Shown here: positions 1 through 64,000 of the stretch, one piece after another
Position numbering within the stretch: position 1 is the first letter of the stretch
How the letters are laid out: the number at the start of each line of letters is the position of its first letter
NCBI GenBank assembly: GCA_937960595.1
Contig: CALGPL010000038.1
Coordinates: 107-64,106, forward strand
Source of the DNA: an uncultured Anaerolineales bacterium
GTDB taxonomy: Bacteria; Chloroflexota; Anaerolineae; Anaerolineales; Villigracilaceae
Length of the DNA: 64,000 bases
Direction: 5' to 3'
Made by a program: the position numbers and the translations under genes
The notes under the pieces: model-generated
What the model was told of the DNA's origin: nothing
The model's input: only the letters and a program-made list of their open reading frames with translations
Databases searched by the model: none

Positions 1-121
1 ACAGATAAACGCAGATTGGTTTGATAAACGTCACAAAATCTTTCATTTCGGCGAAGTATGTTGACTAATAGAGAAACGTTCCTCTTTTTCATTCGCGTTC
101 ATCCGCGTTTATCTGTGGTTT
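1..121. repeat. Family C repeat, copy 1: inverted pair of 10-nt-phased TTYATC-type units. The left arm may be cut by the window edge.
   Basis: 1-12 acagataaacgc is the reverse complement of 105-116 gcgtttatctgt. The right arm 88-121 reads ttcattcgcg / ttcatccgcg / tttatctgtg / gttt with a strict 10-nt period. The same motif recurs at 5363-5392, 41831-41900 and 52845-52965. Confidence 0.7.
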
Positions 122-202
122 ATGAGAATTACCGAATGGTTTCTTGAAAGTTTAAATCACTTCACTTTCTTAGAGTTATCTTACTTTTCTCCAATTGCCC
201 TG

Positions 203-211
203 TGCTATAAT
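203..211 (+). promoter_or_regulatory. Candidate extended -10 promoter (TGCTATAAT) for secA
   Basis: tgctataat lies 20 nt upstream of the secA ATG in an AT-rich leader. No good -35 is present, which fits the extended -10 class. Confidence 0.35.
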
Positions 212-230
212 CGCGGCCGAAAGGCTGCCT

Positions 231-3200
231 ATGCTCCAGAGTTTCGTCAAACTCGTTGGGGGCGACCCCAACAAGAGAGAAATCCAGAAAATCGGCGACC
301 TGGTCGCCCGCATCAATGCCCTGGAACCCGAGTTCGAGGCCCTAAGCGATGACGCCCTGCGCGCCAAGACGGACGAGTTCCGGGCGCGCCTGGCCGCCGC
401 CACCGAGGGGATCGAGAAAGAAGACCAACGCCTGCAGGCGGAAAGCCAAGTGCTGGACGAAATCCTGCCCGAGGCTTTTGCTGCCGTGCGCGAAGCCGCC
501 AAACGGGCCATCGGACTGCGCCCCTACGATGTGCAGTTGATCGGCGGCGTCGTCCTGCACCAGGGCAAGATCGCCGAGATGCGCACCGGCGAGGGCAAAA
601 CCCTGGTCGCCACCCTGCCACTTTATCTCAACGCCCTGACCGGCCGCGGCGTGCACCTCGTGACGGTCAACGATTACCTCGCCCGCCGCGACGCCCGCTG
701 GATGGGCGCGATCTATCATTTCCTGGGCCTCTCGGTCGGCATTTTGCAGATGGCGGCCGTCACCGAGAACGGCAAGAAGGCCTTCCTCTACGACCCCGAG
801 CGGACGCATCCCCGCGAAGACCAGCACCAGATGCGCCTGGTGGACCGCGTCGAGGCGTATGCCGCCGACATCACCTACGGGACCAACGCCGAGTTCGGCT
901 TCGACTATCTGCGCGACAACATGACCATGCGCCTGGAAGACCGCGTCCAGCGCGGCCATCACTACGCCATCGTCGACGAGGTGGATAACGTCCTGATTGA
1001 CGAGGCCCGCACCCCGCTGATCATCTCCGGCCCGGCCTCGGAGGATGTGGAGTGGTATCCGCGCATGGCCCAGATCGTGCGTCAACTCCGCCCCGAAGAT
1101 TACGAGGTCGAGGAGAAAGACCGCACCGTCTCCCTGACCGAGGTCGGCACGGCCCACGTCGAACAATTGCTCGGCCAGCCCCTCGGCGACCCCGACCGCC
1201 CCGAAGATGTGACCCCCGAACAGGCCCGCCTGCTGGGTTATCTGGAGCAGGCCCTGCGCGCCCAACACCTCTTCAAGCGCAACAAAGACTACCTGGTCCA
1301 GGCCGGCAAAGTCGTCATCGTGGACGAGTTCACCGGCCGCCTGATGCCCGGCCGCCGCTGGAGCGACGGCCTGCACCAGGCGGTAGAAGCCAAAGAGGGC
1401 GTCAAGGTGGAGCCGGAGAACGTCACCTACGCCACCATCACCCTCCAGAACTACTTCCGCATGTACCGCAAACTGGCCGGCATGACCGGCACGGCGCTCA
1501 CCGAGGCGGAAGAATTCCACAAAATCTACAAACTCGAAGTCTTGCCGATTCCGACCAACCTGGAGTATCAGGCCTTTGGACCCAACGCGCTGCTGGTAGA
1601 GGTCAAGGCCAAGGACGAGGACGGCTATGAATACGCCTACTTTGCCCGCCGCGATGACCCGCAGAAGAAAGTCGTCTTCTGGCGGCGCAAAGACTACCCG
1701 GATGTCATCTACCGCACCGCCGAGGCCAAACTGCGCGCCATCGTGCGCGAAATCGTGCGCGAACATGTGCGCGGCCGTCCGCTCCTGGTCGGCACGACCT
1801 CGGTCGAGAATTCCGAGCGCCTCTCCAATCGTCTGCGGGCCGAACCGGTGCGCCGCTTGATGCAGGTGCTGCTCCTCCGCCATGCCTGGCTGGAAGCCTC
1901 GGGCCGCGTCGAGGACGGACGCGCCATCCCCGAACTCCAACCGTTCAACCGCCCGCTCGACATGCTGCGCCCCGAAGACTTGCGCCCCATGGCCAAGGAA
2001 CTCGGTCTCTCGCTCAACCCCGAAGAACCGGCCAACCTGAAGCGCCTGCTCGACATTCTGAATCTGCAGGAAAGCGATAGCGACCGACTCAAGTCGGTCT
2101 TACAGGGCGGCGTGCCGCACCAGGTGCTGAATGCCCGCAAGCATACCGAGGAGAGCCAGATCATCGCCGGGGCCGGCGCCTTCGGGGCGGTGACCATCGC
2201 CACCAACATGGCCGGCCGCGGCGTGGACATCAAACTGGGCGGCGAACTGGCCGAAGAGGTGCTCAACACCGTCAACCGCGTCCTGCGCAAGGCCGGCTAC
2301 CGCGACCCCTTCGACATGACCCTCCAGGAACGGCGCGCCGCCCTCCGGCAAATGGATCCTTCCCTCTTCGGCATCTACGAGGGCGAGGTCAAATTCTTCT
2401 TGAAGTATTTTGAAGACATGGAACGCGTCCGCGCCCTGGGCGGCCTCTACGTCATCGGCTCGGAGCGCCACGAAGCCCGGCGCATTGACAACCAGTTGCG
2501 CGGCCGCGCCGCCCGCCAGGGCGATCCGGGCGCCTCGCGCTTCTACCTCTCCCTCGAAGATGACCTGATGCGTCTGTTCGGCGGCGATCAGGTCAAGAAC
2601 ATGATGCAGCGCTTGAGCATTGACGATGACTACCCGCTTCAGGCGCGCATGGTCAGCAACCTCATCGAAAGTTCGCAGCACCGCGTCGAAGGCGCCAACT
2701 TCGACGTCCGCAAACACTTACTCGAATACGACGACGTCCTCAATGCTCAGCGCATGCGCATCTATGCCCAGCGCAACCGCGTCTTCGAGAAAGACGATCT
2801 GACCGACGACGTGGACGAACTCATCCGTCAGGAGATCGAGCGGCGGGTGAGAGAGGCGGCCGAGGGCGGGCATCCCTGGCGGCTGCTGGCCTGGCTGGAT
2901 CAGATCCAGCCCTCCTTCCCCGCTCCGCAGGGCATCTTCCCGTCTTTCACCTATCGCGTCCTGCTCGACAAAATCGGCGCCGTTCCCGATGCCGGACTCA
3001 AAGCCGCCCTGCTCGAACTGGCCGACGAGGCCGTGCAGGCCGAACAGGATCACTTCGTGGAAGCCGCCGCCGAACAGATCGAACGCGCCGGCGCCGCCCT
3101 GCAAAGTCAGTGGCAGGAACGCCGCGACGACCTGGATACCTTCTTCGACACCGTCTCCGATTCCGAAACGACCGCCGGCCGCAATCCGCAGGAGATGCTG

Positions 3201-4148
3201 GACGAATTGCAGGCTACCCTGCGCCTGCCCGTGCGTCTGACCAACCAGCAACTGCGCCGCCTCGAAGCCGGCGACCGCGACCTGCAGGACGAACTCAGGG
3301 GGCAGGTCGAGGCCGCCCTGACCGGCGTCGCGGTCGAACGGCTGGTGAGGGGCCTGGAAATGCGCCTGGGCGAACCGCTCGGCCTGAACACCGCTGACTT
3401 GCAGCAACTCGACTGGGAGGAGGTTGCCGGGCAGGTCGAGGCGCGCCTGGCCGAAGTTCTGGAAGCGCGCCGCGAGCGTCTCCTCGGCCGCGACGGGCAA
3501 ATCGTCCGCGATCTGGAGGCGGCCTTCGAGCGCCAGCCGCAGCCTTACGACGGACAAGCCCGTCTGCACCTGCTGGGGCTGATCGCCCAGGGTTCGCGTA
3601 CCGCTTTCGACCCGCGCACCCATCGTCAGGTTCGGCAGATTTTCACCCGCTTGAATTATGTGTACTTGGCGGGCGCGCTCCTTTCCGGCCTGCCTCCCGC
3701 CGACCTGGAGCAACGCGTCCTGGATCACCTGACCGCCGCCCGCGAGGCCCAGTGCGCGGTCTGGGGACAGAGCGCCCTCCAGACGGGGGCAGCCTCCGCC
3801 CAGGAAGCCGGCCGCCAGACCTTGAACCAGATCTACCGTCAGGTCTTGCTCAGCAGCATCACCGAATTGTGGGTCGATTACCTGACCCGCATCGAAGCCC
3901 TGCGCGTCTCCATCGGTCTGGAGGCTTATGCTCAGCGTGACCCGCTGGTACAATATAAGAGTCAGGCTTCACAAATGTTCCAGACCCTGCTGGCCGACAT
4001 CCGCGCCGCGGTGGTCAGCCGGGTTTTCCTGTATCAGCCGCGCCGCGCCGTCGTACAGGCCGCCGAGGCCGAAGTCAGTCAGGCGCCCGCGGCGGCGCCG
4101 AACCGACCCTCGGCCTCTGACAAGAAACGCAAGCGCCATCGGCATTAG
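231..4148 (+). CDS. secA: Preprotein translocase ATPase SecA, unusually long at about 1305 aa
   Basis: The translation MLQSFVKLVGGDPNKREI...MRTGEGKTLVATLP...DEVDNVLIDEARTPLIISG...ATNMAGRGVDIKLGG...HLLEYDDVLNAQR is canonical SecA. I prefer the ATG at 231 (M13 of the 195 ORF). Confidence 0.97.
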   Translation: MLQSFVKLVGGDPNKREIQKIGDLVARINALEPEFEALSDDALRAKTDEFRARLAAATEGIEKEDQRLQAESQVLDEILPEAFAAVREAAKRAIGLRPYDVQLIGGVVLHQGKIAEMRTGEGKTLVATLPLYLNALTGRGVHLVTVNDYLARRDARWMGAIYHFLGLSVGILQMAAVTENGKKAFLYDPERTHPREDQHQMRLVDRVEAYAADITYGTNAEFGFDYLRDNMTMRLEDRVQRGHHYAIVDEVDNVLIDEARTPLIISGPASEDVEWYPRMAQIVRQLRPEDYEVEEKDRTVSLTEVGTAHVEQLLGQPLGDPDRPEDVTPEQARLLGYLEQALRAQHLFKRNKDYLVQAGKVVIVDEFTGRLMPGRRWSDGLHQAVEAKEGVKVEPENVTYATITLQNYFRMYRKLAGMTGTALTEAEEFHKIYKLEVLPIPTNLEYQAFGPNALLVEVKAKDEDGYEYAYFARRDDPQKKVVFWRRKDYPDVIYRTAEAKLRAIVREIVREHVRGRPLLVGTTSVENSERLSNRLRAEPVRRLMQVLLLRHAWLEASGRVEDGRAIPELQPFNRPLDMLRPEDLRPMAKELGLSLNPEEPANLKRLLDILNLQESDSDRLKSVLQGGVPHQVLNARKHTEESQIIAGAGAFGAVTIATNMAGRGVDIKLGGELAEEVLNTVNRVLRKAGYRDPFDMTLQERRAALRQMDPSLFGIYEGEVKFFLKYFEDMERVRALGGLYVIGSERHEARRIDNQLRGRAARQGDPGASRFYLSLEDDLMRLFGGDQVKNMMQRLSIDDDYPLQARMVSNLIESSQHRVEGANFDVRKHLLEYDDVLNAQRMRIYAQRNRVFEKDDLTDDVDELIRQEIERRVREAAEGGHPWRLLAWLDQIQPSFPAPQGIFPSFTYRVLLDKIGAVPDAGLKAALLELADEAVQAEQDHFVEAAAEQIERAGAALQSQWQERRDDLDTFFDTVSDSETTAGRNPQEMLDELQATLRLPVRLTNQQLRRLEAGDRDLQDELRGQVEAALTGVAVERLVRGLEMRLGEPLGLNTADLQQLDWEEVAGQVEARLAEVLEARRERLLGRDGQIVRDLEAAFERQPQPYDGQARLHLLGLIAQGSRTAFDPRTHRQVRQIFTRLNYVYLAGALLSGLPPADLEQRVLDHLTAAREAQCAVWGQSALQTGAASAQEAGRQTLNQIYRQVLLSSITELWVDYLTRIEALRVSIGLEAYAQRDPLVQYKSQASQMFQTLLADIRAAVVSRVFLYQPRRAVVQAAEAEVSQAPAAAPNRPSASDKKRKRHRH

Positions 4149-4280
4149 ACATTGTTCGAAATAAATTTCATTGCCTAGGCGCCAAGAAGGATGTGGGCCG
4201 CCAAGGGCATTTCGCGGTGATTTTTCAGGCATCTTAGCGTTCTTCGCGTCTTGGCGGTGATTACGAAGAAAGCCGATTGA
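4148..4280 (+). repeat. Family A dispersed element, copy 1 (about 130 nt)
   Basis: gacattgttcgaaataaatttca...gccaagggcatttcgcgg...ggcatcttagcgttcttcgcgtcttggcggtgattacgaagaaagccgattga aligns base-for-base over most of its length with 13008-13149, and more loosely with 39154-39276 and the reverse complement of 58343-58475. Confidence 0.85.
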
Positions 4281-4288
4281 CTATCCTC

Positions 4289-5314
4289 ATGAGCGTGCCT
4301 CTCGACTATCCAGCCCTCCCCAAGGTTGATCTGCACCGCCATCTCGAAGGCTCTTTGCGCCTCGAGACGATGCTCGACATTGCCCGCGCCCATCAGATCA
4401 CCATCCCGGCCAACATCGTCCATTTGAGCAATCTGGTGCAGGTGCAGAACGGCGAGCCGTTCACCTATCAGAATTTCCTGGCGAAATTTGCTACCCTGCG
4501 CATGTTTTATCGCTCGCCGGAGGTGATTCACCGCGTCACCATGGAGGCGGTGGAGGACGCCGCCCGCGACAACGTGCGCTACCTGGAACTGCGTTTCACG
4601 CCGGTGGCCCTCAGCCGGGCCGAGCGTTTCCCGCTGGCCGAGGTGACCGATTGGGTGTGCGAGGCAGCCCGCCAGGCGGGCAAGAAACATGGCGTCATCG
4701 TCCACCTGATTGCCTCGGTCAACCGCCACGAGAGCGTCGAACTGGCCGAACAGGTGGCCTGGACGGCGGCCGATCATCTCGACCATGGCCTGGTCGGCCT
4801 CGACCTGGCCGGCAACGAGGCCGAATTCCCGGCCGCGCCCTTCCTGGGCATCTTCCGCGAGGCCCGGCAGGCCGGCCTGCAGGCCACCGTCCACGCCGGG
4901 GAATGGGGCGAACCGGCCAACATCCGGCAGGCGATCGAAGAATTCGGCGTCCGGCGAATCGGCCATGGCGTGCGCGTCCTCGAAGACGAGTACACCACGG
5001 CCCTGGCGCGCGAACGCGGCGTGGTCTTCGAAGTCTGCGTGACCAGCAATTATCAGAGCGGCGTGGTGGACTCGCTCGGCGCGCACCCTCTGCCCAAGAT
5101 GCTGAATGCCGGTCTCAATATCACCCTCAACACCGATGATCCCAGCATCTCGCAGATTACCCTCTCGGATGAATATCGTCAGGCTTGTGAGCACCTGGGC
5201 TTATCGCCCGAAGCCCTCAAATACCGAATCCTGGCCGCCGCCCAAGCCGGTTTCTTGAAGGACGGTGAACGCAGCCGGCTGACGGCGCAATTGCGCAAAG
5301 AATTGAAAATCTAA
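4289..5314 (+). CDS. add: Adenosine deaminase
   Basis: LPKVDLHRHLEGSLR near the N-terminus, plus TVHAGE and LNTDDP motifs typical of the adenosine/AMP deaminase family. An alternative TTG start exists at 4277. Confidence 0.9.
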   Translation: MSVPLDYPALPKVDLHRHLEGSLRLETMLDIARAHQITIPANIVHLSNLVQVQNGEPFTYQNFLAKFATLRMFYRSPEVIHRVTMEAVEDAARDNVRYLELRFTPVALSRAERFPLAEVTDWVCEAARQAGKKHGVIVHLIASVNRHESVELAEQVAWTAADHLDHGLVGLDLAGNEAEFPAAPFLGIFREARQAGLQATVHAGEWGEPANIRQAIEEFGVRRIGHGVRVLEDEYTTALARERGVVFEVCVTSNYQSGVVDSLGAHPLPKMLNAGLNITLNTDDPSISQITLSDEYRQACEHLGLSPEALKYRILAAAQAGFLKDGERSRLTAQLRKELKI

Positions 5315-5345
5315 CCGGTGATCGCCCTAATCAGCCGACCTGAAG

Positions 5346-5392
5346 CCGCGAATTTCTCTTCCCCATTCGTGAAAATTCGCGTCATTCGTGGC
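5346..5392. repeat. Short family C-type 10-nt-phased unit with a hairpin, downstream of add
   Basis: ccattcgtga / aaattcgcgt / cattcgtggc at 5363-5392 has a 10-nt period. gcgaattt (5348-5355) pairs with aaattcgc (5373-5380). Confidence 0.5.
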
Positions 5393-5497
5393 AAAGGACA
5401 ACTTGTGGGCCTCAACAAAAAATCTGACCTTTGACCCTCTGCCCTTCTTGGTCGGAGACCGCCGTTTCCCAGTTCAACCGTTTGTCAGGAGGAGCCT

Positions 5498-8203
<2,706 letters not shown>

Positions 8204-8209
8204 TCGTTG

Positions 8210-8240
8210 AGGCCCCGTTCTCCGGAACGGGGCCTTTGCT
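8210..8240. terminator. Bidirectional hairpin between the convergent acnA and creatininase-family genes
   Basis: aggccccgttc-tccg-gaacggggcct is an 11-bp stem, followed by ttgct. Confidence 0.6.
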
Positions 8241-8241
8241 A

Positions 8242-9039
8242 TCAGGGCCGCTCGATTTTCGTAAAGAATTCGTCCTGCAGGCGGCCGGTCTCTTGATCCT
8301 CCTTAATCACCCGAATGGCTCGCGCCAGGGCCTGCGAAGCCGCCGTCAGCCAGTGCTCGCCCTTCTCGGCGGTGGCCGGGCGGCCATCGCCGCAGTAATG
8401 GGTGGGATGGTCGCCGTACCACCAGATGCCGGTGCTGATCCCCAGGTCGCGCAGCGGCTTGAGTCGCCCGAGCGGCTGCCCTTCGTCATCGGCGGGGAGG
8501 GCGGCGCGGTCCACCAGGTCGGGGCGGATGGCCAGGAGGATGCTGGTCTCGCGTTCGCCGGCGTGTCCGTCCACGCTCGTCTCCCAAATCGGCCCGGACT
8601 CGGCCTCCTGGACGTGGTAGGGCGGCGGCGGCACGTAGACGACGTAATCGCGCCGGCTGGCGAGTTGAGATTGGGCAAAGAAGTAGATGAGCGAATCGTT
8701 GCCGCCGTGGCCGTTCACCAGGACGATTTTCTTCAGCCCGTTGCGGGCAATCTCGCGGCAGACGGCCTCCAGCAGGCGCAGGAACAGGTCCGGTTCGAGG
8801 CCGATGCAGCCGGGGGTGTGGCGCGCTTCGAGAATCTGGGTGTAGAAAAGGTCCGGGTAGATCACCGCCGGCTCGAGTTCGGCGGCGCGGCGGCAGACTT
8901 CGCGGGCGATCAGCAGGTCGGTGTTAAGCGGCAGGTGATGGCCGTGCCGTTCGATGCAGGAGAGCGGCAGCAGGCAAACGCCCTGCGCTTTTTCGACCGC
9001 TTGCGGGAACTGATCGCCGGTCAATTCTTCCCATCGCAT
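8242..9039 (-). CDS. Creatininase-family amidohydrolase
   Basis: The N-terminus MRWEELTGDQFPQAVEKAQGVCLLPLSCIERHGHHLPLNTD and the later GHGGN and ETS motifs fit the creatininase/MftE/ArfB-type fold. A GGAGG SD is present. Confidence 0.8.
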   Translation of the reverse strand: MRWEELTGDQFPQAVEKAQGVCLLPLSCIERHGHHLPLNTDLLIAREVCRRAAELEPAVIYPDLFYTQILEARHTPGCIGLEPDLFLRLLEAVCREIARNGLKKIVLVNGHGGNDSLIYFFAQSQLASRRDYVVYVPPPPYHVQEAESGPIWETSVDGHAGERETSILLAIRPDLVDRAALPADDEGQPLGRLKPLRDLGISTGIWWYGDHPTHYCGDGRPATAEKGEHWLTAASQALARAIRVIKEDQETGRLQDEFFTKIERP

Positions 9040-9049
9040 AGGGACCTCC

Positions 9050-10384
<1,335 letters not shown>

Positions 10385-10508
10385 GTTCCTCCAATCAGGC
10401 GATTTTAACGGTAAAAATGTGACGGTTGGACAGCGAGTAAAAAGGACTCATTCTGTCCATATTTGTGTATTGTAAAGAAAAGGGGGGGATGAGTCAATAC
10501 GCGAATGC

Positions 10509-10517
10509 TGGTAGAAT
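10509..10517 (+). promoter_or_regulatory. Candidate extended -10 promoter (TGGTAGAAT)
   Basis: tggtagaat lies 27 nt upstream of the ATG at 10544. Confidence 0.35.
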
Positions 10518-10543
10518 ACTTAAAATTTTCTGGAGGTGTGTTC

Positions 10544-10894
10544 ATGTCTCGTCTGGAGGAATTTCAAGCCTATCGCGTCCGTATGAATGAGCGCATTCTG
10601 GAAATCGGTCACCTGGGCATCAAACGCTTTTTCAACCTGGACACGATGGCTTATGCCGACGGCGCTTTGCCGGCCAAGACGAAGGAGTTGCTGGGCCTGG
10701 TGGCCTCGATGGTTTTGCGCTGCAACGATTGTATTGATTATCACATTTTGCAATGCGTCGAGGCTGGCTGGACGGATGAGGAATTGTATGAAGCGTTCAA
10801 TGTGGCCCTTGTCGTGGGCGGCAGCATTGTGATTCCCCATCTGCGCCATGCGGTGGAAACGCTCGATTTGAAGCGCGGCCGGGAGGGGCAATGA
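10544..10894 (+). CDS. Carboxymuconolactone decarboxylase / AhpD-like family protein
   Basis: The LPAKTKELLGLVASMVLRCNDCIDYH motif (CxxC in an AhpD-like helix) is present. A GGAGG SD at 10532 favours the ATG at 10544. Confidence 0.8.
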   Translation: MSRLEEFQAYRVRMNERILEIGHLGIKRFFNLDTMAYADGALPAKTKELLGLVASMVLRCNDCIDYHILQCVEAGWTDEELYEAFNVALVVGGSIVIPHLRHAVETLDLKRGREGQ

Positions 10895-11178
10895 GGAGTG
10901 AGGAACTGACCGTCTGCCACAATCTGCAGGCCGGCCGTTTCGAGGTCGAGGCGGAGGGCCGCCTGGCGGTGCTGGAATACCGTCTGCAGGGCAAAAAGAT
11001 GATCATCACGCACACGGGCGTCCCGCCGGCGCTGGAGGGGCGGGGGATCGGCTCGCGGCTGGCGCGAGCGGCGCTGGAACAGGCCCGGGTTCAGGGGCTG
11101 AAGGTGACGGCGCTGTGTCCGTTCGTGGCTGCCTATGTCCAGAAGCATCCGGAATACCAGGACTTGCTGGCGGGGTGA
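10891..11178 (+). CDS. Small GNAT-like protein (YjdJ / Acetyltransf_CG type)
   Basis: 95 aa with an ATGA start/stop overlap with the upstream gene. The GRGIGSRLARAAL motif and the PFV..Y...HPEY tail are typical of this family. Confidence 0.7.
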   Translation: MRSEELTVCHNLQAGRFEVEAEGRLAVLEYRLQGKKMIITHTGVPPALEGRGIGSRLARAALEQARVQGLKVTALCPFVAAYVQKHPEYQDLLAG

Positions 11179-11321
11179 GTTTCTCCAGGGCAGGCAGGCC
11201 TTGCAGAATCCGGCCCTGATTGTGCATGGCCGGTTTTGGCAAATATTCATGTGTGCTTAATCTATCTCGCCTCGATTGGGCGTAGAATGGAATTGAAGGA
11301 AAAGATCACAAGGAGAGAGAG

Positions 11322-12188
11322 ATGAAAAAGGCGGTTGCAGTTTTAACCGACAGTACCGCTAGCCTGCCCGAAGCCATGCTTGCAGAACTCCGTATTCGGA
11401 CGGTCGCCTATTACATTCACCGCGGCCAGGAGGTGCTGCGCGACCTGGTCACGGTGCAGCGGGAGGAGTTTTTGCAGTGGCTGATGAGCGCCCGTTTCCT
11501 GCCGACGACGGCCAGCCCCGGGCCGGGGGATTATTTCGAGGCTTATCAGGAACTGGCCGAGGAGGGCCATGAGGAGATCATCAGCATCCACATGACCTCC
11601 AAGGCGAGCGGCGCTTACCAGGCAGCGACGGTGGCCCAATCAATGATGCAGGAGCAGAGGCCGGAGGTGAAGATCGAGGTCATTGACACCCGCAACGTTT
11701 CGCTGTGTCAGGGCTGGATGGTGATCGAGGCGGCCCGCGCCGCGTTGGCGGGGCTGCGCCTCGACCAAATCGTGCAGCGCGTGCGCGCCATGATTCCGAT
11801 CACGCGCATGATTCAGACGGCCGACACGCTCAAGTATCTCTACCTGGGCGGGCGGATCGGGCGGGCCAAGCACCTGGTCGGCACGCTGCTCAATATCAAG
11901 CCGTTGATCGGCATGGAAGACGGCGAAATCGTGCCGCTGGGGGTGGCCCGCAGCCGCAGCGGGGCGTATCAGGCCATGGCCGAGAAAGTGGCCGAGGCGG
12001 TGGGGAAGGGAAAAGCGCGTGTGGCCTACGTCCATGCCGGGGCGCGGCAGGAGGTCGAAAAGTTGCGCCGGATGGTCTCGGAAAAAGTCCAGGTGGTGGA
12101 GGATTTGATCGCGGAACTCTCTCCGGCTTTGATGGTTCATACCGGGCCGGGCACGGCCGGGTTGTGTTTCTTCCCGGTCGAGGGGTGA
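11322..12188 (+). CDS. DegV family fatty-acid-binding protein
   Basis: MKKAVAVLTDSTASLP at the N-terminus, and ISIHMTSKASGAYQAA matches the DegV signature. AAGGAG SD. Confidence 0.88.
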   Translation: MKKAVAVLTDSTASLPEAMLAELRIRTVAYYIHRGQEVLRDLVTVQREEFLQWLMSARFLPTTASPGPGDYFEAYQELAEEGHEEIISIHMTSKASGAYQAATVAQSMMQEQRPEVKIEVIDTRNVSLCQGWMVIEAARAALAGLRLDQIVQRVRAMIPITRMIQTADTLKYLYLGGRIGRAKHLVGTLLNIKPLIGMEDGEIVPLGVARSRSGAYQAMAEKVAEAVGKGKARVAYVHAGARQEVEKLRRMVSEKVQVVEDLIAELSPALMVHTGPGTAGLCFFPVEG

Positions 12189-12247
12189 GCAGCGCCCCGG
12201 CGAAGTTCATTTCCGCCCTGCTTCTGAGGAGCCGGGCGGTTGCGCTT

Positions 12248-12931
12248 TCAAGGGCGCGGAATCTCGACCGGTTCGTTGTAGTTCGAAAGGCGCATGACGG
12301 CGTGCAGGTTGCCGGTCAGCCCCAGGACGCCCAGGTCGAATTCCATTTCGTACTCGATGCGCCGGATCAAGAAGTCGCGTTGACCGACCCACAGGTTGAG
12401 GCGCGGCGGGGGCAGGCCGGCGCCGACCTGGCCGGGCAGGCCGGGGGCGGTCAGTTCCAGCAAGGCCTGCAGATCGACATCCATGGCGAGATGGTAACAG
12501 GCCAGGCCGTCCAGCCGCTCGTCGCTGCTGACCAGTTCCAGGTTGCGGGCGGTGGATAAGAGGCGCCACTGGCCGAGTTGGAGGAGGGGGGCGGCGGGGC
12601 GCGGCCGCGCCGTCTCGAGGGCGATCCAGTCCTGGGTGCCTGCCAGGCGGAGGTAGCGGCCGTCCTCGCCCAGCGAGAGGAATTCGACCGTCGTGCCCAG
12701 CGTGTGGGTCGTGACGTAGACCTGATCGGGGGCGGCGAACACCCCTTCGGCGGTCATCGTTGCCGGCAGGCCGGGGAGGCGGGCTGCCAGTGACAGGTCG
12801 GCCCGATAGGTTTCGGCCTGACTCATGGCAGCCAGGGTGCGGGCCAGAATTTCCTCGGCGGTGAGGGGAAACAGGCGGCAGGCTACGGTCAGCAGGATGG
12901 CCGACAACAGGACGAGAGGGGTTCTTTTCAT
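12248..12931 (-). CDS. Secreted LolA-like / lipoprotein-sorting-fold hypothetical protein
   Basis: The signal peptide is MKRTPLVLLSAILLTVAC. The following beta-rich sequence resembles LolA/DUF4367-type proteins. The start is taken at M15 of the ORF. Confidence 0.6.
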   Translation of the reverse strand: MKRTPLVLLSAILLTVACRLFPLTAEEILARTLAAMSQAETYRADLSLAARLPGLPATMTAEGVFAAPDQVYVTTHTLGTTVEFLSLGEDGRYLRLAGTQDWIALETARPRPAAPLLQLGQWRLLSTARNLELVSSDERLDGLACYHLAMDVDLQALLELTAPGLPGQVGAGLPPPRLNLWVGQRDFLIRRIEYEMEFDLGVLGLTGNLHAVMRLSNYNEPVEIPRP

Positions 12932-13007
12932 GACGCCTCCTGATGAACGAGCCGAGAGGGAAAAGAAAAACATGGGTCGAACTCAGCGCGGCGACCCATG
13001 TTCATTG

Positions 13008-13149
13008 GACATTATTCAAAGTAAATTTCACCGCCAAGGCACAAAGGTGCCGAGAAGAATTTAGGCTGCCAAGGGCATTTCCCGGTAATTTTTTCGGGCA
13101 TCTTAGCGTTTTTCGCGTCTTGGCGGTGATTACGAAGAAAGTCTATTGA
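13008..13149 (+). repeat. Family A dispersed element, copy 2
   Basis: Near-identical to 4148-4280 over ...gccaagggcatttc.cgg...ggcatcttagcgtt.ttcgcgtcttggcggtgattacgaagaaag. The inner arms caccgccaaggcac / gcgtcttggcggtg are inverted repeats. Confidence 0.85.
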
Positions 13150-13162
13150 ATTCGAAACGGTT

Positions 13163-13714
13163 CTATCTTTTCACCGCGGCTGCGGCGGCAAAACCGGCTT
13201 CGAGCGCTTTGCGGTTCATCTCCTCGGTGCCGCGCGGGGCGCGGGCAGCGACCGCCTTCTCGATGTCCTGACGGGAGACGATGCCCGTCAGGCCGACCAG
13301 CACGCCCAGGGCTACAGTGTTGGCCGTGATTTGCCGCCCGGTCGTCTCGAAGGCCAGGTGGGTGATCGGAATGCGGATAGCCTTGTCATCCGCCTCTTTG
13401 ACTTTGTCGGCGTCTACGATCAAGAGGCCGTCGGGCTTGACCTCTTTGTGGAATTTGTGATAAGCCTCCCGGCTAAGCGCCACCAGGACATCGGCCTCGA
13501 TCACCTCGGGGTGGTCAATTTCGCCGTTCGAGATGATCACTTCCGACTTGCTCGCCCCGCCGCGCGCTTCGGGGCCGTAGGATTGACTCTGGACCACGTT
13601 CTTGCCGGCGTAGATCGAGGCGGCTTCGGCCAGGATGATGCCGGCCAGGATCATGCCCTGCCCGCCCTCGCCGGCCAGACGGATTTCGGTGCGGTCTGCG
13701 AGTGCGTCGGTCAT
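13163..13714 (-). CDS. korC: 2-oxoacid:ferredoxin oxidoreductase gamma subunit (2-oxoglutarate type likely)
   Basis: 183 aa, with GEGGQGMILAGIILAEAA typical of OFOR gamma. It is the last gene in a delta-alpha-beta-gamma order, as in oorDABC/korDABG. Confidence 0.85.
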   Translation of the reverse strand: MTDALADRTEIRLAGEGGQGMILAGIILAEAASIYAGKNVVQSQSYGPEARGGASKSEVIISNGEIDHPEVIEADVLVALSREAYHKFHKEVKPDGLLIVDADKVKEADDKAIRIPITHLAFETTGRQITANTVALGVLVGLTGIVSRQDIEKAVAARAPRGTEEMNRKALEAGFAAAAAVKR

Positions 13715-14613
13715 GGTTGGCCTCCCTGAACGCGGGTGATGAGATGGGCGTAGGCAGCCGTGTATTGCGGCCGTTCGACATCCAGGAATTTGCCGCGGAC
13801 GATTTTGGCGTTGGCGGCCTGTTCCTCGGGGGCGAGACGTTCATAAGCGCTCTGCGCGATGGTGTTGTCCTTGAGGGCGCGCATCATGTCGGCGGCGGTG
13901 CCGAGTCGGTTCAAGCGCCCGTAGGTGGTGTGACAGTATGAAACGGCTTCGACCACACTGAAGCCGTCTTTGGCGATGGCTTCGGCCAGGAACTTGTCCA
14001 GTTCGAGGGCGTGGTAGACGGTGGAGCGGGCCACGTAGGTGGCGCCGGCCGCGATGGCCAGTTCGCAGATCGGGAAGGGCGGCTCGATGTTGCCATAGGG
14101 GGCGGTGGTGGCCCGTTTTCCGATCGGCGTCGTCGGGCTGTACTGACCGCCGGTCATGCCGTAGATGGCGTTGTTGACTACCAGGGCGGTGATGCCCAGG
14201 TTGCGCCGGGCAGCGTGGATGAAGTGATTGCCGCCGATTGCCAGCGCGTCGCCGTCGCCCATGATGGCGATGACTTTTAGGTCGGGGCGGGCGATTTTCA
14301 GGCCGGTGGCAAAGGCCAGGGCACGGCCGTGGGTGGTGTGCAGGGTGTTGAAGTCCATGTAAACCGGCATGCGCGCCGTGCAGCCGATTCCGGAGACGAG
14401 CGCCACCTCATCGTTGCTCAGGCCGAGGTGATCGATGGCGCGAATCAGCGCCCCCATGACCACCCCAATGCCGCAGCCCGAACACCAGATAGTGGGAAAT
14501 TTCTTGTTCTTGCGCAGTTTCTGCAGGGTTTCGCTGCGGTTGAACCAGTCGGCCTGTGGGATGAGGGCCTCGCCTTCTTCGAGTTCGTGGGCTTCGAGAA
14601 TATGATCGTCCAT
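13711..14613 (-). CDS. korB: 2-oxoacid:ferredoxin oxidoreductase beta subunit (TPP-binding)
   Basis: WCSGCGIG and IMGDGDALAIGGNHFIHAARRN (TPP motif). The stop overlaps the gamma subunit start. Confidence 0.9.
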   Translation of the reverse strand: MDDHILEAHELEEGEALIPQADWFNRSETLQKLRKNKKFPTIWCSGCGIGVVMGALIRAIDHLGLSNDEVALVSGIGCTARMPVYMDFNTLHTTHGRALAFATGLKIARPDLKVIAIMGDGDALAIGGNHFIHAARRNLGITALVVNNAIYGMTGGQYSPTTPIGKRATTAPYGNIEPPFPICELAIAAGATYVARSTVYHALELDKFLAEAIAKDGFSVVEAVSYCHTTYGRLNRLGTAADMMRALKDNTIAQSAYERLAPEEQAANAKIVRGKFLDVERPQYTAAYAHLITRVQGGQP

Positions 14614-14619
14614 TTTTTG

Positions 14620-15735
14620 TTAGCCCTCCATTGCGTCGAGGATCATCTGGGGGGTGACCATCTCACCGTTGGCGCGGGTGACGCGCACGACTTTCTTGCG
14701 CCCGACGACGCGCTCGACCTCGTAGGCCAACTGGCCGAGATTCATTTCCGCGACGATGACCCGGTCAACCCGCTCGCCGAAGGCCTCGACCTGCTTTTCG
14801 GGAAACGGCCAGAGGGTGAAGAGGGTCAGCAGGTCGACTTTTTCGCCGCGGGCGCGGGCAATCTTCAGGGCATGGCGGGCGGCGCGGGCCGTGCAGCCAT
14901 ACGAGAGCAGGCCAACCCGAGCGCCCTCCTGAGCATCCTCGGCCACCAGGGCGATCTCATCAAGGTGTTTGTCCAATTTGGTGTTGATGCGCTCGAGCCA
15001 TGGATCGATCTCGTCCATGCGCTGGGTCGGAAAGCCGAATTCATCGTGCAGCAAACCGGTGACATGATAACGATAACCCTGACCGAACGGCACCAGCGGG
15101 GGGACGCCGTCGGCAGTGTTGCGGAAGGCCTTGTACTCCTCCGGCGGTTCGGTCACCTCGTGTTCGAAGGTCCGAATGGCGCTGAAATCGGGCAATTCGA
15201 CCGGTTCGCGCATGTGACCGATCACCTCGTCGGTCAGGAGGATGACCGGCGTGCGGTAACGCTCGGCCATGTCGAAGGCTGTGATCGTCAGATCGAAGGC
15301 TTGCCGCACCGAGATGGGGGCCAGGGCGATGATCGGGTGATCGCCGTGCGTACCCCAGCGGGCCTGCATCACGTCGCCCTGCGAGGGGGCCGTCGGCTGG
15401 CCGGTCGAGGGGCCGAGGCGTTGCACATCCACCACCACGCACGGAATCTCCGCGATCGCAGCATAGCCGATGTTCTCTTGCATCAGCGAGAAACCGGGGC
15501 CGCTGGTGGCGGTCATGGATTTCAGGCCGCCCAGCCGCGCCCCGATGATGGCGGCCATGCTGGCAATTTCATCTTCCATTTGGATGAATTTGCCGCCCGC
15601 CTTGGGCAATTCACGGGACAGGATTTCGGCAATTTCGGTGGAGGGCGTGATTGGGTAACCGGCATAGAAACGGCAACCGGCGGCAATGGCGCCCCAGCCG
15701 ATGGCTTCGTTGCCTTGCATCAGTTGGACGGTCAT
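14620..15735 (-). CDS. korA: 2-oxoacid:ferredoxin oxidoreductase alpha subunit
   Basis: MQGNEAIGWGAIAAGCRFYAGYPITPSTEI...QMEDEIASMAAIIGA...TATSGPGFSLMQE...VDVQRLGPSTGQPT. Confidence 0.92.
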   Translation of the reverse strand: MTVQLMQGNEAIGWGAIAAGCRFYAGYPITPSTEIAEILSRELPKAGGKFIQMEDEIASMAAIIGARLGGLKSMTATSGPGFSLMQENIGYAAIAEIPCVVVDVQRLGPSTGQPTAPSQGDVMQARWGTHGDHPIIALAPISVRQAFDLTITAFDMAERYRTPVILLTDEVIGHMREPVELPDFSAIRTFEHEVTEPPEEYKAFRNTADGVPPLVPFGQGYRYHVTGLLHDEFGFPTQRMDEIDPWLERINTKLDKHLDEIALVAEDAQEGARVGLLSYGCTARAARHALKIARARGEKVDLLTLFTLWPFPEKQVEAFGERVDRVIVAEMNLGQLAYEVERVVGRKKVVRVTRANGEMVTPQMILDAMEG

Positions 15736-15744
15736 GCGCGCCTC

Positions 15745-16011
15745 CTATTCCAGCCGCCGCACCACGATTGCCAGATCGGGGCAGTGAGTGTCGCAGAAAT
15801 GACAGGCGGTGCACTTTTCCGGAGCGACGACGCGCGGATGGTCTTCGTCCGGTTCCATCGCCAGAACTTTGGTCGGGCAGAATTCGACGCAAATGTGGCA
15901 GCCTTTGCACCATTTGGCATAGATGATGACTTCGCCGCGCGGCCCTTTACGGGGCGCGGCAGGCGCGGGCGCAGTCTGCGTCTCGCCTGTAATAACAGGG
16001 GTTTCGGGCAT
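15745..16011 (-). CDS. korD: OFOR delta subunit, 2x[4Fe-4S] ferredoxin
   Basis: Two motifs, CKGCHICVEFCP and CTACHFCDTHCP. The start is taken at MPETPV (cat at 16009-16011). The longer ORF upstream is non-coding. Confidence 0.85.
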   Translation of the reverse strand: MPETPVITGETQTAPAPAAPRKGPRGEVIIYAKWCKGCHICVEFCPTKVLAMEPDEDHPRVVAPEKCTACHFCDTHCPDLAIVVRRLE

Positions 16012-16177
16012 GAAGCACCTTTCGAGCGAAATCGATAAGTCAGACAATTTTCGGCCTGATTGTAGCCGAATTTTCGCCCGCTTGCCAGGCGATAAAATTC
16101 CTAATTTTCGAGTAACATCCATCCGTCTCTTTTCGGGGGGGAACGAGGTGGTTATAATCGAAAAAGGAGGTGACACC

Positions 16178-16558
16178 ATGTACATTCAAAAAGACGACTG
16201 GAAGAAAGAAAAGCATATGCCGGTGATCGAGGCCCCGGCCCAGGTGACGGCCGGCGAGCCGTTTCAGGTCAAGGTCAGCATCGGCAAAGAGATCCCCCAT
16301 CCCAACACCACTGAGCACCACATCGCCTGGATCGATTTGTATTTTCATCCCGAAGGCGGGAAATTCCCCCACCAGGTGGGGCATTTTGCCTTTACCGCCC
16401 ATGGCGAGGCGGTGGCGGGACCCAATACCGGCCCGGCGTACACCGAACCTGCCCTGACCCTGACGGTCAAGGTCAACAAAGCGGGCGTCTTCCATGCTCT
16501 GGCGATGTGCAACATTCATGGGCTGTGGGAGAGCGAGCAGGCGGTCGCGGTTGCATAG
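16178..16558 (+). CDS. Superoxide reductase (neelaredoxin / 1Fe-SOR type)
   Basis: The sequence is MYIQKDDWKKEKHMPVIE...HPNTTEHHIAWIDLYF...CNIHGLWE, with the His/Cys ligand pattern of SOR centre II. A GGAGG SD lies at 16166. Confidence 0.88.
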   Translation: MYIQKDDWKKEKHMPVIEAPAQVTAGEPFQVKVSIGKEIPHPNTTEHHIAWIDLYFHPEGGKFPHQVGHFAFTAHGEAVAGPNTGPAYTEPALTLTVKVNKAGVFHALAMCNIHGLWESEQAVAVA

Positions 16559-16573
16559 TCCCAAGAGGAAGCA

Positions 16574-16605
16574 AGGGACCGGCCTGGCCGGGAGGGCCGG
16601 TCTCT
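16574..16605 (+). terminator. Hairpin downstream of the SOR gene
   Basis: agggaccggcc...ggccggtctct forms a stem. No clear U-tract follows. Confidence 0.35.
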
Positions 16606-16649
16606 GAAGCGAATTTGTTCGGCCGTCCTCGCTGGTGGAGACGGAGAGC

Positions 16650-16673
16650 CGTGGACGCGAAAACGCGTCCTGG
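16650..16673 (-). terminator. Rho-independent terminator of the tRNA-Ser pair
   Basis: On the minus strand the hairpin cgcgtcc-tttcca-ggacgcg is followed by UUUU (plus-strand aaaa at 16650-16653). Confidence 0.6.
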
Positions 16674-16690
16674 AAAGGACGCGGTTTCGC

Positions 16691-16784
16691 TGGCGGGGAG
16701 GGCGGGATTCGAACCCGCGACTGAGGTTCAAGCCCCAGTACTCACTTAGCAGGCGAGCCCAATCGGCCTCTCTGGCACCTCCCC
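16691..16784 (-). tRNA. tRNA-Ser (anticodon GCT), CCA encoded
   Basis: The reverse complement reads ggggaggtgccagagaggccgattggg ctcgc-ct-GCT-aa-gtgag, then a long variable arm, gcgggttcgaatcccgc, and cctcccc-g-cca. Confidence 0.9.
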
Positions 16785-16856
16785 AGATTAGTTGTCAATG
16801 GATGATTGCCGACCGCCTTCAAAATCAGCACTCATCAACCTGCACTCCCTCCGCAG

Positions 16857-16941
16857 CGGAGGGAGTGGGATTCGAACCCACGGTGGCTTGCGCCACGACG
16901 GTTTTCAAGACCGTTGCCTTCAACCGCTCGGCCATCCCTCC
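16857..16941 (-). tRNA. tRNA-Ser (anticodon TGA), CCA not encoded
   Basis: The reverse complement reads ggagggatggccgagcggttgaaggca acggt-ct-TGA-aa-accgt, then a long variable arm, gtgggttcgaatcccac, and tccctcc-g, followed by ctg. Confidence 0.9.
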
Positions 16942-16952
16942 GGGCGGGGGAG

Positions 16953-16961
16953 ATTTTACCA
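16953..16961 (-). promoter_or_regulatory. Candidate extended -10 promoter (TGGTAAAAT) for the tRNA-Ser pair
   Basis: The minus strand reads tggtaaaat, 11 nt upstream of the mature 5-prime end of tRNA-Ser(TGA). Confidence 0.4.
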
Positions 16962-17073
16962 TAGATTACAGCCCGAATTCCCACAAATTGCTTATTGAGA
17001 CGGCTTTCAGGTCAAAAACATCAAACCGGCTAAAATATCCTGCATCAACGAGATCCTGCGAGAGGTAAATCTC

Positions 17074-17844
17074 ATGATTCGAAAAGTGACGCTTGCTCTG
17101 CTTGTCCTGTACGCTGCGTTGACGATGCTGCCGTTGATCGGCCTGGTCATTGGAAGCGGGCCGATGGGCTTCATGACTCCGGTCACCACGCTGGTCGGAT
17201 TGACCTTCGCGCTGCTGCACGCCGGCCAACGCCTGGGCTGGCGGCGCGCCCTGTTGCTGCTCGGCTCGGTCTTCCTTGTCAGCCTGGCCTTTGAATCGGT
17301 CGGGGTGGCCACCGGCTGGGTCTACGGTCCCTATCATTACACCGACAAACTCGGGCCGCGCTTCCTGGGGTTGGTTCCCTATTTGATCCCGGCCGCCTGG
17401 TTCATGATGAGTTATCCGTCCTTCGTCATCGCCGACTGGCTGGTGCCGACCGGCTGGCAGCGCGCCGCGCGGCTGATCGGCGTGGCAGCCGTCGGCGGGC
17501 TGGCGATGACCGCCTGGGACGTGATCATGGATCCGCTCATGGTGGCCGGGGGGCACTGGGTCTGGGAGGTGGAAGGGGCTTACTTCGGCATCCCGCTGCA
17601 GAACTTCTGGGGCTGGTGGCTGACGGTTTTCACCTCCTTCGCTGTTTATTTGCTGCTGGCCGGAAAGGGTTCCCGCCCGGCAGCGGCCGGATTCGACCGC
17701 CTGGCCGTCTTGGGCTACCTGGTCACCGCCGGCGGCGTCATCAGCGTCGCCCTGGTCGCCGGCGCCGGCGGGTTGGCGCTGGTCGGTGTCTTCGCCATGA
17801 CGCCCTGGTTCGTGGCCGGCTGGCTGCGGACGGGCGAGGCTTGA
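17074..17844 (+). CDS. Polytopic membrane protein of the carotenoid-biosynthesis (DUF422/CruF-like) family
   Basis: ESVGVATGWVYGPYHYTDKLGP...PAAWFMM...WDVIMDPLMV...WVWE..G.YFGIP.QNF.GWW resembles PF04240-type proteins. Confidence 0.65.
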   Translation: MIRKVTLALLVLYAALTMLPLIGLVIGSGPMGFMTPVTTLVGLTFALLHAGQRLGWRRALLLLGSVFLVSLAFESVGVATGWVYGPYHYTDKLGPRFLGLVPYLIPAAWFMMSYPSFVIADWLVPTGWQRAARLIGVAAVGGLAMTAWDVIMDPLMVAGGHWVWEVEGAYFGIPLQNFWGWWLTVFTSFAVYLLLAGKGSRPAAAGFDRLAVLGYLVTAGGVISVALVAGAGGLALVGVFAMTPWFVAGWLRTGEA

Positions 17845-17852
17845 GCAAAACG

Positions 17853-17890
17853 AAACGTCCCGCCTCGACCTGCCGGGGCGGGACGTTTTG
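17853..17890. terminator. Bidirectional hairpin between convergent genes
   Basis: aaacgtcccgcc-(12 nt)-ggcgggacgttt forms a 12-bp stem flanked by a/t runs. Confidence 0.6.
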
Positions 17891-17906
17891 ATTCTCGCTC
17901 TGGCCT

Positions 17907-18527
17907 TCACTTCGCCAGCAGATCTGCCAACACCTTGCCGGAATCCTTCTCGACGACCTCGTGCAGCGATTGGCCGTGAGCATCCATGGTGACCACGACC
18001 GGGAAATCGCGCACCCGAATGACCCAGATTGCTTCCGGGACCCCGAATTCGTATTTATAGACGCCCAGCACCGTTTCGACCGACTGGGCGATGTAAGTGG
18101 CGGCCCCGCCGATGGCGTGGAAGTAGACGAAAGGCACTTCCTGGCAGCCCTGGAGCGTCTTGGCGCCCATGCCGCCTTTGCCGATCACCCCTTTGGCGTT
18201 GAAATGCTTCATCACATCGGCCTGATACGGCTCCTCGCGGATGGACGTGGTCGGCCCGGCAGCCACAAACTTGTACTGCTTGGTGTCCAGGCCGGAGACG
18301 ACCGGGCCGCAATGGTAGATGACGCCGCCGTTCAAGAGCGGCCGGAGCGCTTCGTAAACTTGCAGGTCATCGCCTTGGGGGGCGCGGGTCTTCTTGATAA
18401 AGGTTTCGATCATCCATTTGTGCGCCGCGTCGCGGGCAGTGATCATCACGCCGCTCAAATTGACCGGCTCGCCGACTTTCAGGCTGCGGATGACCTCGTC
18501 GCTGATGGGAATGGTGACTTCACGCAT
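17907..18527 (-). CDS. Fe-S hydro-lyase beta subunit (class I fumarate hydratase / tartrate dehydratase, C-terminal domain type)
   Basis: MREVTIPISDEVIRSLKVGEPVNLSGVMITARDAAHKWM...GPTTS.R....GKGGMG. The start is at cat 18525-18527. Confidence 0.88.
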   Translation of the reverse strand: MREVTIPISDEVIRSLKVGEPVNLSGVMITARDAAHKWMIETFIKKTRAPQGDDLQVYEALRPLLNGGVIYHCGPVVSGLDTKQYKFVAAGPTTSIREEPYQADVMKHFNAKGVIGKGGMGAKTLQGCQEVPFVYFHAIGGAATYIAQSVETVLGVYKYEFGVPEAIWVIRVRDFPVVVTMDAHGQSLHEVVEKDSGKVLADLLAK

Positions 18528-18571
18528 GAGTTCCTCCTGCTCTGGATGAGAGACGGTCGGCCAGATGCGGC

Positions 18572-19444
18572 CTAATCGTAGAGGACCTGTTCGCCCTTGA
18601 CGATCATCTTGCGGCGGCGGTAGGCCCAGCACATGTAAGAGACGGTCACAAAGTACGAGGCGGGCAGACGCGACAGGCCGGTGATCTTGGTGTCGATGAC
18701 CGTGGTGCCGCCCCCGAATCCCATCGGGCCGATGCCCAACCGGTTGGCTTCCTGAGTCAGTTGCTCCTCCAGTTCGGCCAGTTTGGGGTCGGGGTTGCGT
18801 TCGCCGATCTTCTCGAAAAGGACCTCTTTCGATTTGAGGTACCCGCTGCCGCGATCGCCGCCGATCGCCACCCCCAGGATCCCCGGCGCACAGCCCTGAC
18901 CCTGGGCCTTGTGAACCGCGTCCAGGACGGCTTTGCGCACCCCGGACAGGTCGCGGCCGGCTCCCAGACGGTTGTCGGGCAGCGAGTACTGCGCGCCGAC
19001 GTTCTCACAACCGCCGCCCTTGAGCATCAGTTCGATGGTCAGTTCGTCGCCTTCCACTTCCTCGAAGTGAATGTAGGGGAAATCGTCCCCGCCCAGGTTG
19101 TTGCCGCTGTTCTTGTCGTAGACGGCGTCCACCGCGTTCGGGCGCATGTAGGAGCGGGCGGTCGCCTCGGCCAGGGCGGTGCGAATCTGCTCGCGCAGTT
19201 TGCGGGTGCTCCAGCCTTCGGGATGCCGGACGTAAAAGATGGGCGTGCCGGTATCTTGACAGATGGGCGAGGAGTTCTGGCGGGAGAGTTCGACGTTCTT
19301 GAGGATGGTTTCCAACGCGCCGCGGGCTGCTGAGCCGGGCGTTTCCTTCTCGATGGCGGCCCGCAGGCGTTCTTCCACGTCTGCCGGCAGGTCCGAAGAC
19401 GTGCGGCGAATCAGTTCCAGAATTTCCCGGGTAAGATCGCGCAT
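18572..19444 (-). CDS. Fe-S hydro-lyase alpha subunit (class I fumarate hydratase / tartrate dehydratase, N-terminal domain type)
   Basis: PICQDTGTPIF, LKGGGCENV, GILGVAIGG and PASYFVTVSYMCWA motifs. The start is at MRDLT. Confidence 0.88.
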   Translation of the reverse strand: MRDLTREILELIRRTSSDLPADVEERLRAAIEKETPGSAARGALETILKNVELSRQNSSPICQDTGTPIFYVRHPEGWSTRKLREQIRTALAEATARSYMRPNAVDAVYDKNSGNNLGGDDFPYIHFEEVEGDELTIELMLKGGGCENVGAQYSLPDNRLGAGRDLSGVRKAVLDAVHKAQGQGCAPGILGVAIGGDRGSGYLKSKEVLFEKIGERNPDPKLAELEEQLTQEANRLGIGPMGFGGGTTVIDTKITGLSRLPASYFVTVSYMCWAYRRRKMIVKGEQVLYD

Positions 19445-19701
19445 TTTGCCTCCTTGCACAAAGAAATGAACCCGTTGCCTAGATCATACCCGAAATTGCA
19501 AAAATCTGCATATAAAAAATACGAGCCTTCGAGAGTTCCTGGTCGGGGAATGCCGGCATTCGGGCCGAGTCCTTGGAAGCCGACTTTGTGGCCGGTGGCA
19601 TGACAAAAAGATCGCAATGTAGGCAATCACCAAAAACCTCTCTATTTTCAGAAATCTGACTTGGGTGTATACTCATCTCGATTTTCTTGACGGAGGTGAA
19701 C

Positions 19702-20607
19702 ATGAAGCGCGCAGTCAGTATCAGTCTGGGGTCCTCCAAGCGCAACAAGGCGGTCGAAGTGACTTTGCTGGGAGAAAAAGTCAGCATCGAACGCATCGGC
19801 ACCGACGGCGATATGGAGGCCGCGGCGCTCAAATACAAAGAACTGGACGGCCAGGTGGATGCCTTTGGCGTCGGCGGGGCGGATCTCGGCCTGTTGGTAG
19901 ATACCAAATGGTATCCGCTCTACTCGGTCAAGCGGATGGTGCGTTTTGTCGAAAAGACGCCCATCGTAGACGGCACCGGGCTGAAGATCACCCTCGAGAA
20001 GAAGGCCGCGCCCTTCCTGGACGCCCACATCAAGGATTACATCGACCAACGGGGCCGCAAGGCTTTCATCATGACCGGCGCCGACCGCTGGGGCCTGACC
20101 CGCAGTTTCCTGGACGCCGGTTACGAATGCGTCTTTGGCGATATGATGTTCTCGCTGGGCATTCCCATTCCCGTCCACACCGACCGCGCCTTGAAGATTC
20201 TGGCGGCGATTCTGATGCCGATTGCCGGGCGGCTGCCGTTCGAGTGGGTCTACCCGGTTGGCGAGAAACAAGAGGAGCGAAAGCCAAAGCATGCCAAGTA
20301 TTTCCACTGGGCTACGGTGGTGGCAGGCGATTGCCATTACATCAAACGTTACATGCCCGAGGACATGCGCGGCAAAGTGGTGGTCACCAACACGACCACG
20401 GCGGAAGATGTCGAACTCTTCCGCAAGTGCGGCGTCAAATATCTGGTCACGGCCACCCCGGTCATCGAGGGGCGTTCCTTCGGCACGAACATGATGGAGG
20501 CGGCGCTGATCGCCGTCTCGGGCAAGGGCCGCGCCCTGACCCATGCCGAATACGAGGAACTTCTAGATCGACTCGGCTTCGAGCCGCAACTCCAGGAATT
20601 GAACTAA
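19702..20607 (+). CDS. Conserved protein of the family often annotated quinate/shikimate 5-dehydrogenase-like. Function unknown.
   Basis: 301 aa with a GGAGG SD before the ATG at 19702. MKRAVSISLGSSKRNKAVEVTLLGEKVSIERIGTDGDMEAA...GVGGADL resembles that family as I remember it. Confidence 0.75.
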   Translation: MKRAVSISLGSSKRNKAVEVTLLGEKVSIERIGTDGDMEAAALKYKELDGQVDAFGVGGADLGLLVDTKWYPLYSVKRMVRFVEKTPIVDGTGLKITLEKKAAPFLDAHIKDYIDQRGRKAFIMTGADRWGLTRSFLDAGYECVFGDMMFSLGIPIPVHTDRALKILAAILMPIAGRLPFEWVYPVGEKQEERKPKHAKYFHWATVVAGDCHYIKRYMPEDMRGKVVVTNTTTAEDVELFRKCGVKYLVTATPVIEGRSFGTNMMEAALIAVSGKGRALTHAEYEELLDRLGFEPQLQELN

Positions 20608-20642
20608 TCCATTTCTGCACAACCCATCGAGGAGGAACGATT

Positions 20643-21545
20643 ATGGATGCCATTGTAACTGCCGGCGGGATTCCGCTGGCCAACGAACCGCTCTACGCTG
20701 AAACTCGCGGCGATTCCAAGGCCTTGCTGGATATTGCCGGCAAGCCCATGGTTCAGTGGATCCTGGATGCTCTGTCCAAGGCCAAGACGATCGAAAACGT
20801 GGTTGTGGTCGGCCTGACGCCCAAACTGGGCCTGACCTGCGCCAAGCCGATGTATTTCGTCCCCAACCAGGGCAAGATGCTGGAGAACTTCCGGGCCGGG
20901 ATTCAGAAGTCGTTGGAGGTCAACCCGCAGGCCAGCCATGTCTTGTTCGTTTCGGCCGATATTCCGGCCATCACGCCTGAGATGGTTGACTGGGTCGTCG
21001 AGACGGCCATGGAAACCGACGACGATATTTACTACAACGTCATCGAGCGTTCGGTGATGGAAAAACGCTTCCCCGGCTGCAAACGCACGTGGACGAAACT
21101 CAAGGACATGGAAGTCTGCGGCGGGGATATGAACGTCGTGCGCTCCAGCCGCGTCCTGGACGAAGACGATCCGCTCTGGCGCAAGATTTCCGACGCGCGC
21201 AAGAGTCCGCTCAAGCAGGCCAGCCTGATCGGTCTCGGTACGGCCTTCAAGTTCCTGTTCGGCCAACTGACGCTCGAGGAGGCCGAGAGGCGGGTGGAGG
21301 AGAAACTCGGCATTGAGGGCCGGGTCATCGTCTGCCCGTACGCGGAGGTCGGCATGGATGTGGACAAGCCCATCCATCTCGAAGTGATCCGCAAGGATTT
21401 CAAGAAGCGCCTGCGCAAGGCCCAGAAGAAAGAGCAACAAGGCCAGGCCGCCCCCAAAGGCAGCAAAACCGCCAAGGGGAAACCGGCCCGGCCGGGCGCG
21501 CCGGCAGCCGGGCGCGGTTCTGCCAAGAAGCCCGTCAAGAAGTGA
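20643..21545 (+). CDS. MobA-like NTP-transferase domain protein with a basic Lys/Ala/Pro-rich C-terminal tail
   Basis: MDAIVTAGGIPLANEPLY...KALLDIAGKPMVQWILDAL is a nucleotidyltransferase N-terminus, and the tail reads KKRLRKAQKKEQQGQAAPKGSKTAKGKPARPGAPAAGRGSAKKPVKK. It occupies only the last 300 codons of the 19665 ORF. Confidence 0.8.
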   Translation: MDAIVTAGGIPLANEPLYAETRGDSKALLDIAGKPMVQWILDALSKAKTIENVVVVGLTPKLGLTCAKPMYFVPNQGKMLENFRAGIQKSLEVNPQASHVLFVSADIPAITPEMVDWVVETAMETDDDIYYNVIERSVMEKRFPGCKRTWTKLKDMEVCGGDMNVVRSSRVLDEDDPLWRKISDARKSPLKQASLIGLGTAFKFLFGQLTLEEAERRVEEKLGIEGRVIVCPYAEVGMDVDKPIHLEVIRKDFKKRLRKAQKKEQQGQAAPKGSKTAKGKPARPGAPAAGRGSAKKPVKK

Positions 21546-22054
21546 CACTGCAACGCTTGCTCGACCTGGACGCTCGACTTTCCGCACGTCTGCGGGTGGC
21601 CGAGCGTCCGGGCATCTTACGCACGACGGCGATTTTCCTGGCCCATTCGGGGGATTCGTGGTTCTGGTGGGCGGCGCTGGCCTGGCTGGTCTGGCGCGGC
21701 GACGCTTTCTGGCGTCCCTGGGCGCTGACGATGCTGGTCAGCATCCTTGCCCTGGCCGCCGTCGTCCTGGTGACCAAGTTCTCGATCCGGCGGCGCAGGC
21801 CGGAGGGGGAGTGGGGCCGCTTCTATCGCAGCACCGATCCGCATTCTTTTCCCTCCGGGCACGCGGCGCGCGCCATTTTGATTGCCGTCCTGGCCGTTGG
21901 GATGGGGCCTGCCTGGCTGGCGGCGATTTTGTGCCTCTGGGCGCCGCTGGTCTGCCTGGCGCGGGTGGCGATGGGGGTGCATTATCTTTCCGACATCCTC
22001 GCCGGCGCCCTGATCGGCGCGCTGGCGGGCGCGGTCGTCCTGATGGTGCGCTGA
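21542..22054 (+). CDS. PAP2-family membrane phosphatase
   Basis: KFSIRRRRP...PSGHAARA...GVHYLSDILAG matches the three PAP2 motifs. The GTG start overlaps the upstream stop (GTGA). Confidence 0.85.
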   Translation: MTLQRLLDLDARLSARLRVAERPGILRTTAIFLAHSGDSWFWWAALAWLVWRGDAFWRPWALTMLVSILALAAVVLVTKFSIRRRRPEGEWGRFYRSTDPHSFPSGHAARAILIAVLAVGMGPAWLAAILCLWAPLVCLARVAMGVHYLSDILAGALIGALAGAVVLMVR

Positions 22055-22069
22055 ATCGCGGCTTGATAG

Positions 22070-22109
22070 CCCTTCCCGCAGGGGATCAGCCTGCGGGAGG
22101 GGTTTCGTT
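22070..22109 (+). terminator. Rho-independent terminator after the PAP2 gene (also serves the convergent SIS gene)
   Basis: cccttcccgcagg-ggatcag-cctgcgggagggg is followed by tttcgttt. Confidence 0.65.
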
Positions 22110-23171
22110 TCAGGGGGCGGCTTTGAGGGCAGCCTTGAATTGCTGCAAGGCCTCCACCGGTGTCGGGTCCGTTTCGTAGGCCATGGCCAGGTAGAAGGCG
22201 GCGTAGTCGCCGAAGTGGAGCGCCGTCCAGAGGTGCGCCAGGGGGGTCTCGCCGCAGGCAGTGTAGACGTCGGTGTTCAGCCCTTCGACCAGGAAGCCCT
22301 GGCGGGTCAGGTCGAGGCGCCGGGCGTTGCGCGGATGGTCGGAGGGGGAGCGCAGGAAGAGGCTGATGGTGCGCGCCAGAGTCTCCTGCGGGTTGAGCAG
22401 GCCGGCCAGGGCGTTGTGATCCGCTTCGGGCAGGACCTCGAAGCCGGCTCCCGCCTTGGCGAGTTCGTTGATCTGCCCCTTCCAGCGGCGCGCCACCGGG
22501 GCCAGCAGCCCGGCGCCATAGACGTTCACCCAGCGCCCGACCAGTTGGCCGGCCAGCCGCTTGGCCGGATTGCGCGCCACCGGCACCTCGGCGCGCAGGT
22601 TTTTCTGCTGTTCCCTCATCGCCGCGACGGCCTCGGCCAGTTCGTCTTCCGGATCGGGGACGAGCCCCAGCCGGGCGAAGGCGGCCAGCAGCAGCCCGAA
22701 GGAGAATCCGACCGCCGCCCGCGGCTGACCGGCGTGGTCGAATTTCCAGACCGGGATGCGGCGTGCCTCGGCGCGTCTTTCCAGTTCGCCGCCCGTGCAG
22801 ACGGCCAGCAGACTGCAGCCGGCCTCCCCGGCGGCTTCAAAGGCGTCGAGCGTCTCTTCGGTGTCGCCAGAGTGCGACGAGGCGATGACCAGCGTGGAGG
22901 GGCCGTCGGCGAAAGCGGGCAGGCCGTAGTCGCGGTGGACCGTCACCGGCAGCGGGCAGGAAGCCAGGGCGTAGGCTGTCAGCAGGTCGGCGCCGATGGC
23001 CGAGCCGCCCATCCCGGCGATGACGATGCGCTGGAGGCTGCCGGTCTCGGGCAGCGGCTGCGAGGCGCCCAGCCTCCAGGCGCGTTCGAGTTGGTCGGGC
23101 AAGGAGTCGATCTCGCCCAGCATGTCCTGGGTATCGATGCGGCGGATGAAGGACAGGTCGTCGAGGTTCAT
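22110..23171 (-). CDS. Bifunctional phosphoglucose/phosphomannose isomerase (SIS domain)
   Basis: MNLDDLSFIRRIDTQDMLGEIDSLPDQLERAW...GMGGSAIGADLL...SHSGDTEET. The start is at M60 of the ORF (cat 23169-23171). Confidence 0.85.
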   Translation of the reverse strand: MNLDDLSFIRRIDTQDMLGEIDSLPDQLERAWRLGASQPLPETGSLQRIVIAGMGGSAIGADLLTAYALASCPLPVTVHRDYGLPAFADGPSTLVIASSHSGDTEETLDAFEAAGEAGCSLLAVCTGGELERRAEARRIPVWKFDHAGQPRAAVGFSFGLLLAAFARLGLVPDPEDELAEAVAAMREQQKNLRAEVPVARNPAKRLAGQLVGRWVNVYGAGLLAPVARRWKGQINELAKAGAGFEVLPEADHNALAGLLNPQETLARTISLFLRSPSDHPRNARRLDLTRQGFLVEGLNTDVYTACGETPLAHLWTALHFGDYAAFYLAMAYETDPTPVEALQQFKAALKAAP

Positions 23172-24031
23172 GGTTCTCCTGGATCTTGATTGCGGGCGGC
23201 CCGCTGGCGTTCTTTCTGGCGAGTAAGGCGGTAGACTTCGCGCCGCTCCCAGCCGCTTTCCTGGGCGAGGCGCTTCGCCAGGGCAGCGGGGGGTTCTCCT
23301 AATTTCAGGCCCATGCGGACGGCCAGCAGGACGTTTTCCCGGCTCCACTTTTGCCTGGCGGTTTTGGTTTTCCCCTCGATGACCAGCGTGAACTCGCCGC
23401 GCGGCTCGTTGTGGGTGAAGTGGGCGATGGCCGCCGAGAGGGCGCCGCGCCAGATTTCTTCGTGGACTTTGGTCAGTTCGCGGGCGACGGCGATCTGCCG
23501 GTCGCCGAGCAGGGCATGCAGATCGTTCAGCGCTGCCAGGAGGCGGTGCGGGGCTTCCAAGAAAACAAGGGTGTAGGGCAGATCACAGACCTGGCCGAGG
23601 AGCGCCTTGCGCTCGCCGGATTTGCGCGGCAGGTAACCGAGGTAGAGGAAGGCGTCGGTGGACAGGCCGGAAGCGGCCAGAGCCGCCAGCGGCGCCGACG
23701 GACCCGGCACCGGCTGGACCTGGTAACCGGCGGCCAGGGCGGCCTTCACCAGTTCGTAGCCGGGGTCGTTAATGGTGGGAGTCCCGGCGTCGGAGACAAG
23801 GGCCACGTCTCCCTCGCTGAGGGCGCTCAGGAGGGCGTCCAATTTGGTCAACTTGTTGTGTTCGAAGTAACTGGTCAGGGGGGTGTGGATATCGAAGTGG
23901 GCGAGCAGTTTGCGGGTGACGCGTGTGTCTTCTGCGGCGATCAGGCGCACCTGGCGCAGAATCCGCACGGCGCGCGGACTCATGTCTTCGAGATTGCCGA
24001 TCGGCGTGGCGACGAGATAGAGAGTGCCCAT
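23168..24031 (-). CDS. rsmI: 16S rRNA (cytidine1402-2-prime-O)-methyltransferase
   Basis: MGTLYLVATPIGNLEDMSPRAVRILRQVRLIAAEDTR...VSDAGTP.I.DPG. Confidence 0.92.
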   Translation of the reverse strand: MGTLYLVATPIGNLEDMSPRAVRILRQVRLIAAEDTRVTRKLLAHFDIHTPLTSYFEHNKLTKLDALLSALSEGDVALVSDAGTPTINDPGYELVKAALAAGYQVQPVPGPSAPLAALAASGLSTDAFLYLGYLPRKSGERKALLGQVCDLPYTLVFLEAPHRLLAALNDLHALLGDRQIAVARELTKVHEEIWRGALSAAIAHFTHNEPRGEFTLVIEGKTKTARQKWSRENVLLAVRMGLKLGEPPAALAKRLAQESGWERREVYRLTRQKERQRAARNQDPGEP

Positions 24032-24046
24032 GACAGTCGCGCCGAG

Positions 24047-24652
24047 TCAGGAATGGTCGGCGAGGATCAATTTCAATTCTTCCAGCGCCGTCTCGGCCTG
24101 CCGGAAGTGGATGGCGTGCATGCCCACGGCGCGGGCGCCCTCGACGTTCTCGATGAAATCGTCCACGAAGACGGCTTCGGCGGGCTGGACGCCCAGGCGC
24201 TCCAGTGCCAGATGGTAGATGGCGGCATCCGGTTTCATCAGGCCGACTTCGGCCGAGATGATCATGGTGTCGAAGACGTCGGCGAAACCCTGGGCGGTGA
24301 TATAGGCTCGCAGGCCAGACCAGGCGTTGCTGATCAGGCCGACCCTGACCTGCGGACGCAGGCCGCGCAGGAAGGCGATCAGGCTGCGGTCGGTCACATC
24401 GCCGCCGAAGAAGGCGTCTGCCACGGTTTGGCGTTCGGTGGGGGGCAGACGCAGGGCGCGCAGGATGGCCTCCCAGTGGACCTGCTCATCGATCAGGCCA
24501 AGGCTGGCCTGGCGGGCGGTTTCGCTTTCGAAGACGATCCGCACCAGGTCTTCGTATTCCAGGCCCAGGCGGTCGGCCAGGTGCTGGCGCGGTCCCTGGA
24601 ATTCGGTGCGGACGAGAACGCCGCCGAAGTCGAAGTAAACGGCCCGGATCAT
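24047..24652 (-). CDS. HAD-superfamily hydrolase (subfamily IA)
   Basis: MIRAVYFDFGGVL carries the DxG-type motif I variant. LISNA and KPD..IY....LGV.P.EAVFVDD are also present. The start is at cat 24650-24652. Confidence 0.85.
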   Translation of the reverse strand: MIRAVYFDFGGVLVRTEFQGPRQHLADRLGLEYEDLVRIVFESETARQASLGLIDEQVHWEAILRALRLPPTERQTVADAFFGGDVTDRSLIAFLRGLRPQVRVGLISNAWSGLRAYITAQGFADVFDTMIISAEVGLMKPDAAIYHLALERLGVQPAEAVFVDDFIENVEGARAVGMHAIHFRQAETALEELKLILADHS

Positions 24653-25053
24653 GGCTGTTTGGCGCCCGACTTGGTCTTGGCGCCGGTAGTCGCAGCCGGG
24701 GATTTCTTGGCCGGGGCGCTCGCTTTTTCTTGTGGGGCGGCGCCGGGCTTCTTGGCGGGGGCGCTTCCTTTTTCCTTGGAGGCCGCGGCTGGTTTTTGCG
24801 CCGCGGCCGGGGCGGGGGTTTTCGCTTCCGGGGCTTGGGCGGCGGCTTGTTTGGCCAGGGCTTTCAGGTCGGATTTCCAGTTCGGGTAGGCCAGTTCCAG
24901 TTTGAGGCGCTCGACGCGGTTGGCGCGGCGGCACTTCGGACAGTGGGCGTCGTAGTACTTCAATTTTTGCTCTTCCAAGTGTTCCAGGGCGGCGAGCATC
25001 TCGTCGCGGCTGAGAGCGAACATGGTCTGACAATAGGTGCAGCGCAGTTGCAT
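24649..25053 (-). CDS. Small zinc-ribbon protein with an Ala/Pro/Lys-rich low-complexity tail
   Basis: MQLRCTYCQTMF...HCPKCRR provides two CxxC pairs, followed by about 75 aa of AAQAPEAKTPAPAAAQKPAAASKEKGSAPAKKPG... Its stop overlaps the HAD start (ATGA). Confidence 0.6.
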   Translation of the reverse strand: MQLRCTYCQTMFALSRDEMLAALEHLEEQKLKYYDAHCPKCRRANRVERLKLELAYPNWKSDLKALAKQAAAQAPEAKTPAPAAAQKPAAASKEKGSAPAKKPGAAPQEKASAPAKKSPAATTGAKTKSGAKQP

Positions 25054-25314
25054 GGCAGGCTCCTTTCGAATGGGAGGCGGACTTTCGTCCTCGCGTCTAT
25101 TTTACCCCAATGCGTAACTGCCTAGCCAGCGCGTAAGAGTCGCTGCCTGATCGCGAAAAACGCCAGACGTGTCCGCAAATTGCTTGCGCGGATCACGCCG
25201 ACTTTTCTCTGGGCGCAATTCGCGGCACAGCGGCGGCTTGTCCCCTCTTTGGCCGCGCGCCCAGGCGGGATGTTGCTGCTTGTTTTCTGGGGGCTGGAGC
25301 AAGGCAGCGGGCGC

Positions 25315-26148
25315 TTACAAATACGTCTCCAACAAACTCCCGACCTCTTCCATATTGAACACCGGCCCATCCACGCAGATCAGTTTTTCGCCCAGGTTGC
25401 AGCGTCCGCATTTGCCCAGGCCGCAGTGCATGCGCGCCTCCAGCGTGACGTAGTTGTTCTGCGGGGCGAAGCCCATCTCGGCCAGCAGGCGGGTGACGTA
25501 GTGAATCATGATCGGCGGGCCGCAGGTGATGCTGACGGCGTTCTCCGGCGAGGGGTCCACCTTCTTGAGCAGGTCGGTGATGAGCCCCACGTTGTGGTCC
25601 CATTTCTTGTCGGGGACGTCCACGGTCAGGTGCAGGCTGGTGTTGGGCGCTTTGCGCCACTCCTCGTACTCATCGGTGAAGACGAGCAGGTCGGGCCGCC
25701 GCGCCGCCCACAGGATGGTCAGCCGCCCGTAGTCGGCGCGGCGGTCGAGGACGTGCTGGATGACCGGGCGCAGCGGCGCGCCGCCGATGCCGCCGCCCAA
25801 CACCACCAGGTTCTTGCCGCGAAACTGCTCCATCGGGAAGCAGTTGCCCAGCGGGCCGCGCACGCCGACCAGGTCGCCCTCGCCCAGTTCGTGCAGGCCG
25901 GTGGTGACGTTGCCCAGCCGGTTGACGGCAAAGTCGAGATAGGGGCCGCGTTCGGGGGCGTTGGCAATCCCAAAGGGCGCCTCGCCCAACCCAAAGGCCG
26001 AGAGGAAGGCAAACTGCCCCGGCTTGCAGTCGCAAAAGGCCTGGCTCCCGCCGTTCAGCAGTTCGACGCGCAGGAGTTTGATTTCGGTCGCCAGGTCTTT
26101 GACGGCCACCAGCCGCCCCAGGTGCGGCATCATGGGATTCTGGTTCAT
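25315..26148 (-). CDS. FAD/NAD(P)-binding [2Fe-2S] oxidoreductase, NfnA / PyrK / AsrB / sulfhydrogenase-gamma-like
   Basis: FAFLSAFGLGEAPF (FAD), VLGGGIGGAPLR (NAD(P)), and a C-terminal CGLGKCGRCNLG cluster motif. Confidence 0.85.
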   Translation of the reverse strand: MNQNPMMPHLGRLVAVKDLATEIKLLRVELLNGGSQAFCDCKPGQFAFLSAFGLGEAPFGIANAPERGPYLDFAVNRLGNVTTGLHELGEGDLVGVRGPLGNCFPMEQFRGKNLVVLGGGIGGAPLRPVIQHVLDRRADYGRLTILWAARRPDLLVFTDEYEEWRKAPNTSLHLTVDVPDKKWDHNVGLITDLLKKVDPSPENAVSITCGPPIMIHYVTRLLAEMGFAPQNNYVTLEARMHCGLGKCGRCNLGEKLICVDGPVFNMEEVGSLLETYL

Positions 26149-27146
26149 GCCGGCCTCCCCAGGTCGCTCAACACTTCGGTGATGTCAATGTTCACCGGGC
26201 AGGACTCCACGCAGCGCCCGCAGCCGGTGCAGGCCGGAGCCTCGCCCAGGTCGTACTGCTGCGGATAGTAATAGAATTTGCAGAAGATGCGGTTGCGCAG
26301 ACGTTCTCCCGCCTGCGCTCGCGGCCGGTGACCGCCCGCCACCAGGCGGTAATTCTCGCCGGTGCAGGCGTCCCAGCAGCGGATGCGCTCGAAGCGCCCG
26401 GCCTCGAGGGCCTCGTCGCGCACGATGAAACAGCGGCAGGTCGGGCAGACGTAGGCGCAGACGCGGCAGGAGAGGCAGCGTTCGGCCACCTGCTGCCAGT
26501 ACTCGTCGTCGAAATGGGACGGCCAAACGGCGCGCGGCGGCAGCGGGAAGACGTTCTCCGAGCGGACAGACGGCGGCGGGACCTCGTCGGTGGGCGTCCA
26601 GCCGGAGGGCAGCAGCGCCGCGCCCCTCTCGCTCACGGCGCGCGCCAGGTAGCCGCTCTCCGTCTCGTAGAGCATCACGTCCATCCCGGTTTCGTCGTCG
26701 GGCGCGCCGCCCATCGAGGTGCAGAAGCAGGTCGGCAGCATCGCGCGGCAGGCCAGGCCGACCAGGACGGTCTGTTCGCGGCGGCGGGCGTAGTAGGGGT
26801 CGGCGGGGGCATGATTCAGGAACAGGGCGTCCAGGGTCAGCAGGCCGCGGGCGTCGCAGGGACGGACGCCAAACAAGACGGCGCGGCCCTCGGGCAGGGT
26901 TTCGGTCAAGGTCACCTCGCCGCCGCGCTTGCGAATTTCGAACAGGCGCTCGGTGGGCGGGAAGAAGAATTCCTTGGCCGAGAGTGTGGGGCGGCCGTAG
27001 TCCCATTCGATCTGGCTGCTGCCGCCGACCGGACGGTAGAGCAGAATGCCGTCCACGTTGCGCGGGGCGAGCAGGGTCATCTCGGCGGCCAGGGCGTCGA
27101 GCCAGGCGGCCAGTTCGGGGCGGGAGATTTTCCAGGCGGCGTTCAT
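26145..27146 (-). CDS. 4Fe-4S dicluster subunit, AsrA / sulfhydrogenase-beta-like
   Basis: CLSCRVCAYVCPTCRCF and CTGCGRCVESCP motifs. The start overlaps the previous stop. Confidence 0.8.
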   Translation of the reverse strand: MNAAWKISRPELAAWLDALAAEMTLLAPRNVDGILLYRPVGGSSQIEWDYGRPTLSAKEFFFPPTERLFEIRKRGGEVTLTETLPEGRAVLFGVRPCDARGLLTLDALFLNHAPADPYYARRREQTVLVGLACRAMLPTCFCTSMGGAPDDETGMDVMLYETESGYLARAVSERGAALLPSGWTPTDEVPPPSVRSENVFPLPPRAVWPSHFDDEYWQQVAERCLSCRVCAYVCPTCRCFIVRDEALEAGRFERIRCWDACTGENYRLVAGGHRPRAQAGERLRNRIFCKFYYYPQQYDLGEAPACTGCGRCVESCPVNIDITEVLSDLGRPA

Positions 27147-27147
27147 C

Positions 27148-28530
27148 CTAGCCCTCCTTGTACTCGCCCGACAGGACGGTCACCACCGGCGAGGGGACGG
27201 CGGCCTGCCCGGCGCGGTGGCCAAAAGCGCGTTCAATCTCCTGCGCCAGTTTCTGATTCAGGAGGCTGATGGGAATGTCCATCGGGCAGGCTTCCTCGCA
27301 CTGGTTGCAGCCCACGCAGCGACCGGCCAGATGATAGGCGCGGCCGAGGTGGAAGGTGCGCTTCTCGTTCAGGCCGATGCCCAGCCCCACCCAGAGCGAG
27401 TCATCGCGCTCGAAGAGACAGGTGGGGCAATCGCACAACGGACAGGCCTGGCGGCAGGCGTAACAACGGATGCAGCGGTCGAACTGCGCCAGCCAGTAGT
27501 CCATCCGTTCGGCAGGAGAGGCAGCCTCCAGCGCGGCAACGCTTTCGGCGACCGGCGACGGTGGACGGTGGGCGGCAGACGGCGGTTCCCCGATGAGCGT
27601 GTCATAGACCACCGGCGTGCGTTCCTCGCAGGCGGCGCAGCGGGCTTGCAGACGGCCGTCTTTATCCCGCACGCCCTCGCAGACGACGCCGATGAGATGC
27701 ACCTTATCGCGCGGGAAGCGGTTCTCGGCCAGCATGACGTTGACCGTGCGGGCGTCGCAGGGCTTGACCACCACCGCCACCGGCTTGGGCGGCTCCTTGC
27801 GGTGGACGGCCATCAGCGCGCCCGATAGGCTGACCTTGTCGGCGATATAGGTCGTCAGGTTGTGGGTGCAGTTCGGGTTCCAGGTGAGACGGCCGACATC
27901 GTCGGCGTCATAGACGAAGGCCGGACGGGTGCGGCCGCGCGGCCCGACCTCGTAGCCGATGACGCAGCCGTATTCGCCGCCGGCCAGCAATTCGCGCGCC
28001 CGGGCCTGGATGGCCTCCGCCTTGGCGGCGCAGTCCACCTCGGCCTGCTCCTCCACCTCGGCCAACTGTTTCTTCAACGCCGCGAGCGGTTCACTCATGG
28101 CCGACGATGGTTCGCTGAGCGCGGAAGACCCGCGCCAGTGGGCCGGGCCCAGCGGACGGACCGTCTCGGCGAATTCGTTGGTGATGCGGGCGAAGCGCTC
28201 GCCCTCCGAGGCCGAGACCCAGTCCAGGCGCAGGCGCTCCGGCTCCAGACCGGCGAAGGCGAGCAGCGACTTCAGGATGGGGATGCGCTTGGCGGCGCGG
28301 TGGTTGCCGGTGTCGTAGTGGCATTCGCCGATGTGACAGCCCAGCACCAGGACGCCGTCGGCGCCGCTGTCGAAGGCGCGCAGAATCAACTCGGGCGAGA
28401 CGCGCCCCGAGCAGGGGACGCGCACCGAGCGGATGTTGGCGGGCGATTTCAGGCGGGCAATGCCGGCCGTGTCGGCGCCGGTGTAGGAACACCAGGTGCA
28501 GAGAAAGGCGACGAGTTTCGGTTCGTACAT
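27148..28530 (-). CDS. MvhD-like domain fused to an Fe-S (FrhB/HydB-like, 2x4Fe-4S) domain
   Basis: The N-terminus MYEPKLVAFLCTWCSYTGADTAG...VRVPCSGRVSPELILRAF..GADGVLVLGCHIGECHY is MvhD/FlxD-like. The C-terminus carries CIRCYACRQACPLCDC and CVGCNQCEEACP. The ATG at 28530 overlaps the TGA of the upstream gene. Confidence 0.82.
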   Translation of the reverse strand: MYEPKLVAFLCTWCSYTGADTAGIARLKSPANIRSVRVPCSGRVSPELILRAFDSGADGVLVLGCHIGECHYDTGNHRAAKRIPILKSLLAFAGLEPERLRLDWVSASEGERFARITNEFAETVRPLGPAHWRGSSALSEPSSAMSEPLAALKKQLAEVEEQAEVDCAAKAEAIQARARELLAGGEYGCVIGYEVGPRGRTRPAFVYDADDVGRLTWNPNCTHNLTTYIADKVSLSGALMAVHRKEPPKPVAVVVKPCDARTVNVMLAENRFPRDKVHLIGVVCEGVRDKDGRLQARCAACEERTPVVYDTLIGEPPSAAHRPPSPVAESVAALEAASPAERMDYWLAQFDRCIRCYACRQACPLCDCPTCLFERDDSLWVGLGIGLNEKRTFHLGRAYHLAGRCVGCNQCEEACPMDIPISLLNQKLAQEIERAFGHRAGQAAVPSPVVTVLSGEYKEG

Positions 28531-31500
28531 CAGGCCACCTCCAGCGGCGCGTCGACCAGGGCGCCGAGCAATTCGGCCACCAGTTCGCGGTCGTTGAAGT
28601 GGACGATGCTCATGGCCTTGTTCGGGCAGGCCCCGGCGCAGGTGCCGCAGCCCTTGCAGACGAAGATATTGACTTTCGCCAGTCCGTCCTGGAGCGTGAT
28701 CGCCCCATACGGACAGGCCGCCGCGCACTGACCGCAGCCGGCGCACTGCAGCGGGTTGACCTCGGCCACGATCGGGTCGAGCAGGATGGCGCCCTGGTCG
28801 AGCAGGGAAAGCGCCGCAGCAGCCGCCGCCCCGGCCTGGGCGACGCTGTCGGGGATGTCTTTCGGCCCCTGGCAGGCGCCTGCCAGGTAGATGCCCTGGG
28901 TGACGGTCTCGACCGGCGCCAGTTTGGGATGCCGCTCGAGGAAGAAGCCGTCGGCGCTGCGGTTGACGCCGAAGAGCGCGGCCAGTTTGGCCGTGTCGGG
29001 CTGCGGCTCGAAGCCGGTCGCCAGGACGACCATGTCCACGTCCACGTGGCTGGGCTGACCGTGGAAGGCCTCGTTCCAGCGGACGCGCAGTTTGGCGCCC
29101 TTCTGCTCGATGGCCTGGATGCGCCCGTGATAGAAGTGGACGCCCATGCCGGCGGCGTGTTTGTAGAACTCCTCATAGCCTTTGCCAAAGGCGCGGATAT
29201 CGCGGTAGATTTCGTGCACTTCCACGCCCAGATACTCGCGCGCCATGTGCGATAGTTTGAGCGAGTACATGCAGCAGACCCGCGAGCAATACTCGTTGTA
29301 GTTGTGGTCGCGGCTGCCCACGCAGTGGACGATGGCGATGGACTTGGGCGGCTTGCCGTTCTTGAGCAGCACCTTGCCCTGAGTCGGCCCGCCGGAGTTG
29401 ATCAGGCGTTCGAATTGCAGGGCGGTCAGGATGTTGTCGAGTTTGCCGTAGTTCAGTTCTGGAACCCGCGCCGGGTCGAAGTCCTTGAAGCCGGTCGCCA
29501 GGATGATCGCCCCGACGGTCAGTTCCACCGTTTCGTCCTGCATGTTGTGGTCAATCGCCCCGCGATCGCAGGCCGCCTCGCACTCCAGGCACTCCGAGCA
29601 GACCCCGCAGCGCAGGCAGCGCGCCGCCTCGGCCAGGGCTTCCTCCTCGGTCATCGTCTGGTCCACTTCGCGGAAGTTGTTTTCGCGTTCCTGCGGCGGC
29701 AGGGTGCGGATGGGGATGCGCCCGGCGCGGCTGACGTCGCCGCCGGCAAACTTGGCCTCGATCTCGGCCGGGGTCAGTTCCGCTTTCGGCGGCAGGACCG
29801 GCTCCGGCACGCCCTCGCCGCCGTTCAGGTAACGGTCCACGCAGCGGGCGACGCGGTGGCCCTCGGCGATGGCGTCCACCACAAAGAAGGTCGTGCCGCG
29901 CCGCAGGTCGCCGGCGGCGAAAACGCCCGGACGGGTGGTCATCATCTCCTCGTTGGCCCACAGGCCGATGGGATAGCGGATGGCGATGCTGCCGTCCTCG
30001 GGCAGGAAGGAGAAATCGGGCCGCTGGCCGAGCGCCCAGATGACCATGTCGCAGGGGATGATGTGTTCGCTGCCGGGGATCTCGCGCACCTGGCGCTGGC
30101 CGTTGACGATGCCGCCCACCTCGGCCTCCAGGCACATCACGCCGACGATTTTATCGTGCTTGACGACGATTTCTTTGAAGACGCGGTTCTTGATGATTTC
30201 CACGCCCTCGGCCTCGGCCTCGTGCAGTTCGTTGAACGAGGCGCGCATGCCGCGGCAGACGATCTTGACCTTGGGCCGGCCAAGGCGGATGGCGGTGCGG
30301 GCCGAGTCGAGGGCCACGTCGCCCGCCCCCAGGACGACGATTTCGCGTCCGCTCAGGTCGAGCGGTTCGCCCAGGCAGGCGCGCCGCAGCAGATCGAGGC
30401 TGAGCCAGTTGTCGGGGTGGTCTGAGCCGGGGATGTTCAATTTCTGGGCGCTGTGCGCGCCGGTGGCGACGACGACCGCATCGTAGCCTTTCTGGAACAG
30501 GCCGGGGATGTCATCGACGCGGGTGTTGAGGCGCAGTTCCACGCCCTCGTCCACGATTTGCTGGACCTCCCAGTCGAGGCGGTCGTAGGGCAGGCGGTGG
30601 GGCGGAATGCCGACCCGCATCATGCCGCCGGCCACCGGCAGGGCGTCGAAGACGGTGACCTTGTGGCCGAGGCGCACCAGGTCGAGGCCGGCGGTCAGGC
30701 CGGCGGGTCCGGCCCCGATGACGGCCACTTTCTTGCCGGTCGGCGGATGGTGGTGCTGGAAGGGCGTCCCGACCAGGGATTTGTCGCGCATGTGCGGCAG
30801 TTCGTCGCGGTGGGCGTAGGCCCAGTCGGCGACGAAACGCTTGAGCGCCATGATGCTGACCGGTTCGTCCACCTGACCGCGCGTGCAGGCCTCTTCACAA
30901 GGATGGTTACACACCCGCCCGCAGATGGACGGGAAGGGATGCTCGCGGCGGATGGCCCAGTAGGCGTCGGCGTAGCGGCGGGCGTGGATGAGGGCGATGT
31001 AGCCCTCGGCGCGCTGGTCGGTGGGGCAGGCCGAGCGGCAGGGGGCCACGCCGCGCTTTTCGATGGCGTAGGCGCCCGGCACGGCCTGCGGGGTGTTGCG
31101 ATAGACGGCCTTGCGCTTGCTCAGCCCGATTTCGAAGGGGTTGATCACCTCCACCGGGCAGACCTCGGCGCACTGTCCGCAGCCCGCGCAGACATCCTCT
31201 TTGACGTAGCGCGCCTTGCGCCGCACGCGCACGTTGTAATTGCCCACGTAACCGGAGACGGCTTCCACCTCGCTGTAGGCGAGCAGGGTGATGTTGGGGT
31301 GGCGCCCGGCGGAGACCATCTTGGGGGTCAGGATGCAGGCGGCGCAGTCCATGGTGGGGAAGGTCTTGTAGAGTTGCCCCATGTGGCCGCCGATGGAGGA
31401 GTCGCGCTCGACCAGATAGACCTGTTTGCCGGCGTCGGCCAGGCGCAGGGAGGCATCAATTCCGGCGATTCCGCCGCCGACCACCAGCACAGACTGAGTC

Positions 31501-31928
31501 ATGTCCACCGCGCGCGGCTCGAGCGGGTCGTGATGGTGGACGCGCTCGACCGCCGCCCGCACCAGGCCGCGCGCCTTGATGGTCGCCTGTTCGCGGTTGT
31601 TGATGACCCACGAACATTGCTCGCGGATGTTGGCCATCTGGAAGAAGAACGGATTCAATCCGGCATCGGCGCAGGCCTGGCGGAAAGTCGGCTCGTGCAT
31701 CAGCGGCGAGCAGGAGGCGACCACGACGCGGTTCAGGCCGTATTCTTGGATGTCTTGTTTGATCAACTCCTGGCCGGGGTTGGAACACATGTAGGTGTAG
31801 TCGCGCGCCACCACCACGCCGTCCAGTTCGCGGGCGAAGCGGGCGACGTCGGCCACGTCCACGGTGGCGGCGATGTTCGTGCCGCAGTGACAGACATACA
31901 CGCCGGTCTTGACCTTTGCGCGGTTCAT
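28530..31928 (-). CDS. hdrA: HdrA-like flavoprotein with an inserted GltD/NfnB-like NAD(P)H:FAD module (1132 aa)
   Basis: The HdrA N-terminus is VYVCHCGTNIAATVDV...VVGGGIAGIDASL...MDCAACILTPK. The insertion is APCRSACP...CGRVCNHPCEEAC...VAVIGAGPAGLTAG...VVLGAGDVALD...FAAGD. The HdrA body then resumes with HCVGSRD...YCSRVCCMYSLK and a C-terminal 2x4Fe-4S domain. Confidence 0.88.
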   Translation of the reverse strand: MNRAKVKTGVYVCHCGTNIAATVDVADVARFARELDGVVVARDYTYMCSNPGQELIKQDIQEYGLNRVVVASCSPLMHEPTFRQACADAGLNPFFFQMANIREQCSWVINNREQATIKARGLVRAAVERVHHHDPLEPRAVDMTQSVLVVGGGIAGIDASLRLADAGKQVYLVERDSSIGGHMGQLYKTFPTMDCAACILTPKMVSAGRHPNITLLAYSEVEAVSGYVGNYNVRVRRKARYVKEDVCAGCGQCAEVCPVEVINPFEIGLSKRKAVYRNTPQAVPGAYAIEKRGVAPCRSACPTDQRAEGYIALIHARRYADAYWAIRREHPFPSICGRVCNHPCEEACTRGQVDEPVSIMALKRFVADWAYAHRDELPHMRDKSLVGTPFQHHHPPTGKKVAVIGAGPAGLTAGLDLVRLGHKVTVFDALPVAGGMMRVGIPPHRLPYDRLDWEVQQIVDEGVELRLNTRVDDIPGLFQKGYDAVVVATGAHSAQKLNIPGSDHPDNWLSLDLLRRACLGEPLDLSGREIVVLGAGDVALDSARTAIRLGRPKVKIVCRGMRASFNELHEAEAEGVEIIKNRVFKEIVVKHDKIVGVMCLEAEVGGIVNGQRQVREIPGSEHIIPCDMVIWALGQRPDFSFLPEDGSIAIRYPIGLWANEEMMTTRPGVFAAGDLRRGTTFFVVDAIAEGHRVARCVDRYLNGGEGVPEPVLPPKAELTPAEIEAKFAGGDVSRAGRIPIRTLPPQERENNFREVDQTMTEEEALAEAARCLRCGVCSECLECEAACDRGAIDHNMQDETVELTVGAIILATGFKDFDPARVPELNYGKLDNILTALQFERLINSGGPTQGKVLLKNGKPPKSIAIVHCVGSRDHNYNEYCSRVCCMYSLKLSHMAREYLGVEVHEIYRDIRAFGKGYEEFYKHAAGMGVHFYHGRIQAIEQKGAKLRVRWNEAFHGQPSHVDVDMVVLATGFEPQPDTAKLAALFGVNRSADGFFLERHPKLAPVETVTQGIYLAGACQGPKDIPDSVAQAGAAAAAALSLLDQGAILLDPIVAEVNPLQCAGCGQCAAACPYGAITLQDGLAKVNIFVCKGCGTCAGACPNKAMSIVHFNDRELVAELLGALVDAPLEVA

Positions 31929-33934
31929 CGCAGCGCCTCCTCGAGAATGCCTTCAATTTCGGCCATGATTTGCACTTCGGTAAAGCCGTTCTGGGTGGCT
32001 GCCCCGGCCGGACAGGCTGCCGCGCACGCTCCGCAGCCTTTGCACAGCACCTCGTTGACGTGCGCCACCAGCCGCCCGTTCTCTTGGCGCATTTCGATGG
32101 CGTGATAGGGACACAGCCCCTCGCAAGTGCGACAGCCGCCGCATTTTTCGGTCTGGATGAAGGTGGTGAACGGCTCGAGGAAGACCGAGCCGGCGTCCAT
32201 CAGCGAGAGCGCCGCGGCGGCCGCGGCCGCGCCCTGGGCGACGCTGTCGGGGATGTCCTTCGGCCCCTGGCAGGCGCCCGCCAGGAAGACGCCGTCGGTG
32301 GCCGTCTCGACCGGGGCCAGTTTGGGGTGCCGCTCGAGGAAGAAGCCGTCGGCGCTGCGGCTGACGCCGAACAGGACGCCGACCTGATGCTGGTCGGGCT
32401 GAGGCTCGGCGCCGGTGCTCAGGACAACCATGTCCACGAGCGTCTCGCGCGGTTTGCCGGTGTAGACATCCTCCATCAGGACCGCCAGACGCCCGTCATG
32501 CCTCTCGACGCGGATGCCCTGGTCGAAGCGGTAGAATTCGACGCCGTGCTGCTCGGCGCGTTCGTAGAAGGCCTCGTAGCCTTTGCCGAAGGCGCGCATG
32601 TCGCGGTAGAACTCGACCACCTCGGCCCCGACGTATTCGCGAATCATTTGGGCCAGTTTGAGCGAATACATGCAGCAGATGCGCGAACAGTATTCGTGCG
32701 GCCGGCCCTCGCTGACCGAGTCGCCGCGGCTGCCCACGCAGTGAATGATGGCGATCTTACGCGGCTTGCTGCCATCCTTGAGGCGCACCACGCCGCTGGT
32801 CGGCCCGCCGGTGTTGATGAGGCGCTCCATCTCCAGGCCGGTCAGGACGTTGTCGAGGAGGCCGTAGCCGTACTGGGGGGCGCGGCGCGGGTCGAAGGTC
32901 TCGTAGCCGGTTGCCAGGATGATGGCCCCGACTTCGATTTCCAGATGCTCTTCCTTCTGCTCGAAGTCAATCGCCCCGCGCGGGCAGAATTTCTCGCAGG
33001 CGCGGCATTTGCCGGTCTTGAAGTAGGCGCAGTTTTCGGTGTCTATGACCGGCACGCGCGGGATGGCCTGGGGAAAGGGCGAGTAGATGGCCGCCCGCGT
33101 CCCCAGCCCGAGGTCGAACTCGGAGGGGATTTTCTTCCAGGGGCATTTTTCGGTGCAGGTGCCGCAGCCGTTGCACAAATCCTCGCGCACGTAGCGCGGC
33201 TTGCGGCGCACGGTGACGGTGAAATTGCCCACGTAGCCGGCTACCGCCTCGACCTCGCTGTAGGTCAGCAAGGTAATGTTCGGGTGGTGGCCGACGGAGA
33301 CCATCTTGGGGGTCAGGATGCAGGCGGCGCAGTCCATGGTGGGGAAGGTCTTGAAGAGTTGCGCCATGTGCCCGCCGATGCTGGGCTGGCGTTCGACCAG
33401 ATAGACCTGCTTGCCGGCGTCGGCCAGGCGCAGGGCGGCCTCGATGCCGGTGATGCCGCCGCCGACCACCAGGGCAGCCTGTTTCAGACCCACCGAGCGG
33501 CTCTCCAGTTGGCGGTGATAGGCGACGCGATGGACGGCTGCCCCCACCAGCGACATGGCCTTGCGCGTGGCGGTCGAGCGGTTATCGGCAATCCACGAGC
33601 AATGTTCGCGGATGTTGGCCATCTGGAACAGGAAGGGATTCAAGCCGGCGTCGGCGCAGGCCTGGCGAAAGGTCGGCTCGTGCATCAGGGGCGAGCAGGA
33701 GGCGACGACGACGCGGTTCAGTCCCTCGCGCCGGATGTCTTCCTTGATGAGCGTCTGACCGGGGTCAGAACACATGTAGGTATAGTGGCGCGCCACGGCG
33801 ACATGCGGAAGCGTGCGGGCGTATTCGGTCACCGCTTCCACGTCCACGGTTGCGGCGATGTTGGTGCCGCAGTGACAAACGTAAACGCCCACGCGCGGCG
33901 ATTCCGGCGCAGGCGTCGGGCTATCGGGTTTCAT
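31925..33934 (-). CDS. hdrA: HdrA-like flavoprotein (canonical length, 669 aa)
   Basis: VYVCHCGTNIAATVDV...VVGGGITGIEAAL...MDCAACILTPK...HCVGSRG...YCSRICCMYSLK...CGGCRTCEGLCP...CKGCGACAAACP. The start is at MKPDSP (cat 33932-33934) with a GGAAGAGGG SD. Confidence 0.9.
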   Translation of the reverse strand: MKPDSPTPAPESPRVGVYVCHCGTNIAATVDVEAVTEYARTLPHVAVARHYTYMCSDPGQTLIKEDIRREGLNRVVVASCSPLMHEPTFRQACADAGLNPFLFQMANIREHCSWIADNRSTATRKAMSLVGAAVHRVAYHRQLESRSVGLKQAALVVGGGITGIEAALRLADAGKQVYLVERQPSIGGHMAQLFKTFPTMDCAACILTPKMVSVGHHPNITLLTYSEVEAVAGYVGNFTVTVRRKPRYVREDLCNGCGTCTEKCPWKKIPSEFDLGLGTRAAIYSPFPQAIPRVPVIDTENCAYFKTGKCRACEKFCPRGAIDFEQKEEHLEIEVGAIILATGYETFDPRRAPQYGYGLLDNVLTGLEMERLINTGGPTSGVVRLKDGSKPRKIAIIHCVGSRGDSVSEGRPHEYCSRICCMYSLKLAQMIREYVGAEVVEFYRDMRAFGKGYEAFYERAEQHGVEFYRFDQGIRVERHDGRLAVLMEDVYTGKPRETLVDMVVLSTGAEPQPDQHQVGVLFGVSRSADGFFLERHPKLAPVETATDGVFLAGACQGPKDIPDSVAQGAAAAAAALSLMDAGSVFLEPFTTFIQTEKCGGCRTCEGLCPYHAIEMRQENGRLVAHVNEVLCKGCGACAAACPAGAATQNGFTEVQIMAEIEGILEEALR

Positions 33935-34082
33935 ACGAACACCCTCTTCCTGGTGAGCACGAAAGTAATCCACACCTCGGCCACCTCCTTGGCGATGTTT
34001 GGTTACTTTACATTGTTGGTGTTTCCGAGGAGAGAAATCAAGTGATATTTGTCACAAAAAATAGGGAGAATCTGTAAGAACA

Positions 34083-34108
34083 CCCCCGTTCCTTTTCAGG
34101 GAACGGGT
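34083..34108 (-). terminator. Hairpin downstream of the metalloprotease gene
   Basis: cccccgttcc-ttttca-gggaacggg. The U-tract is weak. Confidence 0.4.
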
Positions 34109-34128
34109 GCTCGAAGAATCATGGAACT

Positions 34129-36024
34129 TCAAGGGGCCAGGATACTGAATTGGTACTCGGCCGGCTGGGTGGTGTAACGGGTGGTGCCGATCACGACCAG
34201 GACGGCTTTCTCGCCCTGAGCCAACTGAAGCGGAATCTGGGCGCGCTGGTCAGCGTCGAGCGGGATCGGCCGAACGGAGACGCCGGCTGCGGTTTGGGTG
34301 ATGAGGGCCAGTTTGTAGGTTTGCGGCAGGATCGTCTGGACGCGGGCGAATCCGGCCGCCTGCCAGCAGTCGTTGCCGGATTCGAAGTCGGTTTGATAAC
34401 CGATTTCGGGGATGGAGAGGTCGTCGAGCAAGAAGCCGGCACCGTTAATGGAGCCGTCGGTGATGTAATCGAAGCGCACCTGCGTCACCTGACCGGCGAA
34501 AGCCGAGAGATCAACGTTATAGGACTGCCAGGCAGTCGCTCTGCCGGTGTAGGAAGCGTCCACCCTGCCCAGCAGGTTGGTCCAGATGGGGCCGCCCGCC
34601 CAGGCGCTCAGGTAGACGTTGTCATAATTCGTTTCGATGTCGTACCAGGCCCAGAAGGTGAGCGTGAGCGGAGCGGGACGGTTGGTGAAATCGAAGGTGC
34701 AAGTGAGGCTGGCATCTGAATTGATGCCGCGGTTCGACCACATGAGGTAGTCGCCCGAGTGCGGCTGGACGGGCAAGAGGGGAGCGGTCGTATTGCCCTG
34801 AAACTGGAGAGTGTAATTGCCGGGGCAAGTGACGCCGATGTAGTCGATGCCGTATTGGCTGACCTGACGCTGGTTTCCCGGACTCGGGCAGGTGGTGACC
34901 GTTTCGGTGTCGCGCGTCTGGACGAAGACCGGGTAGGTGTCGAGAGCATAGCGCCCGTCGGCGATGGAGACATCCTGCAGATACATGGCGAGGGCGAAAT
35001 CGAGGAAGAAGTCGTTGGCGCCGATCGGCTGACCGGTGAGCGGGTCGGTGATTCCCAGGTCGGCCAGCGTCGCGTCTATGGATTGCAATCCGTTGCGGGG
35101 GTCGGCGATCAGGGCGCGGGTGACGTCCTCGCCGAAGCGGTCGAGGAAGTAGATCATCATCAGGGCGCCCGAACCATAATAGGGAGAGGTGTCGTCGTCC
35201 TCAGGCCAGACGGTGGTGGGATAGTCGGGGTTGGCGGCGAAGATGGCGTCGAAGCCGCCCAGGTCGTAGCCAAAACGATAGGCGGCCAGTTCGGAGAGCC
35301 CTTCCTCCAGCCAGGCCTCCTCGTTGCGATCCATCTGGTAATGGATGACGTGCTGGAATTCATGGGCCAGGACTCCGTAGGTGTAATCGCTGTTCAGGGG
35401 GCAGGAGTCTGCGCCCAGGAAGATGATTTCGTGGGCGTCGGAATATTCCTCCAAGATGGGATTCAGTTCGGCGTAGGGGGCAAAAGAGCCGGAGTTGGAT
35501 TCCTGGCGGGTGTAGACGATGTAAATGTGGGGATCGCCGTCCACGCCGGGAGTCCACTCGCTGCCGAACAGGGCGCGCGTTTGGGGGTAGATGAGGGTCT
35601 CGAACGTGAGGGCCAGCGTTTCGAGATCGGCAGGAGCGTAACCGAGGCCGGATTCGATCCAGAAATAGGCATGGTCGGTGATATAGCGCAGATGAGCCAG
35701 AGTTTCCCGGTCGGTGTTGACCCAGAACCAATCCTGGTCGCCGATCTGAAGCGGACGGTCGGGCCCCGGCAGGGTTTGGGGGATGATCCTGCCTTCCATG
35801 CGCAATTTGAATTCATACGGGTCATAGACCGGCAGGACGGCCTCCTGCAGGGCGAGCAGGGTGTCGTCGGACGGGGCCGGTGGCAGAGGGGTGGCCGTCG
35901 GCGGCAGCGGGGTGGGAGGGACGGGCGTGGAGGTCCAGTCAATCGTCACCGTGCAGGCCAGCAGGGGCAGGAGAAAAACGAGCAGGGCAAGAGGTCGGCG
36001 CGTCAGCGAGGAGTTTGGGCTCAT
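34129..36024 (-). CDS. Secreted lipoprotein, HExxH zinc metalloprotease (gluzincin-like) with a C-terminal beta-rich domain
   Basis: The lipobox is LLPLLAC. GVLAHEFQHVIHYQMDRNEEAWLEEGLSE provides HExxH plus a downstream Glu. Confidence 0.7.
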   Translation of the reverse strand: MSPNSSLTRRPLALLVFLLPLLACTVTIDWTSTPVPPTPLPPTATPLPPAPSDDTLLALQEAVLPVYDPYEFKLRMEGRIIPQTLPGPDRPLQIGDQDWFWVNTDRETLAHLRYITDHAYFWIESGLGYAPADLETLALTFETLIYPQTRALFGSEWTPGVDGDPHIYIVYTRQESNSGSFAPYAELNPILEEYSDAHEIIFLGADSCPLNSDYTYGVLAHEFQHVIHYQMDRNEEAWLEEGLSELAAYRFGYDLGGFDAIFAANPDYPTTVWPEDDDTSPYYGSGALMMIYFLDRFGEDVTRALIADPRNGLQSIDATLADLGITDPLTGQPIGANDFFLDFALAMYLQDVSIADGRYALDTYPVFVQTRDTETVTTCPSPGNQRQVSQYGIDYIGVTCPGNYTLQFQGNTTAPLLPVQPHSGDYLMWSNRGINSDASLTCTFDFTNRPAPLTLTFWAWYDIETNYDNVYLSAWAGGPIWTNLLGRVDASYTGRATAWQSYNVDLSAFAGQVTQVRFDYITDGSINGAGFLLDDLSIPEIGYQTDFESGNDCWQAAGFARVQTILPQTYKLALITQTAAGVSVRPIPLDADQRAQIPLQLAQGEKAVLVVIGTTRYTTQPAEYQFSILAP

Positions 36025-36185
36025 ATCTGAATTCCTTATTGACGAATTTTACCCTGAAATGTAGAAAAATTCCCGTTTTGGAACAAAATCAAAGAATGCA
36101 ATCCCGTCGCGGACTGCATTCTTTGATCTTTCTGCAAGAGAAGGATGTCTTTAAGTCGCGAGGCTTATCGTCTCATTGGGTCTCC

Positions 36186-38705
36186 TCAACGAGAGACACA
36201 CTGGCTGCCTGTCCAGTTGCACTGGTCTTTATGAGCGATGCAGGCGAAATAGTCGTACGCGGCGCATGGATCGGTCGGAGGGGTCACCGGCTCCGGCTCG
36301 GGCGGCGGTTCGGTGCTGCAGGATGGAATGGAAGCAATCCAGGCGGGGAAGTCGTCGAAGGATTGGCAGATCAAGCCGCCTCCATCGGGCTGGAGACACA
36401 ATTCGGCCCGGCCCGGATCGCTCCGCCGCGGGCCGGTGCAGTAAAGCCGGCCGGGGATCGTCGGGTGGACGCTGCATGAGTAAGAACCGATCTCGTCGCT
36501 GGCGGCATAGGTGTAGGCTGCTCCCGGCACCAGCCATGATAAGTCGGTGTCCACAATGAAATAAATGTTGACGTCATCGTGGCAACCCACAGCCACAATG
36601 CGCCAGGAGGCCCCTTCTTCTCCGGGCGGCGTTCCACACAGACTGACGTCGACCGTGCTATGCATTTCGGAGCCGTCTTCCAGGTACGCATCGAAGGTCA
36701 GCAAGGTCCCCGGATCGCCCGGCAAGCCCATGCACATGTAGTCGCAAGGCCCTACCTCTCTACAGGTGAGAGGCGTACCAGAAGCCTCGGCAAATACCAA
36801 GGCCGATTCGCATGGCTCATAGCGCAATTCGGCAGAAGGTTCATAAACAGGAAAACACACCCCCTCTAGGCTGAAACGCAACTCGGGCCTGTCGGGGCAG
36901 TCCATAATCGTGACCGGCCAGTCGCTGCAAGACCCGCCGCCGAGACAGACGGTGACGGTGACCGTACTCCCCGGCGTGTCGGGTATCTCGCAGAGATAGG
37001 AGACGGGGCTCATCTCCAGACAAGAGAGCGGAGCGCCGGCTATCGAGACGCTCTCCAGCGTGCTGCCCGGCAGCGTGTCGATAATCACGATCGGGTAAGA
37101 GGCCGGGAACACATCCCAACAGCCGGCGAACACCGCTAAGGGAGTGTCGGAGACGGGACAGTCATCTGGCACGGCGGCGACCGTCCACCAGGCGTAACTC
37201 GTGCCGCTGTCATCATGCCCTTGCATCTCGAACGAATACAATGCGCCAGGAGCGCGGCCCGGCAGAACGCAAAGCAGCGTCGAAGGAGAAGTCTGCGTGC
37301 AAGCCGCGTCGGTGTACAACATTCCGTCCAGGTATTGCACCCGTTCCCAGAGAATCGGCGGCGTTGAAGTAAAGGTCACCAAGACCGTCCCATCCACGTC
37401 GGACGGGCAACTCACCTCCACCCTGACGTCGGGCGGCCAGGCGCCAGCCGGGCAATCATGAGGCACCGGCGGGTGCCCGACCCCAAATGTGCTGCCCGGT
37501 TCGGTATAGACTTCCACATCGTAGAATGCCAGCAGGTCATTATCCGGCGGAATCGGCCCGTTGCATTGCAGACCGCGCAGGGCTTCATCGTAATAGCAGT
37601 CGAAGACCGTGCCGTTGACCTCAACCAGGAAAGTAGAAAGGCCTTCTGAACTATCCGCGCCGATGAAGAGGTACATGATCCCGGCCGGATCGGGACAGGA
37701 AACCAGAATCGGCCCAAACGAGGCCCAGGTTGTCCCCCGCGGCTCCTCCACCCGCTCTCCCCCCTCGTCCAAGCCGCTCGGCGGGACCCATTCGTGGTAG
37801 TCGGGCGGCGGGTAATATCCGTGCGGCAACGCTTCTCCCCCGGCCACGCAGCGGAAGCCAACATCATCATAGCCGCGGTGAGGATTGGCGCCCAGGCGGG
37901 TTGCGGCGCGCATTTGAACCGCCTCGGAGTACAGACCGCCGCCGCGCACCACTTTCAGATCGCCATAGTAAGGTCCCAGGGGGTTGATGGTCGGCGAGAG
38001 ATTATAGTAATCTTCGTCATACCAATCGTTCACCCATTCCCAAACGTTGCCGGCCATATCCCAGACGCCGTAAGGGCTGTTGCCCAAAGCATACGAGCCA
38101 ACCTGGACGGTATCGGCCGGCATCTGACAGCCGAACATGTTGACGCGGTTACAGGCCGGTTCGTCGCTCCCCCAGGGGTAGGGCCAACTCTCGGTCCCGC
38201 GCGCTGCCAGTTCCCACTCGGCCTCGCTCGGCAAGCGCCCGCCTGCCCAGAGGCAGTAATCATGCGCCATCAGCCAGTCCACGCCAGCCACAGGGTGATC
38301 GGCATAGGCAGGGTCGTCGTAGTGGGAGGTGGGGCCGCTCGGCAGGATGCGAATCGGAAGACAGGCGCCGGCATCTACACAGCGGGCATACATTTCACTG
38401 GTAACTTCATGGGTGTAGATGTAGAAACCGTTCAGCGCCACTTGATGACGAGGCGACTCATCGGCATCGGCCTGCGTGTCGGCCGGGTCGCTGCCCATCC
38501 AGAATCGACCGCCGGGAATGAGAATGGTCTCCGCCCCATCGGTGTTCGTCGGGCCGCTCGGAACGGTGGGCGTAAAATCATCGGCCATTCCTTCGGCAGT
38601 TCCTGTTCCTCTGCCGGTCCCCCCCGGCCAGTTGCAAGAGGCAAGCAACAAGATGAGGAGGAACAATACTGTGCTCCCAAACAGGAAGTACTTAGATTTG
38701 CACAT
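36186..38705 (-). CDS. Lipoprotein with an FGE-sulfatase (SUMF1/EgtB/PvdO-type) domain followed by five tandem Cys-patterned modules
   Basis: The lipobox is LLLLASC. The FGE-type domain reads IPGGRFWMGS...ESPRHQV.L..FYIY.HEVT...Y..C...G.C...HPV.GVDW..A..YC.WAGGRLPSEAEWE.AARG...YPWG...GV.DMAGNVWEWV.D.Y...Y...P..NP.GP..G...V.RGG. The repeats occupy ORF residues 357-820. Confidence 0.85.
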   Translation of the reverse strand: MCKSKYFLFGSTVLFLLILLLASCNWPGGTGRGTGTAEGMADDFTPTVPSGPTNTDGAETILIPGGRFWMGSDPADTQADADESPRHQVALNGFYIYTHEVTSEMYARCVDAGACLPIRILPSGPTSHYDDPAYADHPVAGVDWLMAHDYCLWAGGRLPSEAEWELAARGTESWPYPWGSDEPACNRVNMFGCQMPADTVQVGSYALGNSPYGVWDMAGNVWEWVNDWYDEDYYNLSPTINPLGPYYGDLKVVRGGGLYSEAVQMRAATRLGANPHRGYDDVGFRCVAGGEALPHGYYPPPDYHEWVPPSGLDEGGERVEEPRGTTWASFGPILVSCPDPAGIMYLFIGADSSEGLSTFLVEVNGTVFDCYYDEALRGLQCNGPIPPDNDLLAFYDVEVYTEPGSTFGVGHPPVPHDCPAGAWPPDVRVEVSCPSDVDGTVLVTFTSTPPILWERVQYLDGMLYTDAACTQTSPSTLLCVLPGRAPGALYSFEMQGHDDSGTSYAWWTVAAVPDDCPVSDTPLAVFAGCWDVFPASYPIVIIDTLPGSTLESVSIAGAPLSCLEMSPVSYLCEIPDTPGSTVTVTVCLGGGSCSDWPVTIMDCPDRPELRFSLEGVCFPVYEPSAELRYEPCESALVFAEASGTPLTCREVGPCDYMCMGLPGDPGTLLTFDAYLEDGSEMHSTVDVSLCGTPPGEEGASWRIVAVGCHDDVNIYFIVDTDLSWLVPGAAYTYAASDEIGSYSCSVHPTIPGRLYCTGPRRSDPGRAELCLQPDGGGLICQSFDDFPAWIASIPSCSTEPPPEPEPVTPPTDPCAAYDYFACIAHKDQCNWTGSQCVSR

Positions 38706-39099
38706 TTCACCCTCCCTTAGAGAGAAAAGAACCATTGACTTGATCGTTTTCTCGGCCTTACCTGCCGCGGGATTCAATCCCCGTCTCAGGGCTTGGCAGC
38801 CTGCTCAAAGGGCTGAGAGATGCATTGAGCCGCCTTCACCCTTCGGGTATAGGCAGGCGGCTTCTACGATCTCAGTCGGGGGGATGGAGCCCCCGCTGTT
38901 GGTTCAAAAGTGTCAGGGGCTAGAAAAGTATGATCCTTTTGCATTATATATCCTTACAGAATTGTAAAGCGTCCCCAATTTTTCCTAATTCTTCAAGGAG
39001 AGCATCGTCTATGCCGGCGCGTTCCAACTGCAGCCCGGCAGGAGCAGGAAAAGGGCAAAGAAGGCAGAATGGACACGTTTCACGCCGGGGAGGCAAATG

Positions 39100-39130
39100 G
39101 ACAGGACGGCAGCCCGGCTGCCGTCCTGTC
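39100..39130. terminator. Perfect 14-bp hairpin distal to clpC
   Basis: gacaggacggcagc-ccg-gctgccgtcctgtc. No strong U-tract follows on either strand. Confidence 0.4.
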
Positions 39131-39153
39131 ACAAGGGCGATGTTTGGTGATTT

Positions 39154-39276
39154 GACTTTATTCGCAATCATCTTCACCGCCAAGACGCCAAGCAGATTTG
39201 GAAGTCGCCAAGGGCTTTTCTTGGCGACTTCAGGAAGATTCTTGGCGTTCTCCGCGTCTTGGCGGTTATTACGGAT
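39154..39276 (+). repeat. Family A dispersed element, copy 3 (more diverged)
   Basis: gactttattcgcaatcatcttcaccgccaagacgccaag...gtcgccaagggc...cttggcgttctccgcgtcttggcggttattacggatagagtctatt. It abuts the clpC stop codon. Confidence 0.75.
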
Positions 39277-39281
39277 AGAGT

Positions 39282-41732
39282 CTATTTTTTCTTGCTTTCC
39301 TTTTCTTTGAATTCCAGGCCGTTTTCGTGTTCGTTGACGTTGACGAGAATGGTGCCGCCCTGGGAGAGTCTTCCGCTCAATAGTTCGATCGAAAGCGGGC
39401 TTTCGAGGTGCTTTTGCAGGGCGCGGCGCAGCGGACGGGCGCCAAAGGCCGGGTCATAGCCGGTCTTGGCCAGCCACTTGCGGGCTGCCTCGGTTAACTC
39501 CACCTTGACGTTGAATTCATTCAGGCGTTCCTGGATTTCTTTCATCTGCAGGTCAACGATCTGCTCCATTTGTTCGACCGTCAGCGGCGAGAACATGATG
39601 ATTTCATCGATGCGGTTGAGGAACTCCGGTCGGAAGGTGCCTTTGAGGGCTTTCTCGATCTTGTCGTGGGATTCGCGGTCTTCGTCGGTTTCGGTGCGCT
39701 GGAGAAAACCCAACGTGCCGCCCTTGCGGACGTACTCGGTGCCCAGGTTGGAGGTCATGATCAGGACGGTGTTGCGGAAGTCGACCACGTTGCCCTGGCC
39801 GTCGGTCATGCGGCCGTCGTCGAGGATTTGCAGCAAGGCGTTCCAGACCTCGGGATGGGCCTTTTCGATCTCGTCGAATAGCAGCACCCGATACGGGCGG
39901 CGGCGGACGGCCTCGGTCAACTGACCGCCCTCCTCGTAGCCGACGTAGCCGGGCGGGGCGCCGAACAGGCGCGAGACGGTGTGCTGTTCGCGGTACTCGG
40001 ACATGTCGATTCGCACCAGGGCGTCTTCATCATCGAACATGAACCAGGCCAGGGCTTTGGCCAGTTCGGTCTTGCCGACGCCGGAAGGGCCGATGAAGAT
40101 GAACGAACCGATGGGGCGGGAGGGGTCTTTGAGGCCCGAGCGGGCGCGGCGGATGGCGTCCGAGATGGCGTGGATGGCCTCGTCCTGGCCGATGATGCGT
40201 TCGTGGAGGCGTTCTTCCATGTGCAGAAGTTTCTCGGCCTCGGTTTCCATCATCTGCGAGACGGGGATGCCGGTCCATTGGTGGACGACCTCGGCGATGT
40301 CGTTGACATCCACCACCTCGTCAATGTGGTGTTCGATTTCCCATTTTTCGCGCTGGGCGTTGAATTCTTGCTCGAGGCGCAGGCGTTCGGCTTTCTTCTG
40401 GGCGGCGCGCTCGTAGTCGCGCTCCAGGCCGGCCTGTTCCTCTTCGGCGCGCAGACGTTCGATCTCGTTTTTCTTTTCCTTCAGATCCTGGGGCAGGGAA
40501 TAGAGAGCGACGCGCAGTTTGGCGGCGGCCTCGTCCATCAGGTCGATGGCTTTGTCGGGCAGGTGACGGTCGGTGACGTAGCGGTCGGCCAGGCGGGCGG
40601 CGGCCACCAGCGCCTCGTCGGAGAAGCGCACCTTGTGATGGGCCTCGTAGCGGTCGCGCAGTCCCTGGAGCATCTTGATGGTGTCGTCCACGCTCGGTTC
40701 CTCGACGTAGATGGGGGCGAAGCGGCGCTCGAGGGCGGCGTCTTTTTCGATGTGTTTGTGGTACTCGTCCAGCGTGGTCGCGCCGATGCACTGCAACTCG
40801 CCGCGCGCTAGGGCCGGTTTGAGCATGTTGGAGGCGTCCATCGCGCCCTGGGCGGCCCCGGCCCCGATGACGGTGTGCAGTTCGTCAATCATCAGGATGA
40901 TTTCGCCGTTCGAGCGCTGGACCTCTTCGATGGCCGATTTGAGGCGCTCCTCGAACTCGCCGCGGAAGCGCGAGCCGGCGATCATCGCGCCCAGATCGAG
41001 GGCGACAACACGCTTGCCGGCCAGGATTTCGGGGACGTCGTTGTTGGCGATCTTCTGGGCCAGGCCCTCGACGATGGCGGTCTTGCCGACGCCGGCCTCG
41101 CCGATCAGGACGGGGTTGTTCTTGGTGCGGCGCGAGAGGATCTGGATGAGACGCAGAATTTCGGTGTCGCGCCCAATGACCGGGTCCAGTTTGCCTTCGC
41201 GGGCCATCTGGGTCAGGTCGCGCGAGTATTTTTCGAGGGTGCGGTAGCGCGTCTCGGCCTGGGGGTCGGTGACGCGCTGTCCGCCGCGCAGTTGCAGGAT
41301 GGTGTCGAGGACACGGTCGCGGTTCAGGCCGGCGCTCTCGAGGATGCGGGCGGCGGAGGTGTTGCGTTCGCTCATGATGGCGAGGAAGATGTGTTCGGTG
41401 GAAATGTATTCATCTTTCAGGCGGTTGGCTTCCTCGTTGGCCAGGTCGATGATGCGCTTGACGCGCGGGGTGATGAAGATCTGCCCGGCCCCGCCGCCGA
41501 AGATGTTGGCTTTGGGTGTCATGCGCAGGGTCTGGTCGAGGCGGTCGGCCAGGGCCTGGGCGTTGATGTTGAGCATTTCGAGAATCTGGGGGATCACCCC
41601 GCCGGGCTGCTCGATGAGCGCCAGCAGGATGTGTTCGGTGTCGATCTGGTTGTGGCCGTAGCGCTGGATGATTTCAGCGGCGCGCTGGGCGGCTTCCTGG
41701 GCTCGTTCGGTAAATCGGTCGAATCGCATCAT
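39282..41732 (-). CDS. clpC: ATP-dependent Clp protease ATP-binding subunit ClpC
   Basis: 816 aa with two AAA+ modules ([15 protein letters not shown] and [15 protein letters not shown]). It has a short UVR-like linker ([21 protein letters not shown]) rather than a ClpB-length M-domain, and an LGF ClpP-docking loop (GGTLGFLQ). Confidence 0.92.
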
Positions 41733-41762
41733 AGGCGGAATCCTTTCACTGATTACGGGGCG

Positions 41763-41771
41763 ATTATAACA
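41763..41771 (-). promoter_or_regulatory. Candidate extended -10 promoter (TGTTATAAT) for clpC
   Basis: The minus strand reads ttgttataat, about 30 nt upstream of the clpC ATG. Confidence 0.4.
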
Positions 41772-41830
41772 AAATGCCTGTCAGCGCGTTGCAAATATCA
41801 CGTAAGATTCTTGTTAGAGGCCGTTTTGAG

Positions 41831-41900
41831 CCACAGATGAACACAGATGAACACAGATGAAAACAGATGAAAACAGATGAACACAGATGAACACAGATAA
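41831..41900 (-). repeat. Family C, copy 3: seven tandem 10-nt units
   Basis: ccacagatga acacagatga acacagatga aaacagatga aaacagatga acacagatga acacagataa. The reverse complement unit is ttcatctgtg. Confidence 0.9.
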
Positions 41901-42026
41901 GCGGAAGAGGTGGGCAGTTGTCTTTTCCGGTAGAAGTGCAGATGAATTTGTGGCAGGATTGGGAAGATGGTCAGTTGTAATCTTGTCGTCAGTTGAGTAT
42001 GATAGGAGTGGAAGAGGTGAGTGAGG

Positions 42027-42749
42027 ATGAAGGATACTCTCTATCATTTCTTGACGGGAATTCTCGATCTCTTTCTGTGGGGCGGAGAATTGGTGGGGGA
42101 GGAAAACCTGCCCCAACGCGGGCCGGCGGTTTTTGTGGCCAATCATCTGGAGACGATGGGGCCGATCGCGGCCGTCTGCTCCATTCCATTGCGCCTGCAC
42201 CCGTGGATCATCGCGGACATGGTGGACAAAACCCTGGCGCCGGCCTATCTCGAGTGGGATTTCGTCCAGCGCAATTTTCATCTCAAACCGCCGCTGAGCA
42301 AATCCATTGCGTGGGCGCTCTCGAAGGTCACCGTGCCTCTCTTGCGCTCTTTGGGCTGTATCCCGGTCTATAAAGGCTACGAAAACATGGCCAAGACCTG
42401 GGAACAGAGCCTGGCGGTTTTGCTGGAAGACAAGTTCCTGCTGATCTTCCCCGAAGATGCAAATATGAAATACGATCCCGTCACCCGCATGTCGGCTTTT
42501 CAGAAGAGTTTCGTCCGGCTGGGTGAGATGTACCACGAAAAGACCGGTCAACGCTTGCTTTATTGCCCGGTCGCCATCCATCCTTCGGGGGTCGTGAGAG
42601 TTGGAGCGGCCATCCAGCACAATCCGCTCAACCGGCCCGGGCTGGAGCGTCATCGCGTGAAGGATTTGATAGAAGATACAGTGCGGGCCATGTATCTGCA
42701 GATCGAGGGGGAGAACGTCGGCGGTGTTCTGACGCCGCAGCACAAGTGA
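42027..42749 (+). CDS. Lysophospholipid acyltransferase (PlsC/LPLAT) family protein with a non-canonical HX4D box
   Basis: ENLPQRGPAVFVANHLETMGP occupies the place of NHxSxxD. IFPE and a conserved C-terminal half follow. A GTG at 42021 is an alternative start. Confidence 0.65.
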   Translation: MKDTLYHFLTGILDLFLWGGELVGEENLPQRGPAVFVANHLETMGPIAAVCSIPLRLHPWIIADMVDKTLAPAYLEWDFVQRNFHLKPPLSKSIAWALSKVTVPLLRSLGCIPVYKGYENMAKTWEQSLAVLLEDKFLLIFPEDANMKYDPVTRMSAFQKSFVRLGEMYHEKTGQRLLYCPVAIHPSGVVRVGAAIQHNPLNRPGLERHRVKDLIEDTVRAMYLQIEGENVGGVLTPQHK

Positions 42750-42784
42750 GCGGGCCGGGCGATTTGGGGTAAAATCGCTCTGTC

Positions 42785-44401
42785 ATGCGATCCTTTCTTC
42801 GTCTGTGCCGCGATGGGGTTATCTCACGAGGGCCTCTGCTGGGGCTTGGCGCGCTTTCCCTGTTGGGGGCGGCGCTGGCGGCCTACGGCACGGCCAACGG
42901 CCCGTGGGGACGCAGCGACTCGGCCGCGTATCTGGCCGCGGCGCGCAGCCTGGCGGGCGGGGCGGGGCTGGGCTTCCCGGATGCGCAAGGTCATTTCCGG
43001 TTTCTGACCCATTACCCGCCTCTTTATCCTCTGCTTCTGGCTTTCTTCTATCGCTTGGGCGGCGACTTGCTGGCGACGCCGCGCTGGCTGGGCGTCTTCT
43101 TCTATGCCGCGACGATTTTCGGCTGCGGCTACATGTTCCTCCGCTTCAGCCGTTTCCCCTGGCTGGGGGCCGCGGCGGCGCTGCTGATCGGCGCCTTCCC
43201 GATGACGGTGCGGATGTCGCACGCGGCCATGTCGGAGGCGTTGTTTCTCTTTTTGATGGTTTGGGCGGGCTATGCGCTCCTCGCCGCGCGGCGCGCCGGG
43301 CGAGGCTCCCTGATCCCCGCCGCCCTGCTGACGGGCCTCTTGCCGCTCGCCCGTTACATCGGCGTCGCTTTTGTGGCAGCGGGGTTCCTGGCCGTTCTCT
43401 GGCTGTCGGAGGGGCGGGTAAGCGAACGCCTGAAGCGGGCGGCCCTGTTCGCCGGGCTGGCCTGCCTGCCGATTCTGGCCTGGCTGACCTGGACGTATTT
43501 GGCAGCCGGGCAGGAACTTGCCGGCCGGACGTTCCGGTGGGCGGTGGAGGACATGGGCGGAAAACTGCGCCTGTTCGCTTCGCTGTTTGCAAAGGGGATC
43601 TGGGAATGGCTGCCCTATCATCCATTTTATCCGGCTACCAAATCGCGCCTGCGCCTGGCAATTCTGTTCCTCGCCGCCCTGTGGATGGCAGGCCTGACGT
43701 TCTTTGCCCACCGACGGGCGCGTCAGGCCGACCCGGAGCAGGCGGCCTTCCTGCTCTTTGGCCTTTTTGGCCTGGCCTCGATGGTCTATGCCGTGACCTT
43801 GCTGGCCGCCTATTTGTTTTCCGATCCGATCCCCGATGTGGATGACCGCATGCTGCTGCCCTTCTATGTCACTCTGACGCTGGGCCTGCTGGGGGCTTTT
43901 GCCGTCTGGCAGTCGGCCTGGCAGAGCGGACGGCGCTGGCTGGCAGTCCTGCCCTGGCTGGCAGCGGTTCTCTTCCTGATCTGGTGGTTTCCCCAGAACG
44001 CCTATTACGTACGCGAGGACCACGCCGGCTGGGGCGTCACCGTCTACGCCTGGCGGGGATCGCCCACTTTGCAGGCCCTCGACGATCTGCCGGCGGATCG
44101 GCCGGTCATCTCCGATAACGCCGCCCTGGTCTTGTTGTGGACCGGCCGCCCCGTCTATGATATGACCGCCACCCTGAGCGCGGACTTCCTCGCCGGGCAG
44201 GCTGTCTATGGGAGCGACCCATCCGACCCGGCCCAGCAGGCTTTCTGCCAGGAGGGCGCGCCGCTCGTCTTGTTCGGCGACCTGTCTGCCTGGCTCGAAA
44301 CCGCCTACGGGGAAGCCGGTCGCCGGCGGATGGAGACCCTCCTGGCCCTGCCCGGGACGGAATACGCCGATGGGGAGATCTACTCTTGTGAACTTCCGTA
44401 G
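42785..44401 (+). CDS. Polytopic membrane glycosyltransferase, GT39/ArnT-like (PMT_2 type)
   Basis: 538 aa with at least 10 predicted TM helices. The N-terminal loop DSAAYLAAARSLAGGAGLGF...HYPPLYPLLLA resembles the ArnT/PMT family. Confidence 0.6.
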   Translation: MRSFLRLCRDGVISRGPLLGLGALSLLGAALAAYGTANGPWGRSDSAAYLAAARSLAGGAGLGFPDAQGHFRFLTHYPPLYPLLLAFFYRLGGDLLATPRWLGVFFYAATIFGCGYMFLRFSRFPWLGAAAALLIGAFPMTVRMSHAAMSEALFLFLMVWAGYALLAARRAGRGSLIPAALLTGLLPLARYIGVAFVAAGFLAVLWLSEGRVSERLKRAALFAGLACLPILAWLTWTYLAAGQELAGRTFRWAVEDMGGKLRLFASLFAKGIWEWLPYHPFYPATKSRLRLAILFLAALWMAGLTFFAHRRARQADPEQAAFLLFGLFGLASMVYAVTLLAAYLFSDPIPDVDDRMLLPFYVTLTLGLLGAFAVWQSAWQSGRRWLAVLPWLAAVLFLIWWFPQNAYYVREDHAGWGVTVYAWRGSPTLQALDDLPADRPVISDNAALVLLWTGRPVYDMTATLSADFLAGQAVYGSDPSDPAQQAFCQEGAPLVLFGDLSAWLETAYGEAGRRRMETLLALPGTEYADGEIYSCELP

Positions 44402-44467
44402 AAACGAGAGCCTCTGCGAGTGACTGACAAGTCCAAAGGGGGACAGGCAGTCGCGTTGCTCCTCCCA

Positions 44468-47017
<2,550 letters not shown>

Positions 47018-47053
47018 GGGAGGCTCCGGGGAGGGGGAAGACGAAGGGTCGCA

Positions 47054-47082
47054 TGTAGGTCGGATTGACCATCCGACCTACA
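47054..47082. repeat. REP-like perfect palindrome
   Basis: tgtaggtcggat-tgacc-atccgacctaca, with 12-bp arms. Confidence 0.7.
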
Positions 47083-47130
47083 GTCTGGCTTTATCTTACG
47101 GGGAAAGAGGGCGGGCGTCAAGGATGAGAA

Positions 47131-47170
47131 AGGCCAGGCCTCTTGGGAAGAGACCTGGCCTTCGTTTTTT
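47131..47170 (+). terminator. Hairpin plus T-run, best oriented on the plus strand although both flanking genes are on the minus strand
   Basis: aggccaggcctctt-ggg-aagagacctggcct is followed by tcgtttttt. On the minus strand only ttt follows the stem. Confidence 0.55.
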
Positions 47171-47183
47171 GGCCTGTTCTTTT

Positions 47184-48062
47184 CTACGGCGTGAAGTTGA
47201 GAGTCTGCGAAAGGCAGGTCCCGCCCATGCCGTTGGCCGAGCAGACGGTGATGGTGGCGCTGATGCTGTGACCGGTCGGGTCATAGCCGAGTTGACCGGG
47301 GTTGACGTTGGCCACGTTGCCGGCCTCGCCGGGCATCAGGTCCTGGTTCATGTCGCCGAGAATACACGAGGGATAGTCGCGGAAGAAATCCTGCTGGTGG
47401 GTGAAAGTGGCGGCAGTGGTGTTGTCGGTGACGAAGATGCGGACGGCCTCCCAGGTGATGGAGCCGGTGTTGCTGACCTGGAAGCGGAAAGCATATTGGC
47501 CGGCGCAGGAGGCCATTCCGATGTAGGAGACCGTGAATCCCGGGGCGGGGGTGGGCGTGGGCGGCGGGTCGAAGATCGGCAGGGCGGCGGTATTGCCGGT
47601 GACGGTGGCGTACTGGCCCCAGGCCCAGCAGATGACCGTCGGGCTGCTCGGCAGGCGGACGATCCAGTAGTTGCCGGTCGCGTCCCGCCCGACGACCTCG
47701 GCCTGCTGGCCGGGGGCGATTCCGCCGAGGATGTCATAGGCCGTTCCGGGGCCGGTGCGGCAGTTGGTGGCCGTGCTGACGCTCAGCAGGGGAATGCTCG
47801 GCGTGTTGGTCGGGGCGGGGGTGTCGGTGAAGGACGGCGTGGGCGGAATGGGCGTCGCCATGGCGGTCATCGTGGCTTCGAGGGCCTGCTGGATGGCGGT
47901 GGCAGCCTGAGCGGTGGCGGCCTGCGGGTCGCTGCCGTTGTTGGGTTGACCGTTTTGCGGGGCGGCCGGCCCGCTGCCCTGTGCAGTTGGCAGGTTGCAG
48001 GCGGCGATCCCAAAGACCAGGCAGAACAGAATGAGGGACAAGCGAGAAAACTTCATTTTCAT
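47184..48062 (-). CDS. Lipoprotein with a bacterial SH3 domain and a C-terminal Cys-containing beta domain
   Basis: The lipobox is LVFGIAAC. The SH3b-like segment is NCRTGPGTAYDILGGIAPGQQAEVVGRDATGNYWIV. Confidence 0.7.
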   Translation of the reverse strand: MKMKFSRLSLILFCLVFGIAACNLPTAQGSGPAAPQNGQPNNGSDPQAATAQAATAIQQALEATMTAMATPIPPTPSFTDTPAPTNTPSIPLLSVSTATNCRTGPGTAYDILGGIAPGQQAEVVGRDATGNYWIVRLPSSPTVICWAWGQYATVTGNTAALPIFDPPPTPTPAPGFTVSYIGMASCAGQYAFRFQVSNTGSITWEAVRIFVTDNTTAATFTHQQDFFRDYPSCILGDMNQDLMPGEAGNVANVNPGQLGYDPTGHSISATITVCSANGMGGTCLSQTLNFTP

Positions 48063-48165
48063 CCTCCTTTGGATGGCAAGGCGATTCTTTTCTGCTCGAA
48101 AGCATTTCCATCATACTGCTTTTGAGGATGTCCTACAATCCCCCGAAATGTCTCTGTCTTTTCAT

Positions 48166-48200
48166 AAAAAAAGGACCCGTCCCTGCCAGGGAACGGGTCC
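48166..48200 (-). terminator. Rho-independent terminator of rpoC
   Basis: On the minus strand ggacccgttccc-tggca-gggacgggtcc is followed by UUUUUUU (plus-strand A-run at 48166-48172). Confidence 0.8.
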
Positions 48201-48221
48201 GGCAAAAGTCGAGGGCCGCGG

Positions 48222-51200
48222 CTAATCGCTCGCCCCGCTGTCGGGGATTTCGGTCCACTGTGACGAGCCTTCGGGGCCTTTTTCGAGCGCCTGGAAGCGT
48301 CCGTGGACGAAGCCCGTGCCGGCCGGGATGAGTTTGCCGATGATGACGTTCTCTTTCAGGCCGAAGAGCGGATCGGTCGCCGCGGCAATGGCCGCGCCCG
48401 CCAGGACCTTGATGGTGTGCTGGAACGACGAGGCCGAAAGGAACGAATCGGTGCTGAGGGAGGCCTTGGTGACGCCCAGCAGGAGTTCGCTGTACTTGGC
48501 GGGCTGCTTGCCCTCGGCCAGCATCTTCTCGTTGACTTTGCGAATCTCCAGCCGGTCGACCGCGTCGCCGGGCAGGTAGGGCGTGTCGCCCGGACGGCTG
48601 ACCTGCACCTTGGACATCATCTTGCGGATGATGACCTCGAAGTGCTTGTCGTGGATGTTCTGGCCCTGAGAGCGGTACACCTTCTGGATTTCGGTCAGCA
48701 GATACATCTGACAGGCCTCGCGCCCCTGGATGCGCAGGACGCGGTGCGGGTTGAGCGAACCCTCGGTCAGCGGCTGACCGGCCTGGACTTTTTCGCCCTC
48801 TTTGACCAGCAGGCGCAGGGTGGTCGGAATCTCATATTCCACTTCCTCACGCTGCTCGTAGGCCACGATGACCTTGTGTTTCTTCTCGATGCGCACCTTG
48901 CCGGCGTGCTGGGCGGCCATGCTGGCCTCGCCCAGGGTGGCGATCACGTCGCCGGCCTTGATTTCATCCTCGGTCTTGACGGTGATCTTCCATTCGGCCG
49001 GAATGTCGTACTCGTCCTGGATCATCTCGCTGTGTTCGACCCGCACCAGGCGCATGTCGGCGTATTTGTCGGACTGGATGATGTGAACGGTGCCGTTGAT
49101 TTCGGAGACGACGGCCTCGCCCTTGGGCTGCTTGCGGGCCTCGAAGAGTTCCTCGACGCGCGGCAGACCGGTGGTGATGTCACCCCCGGCCGCCACGCCG
49201 CCGGTGTGGAAGGTGCGCAGGGTCAACTGGGTGCCGGGCTCACCGATCGACTGGGCGGCCACGATGCCGACGGCCGAACCCAGTTCGACCATCGTGCCGC
49301 GGCCCAGATCGATGCCGTAGCACTTGGCGCAGACGCCGTGCTGCAGTTCGCAGGTCAGCGGCGAGCGGACCTTGACCTCGGGCACGCCGGCGGCGGCAAT
49401 CTTGCGGGCCAGTTTGTGGTCGATCACGTCATCGCGATCGGCCAGCACTTCGCCGGTTTGCGGGTCGAGGACGCGTTCGGCTACCAGGCGTCCGTATAGA
49501 CGGCTGGCCATGGATTGACCGGCCACATCGTCTGCTTTGCGAATCCAGAAACCTTCTTTCGTGCCGCAGTCGTATTCGTTGATGATGACATCCTGGGCGA
49601 TGTCCACCAGGCGGCGGGTCAGGTAACCGGCGTCGGCGGTGCGCAGCGCGGTGTCGGCCAGGCCTTTGCGGGCGCCGTGAGTCGACATGAAGTATTCCAG
49701 GGCGGTCAGGCCTTCGCGGAAGTTCGAGCGGATCGGGTAGGGGATGATGCGCCCGGACGGATCGGCCATCAGGCCGCGCATGCCGGCCAGTTGCGAGAGT
49801 TGGCTGAAGCCGCCCTTGGTGGCGCCGGAGTTTGCCATGGTGGCCAGATTGCCGTCGGGGTCCATGCTTTTCTTGACGGCTTTGGCGACCTCGTCGGTGG
49901 TGCGCTGCCAGATTTGGATGATGCGCTCGTTCTGCTCCTGCTCGGTCAGCAGACCGCGCCGGAAGTCGCGCTGCACCAGTTCGACATCCTTGAGCGCCTG
50001 TTCGATGATTTCTTCCTTCTGCGGCGGAATGGTGATGTCGGAGACGGCAATGGTGGTGCCGGAACGCATGGCGTACTCGAAGCCAATGCGCTTGATGGCG
50101 TCGGCGGTCTCGGTGGTCACATCCTGGCCGTAGAGTTCGTACACCTCGGCGATCAGGTCTTTCACGCCGCCCTTTTCCAATTGGCGGTTGATGAATTGGA
50201 CTTTCTCGGGCAGGACGCGGTTGAACAATACCCGTCCGACGGTGGTCTCGATGAGGCGGTTTTCGACCTCGGGCAGCCGGTCGCCGTTTTCGGCGTACCA
50301 GGTATCGACCCGCACCTTGATCTTGGTGTGAATGTCCACCTGACCCAACTGATAGGCCATCTCGACCTCGTCCATGTCCACGAAGGCCCGTCCATCTCCG
50401 CGATGTTTTTTGGAGTCCATCATGGTCATGTAGAAGACGCCCAGCACCATGTCTTTTGAGGGGCCAATGATCGGCTCGCCGTCGGCGGGTTTGAGTAGAT
50501 TCTTGGAGGCCAGCATCAGGCGGCGGGCTTCCTGGACGGCTTTGTCGGAGAGCGGCACGTGGACGGCCATCTGATCGCCGTCGAAGTCGGCATTAAAGGC
50601 CGGGCAGACCAAGGGATGCAACTGAATCGCCGATCCTTCGATCAGCACCGGCTCGAAGGCCTGGATGCCCAGACGATGGAGGGTCGGAGCGCGGTTCAGC
50701 AGCACCGGCCGCTCTTTGATGACCTCTTCGAGGACTTCATAGACCTCGGGCCGGTTGCGCTCGATGAAGCGCCGCGCCCCCTTGACGTTGGCGGCGTAAT
50801 TGTGGGACACCAGCCTCGAGATGACGAATGGGCGGTAGAGTTCCAGCGCCATGGTCTTGGGCAGGCCGCACTGGTAGAGTTTCAACTGCGGGCCGACGAC
50901 GATGACCGAACGGCCGGAGTAGTCGACGCGCTTGCCGAGCAGGTTGCGGCGGAAGCGCCCTTTCTTGCCCTTGAGCATGTCGCTCAGCGAGCGCAGTTCG
51001 CGCCGGCCGCGCCGGCTGAGGGCCTTGCCGCGCTGGCTGTTGTCGATCAGCGAGTCGACCGCCTCCTGGAGCATGCGTTTCTCGTTGCGCACGATCACGT
51101 CTGGCGCGCCCAGTTCGAGCAGACGCTTGAGACGGTTGTTGCGGTTGATGACCCGCCGGTAGAGGTCGTTCAGGTCGGAGGTGGCGAAGCGCCCGCCGTC

Positions 51201-52535
51201 CAACTGCACCATCGGGCGCAGGTCGGGCGGGATGACCGGCAGGATGGTCAGGATCATCCATTCGGGGCGGTTGCCCGAGCGGCGGAAGGCCTCCACCACT
51301 TTGAGGCGGGTGGTGGCTTTCTTGCGCTTCTGCTTGCTCTTCGAGGTCTTGACCTCGTGCCAGAGTTCCTCCGAGAGTTTGTCCAGGTCCAGGCGGCGCA
51401 GGATGTCGTAGAAGGCCTCGGCGCCCATGTCGGCGCGGAAGACCTGCCCCCAGCGCGATTTCAGTTCGCGGTAGCGGCTTTCGCTCAGGAAGGTGAAGGG
51501 ACGCAGGTCGAGCAGTTCGTCGCGCAGACGGGCGTTTTGATTCTGGTTGGTGGTGGTCTGATCCTCTAACTGCGAGCGCAGGGCGGCCATCTGCTCGTCG
51601 GCCTCGGCCTTGAGGCGGGCGGCTTCGGCCTTGAGTTCCTCGAGGAGGCGATTTTTCTCATCCTTGAGTTCGTTCTCGATGCCTTCCAGCCGGTTCTGGA
51701 CGATTTTCTGCACCTTGGTCAGCGAAGCAGCGGTGACCTTGTGGCCCGCCTCGACGATCACCGTGCCGGTGCTGCCAAAGGTGACGTCGGCCTGCAGAAC
51801 CTGGTTCATCTGTTCCTGGAGCAGGCGTTCGAGGCGCTGTCCCTCTTGGATGATGGGGTCCAGCCGGGAAGCGATCTGTTCATCGTACTGGCGCTCGGTT
51901 TCGGCGCGTTTGTGCTGGAGTTCGGCCAGGGTCTTGTCGCGGGCGGTCTTGATTTCGGCGATCTTGGCATTGACCTGGGCTGCCTGCTCGCGCTCGGAGA
52001 CCGAGATTTCTTCTTCCAGGCGCTTGAGGGCCTTCTGGCGGGCGTCCTCGTCCACGTAAGTGACGATGTACTGGGCGAAGTAAAGCACCCGGTCGAGGTT
52101 GCGGCGGGAGATGTCGAGCAGCAGGCCCAGGTAGGAGGGGATGCGCCGCGTGTACCAGATGTGCGCCACGGGCGTGGCCAGGGTGATGTGGCCCATCCGT
52201 TCGCGCCGCACGGCCGAGCGGGTCACTTCGACGCCGCATTTGTCGCAGGTGATGCCTTTGTAGCGGGGATTCTTGTATTTGCCGCAGTAACACTGCCAGT
52301 CGCGGGTCGGGCCGAAGATGGCTTCGCAAAACAAGCCGTCTTTTTCGGGCCGCAGACGACGGTAGTTGATGGTTTCCGGTTTGAGAACCTCGCCGTAAGA
52401 CCACGAGCGAATGGTTTCTGGCGATGCCAGACTGATCCGTAATGAGGTAAGCCCCTTCGTTTCCAATGGTCCGTCTCCTCGTCTTTGAACTAGACTGCGC
52501 TGTCCGTACCTCTGTTCTGCCGGCTCCAGGGACAC
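48222..52535 (-). CDS. rpoC: DNA-directed RNA polymerase subunit beta-prime
   Basis: [19 protein letters not shown]...CYCGKY...CDKCGVEV...[14 protein letters not shown]...and the rest of the conserved regions are present. The ORF start is a GTG at 52535. An alternative TTG at 52466 lies 8 nt after a GAGGAG. Confidence 0.97.
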
Positions 52536-52662
52536 GCAAAAGCAAGCGCTTCAGACATTCTGTCTAAGCGCTCGCCGGTGATCGCAGATTTCGATTATCT
52601 CCAAGTGACCCAAATTATACTATTTCAGTCTGAGTTGGTCAAGGGAAAATCGTCAGTTGAAA

Positions 52663-52835
52663 TTTTCAACACAAAGGACCCAAAGGGGACACGAAGGTTC
52701 ACGAAGGGTTGCTTTGGTTTTTCAACACGAAGGACGCGAAGGGGGCACAAAGGTTCACGAAGGTTTGATTTGGGTTTTTAACACGAAGGGTGCGAAGGGG
52801 ACACAGAGGCTCACGAAGAAAGCCTTTGAGTTTTT
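52663..52835 (+). repeat. Family B: three tandem units of about 56 nt, related to the 5-prime half of family A
   Basis: The units start near 52663, 52719 and 52775. Each reads ttttcaacacRaaggaCNCRaaggggRcacaRaggttcacgaagg... Confidence 0.85.
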
Positions 52836-52844
52836 GTTTTACCG

Positions 52845-52965
52845 GAGATGAACAGAGATAAACAGGTTTTGTCTCCGTTCATCTCCGTTTATCTCCGGTT
52901 TGTTCATCTCCGTTTATCCCCGGTTTGTTCATCTCCGTTTATCCCCGGTTTGTTTATCTCCGGTT
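52845..52965 (+). repeat. Family C, copy 4: an inverted arm plus three and a half tandem 25-nt units (two 10-nt TTYATC units plus ggttt)
   Basis: gagatgaacagagataaacagg is the inverted arm. Then gttcatctccgtttatcYccggttt repeats at 52877, 52902 and 52927, with a partial unit to 52965. Confidence 0.9.
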
Positions 52966-54680
52966 ACAAGTTCTTTCTGCCGCGCTTTGCGGCGCAGGTC
53001 TTTCTCCACGAAGAGCGGCTCGCCCGTGAACGGGTCGCGCTCGGTGTAGTACATCAGGCTGGAGTAAGTGGACGGGGTGGGGGTGAAGACCTGCACCTGT
53101 TCCGGGTGAATCTTGAGTTCGCGGCTGGCGAAGTGTTTGACCCGCTGCATGTCGGCCTCGCTGCAGCCGGGGTGGGCGGCGATCAGGTAGTAGGTCAGAA
53201 ACTGCCGCTTGCCCGCCTGGCGGTTCAGGGCGTCGAAGCGGCGCTTGAATTCCAGCAGGGATTGACTCCCCGGCTTGCCCATCAGCCCCAGGATGCGGTC
53301 GTCCACGTGTTCGGGGGCGACTTTGAGTTGCCCGGAGACGTGATGCGCCACCAGTTCGCGCAGGTAGGCGTCGCCGTGTTCGCGGTCGCACAGCAGCAGG
53401 TCGTAGCGCAGACCGGAGGCGACGAACACTTTCTTCACGCCGGGGATGCGGCGCACCTTCTTCAGCAGTTCGGTCTGCGGCCGGTGATTCACCGGCAGGA
53501 GCGGGCAGACTTCGGGGAAGACGCAGCGCTTGGCGGTGCAGATGCCCTTGGCGAGTTTCTTGGGGCATTCGAAGCCGTACATGTTGACCGTCGGGCCGCC
53601 CAGGTCTTGGATGTAGCCCTTGAAATCGGGGTGGCGCGTCAGGCGCTCGGCCTCGGCCAGGATGGACTCGGGGCTGCGCCAGCGGACGGTCGTCCCCTCG
53701 TGGACGGAGATGGCGCAGAAGTTGCACTCGCCGTAGCAGCCGCGGTGGGTGGCGATGGAGAAGCCGATGGTTTCGAGCGCCCTGACCCGGCCCTGCTGCT
53801 CGTAGAAGGGATGCTGGCGGCGCTCGAAGTCGAGGGCGTAGATGGCGTCCAGTTCGGCCTGCGTCTCGGTGAGAGCGGGCGGGTTCTGGACCAGGTAGCG
53901 GTCGGCGTGTTTCTGGGTGAGGCCGCGGGCGCTGACGGGGTCGTTGTTGCGGTAAAAGGTGTGGAACATCTGCGTGAAGGCTTCTTTGTCGGCGGCGACG
54001 GTCTCGTAGGCGGGCAGTTCCAGGTAGCCGGCGGGCGGCTCTTTGGCGATGTAGCACAGGCCGCGCACGCGGCGCGGGTCGCGTCCGTCGCGCAGACAGG
54101 CCGCCAGGTCCAGCACGCTGCGCTCGGCCATGCCGTAGAGGAGATAGTCGGCTTTGGCGTCGAAGAGAATCGAGCGGCGGATGGCGTCGTCCCAGTAGTC
54201 GTAGTGCGCCACGCGGCGCAAACTGGCTTCGATTCCGCCCAGGACGATGGGGGCGGCAGGTCCCCTCTCCCCTCGGGAGAGGGCGGAGGGTGAGGGGGCG
54301 GCTTTCATGAACCTGCGAATCAAATTGCTGTACACGATCGTCGCCCGGTCGGGGCGGCGGGTGTTCTCGCCGCCGGGGGTGTAGTCGTCCGAGCGGCGCT
54401 TCTTCTTCAGGGCGGTGTAGTTGGCGACCATCGAGTCGACGCAGCCGGCGGTCACGCCCCAGAAGAGGCGCGGCAGACCGAGGCGTCCGATGTCGCTCAC
54501 GTCCGAGACGTCCGGCTGGGCGATGATGCCGACGCGGTAGCCGGCGTTCCACAGCACCTTGCCGATGACCGCCGCCCCGATGAACGGGCTGTCAATGTAC
54601 GAATCGCCGGTCACCAGGATGACGTCGAGCGCATCCCAGCCCAGGCGGCGGACTTCTTCGGAGGTCGTCGGCAGGAACAT
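52929..54680 (-). CDS. ygiQ: YgiQ-family radical SAM protein (UPF0313)
   Basis: MFLPTTSEEVRRLGWDALDVILVTGDSYIDSPF...GGIEASLRR.AHYDYW...GCYGECNFCAI. The start is at M24 (cat 54678-54680). The last 12 codons lie inside repeat C copy 4. Confidence 0.9.
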   Translation of the reverse strand: MFLPTTSEEVRRLGWDALDVILVTGDSYIDSPFIGAAVIGKVLWNAGYRVGIIAQPDVSDVSDIGRLGLPRLFWGVTAGCVDSMVANYTALKKKRRSDDYTPGGENTRRPDRATIVYSNLIRRFMKAAPSPSALSRGERGPAAPIVLGGIEASLRRVAHYDYWDDAIRRSILFDAKADYLLYGMAERSVLDLAACLRDGRDPRRVRGLCYIAKEPPAGYLELPAYETVAADKEAFTQMFHTFYRNNDPVSARGLTQKHADRYLVQNPPALTETQAELDAIYALDFERRQHPFYEQQGRVRALETIGFSIATHRGCYGECNFCAISVHEGTTVRWRSPESILAEAERLTRHPDFKGYIQDLGGPTVNMYGFECPKKLAKGICTAKRCVFPEVCPLLPVNHRPQTELLKKVRRIPGVKKVFVASGLRYDLLLCDREHGDAYLRELVAHHVSGQLKVAPEHVDDRILGLMGKPGSQSLLEFKRRFDALNRQAGKRQFLTYYLIAAHPGCSEADMQRVKHFASRELKIHPEQVQVFTPTPSTYSSLMYYTERDPFTGEPLFVEKDLRRKARQKELVTGDKQTGDKRR

Positions 54681-54782
54681 GAGGTGGATTATAACGTGAA
54701 GGCCTACTTTGGGGGCGCGGATGCAGCCACACCGGCCTGATGATTGCAAGTCGGGCCGAATGAAAACGCCCGGCCTGTTCCT

Positions 54783-56774
54783 CTAGGCGAGGTTTTGGAC
54801 GCTCTCGAACAGTGCCTCGAACGGCGTGCCGCGCCGGTAGAAGGCGAGCGGCTGACCCAGTGGACAGGCGACGCGGTGCTTTCCGGCTCCAATCGGCTGG
54901 CCGTCGAACAGGCCGATCCATTCGCCCTCGGGGATTTCGATGCGCAGTCGTCTGGCTCCCGGACGCATAACCGGGAAGACGAGCAGATCGTCGCCGAGGA
55001 AATAGGCGTCGGCTTTGTTGTGCCAGCGAGGGTGGGCGTGGGCGAGGCAGAAGGGGCGCATCATGCCCAGACCGCTGCGCTGGGCCTCGTCCGAGACGTG
55101 TTTCAGATAAGGGGCCAGGGCGGCGCGCAGACGCGTCAGGCGGGCGAAGTGGGCCATCGTCTCGGCATCCTGCCAGGGCTGGACGCCTGCCCAGGGTCGG
55201 TTGCCCTCATGCGTGCGCAGGACGGGCGAGAGGGCGTTGGCCTCGCACCAGCGGAAGAAGACCTCTCGCGAACGTTTGATCCACTTGAACGAGAAATAGC
55301 CGCCGGCGTCGGTGTGGTAGTACTGGATGCCGGAAAGACAGGCGCTCAGCCCGCCGCGCACGCCGGAGGGGAATCCGTCGTGCCGGTTCCAGTAGACCAC
55401 CTGGTCGCCGCCCCAGATCATGTTCGTGAAACGGGTCGAGGCGGTGTAACCGGCGCGGTGGAAGATAAGCACTTCGTCTTGCAGACCGGCTTCCTCGACC
55501 GCCTGGCGGTTCAATTGCGCCCACAGGAGCGGGTAGAGATTGTGCATCTCGGCTCCGCTGCGTCCATCGTGGAAGCGGGCGTCTTCGGGGATGTCCTCGC
55601 CGTAGTCGGCCATCCAGCCGCGCATCCCCAGGGCGAGCATGTTCTTCTGGAGGATGTCTTCCTTGAACCAGCGCACGGCTGCGGGATTGGTCAGGTCGAG
55701 GATGCCGACCTGGAAGCCGGCGATGCTGGCGATGAGCGCTTCGCCGTCGGGGCCGCGCACCAGGTAGCCGCGTGCGCGGCTCAGGCGGAAGTAGTCGCTC
55801 TCGGCGTTGAAGTAGGGGTTGACGTAGGTCAGCCAGCGAATGCCCTGCTCGGCCCGCCGCCGGATTTCATCCGCCAGGCCGGGATAGAGTTCGGAATCGA
55901 CGATCCAGTTCCAGTACAGGCGCTTGCCCTGCCAGAAGATGCGCACGCCGGCCCAGTCCTGGGTCCAGATGCCGGTCAATTTTGCCCCGGCGGCCAGCAG
56001 GCGGTCCACCGTCTCGCCGACGTAGGGCAAGCCGCCCTGAATGCCGAGGATGCCGCCCTCGAAGACCCAGTCGGGCGGCGGCGGCATGAGGCCGGTCCGC
56101 TTGGCCAGTTTCCCGACCAGCGTTTGGAGGCTTTCTCCGCCGAAGAAGCGCAAGCGCGCCCCGGCCGGGACCTCCAGGCGGTGACGGTCGCGGGCGGTGA
56201 AATCCAGCACGCTGTAGCCGCCGGTCTCGATCAGGCAGCCGTAGCCGCGCGTCGAAAGGAAGGAGGGCTGCGGAAAGTAGGTGTTCCAGTACTCGCCGCC
56301 GGCGTCGGCGACCCAGTTGGCCAGCCAGGTGTAGGGCCGCAGGGGATGGCGGCCGAGGCCCATTTCACTCGTCCAGATGGGGAAGCGCCGCCCGCGCAGG
56401 TTCAAGGTCCCGAATTGCACCCCTCCGCCATAGACCGCCTCGCCGCGTGCGGCGGGCAGGTTCAGGCGGGCGCAGTTGAATCCCTGCGGGAGGTGGATGC
56501 GGAGGGTGAAACCGTCTGGCTCGGCCTCGAAACGCAGCGCGGCCTGCACTTCTCCCTCGAACAGGCGCAGACCGTCCGGCTGCGTCTCGCAGCCGCGCAG
56601 CGCCAGCCGGTTTTCGACCCGCTGGCGGATGCGGTGCATACCGCCGCCGGTGCTGTGGTAGTGAAAGTCGGCCTGTCCGATTTCCAGGAGCGGGCGGCCT
56701 GCCGTGTGGCGCAGAATCTCCAGGCCGTCGAGGTAGATGAAAGTGGCTCCCTCGCGGGTCTCGATCTCGAACAT
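54783..56774 (-). CDS. yihQ: GH31 glycosidase with sulfoquinovosidase (YihQ-type) signature residues
   Basis: 663 aa with IQGG, TQDWAGVRIFWQGKRLYWNW, GWMADYGE, WGGDQ and DAGGYFSF. Residues Q246/Q272/R285/W288/Y493 and D390/D457 sit at a constant 15-16-residue offset from the E. coli YihQ positions I recall (Q262/Q288/R301/W304/Y508, D405/D472). Confidence 0.7.
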   Translation of the reverse strand: MFEIETREGATFIYLDGLEILRHTAGRPLLEIGQADFHYHSTGGGMHRIRQRVENRLALRGCETQPDGLRLFEGEVQAALRFEAEPDGFTLRIHLPQGFNCARLNLPAARGEAVYGGGVQFGTLNLRGRRFPIWTSEMGLGRHPLRPYTWLANWVADAGGEYWNTYFPQPSFLSTRGYGCLIETGGYSVLDFTARDRHRLEVPAGARLRFFGGESLQTLVGKLAKRTGLMPPPPDWVFEGGILGIQGGLPYVGETVDRLLAAGAKLTGIWTQDWAGVRIFWQGKRLYWNWIVDSELYPGLADEIRRRAEQGIRWLTYVNPYFNAESDYFRLSRARGYLVRGPDGEALIASIAGFQVGILDLTNPAAVRWFKEDILQKNMLALGMRGWMADYGEDIPEDARFHDGRSGAEMHNLYPLLWAQLNRQAVEEAGLQDEVLIFHRAGYTASTRFTNMIWGGDQVVYWNRHDGFPSGVRGGLSACLSGIQYYHTDAGGYFSFKWIKRSREVFFRWCEANALSPVLRTHEGNRPWAGVQPWQDAETMAHFARLTRLRAALAPYLKHVSDEAQRSGLGMMRPFCLAHAHPRWHNKADAYFLGDDLLVFPVMRPGARRLRIEIPEGEWIGLFDGQPIGAGKHRVACPLGQPLAFYRRGTPFEALFESVQNLA

Positions 56775-56820
56775 GCTGCCTCCAAAGGACAGGACGGGCG
56801 TGGCAGCCCGTCCTGTGTTC

Positions 56821-58242
56821 TTATGCCTGCTTGCGGATGAAGAGCGCCGCGCCCGCCGACAGGAGGAACATGACGCCGAACATGGCCATCATCAACACGT
56901 AGCCGGACGAATCGGCGATCACGCCGCCGATGTAAGCGCCGATGGCGCCCGCCCCGGCCCCGGCCAGGTTCTGCAGCCCCAGGTATTCGCCGGCGCGCTC
57001 TTTGGGGATGATGTCGGTGCCGAGCGCCCAGGAGGCCACGTTGAACAGGGCATAGGCCAGGCCGATGATAGCGGCGGCCAGGTACATCAGCGGAATGTTC
57101 GGCCCAACGACCATCACGGCAACCCCGACCGCCCCGATCAGCCCGCTCAGGGAGGTCAATAGTTTGCGGTCGTAGCGGTCCGAGAGCCAGCCGGCGATCA
57201 GCCCGAAGAGGATGACGAAGCCGCCCAGCACCATCGGCAGCAGACCGGCCAGACCGGCAGCCTGCTGGCCCGGCAGGTCGAACTTTTCCTGGATGAAGTA
57301 GAGCAAGAAGGAAGCGATGTTATTGATGGCCACCAGCGCCGCCAGACGGCAGATGACCAGCCAGGTGAAGGACGGGTTCTGCAGGCTTTCCTTGCCCAGA
57401 TGAACGGTCAGGCTGGCGAAGATGCCTGCCACCACCGCCACCAACATCGCCACCACCCCGATGGCGCCGAAGGTGAAGCGCGAGGCGCCCTCCAGGGCCG
57501 GCAGGCTCAACTTGACGATTTGCCCCAGCCCGAGGATGATGAGGGTGAAGACGGCCGTCATCAGCACCAGGCTCAGGAACGGCTTCCAGTTCAGCGGGCC
57601 GGGGGCGGTCTTGGGGCGCTCCTCGCGCACCAGCATGGTCAGGCCCATGCAGATCAGCATGGCCACGACGGTCACCAGCAGGGCAGTCGGCAGATTGCCG
57701 CGGCTGACCATCGGGGCGATCACCAGCCCGACCAGCACCAGCGGCAGCGGCACCTCCAGCAGCATCTTGACGCCCGAGGCGATGCCGCGCTTCGGCTGCG
57801 GCACCACGTCGGGGATCAGGCCCTGCGTCCCCGCCTGAGAGAGGTTCGAGGAAACCATCGAGAGCAGATAGACGCCAAACAGGACGGCGTAGCCGGTCAT
57901 GCCCTCCAGCGCCGCAATCCAAGCCATGCTCAGGATCAGCCCGGCTTCCAGGATGGCTCCCAAGAAGATGAACGGTCGCCGGCGGCCCCATTTCAGCCGC
58001 GAGTGGTCGCTGAGCAGGCCGAAGAGGGCTTGCATCAGCAGGGCAGTCATCAGCGCCCACAGGCGGATGGTGCCGTAGTAGGTGCCTTTCTGCTCCTCGC
58101 CAACGAAGGTCTGCACCAGCAGCGGGACGACCAGCCCGGCCAGCACCTGCGAGCGCAAGGTCAGAGCGAACCAGTTGGTGTTGATGAAGAGGTAGTCGTA
58201 CCAGTGGAGTTTACGTTCGGGGGAGAGGACTTCGGCAGTCAT
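56821..58242 (-). CDS. MFS / GPH-family (glycoside-pentoside-hexuronide-like) sugar transporter
   Basis: 473 aa with about 12 TM helices. LSDHSRLKWGRRRPFI matches the GPH signature loop. Confidence 0.8.
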   Translation of the reverse strand: MTAEVLSPERKLHWYDYLFINTNWFALTLRSQVLAGLVVPLLVQTFVGEEQKGTYYGTIRLWALMTALLMQALFGLLSDHSRLKWGRRRPFIFLGAILEAGLILSMAWIAALEGMTGYAVLFGVYLLSMVSSNLSQAGTQGLIPDVVPQPKRGIASGVKMLLEVPLPLVLVGLVIAPMVSRGNLPTALLVTVVAMLICMGLTMLVREERPKTAPGPLNWKPFLSLVLMTAVFTLIILGLGQIVKLSLPALEGASRFTFGAIGVVAMLVAVVAGIFASLTVHLGKESLQNPSFTWLVICRLAALVAINNIASFLLYFIQEKFDLPGQQAAGLAGLLPMVLGGFVILFGLIAGWLSDRYDRKLLTSLSGLIGAVGVAVMVVGPNIPLMYLAAAIIGLAYALFNVASWALGTDIIPKERAGEYLGLQNLAGAGAGAIGAYIGGVIADSSGYVLMMAMFGVMFLLSAGAALFIRKQA

Positions 58243-58342
58243 GCGATTCTCCTTGTTTGGAAGAAATGACTTGCTCTGGCATGATTATATAAGAATTTTC
58301 GCTCGGCGAGTCTGATTCGGGCGGCTTTTTTGGCAGGCGGTA

Positions 58343-58475
58343 TAATAGGCTTTATTCGGAATCCTCGCCAAGACGCGCAGAACGCCAAGATGCCCGAAAA
58401 GGTTGTTGGGAAATGCCTTTGGCGGCCGAAATCCTTCCTGGTGTCTTTGCGCCTTGGCGGCGAAATGGACGCTTG
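58343..58475 (-). repeat. Family A dispersed element, copy 4 (inverted orientation), in the divergent promoter region
   Basis: The reverse complement reads ...ttcgccgccaaggcgcaaagacacc...ggccgccaaaggcatttccc...ttcgggcatcttggcgttctgcgcgtcttggcgaggattccgaataaagcctatta and aligns with 13008-13149. Confidence 0.8.
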
Positions 58476-58498
58476 CATCCCGCTCAGGGAGTCTTTTC

Positions 58499-59845
58499 AT
58501 GAAATATCGTTTGGGCTTCGTCCCGCTTGCCCGCCCGACCTTCGACATGCTTCTGGCCCGAGAAGTCGCCGCCGCCGCCCGCAGCCGTCTCGCCGCGGAC
58601 TTCGACCTGCTCGACCCGCTCGGGCGTGATCCTGGCTGGGAGTTGGTCACCGACCTCTCTGCCGCCCGCCTGGTCGCCGACTGGCTGAAGGACGAACCGC
58701 TCGACCTGCTGGTCGTCTTCCAGGCCACCTTTGCCGACAGCACCCTCGTCACCGCCCTGGCCGAGAAGGTGGACGCTCCGCTCTTCCTGTGGGCGGTCCC
58801 CGAAGCGCGCACGGGCGGCCGATTGCGGCTGAATTCGCTGTGCGGGGTCAATCTGGCGGCGCACGCCCTCAAATTGCGCGGCCAGAACTACGACTACGCC
58901 TATGCCGCTCCCGACTCTCCCGAAACGTCAGAGAAAATTCGGATTCTGGCCGCGGCCGGCAACGTCCGCCGCCGGCTGCGCGGCACCCGCCTGGGCGCGG
59001 TCGGCGATTCCCCGGCCGGCTTGGACTCCTGCGCCCTGGATGAATCCGCCCTGGCTGCCCTGGGCCTGGCGGTCGAGCGCCTCGACCTGGCGGAGGTCTT
59101 CGCCGCGGCGCGGGCGCAATCCTCGGCGTCCCTGACGGACCTGCGCGCCCGTTTGACCCCCCGCCTCGACGGCCTGGCCGAGGTGGAGCAGCCCGCCCTC
59201 CAAGGCTCGCTGGGGGCGACTCTGGCGCTCCGGCAGATGGCCGCCGAAAAGGGCCTGGCAGGCCTGGCCGTGCGCTGCTGGCCGGAATTTTTCACCGACC
59301 TGGGCTGCGCTGCCTGCGGAGCCGTCTCGCTGCTCAGCGACGAGGGCCTGCCTTGCTCGTGCGAGGCCGACATCAACGGCACGGTGACGCAATTGATTTT
59401 GCAGATGTTGAGCGGCGAACCGGCCATGGGCAGCGACCTGGTCGCGGTGGACGAGGCCGAGGACTGCGCCGTCCTGTGGCACTGCGGTCTGGCGCCGCTC
59501 TCGATGGCCGATCCGGCCGTCCGCCCGCGCGCCGGAATCCACTCGAATCGCAAGTTGCCGCTGGTGATGGAATTTGCCCTCAAGCCCGGTGTGGTGACCC
59601 TCGCCCGTCTGAGCCGCGCCGGCGGCACCCTGCGCCTGGTCATCGGACGCGGCGAAATGCTCTCCGCCCCGCCGTCCTTCTCCGGCACCTCCGGCGTCGT
59701 GCGCTTCGAACGGCCGGCGCGGGACGTGCTCGACCTCATCGTTTACGAGGGGCTGGAACATCATCTCTCGCTGACCTATGGCGACTATCTGGAGGAACTT
59801 CAGGCGCTGGCCCGCTTGCTGCGCTTGCCCGTTTTACATCTCTGA
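58499..59845 (+). CDS. L-fucose/L-arabinose isomerase-family (COG2407-like) aldose-ketose isomerase
   Basis: 448 aa. RCWPEF...GLPCSCEADINGTVTQLIL...WHCG matches the metal-site region of FucI/AraA-like proteins. The start is at the ATG at 58499. Confidence 0.75.
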   Translation: MKYRLGFVPLARPTFDMLLAREVAAAARSRLAADFDLLDPLGRDPGWELVTDLSAARLVADWLKDEPLDLLVVFQATFADSTLVTALAEKVDAPLFLWAVPEARTGGRLRLNSLCGVNLAAHALKLRGQNYDYAYAAPDSPETSEKIRILAAAGNVRRRLRGTRLGAVGDSPAGLDSCALDESALAALGLAVERLDLAEVFAAARAQSSASLTDLRARLTPRLDGLAEVEQPALQGSLGATLALRQMAAEKGLAGLAVRCWPEFFTDLGCAACGAVSLLSDEGLPCSCEADINGTVTQLILQMLSGEPAMGSDLVAVDEAEDCAVLWHCGLAPLSMADPAVRPRAGIHSNRKLPLVMEFALKPGVVTLARLSRAGGTLRLVIGRGEMLSAPPSFSGTSGVVRFERPARDVLDLIVYEGLEHHLSLTYGDYLEELQALARLLRLPVLHL

Positions 59846-59861
59846 CTGTTTTGGAGGAACG

Positions 59862-60524
59862 ATGAAGTTTTTTCTCGATTCTGCCCGTCCCGACGAAATC
59901 CGCTACGCCATGGATTTTCTGCGAATCGACGGCGTGACGACCAACCCGCGCCATGTCCAGGCGGCCGGCAAACCTTTCCTGACTACCCTGGGCGAGATTG
60001 CCCGCCTGGTGGAGGGCCGCCCGCTGACCGTCTCCGTCGAGGTCAATCCGCACCACGCGCAGGCGGAAGACATGGCCGCCGAGGGCCACAAACTGGCCGC
60101 GCTCAGCCCGAACTTTGTCATCAAGTTGCCTGCCACCGAAGCCGGTTTCAAGGCCATCGTTTTGCTCAAAGAACGCGGCATCCGCGCCAACCTGACGCTG
60201 GTCTTCTCGGCCGTCCAGGCCTTGCAGGCCATGCGTTTGGGCGCTTTCTACGTCTCGCCGTTCATCGGCTGGAAGGAGGCCAACGGCGAGCCGACGGTGC
60301 AACTCATCGAGGAGATCGCGGCCATCCGCGATCAGTACGGATTCACAACCGAGATCATTGTCGCTGCCCTGCGCAACGGCCGGCAGATCGTCGAGGCGGC
60401 AGTCGCCGGGGCCGATATCGTCACCGCCGGGCTGGCCGTCTATCAGGAGGCGCTCGATCATCCGTATACGCGCGACGGCTTGCGCAAGTTCCAGGAATTC
60501 TGGGACAAGACGCCCTACGAATAA
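59862..60524 (+). CDS. Type-3 transaldolase / fructose-6-phosphate-aldolase family protein with an altered phosphate-binding motif
   Basis: MKFFLDSARPDEI...IDGVTTNP...FVIKLP (Schiff-base Lys)...NLTLVFS...YVSPFIGWKEANG. GGAGG SD at 59853. Confidence 0.85.
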   Translation: MKFFLDSARPDEIRYAMDFLRIDGVTTNPRHVQAAGKPFLTTLGEIARLVEGRPLTVSVEVNPHHAQAEDMAAEGHKLAALSPNFVIKLPATEAGFKAIVLLKERGIRANLTLVFSAVQALQAMRLGAFYVSPFIGWKEANGEPTVQLIEEIAAIRDQYGFTTEIIVAALRNGRQIVEAAVAGADIVTAGLAVYQEALDHPYTRDGLRKFQEFWDKTPYE

Positions 60525-60583
60525 CCGCCGGATCCCGGACGAAAAACGCCGGTTTGGCTATTTTGATCACAAGGAGGCATTCC

Positions 60584-60871
60584 ATGAAATATGGCATTCT
60601 CATGCACGAACCCCACGATGACGTCGGGGTGGCGGTGATGGACCTGACCGCCGGTTCCGAGGTCGGCGCGGCCACGCTCGAAGGCCAGCCGGTCGGGACC
60701 CTGACCCTCGCCGAGGACATTCCCCTCGGCCACAAAGTCGCCCTGCGCGACCTGACAGCCGGGCACAAGGTGCTCGAATACGGTCGGCCGATCGGCGCGG
60801 CGACCCAGGACATCGTCCGCGGCGCGCACGTCCACGTCCACAATCTCAAGACGCTGAGGTGGTCGAAATGA
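60584..60871 (+). CDS. SAF-domain small subunit of a split UxaA-family dehydratase. Candidate (2R)-sulfolactate sulfo-lyase alpha (SuyA-like).
   Basis: 95 aa. [11 protein letters not shown].......G......[23 protein letters not shown]...I..G.HVHVHN is a SAF/UxaA N-terminal domain. AAGGAGG SD. Confidence 0.6.
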
Positions 60872-62031
60872 CTCTCCCCGACATTCCCCTGTTCGCGTAC
60901 CGCCGTCCCAACGGCAAGATCGGCATCCGCAACCATGTCGTCATCCTGCCGGTGGACGACATTTCCAACGCGGCTGCGGAGGGCGTCGCCCGCCTGATTC
61001 GCGGCACGATTGCCCTGCCGCATCCCTACGGCCGTCTCCAGTTCGGCCCCGACCTCGACCTGACCTTCCGCACCCTGATCGGCGCCGGCCGCAACCCCAA
61101 CGTCGCCGCCGTGGTGGTCATCGGCATCGAACCCAATTGGACCGCCAAGATCGTCGCCGGCATCGCCGAGACCGGCAAGCCGGCCGCCGGTTTCAGCATC
61201 GAGCGCGCCGGCGACTTGAAGACCATCGAGGCCGCCGCCCGCAAGGCCCAGGAGTTCGTCCAGTATGCCACCGAATTGCAGCGCCAGCCGGTCGCTTTCG
61301 CCGAGATGACCTTCTCGACCAAATGCGGCGAGTCCGACACGACCAGCGGCCTGGCCTCCAATCCGACGGTCGGGCGCGCCTTCGAGCGCCTGGAGGCCGC
61401 CGGCGCCACCCTCATCTTCGGCGAGACGACCGAGGTCACCGGCGCCGAGGACAAGATCGCCGAACAGTGCGCCACGCCCGAAGTGCGCGCCGAATTCTTG
61501 CGCCTCTTCCAGGCCTATCAGGATTTCGTCAATTCGGTGGATGCCGACCTGCTCGGCTCCCAGCCGACCCAGGGCAACATCCGCGGCGGGCTGACCACCA
61601 TCGAAGAGAAAGCCCTCGGCAACGTCGAGAAGATGGGACGCTGCACCATCCGCTCGGTCTTGCAGCCGGCCGAGGAACCCAAAGGCCCCGGCCTGCATTT
61701 CATGGACTCTTCCAGCGCAGCGGCCGAGATGGTGACCCTCTGCCTGGCGGCCGGTTCGGTGGCGCACTTCTTCACCACCGGGCAGGGCAACGTCATCGGC
61801 AATCCGCTCCTGCCGGTCATCAAACTCTCGGCCAACCCGCTGACGGTGGCGACCATGTCCGAGCATATCGACGTCGATCTGACCGGCTTGCTGCGTTTCG
61901 AGATCAACCTCGACCAGGCCGCCGATCTGGCGCTGCACATGCTGGCCCGCACCATCAACGGCCGCCTGACCGCCGCCGAAACCTTGCGTCACGATGAATT
62001 CGTCCTGACCAAACTCTATCGCAGCGCCTGA
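60868..62031 (+). CDS. Large subunit of a split UxaA-family dehydratase. Candidate sulfolactate sulfo-lyase beta (SuyB-like).
   Basis: 387 aa with an ATGA overlap with the small subunit. It reads [10 protein letters not shown]...[14 protein letters not shown]...[12 protein letters not shown]...[17 protein letters not shown]...HFFTTGQGN. Confidence 0.6.
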
Positions 62032-62070
62032 CGGATTCTGCCTGTTCGACCGACCTGAGGACGGTCGCTT

Positions 62071-63339
62071 GTGGCTTCCACCTACATCCTTCCCTACGGG
62101 AAGACCTCTCTGACCTTCGGCCTGCCTGCCGGGCGGACGGCCGACCTGCTTCTGCCGCGGCCGTCTGCCCCGGCCCCCGACCCGGCGGCGGCCGTCCGGG
62201 CCGCCCTCGACAGGCTGCTGGGCGGAGTCCGCCTCGAGCAGTTTGGCGGGGTTCGTTCGGCGGCCGTCGCCGTCAACGACAAGACCCGCCCGGTTCCCCA
62301 TGCCCTTCTGCTGCCGCCGCTGCTGGCGCGGCTGGAGGCCCTCGGCCTGCCGCCCCAGGCGATTACCCTCTTGGTCGCCACCGGCCTGCATCCGCGCATG
62401 GAGGCGGACGAATTCGCTGCCATCCTGCCGGAGGAGGTCCTGCGCCGCTATCCGGTGGTCTGCCATGACGCCCGCGACCCGTCCGGCTTGGTTGAAGTCG
62501 GCGTGACGCGGCGCGGCACGCCCGTCTGGGTCAACCGCCGCTACCTCCAGGCCGACCTGCGCCTGGCGGTCGGCAACATCGAGCCGCATCAGTTTCAGGG
62601 ATTTTCGGGCGGCGTCAAGAGCGTGGCCATCGGGCTGGCGGGCGAAGCGACCATCGTCCGCAATCATGCCTGGATGCTCGACCCGGCCGCTCGCCTGGGC
62701 GAGTACGAGACCAACCCGGCCCGTCAGGATGTCGAGGAAATCGGGCGCCTCATCGGCGTCCACTTTGTCTTGAATGCCATTCTGAACGGCAAGCGGCAGA
62801 TCGTGTCCGTCCTGGCCGGCGAACCGGAAGCGGTGATGCGCGCCGGCATTCCGCTGGCGCGGCGCCTGTCCGAGGTCCAGGTCACCGCGCCCTATGACCT
62901 GGTCATCGCCTCGCCTGGCGGTCATCCCAAGGATATCAACCTCTACCAGGCGCAGAAGGCGCTGGCCCACGCCGCCCTGCTGACGCGGCCGGGCGGGACG
63001 GTCCTTCTCGCCGCCGCCTGCCCCGAAGGGACGGGCAGCCCGGAGTACGAGGCCTGGGCGCGTCAATGCACCTCGCTCGAACAGGTGGTGGAACGTTTCA
63101 TGACGGAGGGATTCCGCATCGGCCCGCACAAGGCCTATCAGATCGCCCGCGACGCCCTGCGCCTGAACCTGCTCCTGGTCTCGGACATGCCCGCCTCCTT
63201 TGTCCGCTCGCTTCTGCTGACCCCGGCCGATTCGCTCGAAGCGGCGCTGACCCAGGCGCTGACCTCTCTGCCGCCCGCCGCGCGGATTGCCGTCCTGCCG
63301 CACGCCGCCTCGGTGATTCCACCCTCGGGATTGTCCTAA
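62071..63339 (+). CDS. LarA-family nickel-pincer-nucleotide-dependent 2-hydroxyacid racemase/epimerase homolog
   Basis: 422 aa with a GTG start. NDKTRP (D70/R73), ATGLH107, EPH173QFQGFSGGVK183, RNH199 and YQAQK lie within one residue of the L. plantarum LarA positions I recall (D72/R75, H108, H174, K184, H200, Y294-Q295-K298). Confidence 0.85.
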   Translation: MASTYILPYGKTSLTFGLPAGRTADLLLPRPSAPAPDPAAAVRAALDRLLGGVRLEQFGGVRSAAVAVNDKTRPVPHALLLPPLLARLEALGLPPQAITLLVATGLHPRMEADEFAAILPEEVLRRYPVVCHDARDPSGLVEVGVTRRGTPVWVNRRYLQADLRLAVGNIEPHQFQGFSGGVKSVAIGLAGEATIVRNHAWMLDPAARLGEYETNPARQDVEEIGRLIGVHFVLNAILNGKRQIVSVLAGEPEAVMRAGIPLARRLSEVQVTAPYDLVIASPGGHPKDINLYQAQKALAHAALLTRPGGTVLLAAACPEGTGSPEYEAWARQCTSLEQVVERFMTEGFRIGPHKAYQIARDALRLNLLLVSDMPASFVRSLLLTPADSLEAALTQALTSLPPAARIAVLPHAASVIPPSGLS

Positions 63340-63351
63340 GGAAAAATGTCC

Positions 63352-64000
63352 ATGATTTATCTCGATTATGCCGCCACCACGCCCGTGGACGAACGCGTCT
63401 TCGAGGCGATGCGCCCCTTCTTCAGCGAAACGTTCGGGAACCCGTCCTCGGTTCACCGCTACGGACAGCGCGCCGAGGCGGCGGTGGACGAGGCGCACGA
63501 GACCGTCGCCGCCGTCCTGAACTGCCGCCCGGACGAAATCATCTTCACCTCCTGCGGCTCGGAATCGGACAACCTGGCCCTGCGCGGCGCGGCCCTGGCC
63601 AGGCGCGAGCAGACCGGCGCGGACCGGATTCTGACCAGCCGCGCCGAACATTCCGCCGTCAGCAAGACCGCCGCCGACCTGGAGCGGCATTACGGCTTCC
63701 GCGTCGAGTGGCTGCCGGTGGATGAATTCGGCCGCATCACGCCGGAGACGGTGGCGCAGGCGCTTGACGGGGAGACGGCCCTCGTCTCGGTCATGTATGC
63801 CAACAACGAAATCGGCACGCTCAACCCGATCGCCGAAATCGCCGCCGTCTGCCGCGCCCGCGGCGTCCCCTTCCACACCGACGCCGTGCAGGCGGCGGCC
63901 TACTTGCCGCTGGACGTGCAGGCTCTGGGCGTGGATTTGCTCTCGCTGGGCGCGCACAAGTTCTACGGCCCGAAGGGCGTCGGCGCCCTCTACGTCCGCG
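63352..64000 (+). CDS. Cysteine desulfurase (NifS/IscS class V aminotransferase), 3-prime truncated by the window end
   Basis: [16 protein letters not shown]...FGNPSS.H..G...........R...A..L.C...EIIFTS.GSESDN...NNEIGT...HTDAVQA...[13 protein letters not shown]. Confidence 0.9.

Follow-up and report, generated by a model that had tools for sequence, protein, structure and literature searches.

The window analysed here, a 64-kb stretch of DNA from an uncultured Anaerolineae bacterium, carries a five-gene operon on the minus strand (25315-33934), and ORF calls confirm the co-directional cluster that an earlier sequence-only reading had described (Table 1). The genes, named g1 to g5 in transcription order, are overlapping and translationally coupled, with 4-nt overlaps at g1/g2 and g4/g5, a 1-nt overlap at g2/g3, a 1-nt gap at g3/g4, and a GGAGG-like site ahead of every start. 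Translation of g1 could also begin at an in-frame GTG (33973), which is preceded by a stronger Shine-Dalgarno sequence, AAGGAGG, and would give 682 aa. The flanking genes are unrelated, encoding a HAD hydrolase, a tetrapyrrole-type methylase, and PGI downstream, and an InhA-like peptidase, an FGE-sulfatase protein, and a ClpC-like ATPase upstream.

Table 1. Genes and upstream elements of the operon (positions in the window)
Feature	Position	Strand	Length or place	Basis
g1	31925-33934	-	669 aa from ATG	ORF call
g2	28530-31928	-	1132 aa	ORF call
g3	27148-28530	-	460 aa	ORF call
g4	26145-27146	-	333 aa	ORF call
g5	25315-26148	-	277 aa	ORF call
palindromic operator TTTGTGAC-N4-ATCACTTG	34039-34058	-	~120 nt upstream of g1 ATG	
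terminator-like hairpin	34085-34107	-	after upstream peptidase gene	

The palindrome ahead of the operon (TGTGA-N6-TCAC), which is of the CRP/FNR or Rex type, is the only GTGA-N6-TCAC within the window. It occupies the same place in related loci L019, L020, and L024 and, in two copies each, in L021 and L022, and is absent upstream in L026, L028, and L052; this conserved operator is new here. The hairpin would part the transcript of the peptidase gene from the operon but is weak evidence for this, since shuffling predicts at least as many terminator-like sites as the region has.

Pfam, NCBIfam, and PDB sequence searches agree with the domains first assigned to the five proteins. The g1 product is a complete type-I HdrA, with an N-terminal FeS domain, a FAD domain, an inserted ferredoxin domain, and a C-terminal ferredoxin domain, and it aligns end to end with residues 2-652 of HdrA 5odc_A (760 bits). 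In the g2 product, residues 7-304 and 776-1126 make up an HdrA core that is interrupted by a GltD/NfnB-like module at about 289-806; the protein corresponds to the published HdrL or type III HdrA. This module sits inside the inserted ferredoxin domain, which is uninterrupted in g1. The two types of core form sister clades in our tree (SH-aLRT 97). In the alignment, C197, E356, and K409 of 5odc_A have kept equivalents in both proteins, namely C205, E370, and K426 in g1 (mapped by hand counting on the 5odc_A alignment) and C198, E840, and K891 in g2; E356 and K409 are given as FAD-site residues for bifurcation in the accessible text of PMC12054007. The C197 equivalent is cysteine in this lineage, a finding that is new here, while relatives have selenocysteine in both HdrA paralogues; that they spend it there twice argues for a demanding catalytic role.

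The g2 insert carries K363, a FAD motif at G405-G410, and the nucleotide motif G534AGDVA. Its best match is the NfnL-like domain of NfnA/StnA (9bov_A, 304 bits, versus 198 bits for classical NfnB 4ylf_B), and C301, C340, C344, and K363 correspond to the A7 cluster ligands Cys108, Cys147, Cys151, and Lys170. Classical NfnB has Glu in place of this lysine, which is found in 167 of 174 motif-matched homologues among the 269 stored homologues examined, and the RCLxCG segment shows the same circular permutation as in the NfnA/StnA domain. Judged by ligand and permutation, the insert is of the NfnA/StnA kind, an assignment that is new here. In solved NfnABC, according to the available text of PMC11829005, the NfnL-like domain only oxidises NADPH and bifurcation takes place elsewhere. 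The idea that the operon unites two bifurcation modules is therefore unsupported, on the g5 side as well, where the protein is nearer sulfhydrogenase gamma and AsrB than NfnA. None of the seven Anaerolineae loci lacking HdrBC retains the family motif YRRxRxEMPA (the g2 version reads CRGMR with a 4-residue gap), and in the insert tree a long stem (0.77) leads to the inserts of these loci.

The remaining three proteins are Flx-like. In g3, an MvhD or FlxD-like part (residues 1-135; Pfam FlpD, E 1e-49) is fused to an FdhB/ElpB-like or FlxC-like FeS domain (about 166-458), with cysteines, invariant in the alignment, that suffice for up to four [4Fe-4S] clusters. VIA-align matched its AF2 model (pLDDT 80.7) to 8rvu_E (Z 23.2), 7bkb_E (Z 21.8), and 5odc_D (Z 14.0), and residues 166-458 superpose on ElpB 8rvu_E with an rmsd of 3.1 over 262 aligned positions. 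The g4 product is a HydB/AsrA/FlxB-like FeS protein with a Fer4_22 match, scores under the cut-offs of the NCBIfam ShyB, HydB, and AsrA models, matches sulfhydrogenase beta 9nez_B with 148 bits, and is weakly homologous to the C-terminal part of g3 (E 4e-8). The g5 product belongs to the PyrK family and is a HydG/AsrB/FlxA-like protein for FAD, NAD(P)H, and [2Fe-2S], with Pfam matches to NAD_binding_1 and DHODB_Fe-S_bind. It scores 174 bits with sulfhydrogenase gamma 9nez_C versus 70 bits with NfnA-type 4ylf_A, and AsrB, too, is a better match than the latter.

The gene order is kept in 7 of 41 relatives in our family/order sample; it recurs in full in G001, G019, G021, and G003 and up to the contig ends in G008 and G002. 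Two named loci of Anaerolineae and one locus each of Dehalococcoidia and Hadarchaeota share it as well. Such recurrence indicates that the arrangement is not due to chance. Two HMMs, from HdrB and fused HdrCB, found no match at 15001-45000 of the window, and no HdrB was found in eight orthologous loci, including the flanks of L019-L022, L026, L028, and L052. The reported absence of adjacent hdrBC, hydrogenase, fdh, or metF genes holds here and in the orthologous loci. The sequence-only reading would give way to a known Flx-Hdr or Hdr-Met type if orthologous clusters always adjoined hdrBC, flxABCD, or metVF, and it survives this comparison in part. Genes 3 to 5 follow the FlxD, C, B, A layout, so the cluster is a variant of Flx-Hdr with another hdrA at the position usually taken by hdrCB. 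Among the 32 HdrL loci compared, hdrB or hdrCB lies directly upstream of hdrL in 21, which are distant, whereas the close orthologues lack hdrB; in all nine without upstream hdrB, hdrA stands there and flx-like genes follow.

Our best reading, to which we give a probability of about 0.4, is that g1 to g5 form an HdrA-based, Nfn-like NADH/NADPH/ferredoxin complex. The domain make-up supports the single FeS flavoprotein complex, linked to NAD(P)H and ferredoxin, that was envisaged earlier: in solved complexes HdrA is fed by an MvhD and FdhB/ElpB pair, which g3 joins in one chain, and g4 and g5 are similar to the beta-gamma module that binds NADPH in sulfhydrogenase I. Homology and operon structure lead us to infer that the five proteins assemble into one cytoplasmic complex without a thiol/disulfide subunit. 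A pyridine nucleotide would bind at the g5 FAD, and single electrons would leave through the g5 [2Fe-2S] cluster, cross the g4 clusters and then the FdhB/ElpB-like region of g3, and arrive at the [2Fe-2S] cluster in the MvhD domain. This domain would dock on an HdrA core formed by a g1-g2 heterodimer of sister paralogues. The NfnA/StnA-type module of g2 would be the second pyridine-nucleotide site, connected to the inserted ferredoxin domain by a pair of [4Fe-4S] clusters, and the inserted domain of g1 would be left free for ferredoxin. The HdrA-type FAD would be the sole bifurcating flavin, and two pyridine nucleotides and ferredoxin the three partners of an Nfn/Stn-like reaction, 2 NADPH + NAD+ + 2 Fd(ox) <-> 2 NADP+ + NADH + 2 Fd(red), probably running towards NADPH in vivo, with energetics that would depend on in vivo nucleotide ratios.

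Some observations sit less easily with an Nfn-like function: the HdrBC found elsewhere in the lineage, the drifted nucleotide motif, and the fold of g3, which could accommodate a flavin and a substrate site of its own. A stand-alone NfnB/GltA-like gene (410 bits, under the 472-bit cut-off, without an NfnA neighbour) is another, present in all seven cluster-bearing genomes and in 34 of 41 overall; since it co-occurs with the cluster, the cluster does not visibly replace an Nfn.

It is possible, though doubtful, that the operon instead serves an NADH-dependent disulfide reductase of the Flx-Hdr type, bifurcating NAD(P)H to ferredoxin and some disulfide as proposed for FlxABCD-HdrABC, with HdrBC borrowed from an hdrCBA-mvhDGA operon or another CCG protein. 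HdrBC is present elsewhere in the lineage and could thus be supplied in trans: all five relatives checked (the same-genus G001 and G002, and G003, G019, and G021) have hdrB or hdrCB beside another hdrA, and a separate hdrC-hdrB-hdrA-mvhD-mvhG-mvhA operon in G001 has a counterpart in contig C107 of the organism's own genome, which is 90.8% identical to part of it and holds an hdrA-mvhDGA fragment cut inside hdrA. This separate operon in same-genus genomes is new here. The distant HdrL loci with upstream hdrB or hdrCB point the same way, as do L106, where mvhGA-hdrCB-hdrA-mvhD is the back-to-back neighbour of the hdrL-flx cluster, L052, where a divergent mvhGA takes that place, and D. reducens, for which the available text of PMC4759654 places an HdrL-like protein, HdrA, and part of Flx with HdrBC. 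However, the separate operon has its own hdrA and mvhD, none of the nine loci with hdrA before hdrL has hdrB in the examined flanks, and CCG domains in the own assembly (86.6% complete) occur only in two proteins, neither beside any hdrA. A non-bifurcating redox valve, either a plain NAD(P)H:ferredoxin oxidoreductase or an NADH:NADP transhydrogenase with the HdrA flavins as relays, is unlikely: the domains imply no substrates other than soluble carriers, and this clade shows drift in its NADPH-site motif, but neither HdrA core has lost the E/K pair or the C197 equivalent, at which relatives use selenocysteine in both paralogues.

Coupling of H2 to NAD(P)H and ferredoxin by docking with Mvh (group 3c) or HydBGDA (group 3b) is very unlikely. 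The own genome has, besides the C107 fragment, a true hydBGDA on contig C45, whose HydB and HydG share 34-35% identity with g4 and g5, and mvhDGA follows hdrL in L033, L041, L077, L083, and L107, as mvhGA adjoins the cluster in L052. Yet the cluster has no hydrogenase gene next to it in the window, L019-L022, or L026, and the MvhD role is already filled by g3, whose partner is FdhB-like rather than MvhG-like. We give even less credence to F420 as the missing third partner, with the FdhB/ElpB-like domain of g3 keeping a flavin and oxidising F420H2. The structural matches to ElpB and FdhB would fit, as would hydride transfer from F420H2 to FAD by ElpB (in the accessible text of PMC12350162) and the CofE and CofD models above cut-offs in all five genomes checked. 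On the other side, CofH (Fo synthase) was found in none of these five, the Pfam search gave g3 only a sub-cut-off FrhB_FdhB_C match (E 7e-4) and no FrhB_FdhB_N match, and the same FlxC-like protein accompanies hdrA-flx genes in loci titled Bacteroidales, Bacillota, Spirochaetota, and Myxococcaceae.

For the Nfn-like complex that we favour, the nearest relative in layout is FlxABCD-HdrABC (Hdr-Flox) of Desulfovibrio vulgaris, an NADH dehydrogenase/heterodisulfide reductase (Ramos et al. 2015, as covered in the accessible parts of PMC4759654 and PMC5947623). Judged by gene order and domain make-up rather than sequence alignment, the two share the order hdrA, flxD (MvhD), flxC, flxB, flxA and the domains of genes 3 to 5, and records titled Bacteroidales, Spirochaetota, Myxococcaceae, and Thermodesulfobacteriota contain loci with hdrB-hdrA-mvhD, the g3 C-terminal part, g4, and g5. 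Our operon differs in having no hdrC or hdrB, an additional HdrA that carries an NAD(P)H module, and fused flxD and flxC, which are separate genes in 22 of 23 other loci. The HdrL, type III HdrA, or HdrA-NfnB fusion is likewise in print, as far as the available text of the sources goes (Strittmatter 2009, PMC2702500; Sedano-Nunez 2018, PMC5947623; Chadwick 2022, PMC9012536; PMC12054007, 2025), with a module of about 500 residues in the HdrA ferredoxin insert and mvhD following, as here. These accounts include a tandem hdrL/hdrA locus in D. autotrophicum and, for ANME-1, the suggestion that an HdrA-NfnB fusion could have two sites of bifurcation (PMC9012536). In them HdrL accompanies HdrBC, Mvh, Fdh, or Dsr genes or, in ANME-1, several hdrA genes, whereas its partners here are HdrA and Flx-like proteins without HdrBC, the selenocysteine site has Cys, and the nucleotide-site motif has drifted.

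The g2 insert links the operon to NfnABC/StnABC, the Bfu-type ferredoxin-dependent transhydrogenases (9bov, 9n5u, 8oh5), whose permuted segment and Cys3-Lys ligand set it shares at its first [4Fe-4S] cluster, but the Pfam search found no NuoF/NuoE-like BfuB or BfuC in the operon, and the bifurcating site would be an HdrA FAD rather than an FMN flavobicluster. Compared with the methanogen MvhADG-HdrABC, Fdh-Hdr-Fmd, and Elp-Hdr complexes (5odc, 7bkb, 8rvu), g1 is about as close as bacterial HdrA comes and g3 combines the MvhD/ElpC and FdhB/ElpB pair, while the locus is without HdrBC, hydrogenase, and FdhA/ElpA. Similarly, g4 and g5 are homologues of the FeS and FAD/NADPH subunits of Pyrococcus furiosus sulfhydrogenase I beta-gamma (9nez, 9nf0) and AsrAB, without the hydrogenase or sulfite reductase catalytic subunit. 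From parts that are already in print, as far as the available texts go, the operon would encode an HdrA-like soluble FeS flavoprotein complex free of disulfide-reducing subunits, which probably moves electrons among NADH, NADPH, and ferredoxin.

The five-gene feature is real and is a variant of the Flx-Hdr and HdrL types. Its genes, g1 to g5, run head to tail with junction overlaps of 4, 1, and 4 nt and one 1-nt gap, a GGAGG-like site precedes each of the five starts, and the neighbors are unrelated housekeeping or secreted-protein genes. The sequence-only reading had described five co-directional genes that overlap or nearly abut, listed their domains, and noted no adjacent HdrB, HdrC, hydrogenase, formate dehydrogenase, or MetF, and every item of that description is correct. 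The window corresponds to contig C38, one of 115 contigs in an assembly of 2.47 Mb and 86.6% completeness, and the closest named protein matches come from Anaerolineales metagenome bins. A terminator-like hairpin, itself weak evidence, lies 3' of the upstream peptidase gene, and a sigma-70 and terminator scan gave counts not above shuffled expectation. At 39 nt 5' of the g1 ATG, and in frame with g1, is a GTG that has a strong AAGGAGG site. At two orthologous loci (L020 and L021), the equivalent GTG starts a uORF of about 15 to 17 codons, which terminates in ATGA at the start of hdrA and may encode a coupled leader peptide.

Coordinates of the operon and its associated sites, counted along the window
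Feature	Position	Strand	Type
g1, HdrA	31925-33934	minus	ORF
g2, HdrL	28530-31928	minus	ORF
g3, MvhD-FdhB/ElpB-like fusion	27148-28530	minus	ORF
g4, HydB/AsrA-like	26145-27146	minus	ORF
g5, HydG/AsrB-like	25315-26148	minus	ORF
Second Cys of DCAAC, g1	33322-33324		Cys codon
Second Cys of DCAAC, g2	31335-31337		Cys codon
GTG ahead of g1	33935-33973		possible upstream start
GTGA-N6-TCAC site	34039-34058		putative operator

About 120 nt upstream of g1 lies a conserved putative operator, TTTGTGAC-N4-ATCACTTG, whose core, GTGA-N6-TCAC, has a single match in the window; the putative operator is also found upstream of five of the eight orthologous operons examined. Even when 3 mismatches are allowed, the Rex consensus, TTGTGAANNNNTTCACAA, has no match in the window. 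Elsewhere in the genome, contig C77 has a match to a Rex-type DNA-binding domain, and ORFs on C12 and C64 that look CRP-like by eye adjoin similar sites. Judged from the site, the regulator would be of either the Rex or the CRP/FNR type. The core occurs 34 times in the 2.47-Mb genome, mostly within genes, and look-alikes of the operator at C55:16881, C12:19843, and C12:21601, one of them 98 nt upstream of a stand-alone NfnB/GltA-like gene, may mark a shared redox regulon.

Of the 41 genomes in the family/order sample, 7 have a colinear full-length HdrL, as do 17 of 401 genomes sampled throughout the phylum. Four genomes (G001, G019, G021, and G003) retain the five-gene order, and two more (G008 and G002) retain it up to the contig ends; it also occurs in two named Anaerolineae, one Dehalococcoidia, and one Hadarchaeota locus, all with unfused MvhD and FdhB-like genes. 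No CCG match was found among the operon neighbors, and HMMs for HdrB and HdrCB gave no match in window positions 15001-45000 or in the flanks of seven orthologous loci (L019 to L022, L026, L028, and L052). Among 32 HdrL loci, the gene directly upstream of hdrL is hdrA in 9, and flx-like genes accompany all 9 while the flanks examined hold HdrB in none. In 21 of the loci, hdrB or fused hdrCB takes that place (one weak, one 0.6 kb away). The remaining two loci have neither gene there: one has hdrCB downstream, and the other has mvhGA-hdrCB-hdrA-mvhD back to back. In D. reducens, an HdrL-like protein adjoins HdrA and some of the Flx proteins, but HdrBC is there as well (PMC4759654). We found no description of an HdrBC-less HdrA-HdrL-Flx arrangement in a literature search that covered mostly open-access journals, though supplements to surveys of HdrA may include clusters like it.

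The HdrB-linked HdrL loci have other partners, including mvhDGA, molybdopterin oxidoreductase genes, and, at L103, a thioredoxin gene directly after hdrL. One such locus (L105, G047:C1) combines hdrC-hdrB-hdrL with a fused MetV/MetF-like gene and a divergent flxDCBA-like module, and so is an Hdr-MetVF type with HdrL in it. At L103, L104, and L112, in three complete 1.7-Mb single-contig genomes of one genus of the same phylum (G094, G308, and G167), hdrL comes after a fused hdrCB, without mvhD or a flx module. These hdrCB-hdrL pairs may form an NAD(P)H-dependent Hdr acting on a thioredoxin-like disulfide, and the three genomes might serve as a tractable model for them. In the phylum sample, some 20 genomes have another giant fusion, with frames of about 1500 to 1900 aa that match g2 only at residues ~146 to 1046 before further HdrA-like parts (for example, G033:C20, G016:C60, G013, G010, G039, and G011).

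Both HdrA paralogues of the operon have the residues expected of the HdrA core. The g1 protein can be aligned from end to end with 5odc_A, the HdrA structure solved from Methanothermococcus thermolithotrophicus (760 bits), and by our own count on the alignment its C205, E370, and K426 correspond to Cys197, E356, and K409. The E356/K409 pair is named in a 2025 survey as FAD-site residues for bifurcation (PMC12054007). The matching residues of g2 are C198, E840, and K891, of which E840 and K891 are conserved; the two halves of its core are 68% and 55% identical to g1, and a GltD/NfnB-like module of ~500 residues is placed within the inserted ferredoxin domain. The same kind of protein has been called HdrL in Desulfobacterium autotrophicum (PMC2702500), type III HdrA (PMC12054007), and an HdrA-NfnB fusion in ANME-1 (PMC9012536), each time with a putative function. 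In a tree of HdrA cores (97 rows), the g1-type clade of Anaerolineae is sister to their g2-type clade (SH-aLRT 97), the two members of the Hadarchaeota tandem pair are likewise sisters (SH-aLRT 100), and the Dehalococcoidia pair falls within one small clade (SH-aLRT 99). On these pairings, the tandem HdrA pair arose or was homogenized at least three times. We infer that g1 and g2 work together, most simply as a heterodimer that would replace the HdrA homodimer.

The cysteine of the HdrA core is not fixed in kind. HdrL1 and HdrL3 of D. autotrophicum have selenocysteine at the position equivalent to Cys197, where both window proteins have Cys. Among orthologous operons, the second Cys of the DCAAC motif is encoded by TGA (selenocysteine) in both paralogues of G021, G003, and G008 and by a Cys codon in the genome studied here, G001, G002, and G019; selenocysteine at this position is not universal in the HdrL family. 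SelA is still present in the genome studied here, on contig C72. Public HdrL gene calls of about 930 aa are truncations at the selenocysteine TGA.

The sequence-only reading had inferred a complex that joins two bifurcation modules, but the g2 insert gives no evidence of a second bifurcating flavin. The insert matches the NfnA of Caldicellulosiruptor (9bov_A) with 304 bits, an archaeal NfnA (9n5u_A) with 279 bits, and 8oh5_C, labeled formate dehydrogenase-O in the PDB and taken by us to be the Sporomusa Stn complex, with 254 bits; classical NfnB (4ylf_B) scores 198 bits in an alignment split into two permuted pieces. In the column of g2 K363, classical NfnB has Glu, presumably a ligand of the proximal [4Fe-4S] cluster, and Lys is found in 167 of 174 motif-matched homologues (269 stored homologues examined). 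Together with C301, C340, and C344, K363 aligns with Cys108, Cys147, Cys151, and Lys170 of 9bov_A, which ligate the first NfnA cluster (PMC11829005). In NfnABC, according to the same source, the NfnL-like domain only oxidizes NADPH; bifurcation takes place at another site, to which the domain passes electrons one at a time. Given these ligands, the scores, and this plain NADPH-oxidizing role, the NfnA/StnA-like insert of g2 is predicted to be a nucleotide entry or exit module. It may take NADPH or another nucleotide: the YRRxRxEMPA stretch after the GxGxxA motif is replaced in all seven Anaerolineae loci of the operon type (CRGMR plus a 4-residue gap in g2), and in a tree of the inserts a long stem branch leads to those of these loci. 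A GltD module serving a glutamate synthase large subunit was considered and rejected, there being no gltB nearby.

The remaining three genes resemble an electron-input arm. The g3 protein has an MvhD domain (FlpD match), and in an AlphaFold model (pLDDT 80.7) its C-terminal 290 residues superpose on ElpB (8rvu_E; Z 23.2, rmsd 3.1 over 262 aligned residues) and FdhB (7bkb_E; Z 21.8), both of solved Hdr complexes; FrhB (Z about 12) and sulfhydrogenase beta (Z 10.2) score far lower. In such complexes, HdrA is fed by an arm made up of an FdhB/ElpB subunit and MvhD/ElpC (PMC12350162). The g4 protein is a homologue of sulfhydrogenase I beta (148 bits) and a weak paralogue of the C-terminal part of g3. 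A member of the PyrK family with NAD_binding_1 and DHODB_Fe-S_bind matches, g5 is much nearer to sulfhydrogenase I gamma (9nez_C, 174 bits) and AsrB than to NfnA (4ylf_A, 70 bits). FlxA is a predicted NADH dehydrogenase (PMC4759654).

Our best reading, to which we give a probability of about 0.4, is that an HdrA-HdrL core and a Flx-like arm carry out an Nfn/Stn-like reaction among NADH, NADPH, and ferredoxin. In the core, g1 would keep one ferredoxin site free and g2 would carry one nucleotide module, the arm (g5, g4, and g3) would supply the second nucleotide site through MvhD, and the HdrA FAD would be the bifurcating site. More tentatively, the complex could represent a structural class of its own, the third among ferredoxin-dependent NADH:NADP+ transhydrogenases besides NfnSL and NfnABC/Stn, in which the HdrA FAD of the heterodimer would bifurcate, with NADPH handled by the NfnA-type module and NADH by the Flx arm, without thiol/disulfide chemistry.

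HdrBC borrowed in trans is an unlikely alternative that turns on the rest of the genome. The claim that there is no HdrBC partner holds for the locus but not for the organism: a 3.6-kb contig (C107, 1-3558) holds the end of a third hdrA followed by mvhD, mvhG, and mvhA, cut by the contig end and 90.8% identical to part of a same-genus hdrC-hdrB-hdrA-mvhD-mvhG-mvhA operon, and all four other relatives checked have hdrB or hdrCB beside another hdrA. In the assembly itself, CCG domains occur in two proteins only, neither adjoining any hdrA. Still less probable is a non-bifurcating valve.

Linkage to H2 is very improbable. The genome has a complete group 3b-type hydB-hydG-hydD-hydA cluster at C45:31401-36543, with a maturation protease and an ORF ahead of it. 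We give the least weight to F420 linkage through the ElpB-like domain of g3: models of CofD and CofE, of late F420 biosynthesis, score over their cutoffs in all five genomes searched (C33:7097-8116 and C60:1-117 here; also G001, G002, G003, and G019), but the Fo synthase CofH was found in none of the five. CofD and CofE without CofH may reflect Fo salvage or another use of these proteins. As for Nfn itself, a stand-alone NfnB/GltA-like gene lies on C55 without an NfnA neighbor, and a complementary distribution of the cluster and Nfn was rejected, as NfnB/GltA-like genes are present both in genomes that have the cluster and in genomes that lack it.

HdrA is among the few known flavin-based electron-bifurcating cores. 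It acts with HdrBC and a disulfide in the cases of a review (PMC5861303) and in solved complexes. If the third-class transhydrogenase reading is true, the HdrA bifurcation core can function without HdrBC, and an HdrBC-less complex fed by pyridine nucleotides and ferredoxin alone would widen the range of this core. It would also add a route for balancing NADPH, NADH, and ferredoxin in Anaerolineae, which abound in digesters, sediments, and hot springs. The g3-type fusion has 2401 relatives at E <= 1e-10 (full coverage in the best 120 of the 2401), and with the operon this common in metagenomes, one biochemical study would annotate thousands of genes. The surprise is moderate, since each separate part has already been described.

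Compared with known systems, genes 3 to 5 match the published hdrCBA-flxDCBA layout, and an equivalent order is found in other hdrA-flx loci. As in FlxABCD-HdrABC, g3-g4 reproduce FlxD (MvhD-like) and then the two FeS subunits FlxC and FlxB downstream of hdrA, and g5 resembles FlxA in its FAD, NAD(P)-binding domain, and [2Fe-2S] cluster; however, that cluster includes HdrC and an HdrB with two CCG domains, both missing at the window locus. MvhADG-HdrABC, the group 3c hydrogenase-Hdr system, has MvhA, MvhG, and HdrBC in its cluster, whereas none of these is at the window locus and all are present elsewhere in the lineage. NfnSL differs in its colinear N-terminal RCLxC segment and Glu-ligated proximal [4Fe-4S] cluster; the g2 insert aligns with it in permuted pieces and has K363 in the Glu column. 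The NuoF-like BfuB and NuoE-like BfuC flavobicluster subunits of NfnABC/Stn (Bfu family) have no counterpart in g1-g5 or their neighbors, but the g2 insert matches the NfnL-like NADPH domain of that family, including the Cys3-Lys ligand set of its first cluster. With HdrL, or type III HdrA, g2 shares both the HdrA core with its FAD site and the GltD/NfnB-like insert in the ferredoxin insert.

Follow-up and report, generated by a model that had tools for sequence, protein, structure and literature searches.

The 64,000-nucleotide stretch of DNA analysed here (the window), whose host is probably an anaerobic Chloroflexota bacterium, carries a divergent island of seven closely spaced genes at positions 54783-63339. 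All gene coordinates of a first-pass annotation were reproduced in the window, and the gaps of 16, 59, -4, 39 and 12 nt that it had given for the plus-strand genes, including the one after the island, proved exact. The same genes were predicted by an independent gene caller on a Logan contig of identical sequence, and in near-identical contigs the island lies between the same flanking genes. Moreover, gene set and order are the same in near-identical relatives (L093-L095), and variants of the island occur in dozens of species-level genomes; thus, the island is more than a chance assembly.

The minus strand encodes a 663-aa GH31 protein (54783-56774) and a 473-aa MFS/GPH-like transporter (56821-58242). 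The former is a YihQ-type sulfoquinovosidase: it scores 651 bits against NF007746, the NCBIfam equivalog of E. coli YihQ (cut-off 553), and its best solved relatives are the sulfoquinovosidases of Agrobacterium tumefaciens and E. coli (E of approx. 1e-150, versus 1e-40 for the xylosidase YicI). The catalytic motifs WMADYGE and IWGGDQ are retained, and Q, R, W and Y occupy the positions aligned to the sulfonate-binding set E270/R283/W286/Y491 of the A. tumefaciens enzyme (AtSQase). The identity proposed by the first-pass annotation is therefore upheld by both its relatives and its residues. The transporter matches Pfam MFS_1 and MFS_2 and, judging from its context, is presumed to import sulfoquinovose (SQ) or SQ-glycerol; an MFS-YihQ pair also adjoins suyAB-larA clusters in two related loci, L019 and L028 (69-77% and 67-69% identity). 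The AT-rich intergenic region of 256 nt that separates the two arms (58243-58498) contains promoter-like sites, namely a putative sigma-70-like site on the minus strand (58371-58342) and a perfect TATAAT on the plus strand (58341-58346), and a search of this region for an inverted-repeat operator found none.

The plus-strand arm begins with an SftI/SqvD-like SQ isomerase of the FucI family (448 aa, 58499-59845), which contains the Pfam domain Fucose_iso_C. Its sole NCBIfam match, over the full length, is NF048012 (sulfoquinovose isomerase SftI; E 2e-89), at 300 bits and thus well under the equivalog cut-off of 700, as befits a distant relative of the Bacillus-type SftI. The next gene (220 aa, 59862-60524) encodes a TAL/FSA-type 6-deoxy-6-sulfofructose (SF) transaldolase. 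The best solved relative of this protein is BmSF-TAL (8BC3; E 4e-72), compared with 1e-43 for ordinary transaldolases; the catalytic D6/E61/K89 and the sugar residues N111/S133 are conserved, and the sulfonate-orienting W138...A...R172 (W-A-R) motif is kept. In addition, the isomerase gene is syntenic with the SF transaldolase gene in 21 of 22 related loci (L003-L087) that have a W138-type transaldolase. Both assignments, as first suggested, are supported by these matches.

The following two genes encode the small (SuyA, 95 aa, 60584-60871) and large (SuyB, 387 aa, 60868-62031) subunits of a (2R)-sulfolactate sulfo-lyase and, as the ATGA overlap at 60868-60871 read directly from the sequence indicates, suyA is translationally coupled to suyB. 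SuyA contains a Pfam SAF domain and shares 41-46% identity with its counterparts in the Cupriavidus, Paracoccus and Desulfitobacterium suyAB pairs. SuyB, with Pfam GD_AH_second and GD_AH_C, is 64% identical to SuyB of Cupriavidus pinatubonensis, a member of an hpsN-hpsO cluster, 62% to that of Paracoccus versutus, whose gene is followed by one for a SuyZ-type exporter, and 61% to that of Desulfitobacterium; the remaining UxaA-family paralogues in a plasmid collection reach at most 39%. Close homologues carry the JGI name (2R)-sulfolactate sulfo-lyase subunit beta. Instead of clustering with sugar-acid dehydratases, the pair thus groups with SuyB proteins from validated suy/hps contexts. SuyAB acts on (R)-sulfolactate, and sulfoglycolysis yields (S)-sulfolactate; by analogy with the Paracoccus and Chromohalobacter enzymes, the same stereospecificity is assumed for the clade of the island. 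Several of the species listed as SuyB carriers by Burrichter (2018) are also among the LarAH group 5 species of Desguin et al. (2020).

The last gene of the island encodes a 422-aa nickel-pincer-nucleotide 2-hydroxyacid racemase of the LarAH5 family (62071-63339), which scores 539 bits against NF052595 ('malate racemase, LarAH5 family'; cut-off 462). All catalytic and cofactor residues (D70, R73, H107, H173, K183, H199, Y292, Q293 and K296) are present, as is the anion-binding G-x-H353-K354 motif, whose lysine is thought to bind the distal carboxylate of malate and would equally bind a sulfonate. The catalytic histidine is followed by an H-Q-F signature in the island protein, in all 41 suyAB-linked LarA proteins and in those of Desulfitobacterium, Desulfovibrio, Solidesulfovibrio and Moorella, whereas the aligned group-6 member Mtc_1545 (Mar2 group) has H-Y-F and a clade that has no suyAB link mostly H-H-F. 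At least eight phyla have LarAH5 genes of this invariant H-Q-F type next to suyAB or dhpA-slaB. The only assayed member of the family is the 'malate racemase' Mar1 of Desulfitobacterium hafniense DCB-2 (Desguin et al. 2020), a strain for which sulfolactate respiration has been reported. Because its Km for malate is 55 mM (kcat/Km is approx. 500-fold under that of Mar2), the authors themselves doubted that malate is its substrate. Table S1 of the same study ranks COG2721 first among the neighbours of LarAH group 5, a group in which sulfite and sulfate reducers abound. A sister LarAH5 clade, comprising Anaerolinea thermophila ANT_14630 and proteins of Leptolinea, Bellilinea and Thermanaerothrix, has no suyAB within 10 kb; therefore, family membership alone does not imply sulfolactate.

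Directly downstream, an IscS/NifS-type cysteine desulfurase gene (class-V aminotransferase; 63352-64000, plus strand) is cut by the window end, the source contig ending at 64,590. The protein matches Pfam Aminotran_5 and NifS/IscS models. It had been counted as part of the operon, yet it follows larA in none of 80 other genomes, and in near-identical contigs it precedes a PDDEXK gene and mnmA (tRNA 2-thiouridylase), with which it belongs. Neither the island nor the remaining 54 kb of the window, nor the downstream sequence of near-identical contigs beyond 64000, was found to contain genes for a sulfolactaldehyde (SLA) dehydrogenase, a regulator, a sulfite exporter or a sulfite reductase, or larBCE. 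The dehydrogenase and the exporter had been suggested to lie beyond 64000, so the pathway, although it had looked complete at first, is not complete within the island.

Conservation of the neighbourhood was assessed in 80 species-level genomes that had been retrieved by means of a LarA profile. A suyAB-type pair lies directly upstream of 32 of the 40 LarA homologues that are at least 54% identical and have enough upstream sequence; in 24 of these pairs SuyB is orthologous, and in eight it is a 38%-identical paralogue. The SF transaldolase and isomerase are also present in 13 loci. The full set occurs in L005, with genes for a ROK regulator, isomerase, ABC transporter, aldehyde dehydrogenase, transaldolase and GH31 followed by suyA, suyB and larA. 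Sulfonate genes, rather than hexuronate or aldonate genes only, recur in these surroundings: a PF03601 SuyZ-type exporter is encoded between suyB and larA in L017, L019, L028 and L039 (L044 has a weaker match, which overlaps suyA), and L003 has a DsrAB-DsrC-DsrMK cluster at a distance of 6 kb from its suyAB genes. The Desulfitobacterium gene order is suyA-suyB-larA-tctCAB-gntR-Ldh_2, where larA encodes a protein with 92% identity to Mar1, and in Solidesulfovibrio, larA follows genes for DhpA-like and SlaB-like proteins in a DF1-type DHPS locus in which TauE is also found.

Sulfoquinovose is an abundant plant sulfosugar. We consider it likely that the genes of the island together provide for sulfoglycolysis of the 'extended' transaldolase type, which converts SQ into pyruvate and sulfite, ends in SuyAB and includes a LarAH5 racemase. 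In this scheme, an SQ glycoside would be imported by the MFS protein, SQ would be released by the GH31 enzyme, and the isomerase would form SF. The transaldolase would then move the non-sulfonated C3 unit onto glyceraldehyde-3-phosphate or erythrose-4-phosphate, leaving (S)-SLA, which a dehydrogenase encoded outside the island would oxidize to (S)-sulfolactate. Using a nickel-pincer nucleotide as cofactor and transiently abstracting a hydride from C2, the LarAH5-type enzyme would convert (S)- into (R)-sulfolactate, which the Fe(II)-dependent SuyAB would split into pyruvate and sulfite. Sequence comparison establishes the protein families and subfamilies, the specificity residues retained in the glycosidase and the transaldolase, the orthology of SuyB and the syntenic conservation, whereas we infer the substrate of the racemase and this stereochemical logic, together with the identity of the SLA-oxidizing enzyme and the fate of the sulfite. 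The best reading of the LarA homologue is an (S)/(R)-sulfolactate racemase acting in place of SlcC/ComC, and the part given to it by the first-pass annotation, that of supplying the stereoinversion, has held along with the remaining core assignments; completeness, novelty of the combination and membership of the cysteine desulfurase have not. We found no description of a LarA homologue as a sulfolactate racemase in the literature, and this role alone appears to be undescribed. If the reading is true, a nickel enzyme annotated as a malate racemase is the sulfolactate racemase that such pathways need.

The lack of a linked SLA dehydrogenase also suits a different and rather unlikely arrangement, in which the island is functionally incomplete. 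The host would then use ordinary sulfoglycolysis for the upper half of SQ, with SLA reduced or excreted by unlinked enzymes, and SuyAB and LarA would mainly serve external sulfolactate of either handedness, supplied by the environment or neighbours. Cross-feeding of C3 sulfonates is a textbook situation, and in Desulfitobacterium suyAB and larA are linked with genes of a TTT-type uptake system, not with sugar genes. Of the 22 related loci whose transaldolase is of the W138 type, only five encode an aldehyde dehydrogenase; in those five, however, it is inserted beside the transaldolase. Moreover, the sole transporter of the island is paired with the sulfoquinovosidase, a TTT or other carboxylate/sulfonate importer is absent, and suyAB-larA follow the isomerase and transaldolase genes at spacings of 16-59 nt, as would be expected of a single operon.

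It is improbable that the LarA homologue is a malate (or tartrate) racemase adjacent to SuyAB for some other reason, or that the UxaA-type pair dehydrates a hydroxy-dicarboxylate or a sugar acid instead of acting as a sulfo-lyase. The curated NCBI rule would indeed name the protein malate racemase, Mar1 racemises malate (weakly) and epimerises tartrate in vitro, and the UxaA family includes altronate and galactarate dehydratases. Nevertheless, the high Km of Mar1, the affiliation of SuyB with proteins from hps, suyZ and TTT sulfonate contexts, and the neighbouring sulfoquinovosidase, SF transaldolase, SuyZ, TauE, DhpA/SlaB and Dsr genes argue against this, and malic enzyme, fumarase and hexuronate genes are never among the neighbours. 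Equally improbable is a LarA acting on another 2-hydroxy acid, be it C2 epimerisation of a sulfonated aldonic acid (other LarA families epimerise gluconate/mannonate) or a protective interconversion of a dead-end isomer with a SuyAB clade that takes (S)-sulfolactate directly, since, although SuyAB stereospecificity is assumed here and suyAB occurs without larA in L003 and larA without suyAB beside the transaldolase in L010, the protein lacks the E/V/A/H gluconate-epimerase signature and has the G-H-K signature of C4-diacid racemases, no sulfonated aldonic acid is formed in the sulfo-TAL route, and in Solidesulfovibrio larA follows slaB, which encodes a sulfolactate-making enzyme.

The extended sulfoglycolysis favoured here resembles the sulfo-TAL (SFT) pathway of Priestia megaterium DSM 1804 and P. 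aryabhattai SOS1 (SqvD/SftI, SqvA/SftT, SlaB/SftD and YihQ/SftG) in three upper-pathway families, i.e., the GH31 sulfoquinovosidase, the FucI-family isomerase and the type-3 transaldolase with its catalytic residues and W-A-R motif. In contrast, Bacillus sulfo-TAL clusters include an SLA dehydrogenase and an exporter and excrete sulfolactate, whereas the island has SuyAB and LarA in addition but not the dehydrogenase. This composition looked new to the first-pass annotation; however, Wei et al. 2022 (PMC9594981), with reference to Liu et al. 2020 (BBRC), mention 'extended' sulfo-TAL clusters with SuyAB in Thermotogae and Chloroflexi, the same phylum, with predicted use of all six SQ carbons, and the window supplies a further cluster of this kind. 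That description is bioinformatic only, and the account in PMC9594981 mentions neither inversion of (S)-sulfolactate nor a LarA homologue. The sulfo-lyase itself is like those of Paracoccus pantotrophus, C. pinatubonensis and Desulfovibrio sp. DF1 in its SAF and GD_AH subunits (61-64% for the large one), and the partnership of known SuyAB with a PF03601 exporter recurs in several related loci. The island places SuyAB in a sugar-catabolic operon, whereas proteobacterial suyAB accompany hpsNOP, suyR/suyZ or slcC/comC and serve imported C3 sulfonates.

A tandem of sulfosugar cleavage and SuyAB in one sulfite-releasing organism is known from the sulfofucolytic Paracoccus wurundjeri (PMC12421959), in which the SLA dehydrogenase could not be identified either. 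Unlike the island, this aerobic proteobacterium degrades sulfofucose through an upper pathway of the Entner-Doudoroff type, with SlcC/ComC performing the inversion. The LarA homologue would share its task, conversion of the (S) isomer, here SQ-derived, into (R)-sulfolactate for SuyAB, with SlcC/ComC of Chromohalobacter salexigens (HpsO/HpsP for DHPS). These are two NAD(P)-dependent dehydrogenases that work via free sulfopyruvate, whereas for the island we propose one unrelated enzyme of the nickel-pincer type, in which the hydride stays bound to the enzyme, i.e., a non-homologous replacement. With Mar1 of D. hafniense, it shares the NCBIfam equivalog, the H-Q-F and G-H-K signatures and the suyAB neighbours; however, the two proteins are only 39% identical, Mar1 was assayed with carboxylates only, and the Mar1 cluster contains a TTT transporter and an Ldh_2 protein where the island has sulfosugar genes.

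The sulfoquinovose (SQ) island consists of two divergently oriented groups of genes. A GH31 gene (54783-56774) and an MFS transporter gene (56821-58242) are located on the minus strand. The plus strand encodes a FucI-like isomerase (58499-59845), a TAL/FSA protein (59862-60524), a 95-aa SAF-domain protein (60584-60871), a 387-aa GD_AH protein (60868-62031), a LarA homologue (62071-63339), and, from position 63352, a class-V aminotransferase (cysteine desulfurase). All of these genes had been proposed by the first-pass annotation, and the ORF list contains each of them at the same coordinates, with every family backed by Pfam; the plus-strand gaps of 16, 59, -4, 39, and 12 nt proved exact, and the ATGA coupling described for the split UxaA-type pair is visible as an overlap at 60868-60871. 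An independent gene caller gives the same genes on an 11.5 kb Logan contig of the same sequence, which ends inside the cysteine desulfurase gene. The G+C content of the island (0.65-0.69) is the same as that of the flanks; thus, there is no sign of recent acquisition. An operator search found no inverted repeat in the divergent promoter region, and an Rfam scan returned just two tRNAs, distant from the island. The 46-nt gap between the MFS and sulfoquinovosidase genes holds a perfect 11-bp stem with a 6-nt loop (56789-56816; ACAGGACGGGC...GCCCGTCCTGT), which may be an intercistronic mRNA stabilizer or attenuator.

Three contigs that encode a 95-96% identical large GD_AH subunit (SuyB, see below) share ygiQ and rpoC with the window upstream of the island and carry genes for cysteine desulfurase, a PDDEXK protein, MnmA, a cold-shock protein, and a peptidase downstream; therefore, the island comprises exactly seven genes, from GH31 to larA. 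The first-pass annotation had included the cysteine desulfurase in the operon, a view that is contradicted by near-identical contigs, in which the gene groups with a PDDEXK_3 gene and mnmA, encoding a tRNA 2-thiouridylase (63352-64000 in the window; 8017-10890 and 12017-14690 in the related loci L093 and L095, respectively). The cysteine desulfurase gene, which begins 12 nt after the island, is part of a housekeeping tRNA-thiolation pair with mnmA. The idea that it donates sulfur to LarE-type cofactor synthesis was rejected as unsupported: its partner in close relatives is mnmA, and it never follows larA elsewhere.

The GH31 protein scores 651 bits against NF007746, the equivalog model of E. 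coli YihQ (cut-off 553). Its nearest solved structures are the A. tumefaciens and E. coli sulfoquinovosidases (5OHY and 5AED, E ~1e-150), whereas the xylosidase YicI is matched at only 1e-40. In the alignment, Q/R/W/Y occupy the positions of E270/R283/W286/Y491 of the A. tumefaciens enzyme (AtSQase), so that the SQ-binding residues, including those for the sulfonate, are kept; the counterpart of E270 in the E. coli enzyme is likewise a glutamine, Q288. Both catalytic Asp motifs (WMADYGE and IWGGDQ) are conserved. By these sequence measures, the protein is a sulfoquinovosidase of the YihQ type, as previously proposed, rather than a generic glucosidase. The transaldolase has BmSF-TAL, a 6-deoxy-6-sulfofructose (SF) transaldolase, as its best solved relative (E 4e-72, compared with 1e-43 for ordinary transaldolases) and is identical to it at 9 of 9 checked alignment positions, which cover catalytic D6/E61/K89, sugar-orienting N111/S133, and sulfonate-orienting W138-A-R172. 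The W138/A/R172 sulfonate motif replaces the phosphate-binding Arg (PMC11659671), and ordinary FSA-type paralogues from Spirochaete, Verrucomicrobia, and Planctomycete loci indeed align with R138. The SF transaldolase assignment is thereby upheld, whereas that of the SQ isomerase stands only in part. NF048012 (sulfoquinovose isomerase SftI) is the single NCBIfam match of the isomerase and covers it end to end, but at 300 bits against an equivalog cut-off of 700; therefore, the protein is SftI-like and not a proven equivalog. The solved-structure search gave no match for the isomerase, and the putative SftI-like function is based on homology and synteny.

The split UxaA-type pair fits the architecture of SuyAB, in which SuyA is ~8-10 kDa and SuyB ~42 kDa: a small SAF-domain subunit (95 aa) and a large GD_AH subunit (387 aa) are encoded in tandem with ATGA coupling. 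The large subunit is 64% identical to SuyB of Cupriavidus (hps cluster), 62% to that of Paracoccus (suyAB-suyZ), and 61% to that of Desulfitobacterium; the small subunit shares 41-46% identity with its Cupriavidus and Paracoccus counterparts. In a translated search of 72,556 plasmids, matches to SuyB were bimodal, with 13 records at 60-64% identity and the rest at ≤39%. The top match, the C. pinatubonensis pair, directly follows hpsN, hpsO, an MFS gene, and a gene for an HpsP-like dehydrogenase, as in the published DHPS-to-sulfolactate-to-SuyAB cluster. With a GntR regulator gene upstream of the pair and a "putative sulfate exporter" (PF03601) downstream, the P. versutus locus has the suyR-AB-Z arrangement of Paracoccus. 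Moreover, close SuyB homologues in JGI are named (2R)-sulfolactate sulfo-lyase subunit beta. The two-subunit architecture and the identity of 61-64% to SuyB from demonstrated organisms, as opposed to ≤39% for other paralogues, bear out the earlier assignment: as far as homology can tell, the pair is SuyAB, and its predicted reaction is the Fe(II)-dependent conversion of (R)-sulfolactate into sulfite and pyruvate.

The LarA homologue aligns full-length to solved LarA structures and keeps all catalytic and cofactor-binding residues of lactate racemase; in particular, D70, R73, H107, H173, K183, H199, Y292, Q293, and K296 are invariant in an alignment with 24 relatives. With 539 bits, it exceeds the threshold of 462 for NF052595 ("nickel-dependent malate racemase, LarAH5 family"), and its identity is 39-51% to group-5 members and 35% to a group-6 member. 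The signature of the protein is HQF ... GPHKAY, and the group-5 pattern is H-Q/H-F after the catalytic His and G-H-K-x-Y/F; the group-6 member aligned, Mtc_1545 (from the group containing Mar2), has H-Y-F. H-Q-F follows the catalytic His in 41 of 41 suyAB-linked LarA proteins and is also found in those of Desulfitobacterium, Desulfovibrio, Moorella, Solidesulfovibrio, and D. fairfieldensis. The G-x-H-K motif is invariant in the aligned LarA proteins; its lysine has been proposed to bind the distal carboxylate of malate and would suit a sulfonate equally.

A sister LarAH5 clade, whose members include A. thermophila ANT_14630 and proteins of Leptolinea, Bellilinea, and Thermanaerothrix, has mostly H-H-F; its partner is an alpha/beta-hydrolase, and suyAB is absent within 10 kb. 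Thus, not every LarAH5 protein can be read as a sulfolactate enzyme, and the H-H-F subgroup may act on a different substrate. The hydrolase gene (Hydrolase_4, ~257 aa; e.g., 11266-12039 in L085 and 14516-15292 in L007) lies downstream of larA, mostly directly, in 21 loci, including the Anaerolineaceae H-H-F clade that lacks nearby suyAB; the product could be a lipase for sulfolipid. In Desulfovibrio fairfieldensis (L097), genes for a TTT transporter, a sulfonate-type ABC transporter, and two alcohol dehydrogenases lie before the H-Q-F larA gene and an RraA-like gene lies after it, with an AIRC-domain (LarB-like) gene 4 kb away (14326-15099); this is possibly a gut-bacterial DHPS/sulfolactate locus. 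The Pfam scan of genes in the 64 kb window revealed no larB, larC, or larE.

The curated name of the family would make malate the substrate. This name derives from one enzyme, Mar1 (Dhaf_4417) of Desulfitobacterium hafniense, which has a Km of 55 mM for L-malate and a kcat/Km ~500-fold below that of the true malate racemase Mar2 (Desguin et al. 2020). In Table S1 of that study, the commonest group-5 neighbor is COG2721 "altronate dehydratase" (19 genes for 15 LarAHs), with TctC and TctA next in frequency. Group 5 is largely made up of sulfite or sulfate reducers (Desulfitobacterium, Desulfovibrio, Desulfomicrobium, Desulfohalobium, and Desulfomonile) and also holds Moorella, Anaerolinea, and Thermotoga (Desguin et al. 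2020); several of its species have been named as SuyB carriers (Burrichter et al. 2018), and sulfolactate respiration has been reported for D. hafniense DCB-2. A Desulfitobacterium protein 92% identical to Mar1 is encoded in the gene order suyA-suyB-larA-tctC-tctA-tctB-gntR-Ldh_2, and the SuyB of this locus is 61-62% identical to those of the window and Cupriavidus. In Solidesulfovibrio, larA lies directly after DhpA-like and SlaB-like genes and beside TauE and Ldh_2 genes, which corresponds to the DHPS locus reported in Desulfovibrio sp. DF1, where (S)-sulfolactate forms. Together with the window-type clusters, these two settings tie LarAH5 to sulfolactate in three independent gene contexts. 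Malate as the physiological substrate of LarAH5 is doubted in the literature in view of the Km of 55 mM, and the genomic context points to sulfolactate; the LarA of the island is thus a fairly probable sulfolactate racemase. In Neomoorella thermoacetica (L092), an 85-aa GD_AH remnant on the opposite strand (7766-8023) is all that flanks the LarAH5 gene, and the suyAB partner appears to have decayed.

The conservation of this neighborhood was assessed with a LarAH5-like profile, which retrieved 80 loci from species-representative genomes, onto which the proteins of the window and of three related loci were mapped. Among the LarA homologues with at least 54% identity and enough upstream DNA (n=40), 32 have a suyAB-type pair directly upstream of larA: 24 with an orthologous SuyB and 8 in which a 38%-identical paralogue takes its place. 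SuyB, SF transaldolase, and isomerase occur together in 13 loci of the 80-locus set; L005 has the full set, with an aldehyde dehydrogenase gene beside that of the transaldolase. A PF03601 SuyZ-type gene is located between suyB and larA in L017, L019, L028, and L039, and a weaker match overlaps suyA in L044. The suyAB-larA pairs are distributed over Chloroflexota, Spirochaetota, Verrucomicrobiota, Planctomycetota, Actinomycetota (Acidimicrobiia), Acidobacteriota, and Bacillota, and group-5 LarA proteins are present in Desulfobacterota too. On balance, we favor the broader view that H-Q-F LarAH5 proteins are nickel-pincer-nucleotide-dependent sulfolactate racemases and that the curated name "malate racemase" is wrong for this subgroup. 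One nickel enzyme would then serve in place of the SlcC/ComC pair in anaerobes belonging to at least eight phyla, including gut and environmental sulfite/sulfate reducers, and Chloroflexota with such islands would mineralize SQ without cross-feeding.

Several loci depart from the arrangement in the window. A GlmS-like gene (glutamine amidotransferase and SIS domains, ~597 aa) directly follows suyB in L003 (11278-13071), L007 (11313-13103), and L014 (~7991), and in the latter two it lies between suyB and larA. In ten loci (L013, L022, L024, L035, L047, L048, L050, L055, L062, and L064), a second, divergent SAF and GD_AH pair, 35-39% identical to SuyB, takes the place of suyAB between the sulfo-TAL genes and an H-Q-F larA; it represents a sulfo-lyase that has diverged strongly or else another lyase of the same pathway. 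Versions of the cluster with an ABC transporter (L005, 7517-9661; similar in L003, L014, L019, L023, L039, and L044) have a GH31 protein that is YicI/xylosidase-like and not YihQ-type (494 bits to NF007940 and just 234 to the YihQ model), which may be an unrecognized sulfoquinovosidase lineage or a different glycosidase. Seven Spirochaete, Verrucomicrobia, or Planctomycete loci (L009, L020, L026, L031, L034, L038, and L063) carry a divergently transcribed aldehyde dehydrogenase gene and encode an FSA/TalC-type aldolase with Arg in place of Trp138, mostly together with suyAB-larA (L020, a short contig, has larA only); in these loci, the upper route to sulfolactate appears to be a different one. 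L003, on a 1.17 Mb contig (JGI 3300043177), carries a PF03601 transporter gene and dsrA-dsrB-dsrD-dsrC-dsrM-dsrK (15973-21167) 6 kb from a Chloroflexota-type sulfo-TAL/suyAB cluster, with no larA or aldehyde dehydrogenase gene within 10 kb. This Dsr set suggests that sulfite set free from sulfoquinovose is respired by some such organisms.

The first-pass annotation had proposed a complete pathway, with missing genes possibly lying beyond position 64000. However, neither the island nor the 64 kb window encodes a dehydrogenase for sulfolactaldehyde (SLA) or a sulfite exporter; the source contig ends at 64,590 nt, and the contigs with 95-96% identical SuyB continue with the downstream genes named above instead. 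In particular, the search of the other 54 kb of the window revealed no gene for an aldehyde dehydrogenase, AOR, TauE/SuyZ, SlcC/ComC (Ldh_2), Dsr/Asr, a regulator, or LarBCE. An aldehyde dehydrogenase is found in only 5 of 22 related loci with a W138-type transaldolase; thus, in this group, the SLA-oxidizing enzyme is apparently unlinked as a rule. It is mainly at this step that the case for a complete pathway is weak.

Elsewhere in the window, a minus-strand region (25315-33973) encodes a series of redox proteins, namely a 277-aa NAD-binding/DHODB Fe-S protein, a 333-aa Fer4_22 protein, a 532-aa MvhD/FlpD-domain protein, and two large HdrA-like flavoproteins of 1132 and 682 aa. The Fer4_22 and NAD-binding Fe-S proteins (25315-27146) are AsrA/AsrB-like but were rejected as AsrAB, as there is no NIR_SIR subunit and the neighbors are HdrA-/MvhD-like. 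The region probably encodes an Hdr/Mvh- or Flx-type electron-bifurcating complex, with at most a putative link to sulfite. The window also encodes an 863-aa protein with an FGE-sulfatase (formylglycine-generating enzyme-like) domain (36186-38777, minus strand), as well as a four-subunit-type pyruvate/2-oxoacid:ferredoxin oxidoreductase (PFOR) and a class I Fe-S fumarase (13163-15735 and 17907-19459). These proteins are consistent with an anaerobic lifestyle, in which SuyAB-derived pyruvate could feed PFOR.

Sulfoquinovose is produced at ~10 billion tonnes per year. According to current reviews, one organism usually cleaves the sugar and another carries out the desulfonation, as genes for desulfonation are seldom inherited along with those for sulfoglycolysis. 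Islands such as that described here join both halves in one operon, in uncultured, probably anaerobic Chloroflexota. The phylum of the island itself was assigned from its nearest named homologues. The composition of the island had been regarded as one not known to be described; however, sulfo-TAL genes together with SuyAB in Chloroflexi and Thermotogae are mentioned as an earlier bioinformatic observation in a passage of Wei et al. 2022 (PMC9594981), citing Liu et al. 2020. The part of this claim that appears to stand is the role of LarA: in the literature searched, sulfolactate is nowhere linked in a relevant sense to nickel-pincer, LarA, lactate racemase, or DUF2088. A 2024 LarA survey still terms LarAH5 a malate racemase, a December 2025 paper from the laboratory behind the extended clusters cites only SlcC/ComC for sulfolactate inversion, and a 2026 survey screens for sulfolactate use by SuyAB, SlcC, and ComC only. 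The original interpretation was largely right, apart from prior art, completeness, and the cysteine desulfurase.

The racemase assignment, which is directly testable, would give a known enzyme superfamily a new substrate. The comparative evidence names a different enzyme for sulfolactate inversion, a step so far ascribed only to SlcC/ComC. For LarAH5, an expression and cofactor-loading protocol exists, and the Km for the nominal substrate is puzzling. If the assignment is true, the name in the curated database would need correction, part of the organosulfur cycle would depend on nickel, and the set of gut and sediment sulfidogens predicted to be capable of using SQ-derived (S)-sulfolactate and (S)-DHPS would change.

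The seven genes very probably form a sulfo-TAL and SuyAB sulfoquinovose island. In the proposed pathway, SQ glycosides would be imported and hydrolyzed to sulfoquinovose, which would be isomerized and cleaved by the transaldolase, yielding SLA. Oxidation of SLA would be carried out by an enzyme unlinked to the island, LarA would racemize the resulting sulfolactate, and SuyAB would cleave it to pyruvate and sulfite; here, the protein families, specificity residues, orthology, and synteny are shown by sequence comparison, and we infer the substrate of LarA, the SLA-oxidizing enzyme, and the fate of sulfite. According to reviews, sulfoglycolysis yields (S) enantiomers and SuyAB takes (R)-sulfolactate, and the only inversion systems described are the dehydrogenase pairs SlcC/ComC and HpsO/HpsP. 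In contrast to SlcC/ComC, the proposed LarA is a single nickel enzyme and would be a non-homologous replacement of this known step.

Follow-up and report, generated by a model that had tools for sequence, protein, structure and literature searches.

The locus described here raises the question of how (S)-sulfolactate, the enantiomer produced by sulfoglycolysis, can be consumed by a lyase that requires (R)-sulfolactate. Phototrophs make sulfoquinovose (SQ) in very large amounts, and the degradation of this compound to sulfite or sulfide forms a major branch both of the sulfur cycle and of H2S production in the gut. SQ-derived (S)-sulfolactaldehyde gives (S)-sulfolactate, and the sulfo-lyase SuyAB is (R)-specific, so that complete degradation through SuyAB requires a racemisation step. 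The known solution is the dehydrogenase pair SlcC/ComC; on the stereochemistry and on the use of two dehydrogenases the literature agrees with a preliminary description of this DNA. The two-dehydrogenase sulfolactate 'racemase' of Chromohalobacter salexigens, for which the literature cites Denger and Cook (2010), consists of two NAD(P)-dependent enzymes with diffusible nicotinamide cofactors, and achieves net conversion of (S)- to (R)-sulfolactate via free sulfopyruvate, feeding SuyAB.

In the stretch of DNA analysed here (64 kb, referred to as the window), a gene for a LarA homologue lies next to genes for a SuyAB-like lyase. Based on homology, residues, predicted fold, operon and conserved neighbourhood, from which we infer substrate, flux direction and cofactor presence, this protein is likely a racemase that depends on the nickel-pincer cofactor (NPN), has 3-sulfolactate as its physiological substrate and feeds SuyAB. 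The net conversion would be the same as that of SlcC/ComC, whereas the route would differ: in a single enzyme, the hydride would stay on a nickel-pincer cofactor that is tethered to the protein, and the protein families are unrelated. The preliminary description had presented such a one-enzyme solution as a different one that is not known to have been shown, and a search of the accessible literature found no paper linking LarA to sulfolactate and no description of a SuyA-SuyB-LarA arrangement in sulfoquinovose clusters.

A sulfoquinovose operon around the LarA homologue

The LarA homologue is the final gene of a predicted sulfo-transaldolase (sulfo-TAL) sulfoquinovose operon, which comprises the following genes.

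54783..56774, minus strand: GH31 sulfoquinovosidase (YihQ family), 663 aa
56821..58242, minus strand: MFS transporter, divergent, probable importer of sulfoquinovose or SQ-glycosides (Pfam MFS_1, MFS_2)
58499..59845, plus strand: sulfoquinovose isomerase, SftI/SqvD-like, ~448 aa (Pfam Fucose_iso_C; mechanical ORF start 58403)
59862..60524, plus strand: 6-deoxy-6-sulfofructose transaldolase, 220 aa (Pfam TAL_FSA; mechanical ORF start 59778)
60584..60871, plus strand: SuyA-like small subunit, ~95 aa (Pfam SAF, 2.5e-07; mechanical ORF start 60554)
60868..62031, plus strand: SuyB-like large subunit, putative (2R)-sulfolactate sulfo-lyase, 387 aa (mechanical ORF start 60859)
62071..63339, plus strand: LarA homologue (LarAH5 group), proposed NPN-dependent (S)/(R)-3-sulfolactate racemase, 422 aa

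The sulfoquinovosidase scored 651 bits against NCBIfam PRK10426, above the cut-off of 553, and its best solved relatives were the YihQ sulfoquinovosidases 5ohy and 5aed (~1e-150), compared to 1e-40 for other GH31 enzymes. Similarly, the transaldolase was closest to the solved sulfofructose transaldolase of Bacillus megaterium (BmSF-TAL, 8bc3, 4.3e-72), with ordinary transaldolases at 1e-43. The isomerase is referred to as SftI-like only, as it scored 300 bits against NCBIfam NF048012 'sulfoquinovose isomerase', below the cut-off of 700; its orthologues measure 448-451 aa. The position of the MFS transporter is conserved in three orthologous loci (L001, L086 and L087; 84-89% identity).

The small-subunit gene overlaps the start of suyB; in L001 and L086, the orthologous proteins have 95-97 aa. 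The large subunit contains the Pfam domains GD_AH_second and GD_AH_C, and a 100%-identical database protein also has 387 aa. Close homologues carry the JGI name '(2R)-sulfolactate sulfo-lyase subunit beta', and among solved structures only galactarate dehydratase (6u7l, 1e-30) was related. This split pair of predicted SAF and GD_AH subunits has the SuyA/SuyB architecture. The LarA gene starts 39 nt after suyB, which bears out the earlier observation that it directly follows a SuyAB-like lyase.

With a sulfoquinovosidase, an SftI-like SQ isomerase, a sulfofructose transaldolase and a split SuyAB, the genes around LarA form, by these assignments, a genuine sulfo-transaldolase cluster. Liu et al. 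2020 (BBRC) were reportedly the first to note SuyAB in sulfo-TAL clusters of Chloroflexi. Extended sulfo-TAL clusters are described for Thermotogae and Chloroflexi (Liu et al. 2020, reviewed in PMC9594981), and these share with the present cluster the isomerase, the transaldolase, the sulfoquinovosidase and SuyAB (PMC9594981). The review describes SuyAB and names neither a racemisation step nor a LarA homologue. Unlike the extended sulfo-TAL clusters, the LarA cluster does not encode a sulfolactaldehyde dehydrogenase: no PF00171 or AOR gene was found within the 64 kb window, nor in the clusters of orthologues L001, L086 and L087. A SlcC/ComC-type pair was not detected either, as Pfam searches revealed no dehydrogenase genes in the cluster (54783-63339).

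A terminator scan found no excess of sites over shuffled sequence and is thus uninformative on the ends of the operon. A NifS-like cysteine desulfurase gene lies downstream of LarA, from 63346 onward, and the view of the DNA beyond the end of the window was taken from orthologous loci with 84-89% identity. L086, at 84%, has the housekeeping genes nifS and mnmA after LarA, with a PDDEXK gene between them. We considered the NifS-like protein as a sulfur source for NPN synthesis by a [4Fe-4S] LarE and rejected this, because in L086 it goes with MnmA as a housekeeping pair for tRNA thiolation, and because the nifS-like gene is absent in the other 78 loci compared below.

Catalytic residues and substrate pocket of the LarA homologue

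The LarA ORF has a GTG start codon, a Shine-Dalgarno-like GAGGA 8 nt upstream of it and a GC3 of 0.86. Its product contains the domains of the LarA superfamily, Lar_N (PF09861, 2.7e-54) and LarA_C (PF21113, 8.5e-18). The top solved match was Isosphaera pallida LarA (9eia, 3.6e-77), followed by the malate racemase Mar2 (6d6z, 2.7e-70) and LarA of L. plantarum (5huq, 1e-47). An AlphaFold2 model (pLDDT 91) matched 9eia with a TM-score of 0.92 and 5huq (chain A) with 0.92-0.93 in Foldseek. The LarA assignment is thus based on homology (E ~1e-77) together with a predicted fold (TM 0.92), and is not a chance motif match. A 1178-aa antisense ORF on the minus strand (60421-63957) was dismissed as a high-GC artefact, because its GC peaks at codon position 1 and not 3.

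All residues named in the preliminary description as a full catalytic set were found in the alignment: D70, R73, H107, H173, K183, H199 and Y292-Q293-A294-Q295-K296, with L. plantarum counterparts D72/R75/H108/H174/K184/H200/Y294/Q295/K298. They had been placed within one residue of the L. plantarum numbering, which holds for the His and Lys residues (offset 1) and not for D70, R73 and the YQxxK motif (offset 2). H107 and H173 correspond to the catalytic H108 and H174 and are invariant in 21 homologues. K183 and H199 match the cofactor-tethering K184 and the nickel ligand H200, and D70 and R73 match the D72/R75 motif. The set that binds the carboxylate and the 2-OH (R73, Y292, Q293, K296) is complete; in the substrate complex of I. 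pallida LarA, Arg73, Tyr294, Gln295 and Lys298 have this role (PMC11851776). All catalytic and cofactor-binding residues are invariant, both in the 21 aligned homologues and in a 67-member clade, and the carboxylate binders do not vary in the clade either.

The substrate pocket has Q174, F175, H353 and K354 at positions that are L, M, W and Q in I. pallida and F, F, W and T in L. plantarum. H353-K354 constitutes the 'H-K' signature that accommodates the distal anionic group in malate racemases. Sulfolactate is isosteric with malate. We also considered K71, which is invariant in the clade, as a sulfonate binder, and rejected it as a general feature because this residue is Glu in group-5 LarA proteins beside SuyAB in Desulfovibrio relatives, and Met in Mar1.

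Placement in the LarAH5 group and the malate racemase annotation

With 539.3 bits, the LarA homologue passed the 462-bit threshold of NCBIfam NF052595 ('nickel-dependent malate racemase, LarAH5 family'); against the LarAH6 model it reached 412.6 bits and fell short of the required 500. The LarAH5 signature was found in full, with Q174 (Q/H after the second catalytic His), G351-x-H353-K354 and the aromatic Y356, as was the characteristic COG2721 (UxaA/SuyAB family) neighbour, in the form of SuyA and SuyB directly upstream. A neighbour-joining tree of LarA homologues (numpy, 200 bootstraps) placed the protein in group 5 and outside groups 1 and 2, with weak deep group-5 nodes (23-58%). The nearest published group-5 sequence, the uncharacterised ANT_14630 of Anaerolinea thermophila (46% identity), is sister to the clade of the LarA homologue (90% bootstrap). 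The two have the D-K-T-R and GGVK motifs in common and differ after the position of catalytic His173, where ANT_14630 has H and the LarA homologue Q.

The sole assayed LarAH5 member is Mar1 (Dhaf_4417) of Desulfitobacterium hafniense (Desguin et al. 2020, PMC7583248), which was tested on carboxylic hydroxy acids only and named malate racemase. Mar1 falls within group 5 together with the LarA homologue, and shares with it the signature D-R-H-H-Q-F-K-H...Y-Q-x-Q-K...G-x-H-K-x-Y and a neighbour of the COG2721/SuyAB family. This placement runs partly counter to a sulfolactate racemase, as the family is named for malate and the preliminary description had listed tight grouping with a LarA clade of proven different specificity as counter-evidence. 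The protein could accordingly racemise malate like Mar1, or racemise or epimerise another C4 dicarboxylic hydroxy acid (tartrate, 2-hydroxysuccinamate), in which case the adjacency of SuyAB would reflect a non-sulfonate activity of the lyase or coincidence. The curated family score, the in vitro malate racemisation by Mar1 and the H353-K354 signature common to proven malate racemases are all consistent with this. However, Mar1 is a poor malate racemase, with a Km of 55 mM and a kcat/Km of 0.39 s-1 mM-1, ~500-fold below that of Mar2; Desguin et al. questioned malate as the native substrate and suspected a different one (PMC7583248). Moreover, Mar1 is only 37.6% identical to the LarA homologue, and residue 71 is M in Mar1 and K here.

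Mar2 (LarAH6; 6d6z, 7s91), with a Km for malate of 0.38 mM (PMC7583248), resembles the LarA homologue in fold, catalytic set and the H-K pair for the distal anion. It is 34% identical and differs at positions 174 (Y in Mar2, Q here), 356 (small versus aromatic) and 182 (H versus V). The neighbours of true Mar2-group genes include malic enzyme, and not COG2721/SuyAB (PMC7583248 table). The present cluster, in contrast, encodes a sulfoquinovosidase, an SQ isomerase and a sulfofructose transaldolase and contains no malate or tartrate genes. Unlike Mar1, the LarA homologue is part of a sulfoquinovose operon, and this context suggests sulfolactate as its substrate. Taken together, we regard a C4 dicarboxylic hydroxy acid as an unlikely native substrate.

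The link between group 5 and COG2721 was already tabulated in 2020, without being read as SuyAB: COG2721 occurs in 100% of group-5 neighbourhoods, along with TctC/TctA transporters (Table S1, PMC7583248). Burrichter et al. reported suyB in D. hafniense, Desulfomicrobium baculatum and Desulfomonile tiedjei, and all three carry group-5 LarA homologues. We lean, with somewhat less confidence than for the individual protein, towards the view that all members of LarAH5, which comprises Mar1 and the products of hundreds of genes, are sulfolactate racemases of the nickel-pincer type. The hosts of LarAH5 genes considered here include Chloroflexota, Thermotogae, Verrucomicrobiota and sulfate- or sulfite-reducing bacteria.

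Conservation of the SuyA-SuyB-LarA neighbourhood

We compared 81 non-redundant loci from different species, in which LarA is 55-89% identical to the present protein. In 50 of the 81 loci, SuyB lies no more than 3 kb from LarA, and in 30 it is at most 300 nt upstream; in three further loci, the contig end cuts within SuyA or SuyB. A sulfofructose transaldolase was present in 40/81, an AOR gene in 21/81 and an ALDH gene in 17/81. The SuyA-SuyB-LarA arrangement in sulfoquinovose clusters recurs in Chloroflexota, Verrucomicrobiota, Planctomycetota and Acidobacteriota. Of the related loci whose flanks extend over the full 10 kb, about 13 have LarA without sulfonate genes nearby. Four loci without SuyAB combine LarA with ComA ((2R)-phospho-3-sulfolactate synthase family), a GAPDH-like and a PGK-like gene. 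As ComA handles a (2R)-configured sulfolactate derivative, this provides a second, independent link of LarA to (2R)-sulfolactate. LarAH5 proteins may possibly also serve a 'sulfo-lower-glycolysis' made up of the GAPDH-like, PGK-like and reverse-ComA enzymes of these loci. In locus L072, the GAPDH-like, PGK-like and ComA genes are accompanied by one for an unassigned 335-aa protein, and this set might turn sulfolactaldehyde into PEP plus sulfite.

Another sulfonated 2-hydroxy acid might be the substrate, through C2 epimerisation of a sulfo-sugar acid or conversion of a phosphorylated or CoA derivative of sulfolactate. The LarA superfamily does contain sugar-acid 2-epimerases, and in some related loci SuyB and LarA are separated by an APH-like (kinase-like) gene and one for a GFO/IDH/MocA oxidoreductase. 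However, the transaldolase route yields no sulfo-sugar acid, and the pocket is of the malate racemase type, suited to a small C4 dianion, instead of the E-V-A-H of gluconate epimerases. The common denominators of the neighbourhoods, SuyAB or ComA, are both specific for C3 sulfolactate derivatives, and we thus consider such substrates very unlikely.

We also considered whether LarA and ComC/SlcC dehydrogenases strictly exclude each other and rejected this, because two Opitutae loci have an Ldh_2 (ComC-family) dehydrogenase gene in the interval from SuyB to LarA. Among the unlabelled neighbours of the related loci, Ldh_2 accounted for 3 of 148.

The comparative genomics strongly reinforces the reading of the LarA homologue as a putative one-enzyme sulfolactate racemase serving SuyAB. 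The sulfolactate racemase proposed in the preliminary description is therefore upheld by the conserved SuyA-SuyB-LarA context. It is upheld in part only, because the protein belongs to the LarAH5 class of named malate racemases, the COG2721 link was tabulated in 2020, and the cluster has no sulfolactaldehyde dehydrogenase.

Proposed pathway and mechanism

In the pathway that we propose, the GH31 sulfoquinovosidase would free sulfoquinovose, which the isomerase would convert to sulfofructose, and cleavage by the sulfofructose transaldolase would release (S)-sulfolactaldehyde. An enzyme encoded outside the cluster would turn this into (S)-sulfolactate. The LarA homologue would then convert (S)- to (R)-sulfolactate, and SuyAB would split the latter into pyruvate and sulfite.

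By analogy with the LarA family, NPN would be tethered at K183 with H199 as nickel ligand, and H107 and H173 would take turns as acid and base. Transfer of the hydride from C2 to pyridinium C4 would generate sulfopyruvate that stays bound to the enzyme, and the hydride would then return on the opposite face. R73, Q293, K296 and Y292 would grip the carboxylate and the 2-OH, as in other family members. The sulfonate probably lies at H353-K354, the second-carboxylate site of malate racemases, together with the group-5-specific Q174.

As pyruvate is the product of SuyAB and the broad-spectrum lactate racemase of I. pallida is the best solved relative in sequence and fold, the protein could instead interconvert D- and L-lactate, or another short-chain 2-hydroxyacid, downstream of SuyAB for redox balance in fermenting Chloroflexota; we find this highly improbable, since the pocket differs from those of I. 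pallida and L. plantarum, the cluster contains no lactate dehydrogenase or lactate permease, and the tree excludes groups 1 and 2. It is equally hard to credit that the gene is inactive in a genome without NPN biosynthesis: searches of the 64 kb window, which lies on a contig of 64.6 kb, revealed no larB, larC or larE, and none recurred among the 148 unlabelled neighbours of the 81 related loci, but larA homologues often lie apart from the lar biosynthesis genes, as in group 5, for which the latter are not among the recurrent neighbours tabulated in PMC7583248, and the invariance of the NPN-site residues argues for purifying selection on a working site.

If the proposed 3-sulfolactate racemase is correct, it would be the first sulfonate racemase that consists of a single enzyme, and it would supply the missing stereochemical step by which anaerobes feed SQ-derived (S)-sulfolactate to (R)-specific desulfonation. 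A tethered-hydride nickel-pincer enzyme would be a mechanistically different, one-protein answer compared to the opposing dehydrogenases, the only one described, and LarA-type sulfolactate racemisation appears to be widespread in anaerobes. It would also provide a native substrate for the LarAH5/Mar1 group, a question left by its discoverers, and correct the curated name, as databases would call the LarA homologue a malate racemase.

The arrangement presents a chemical puzzle, as an NPN enzyme would work beside a lyase that produces sulfite. According to a paper and PDB titles, sulfite inhibits L. plantarum LarA in a reversible, competitive manner and adds to its cofactor. The LarA homologue would thus need to be sulfite-tolerant.

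A LarA homologue closes a sulfoquinovose cluster

The open reading frame at 62071-63339 (+) starts with GTG, 8 nt downstream of a GAGGA motif, and encodes 422 aa; its GC3 of 0.86 is typical for real genes of this 65% GC contig. Pfam identified Lar_N (2.7e-54) and LarA_C (8.5e-18) domains, and the closest solved proteins were the Isosphaera pallida broad-spectrum lactate racemase (9eia, 3.6e-77), the malate racemase Mar2 (6d6z, 2.7e-70) and the lactate racemases of Thermoanaerobacterium (2yjg, 8e-56) and Lactiplantibacillus plantarum (5huq, 1e-47). The residues listed in the preliminary description (D70, R73, H107, H173, K183, H199 and Y292-Q293-A-Q295-K296) are all present exactly as described, and they match L. 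plantarum D72, R75, H108, H174, K184, H200, Y294, Q295 and K298 in the alignment. The equivalent residues of the I. pallida enzyme (Arg73, Gln295, Lys298, His107, His173 and Tyr294) bind the carboxylate and 2-hydroxyl groups in its substrate complex (PMC11851776). An AlphaFold2 model of the window protein (pLDDT 91) superposed on 9eia and 5huq at TM 0.92-0.93. Domains, solved relatives, residues and predicted fold thus confirm the earlier claim of a LarA homologue with a full catalytic set.

The LarA gene is the last of a compact sulfoquinovose cluster, in which the plus-strand junctions are short or overlapping. The genes, with the one that follows, are:

GH31 enzyme (-), above the YihQ family cut-off and matching solved sulfoquinovosidases at about 1e-150
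MFS transporter (-)
SftI/SqvD-like isomerase (+)
Transaldolase (+), matching the Bacillus megaterium sulfofructose transaldolase at 4e-72 versus 1e-43 for ordinary transaldolases
SAF-domain small subunit and GD_AH large subunit (+), with SuyA/SuyB architecture
62071-63339 (+), LarA homologue
63346-64000 (+, to the window end), NifS/IscS-type cysteine desulfurase

The Pfam domains of the two subunits agree with the SuyAB-like lyase that had been proposed to lie directly before the LarA gene. The cluster is of the 'extended sulfo-TAL' type, reported for Chloroflexi and Thermotogae in a 2022 review that does not mention a racemase (PMC9594981). The cysteine desulfurase begins 6 nt past the LarA stop codon. 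In L086, an orthologous locus at 84% identity, the next genes are a PDDEXK_3 gene and that of the tRNA thiouridylase MnmA. The desulfurase thus probably belongs to a housekeeping tRNA-thiolation pair, outside both the sulfoquinovose cluster and nickel-pincer (NPN) cofactor synthesis, and the cluster ends at LarA. A 1178-aa ORF at 60421-63957 (-), antisense to SuyA, SuyB, LarA and NifS, has no coding-type GC3 pattern and was rejected for annotation as a high-GC artefact.

No larB, larC, larE or aldehyde dehydrogenase gene was found in the 64-kb window, and the clusters of this lineage (the window and the 84-89% orthologous loci) contain no sulfolactaldehyde-oxidising enzyme. Elsewhere the window encodes SecA, aconitase, 2-oxoacid:ferredoxin oxidoreductase, fumarase, an Hdr/Mvh-like complex, a ClpB/ClpC-type AAA+ chaperone, GyrA and RpoC. 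Between rpoC and the sulfoquinovosidase lies a YgiQ-type radical SAM protein (52929-54749, -; Radical_SAM_N, Radical_SAM and DUF3362), whose position is kept in the 84-89% orthologous loci with no evident link to the cluster. Two further regions are not related to the LarA finding: FlpD/MvhD-like, heterodisulfide-reductase-like and large FAD/NAD(P) iron-sulfur oxidoreductase genes at 26145-33973 (-), and an 863-aa secreted protein at 36186-38777 (-), the N-terminal part of which resembles a formylglycine-generating-enzyme (SUMF1) domain by eye.

Placement in the LarA superfamily

The window protein scored 539 bits on the NCBIfam model 'nickel-dependent malate racemase, LarAH5 family' (cut-off 462), and fell below the cut-offs of the LarAH6 malate racemase, lactate racemase and LarAH10 models. 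It was compared with the group 4, 5 and 6 sequences from Dataset S1 of Desguin et al. 2020 and with solved LarAs rebuilt from HMMER alignments. Identity was 46% to Anaerolinea thermophila ANT_14630, 44% to Moorella Moth_1926, 38% to I. pallida Sar, 37.6% to Mar1 (Dhaf_4417 of Desulfitobacterium hafniense), 34.5% to Mar2 and 29.6% to L. plantarum LarA. In a neighbour-joining tree with 200 bootstraps, the 67-member clade of the window protein was sister to ANT_14630 (90%), and together they joined group-5 sequences of Desulfovibrio, Desulfomicrobium and Desulfomonile (100%); Mar1 and Moorella branched next, with weak support (54%). By sequence, the score and this position place the gene in a known LarA group (LarAH5, group 5) and not in a new one.

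Residues Q174, F175, H353 and K354 occupy the four specificity positions of the window protein. They predict a pocket that accepts small 2-hydroxy acids with two negative charges; sulfolactate, as the isosteric sulfonate of malate, would fit. Three positions set group 5 apart from proven malate racemases: 174 (Q/H versus Y), 182 (V/A/S versus R/H) and 356 (aromatic versus small). SuyAB belongs to the COG2721 family. Labelled 'altronate dehydratase', COG2721 is the top group-5 neighbour (100%) in Table S1 of PMC7583248, followed by TctC/TctA transporters, and the neighbours of group 6 include malic enzyme. Three species with group-5 LarA homologues (D. hafniense, Desulfomicrobium baculatum and Desulfomonile tiedjei) are among the suyB carriers listed by Burrichter et al. 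A 2024 survey of the superfamily used H/Q and K at the sites equivalent to L. plantarum W358 and T359 to recognise malate racemases, proposed that lysine at the latter binds the distal carboxylate, and had no sulfonate among the substrates tested. Mar1, the sole assayed group-5 member, racemises L-malate with a Km of 55 mM and a kcat/Km of 0.39 s-1 mM-1, compared with 0.38 mM and 185 s-1 mM-1 for Mar2, and according to its authors malate is perhaps not its native substrate (PMC7583248).

Conserved gene neighbourhood

Homologues of the window protein number in the thousands (of the scored candidates, 3352 reached E <= 1e-30), the nearest being 84-89% identical, with identical gene order, in Chloroflexota MAGs. 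Scanning one genome per species yielded 467 relatives, the best 80 of which (55-89% identity) were taken with 10-kb flanks; these came mainly from Anaerolineae and other Chloroflexota, with some Opitutae and other Verrucomicrobiota, one Planctomycetales MAG and one Acidobacteriota MAG. Neighbouring ORFs were called and clustered, recurrent clusters were named by Pfam, and occurrences were recounted by tblastn in 81 non-redundant loci. SuyB lay within 3 kb of LarA in 50 of the 81 loci and at most 300 nt upstream in 30, while a contig end fell inside SuyA or SuyB in 3 others. Sulfofructose transaldolase was present in 40 loci, GH4-like glycosidases in 25, a YeiH/PF03601 membrane protein in 23, aldehyde:ferredoxin oxidoreductase (AOR) in 21, GH31 in 19, aldehyde dehydrogenase in 17 and sulfite-reductase-like genes in 5. 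About 13 loci with full flanks had no sulfonate genes near LarA, and larB, larC and larE were not among the recurrent neighbours. Across lineages SuyA-SuyB-LarA stays together while the order of the other genes is shuffled, which is the signature of functional coupling and not of shared descent alone.

Four loci without SuyAB (L072:82-10737 (+) and the similar L015, L026 and L074) contain a cluster that also ends in LarA. Its partners there are a YeiH-like membrane protein, a PGK-like protein (PF00162), a 335-aa protein with no Pfam, NCBIfam or PDB match, ComA of the (2R)-phospho-3-sulfolactate synthase family, PFK, a Cgl0159-type aldolase and a GH4-like glycosidase; a GAPDH-like protein is also encoded in L072, the sole locus checked for it. 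SuyAB and ComA, both enzymes of the (2R)-series, share LarA as a partner, and this is a second, independent link to sulfolactate. The ComA cluster resembles lower glycolysis in a sulfonate form, which would yield PEP and sulfite at its end via reverse ComA, a route for which our literature search found no description.

A predicted sulfolactate racemase

Sulfoglycolysis produces (S)-sulfolactaldehyde, from which (S)-sulfolactate arises, SuyAB accepts only the (R) enantiomer, and the known remedy for this mismatch is the SlcC/ComC dehydrogenase pair, acting via sulfopyruvate (literature including PMC9594981). No such pair is found in the sulfoquinovose cluster of the window. We consider it quite likely that the window protein is a sulfolactate racemase. 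By homology with the LarA family, NPN would be covalently tethered to K183, with nickel on H199, and H107 and H173 would shuttle the hydroxyl proton. The C2 hydride of 3-sulfolactate, the putative substrate, would be transferred to C4 of the pyridinium, with sulfopyruvate staying bound, and come back on the other face, with flux presumably from (S) to (R) toward SuyAB.

This reading has weak points. Sulfite, the product of SuyAB, inhibits L. plantarum LarA competitively and reversibly and forms a cofactor adduct (PMC11851776), and larBCE were not found in the window or among the recurrent neighbours. Further points are the lineage cluster without a sulfolactaldehyde-oxidising enzyme, some clade members away from sulfonate genes, and an Ldh_2 family dehydrogenase between SuyB and LarA in two Opitutae MAGs (L037:5199-6395 and L044:8790-9986). 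As Ldh_2 is the family of the (R)-sulfolactate dehydrogenase ComC, LarA and a sulfolactate dehydrogenase can coexist.

A full-text literature search and the key LarA and sulfoglycolysis papers yielded no link of LarA or nickel-pincer racemases with sulfolactate or sulfoquinovose. The protein family, fold and chemistry were established before, and a 2020 table already gave the gene neighbourhood; the novelty lies in the proposed substrate and role in the pathway.

Variant genes in related loci

In about 21 loci (e.g., L053:11300-14500, L073, L077 and L069) LarA is followed by an AOR, likely an oxygen-sensitive sulfolactaldehyde oxidase, and a small ThiS/MoaD-like gene; a Peptidase_M24/creatinase-like gene often precedes this AOR (about 9 loci). 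A threonine-synthase-like PLP enzyme (PF00291) with an N-terminal zinc-ribbon-like CxxC motif lies between SuyB and LarA in L007 and L017 and after LarA in L012 and L048, and by analogy with cysteate synthase may react sulfite with a phospho-amino acid. In about 9 loci (L003, L014, L019 and others) two genes separate SuyB from LarA. They encode a kinase-like protein, with weak APH/EcKL matches in precomputed annotation and no Pfam match on our scan, and a GFO/IDH/MocA oxidoreductase that could be an NAD-dependent sulfoquinovosidase-type enzyme. Finally, 25 related loci (e.g., L008:5658-7052) have a GH4-family glycosidase (PF02056/PF11975), which in many of these sulfoquinovose clusters takes the place of the GH31 sulfoquinovosidase; it may be an NAD-dependent, GH4-type sulfoquinovosidase.
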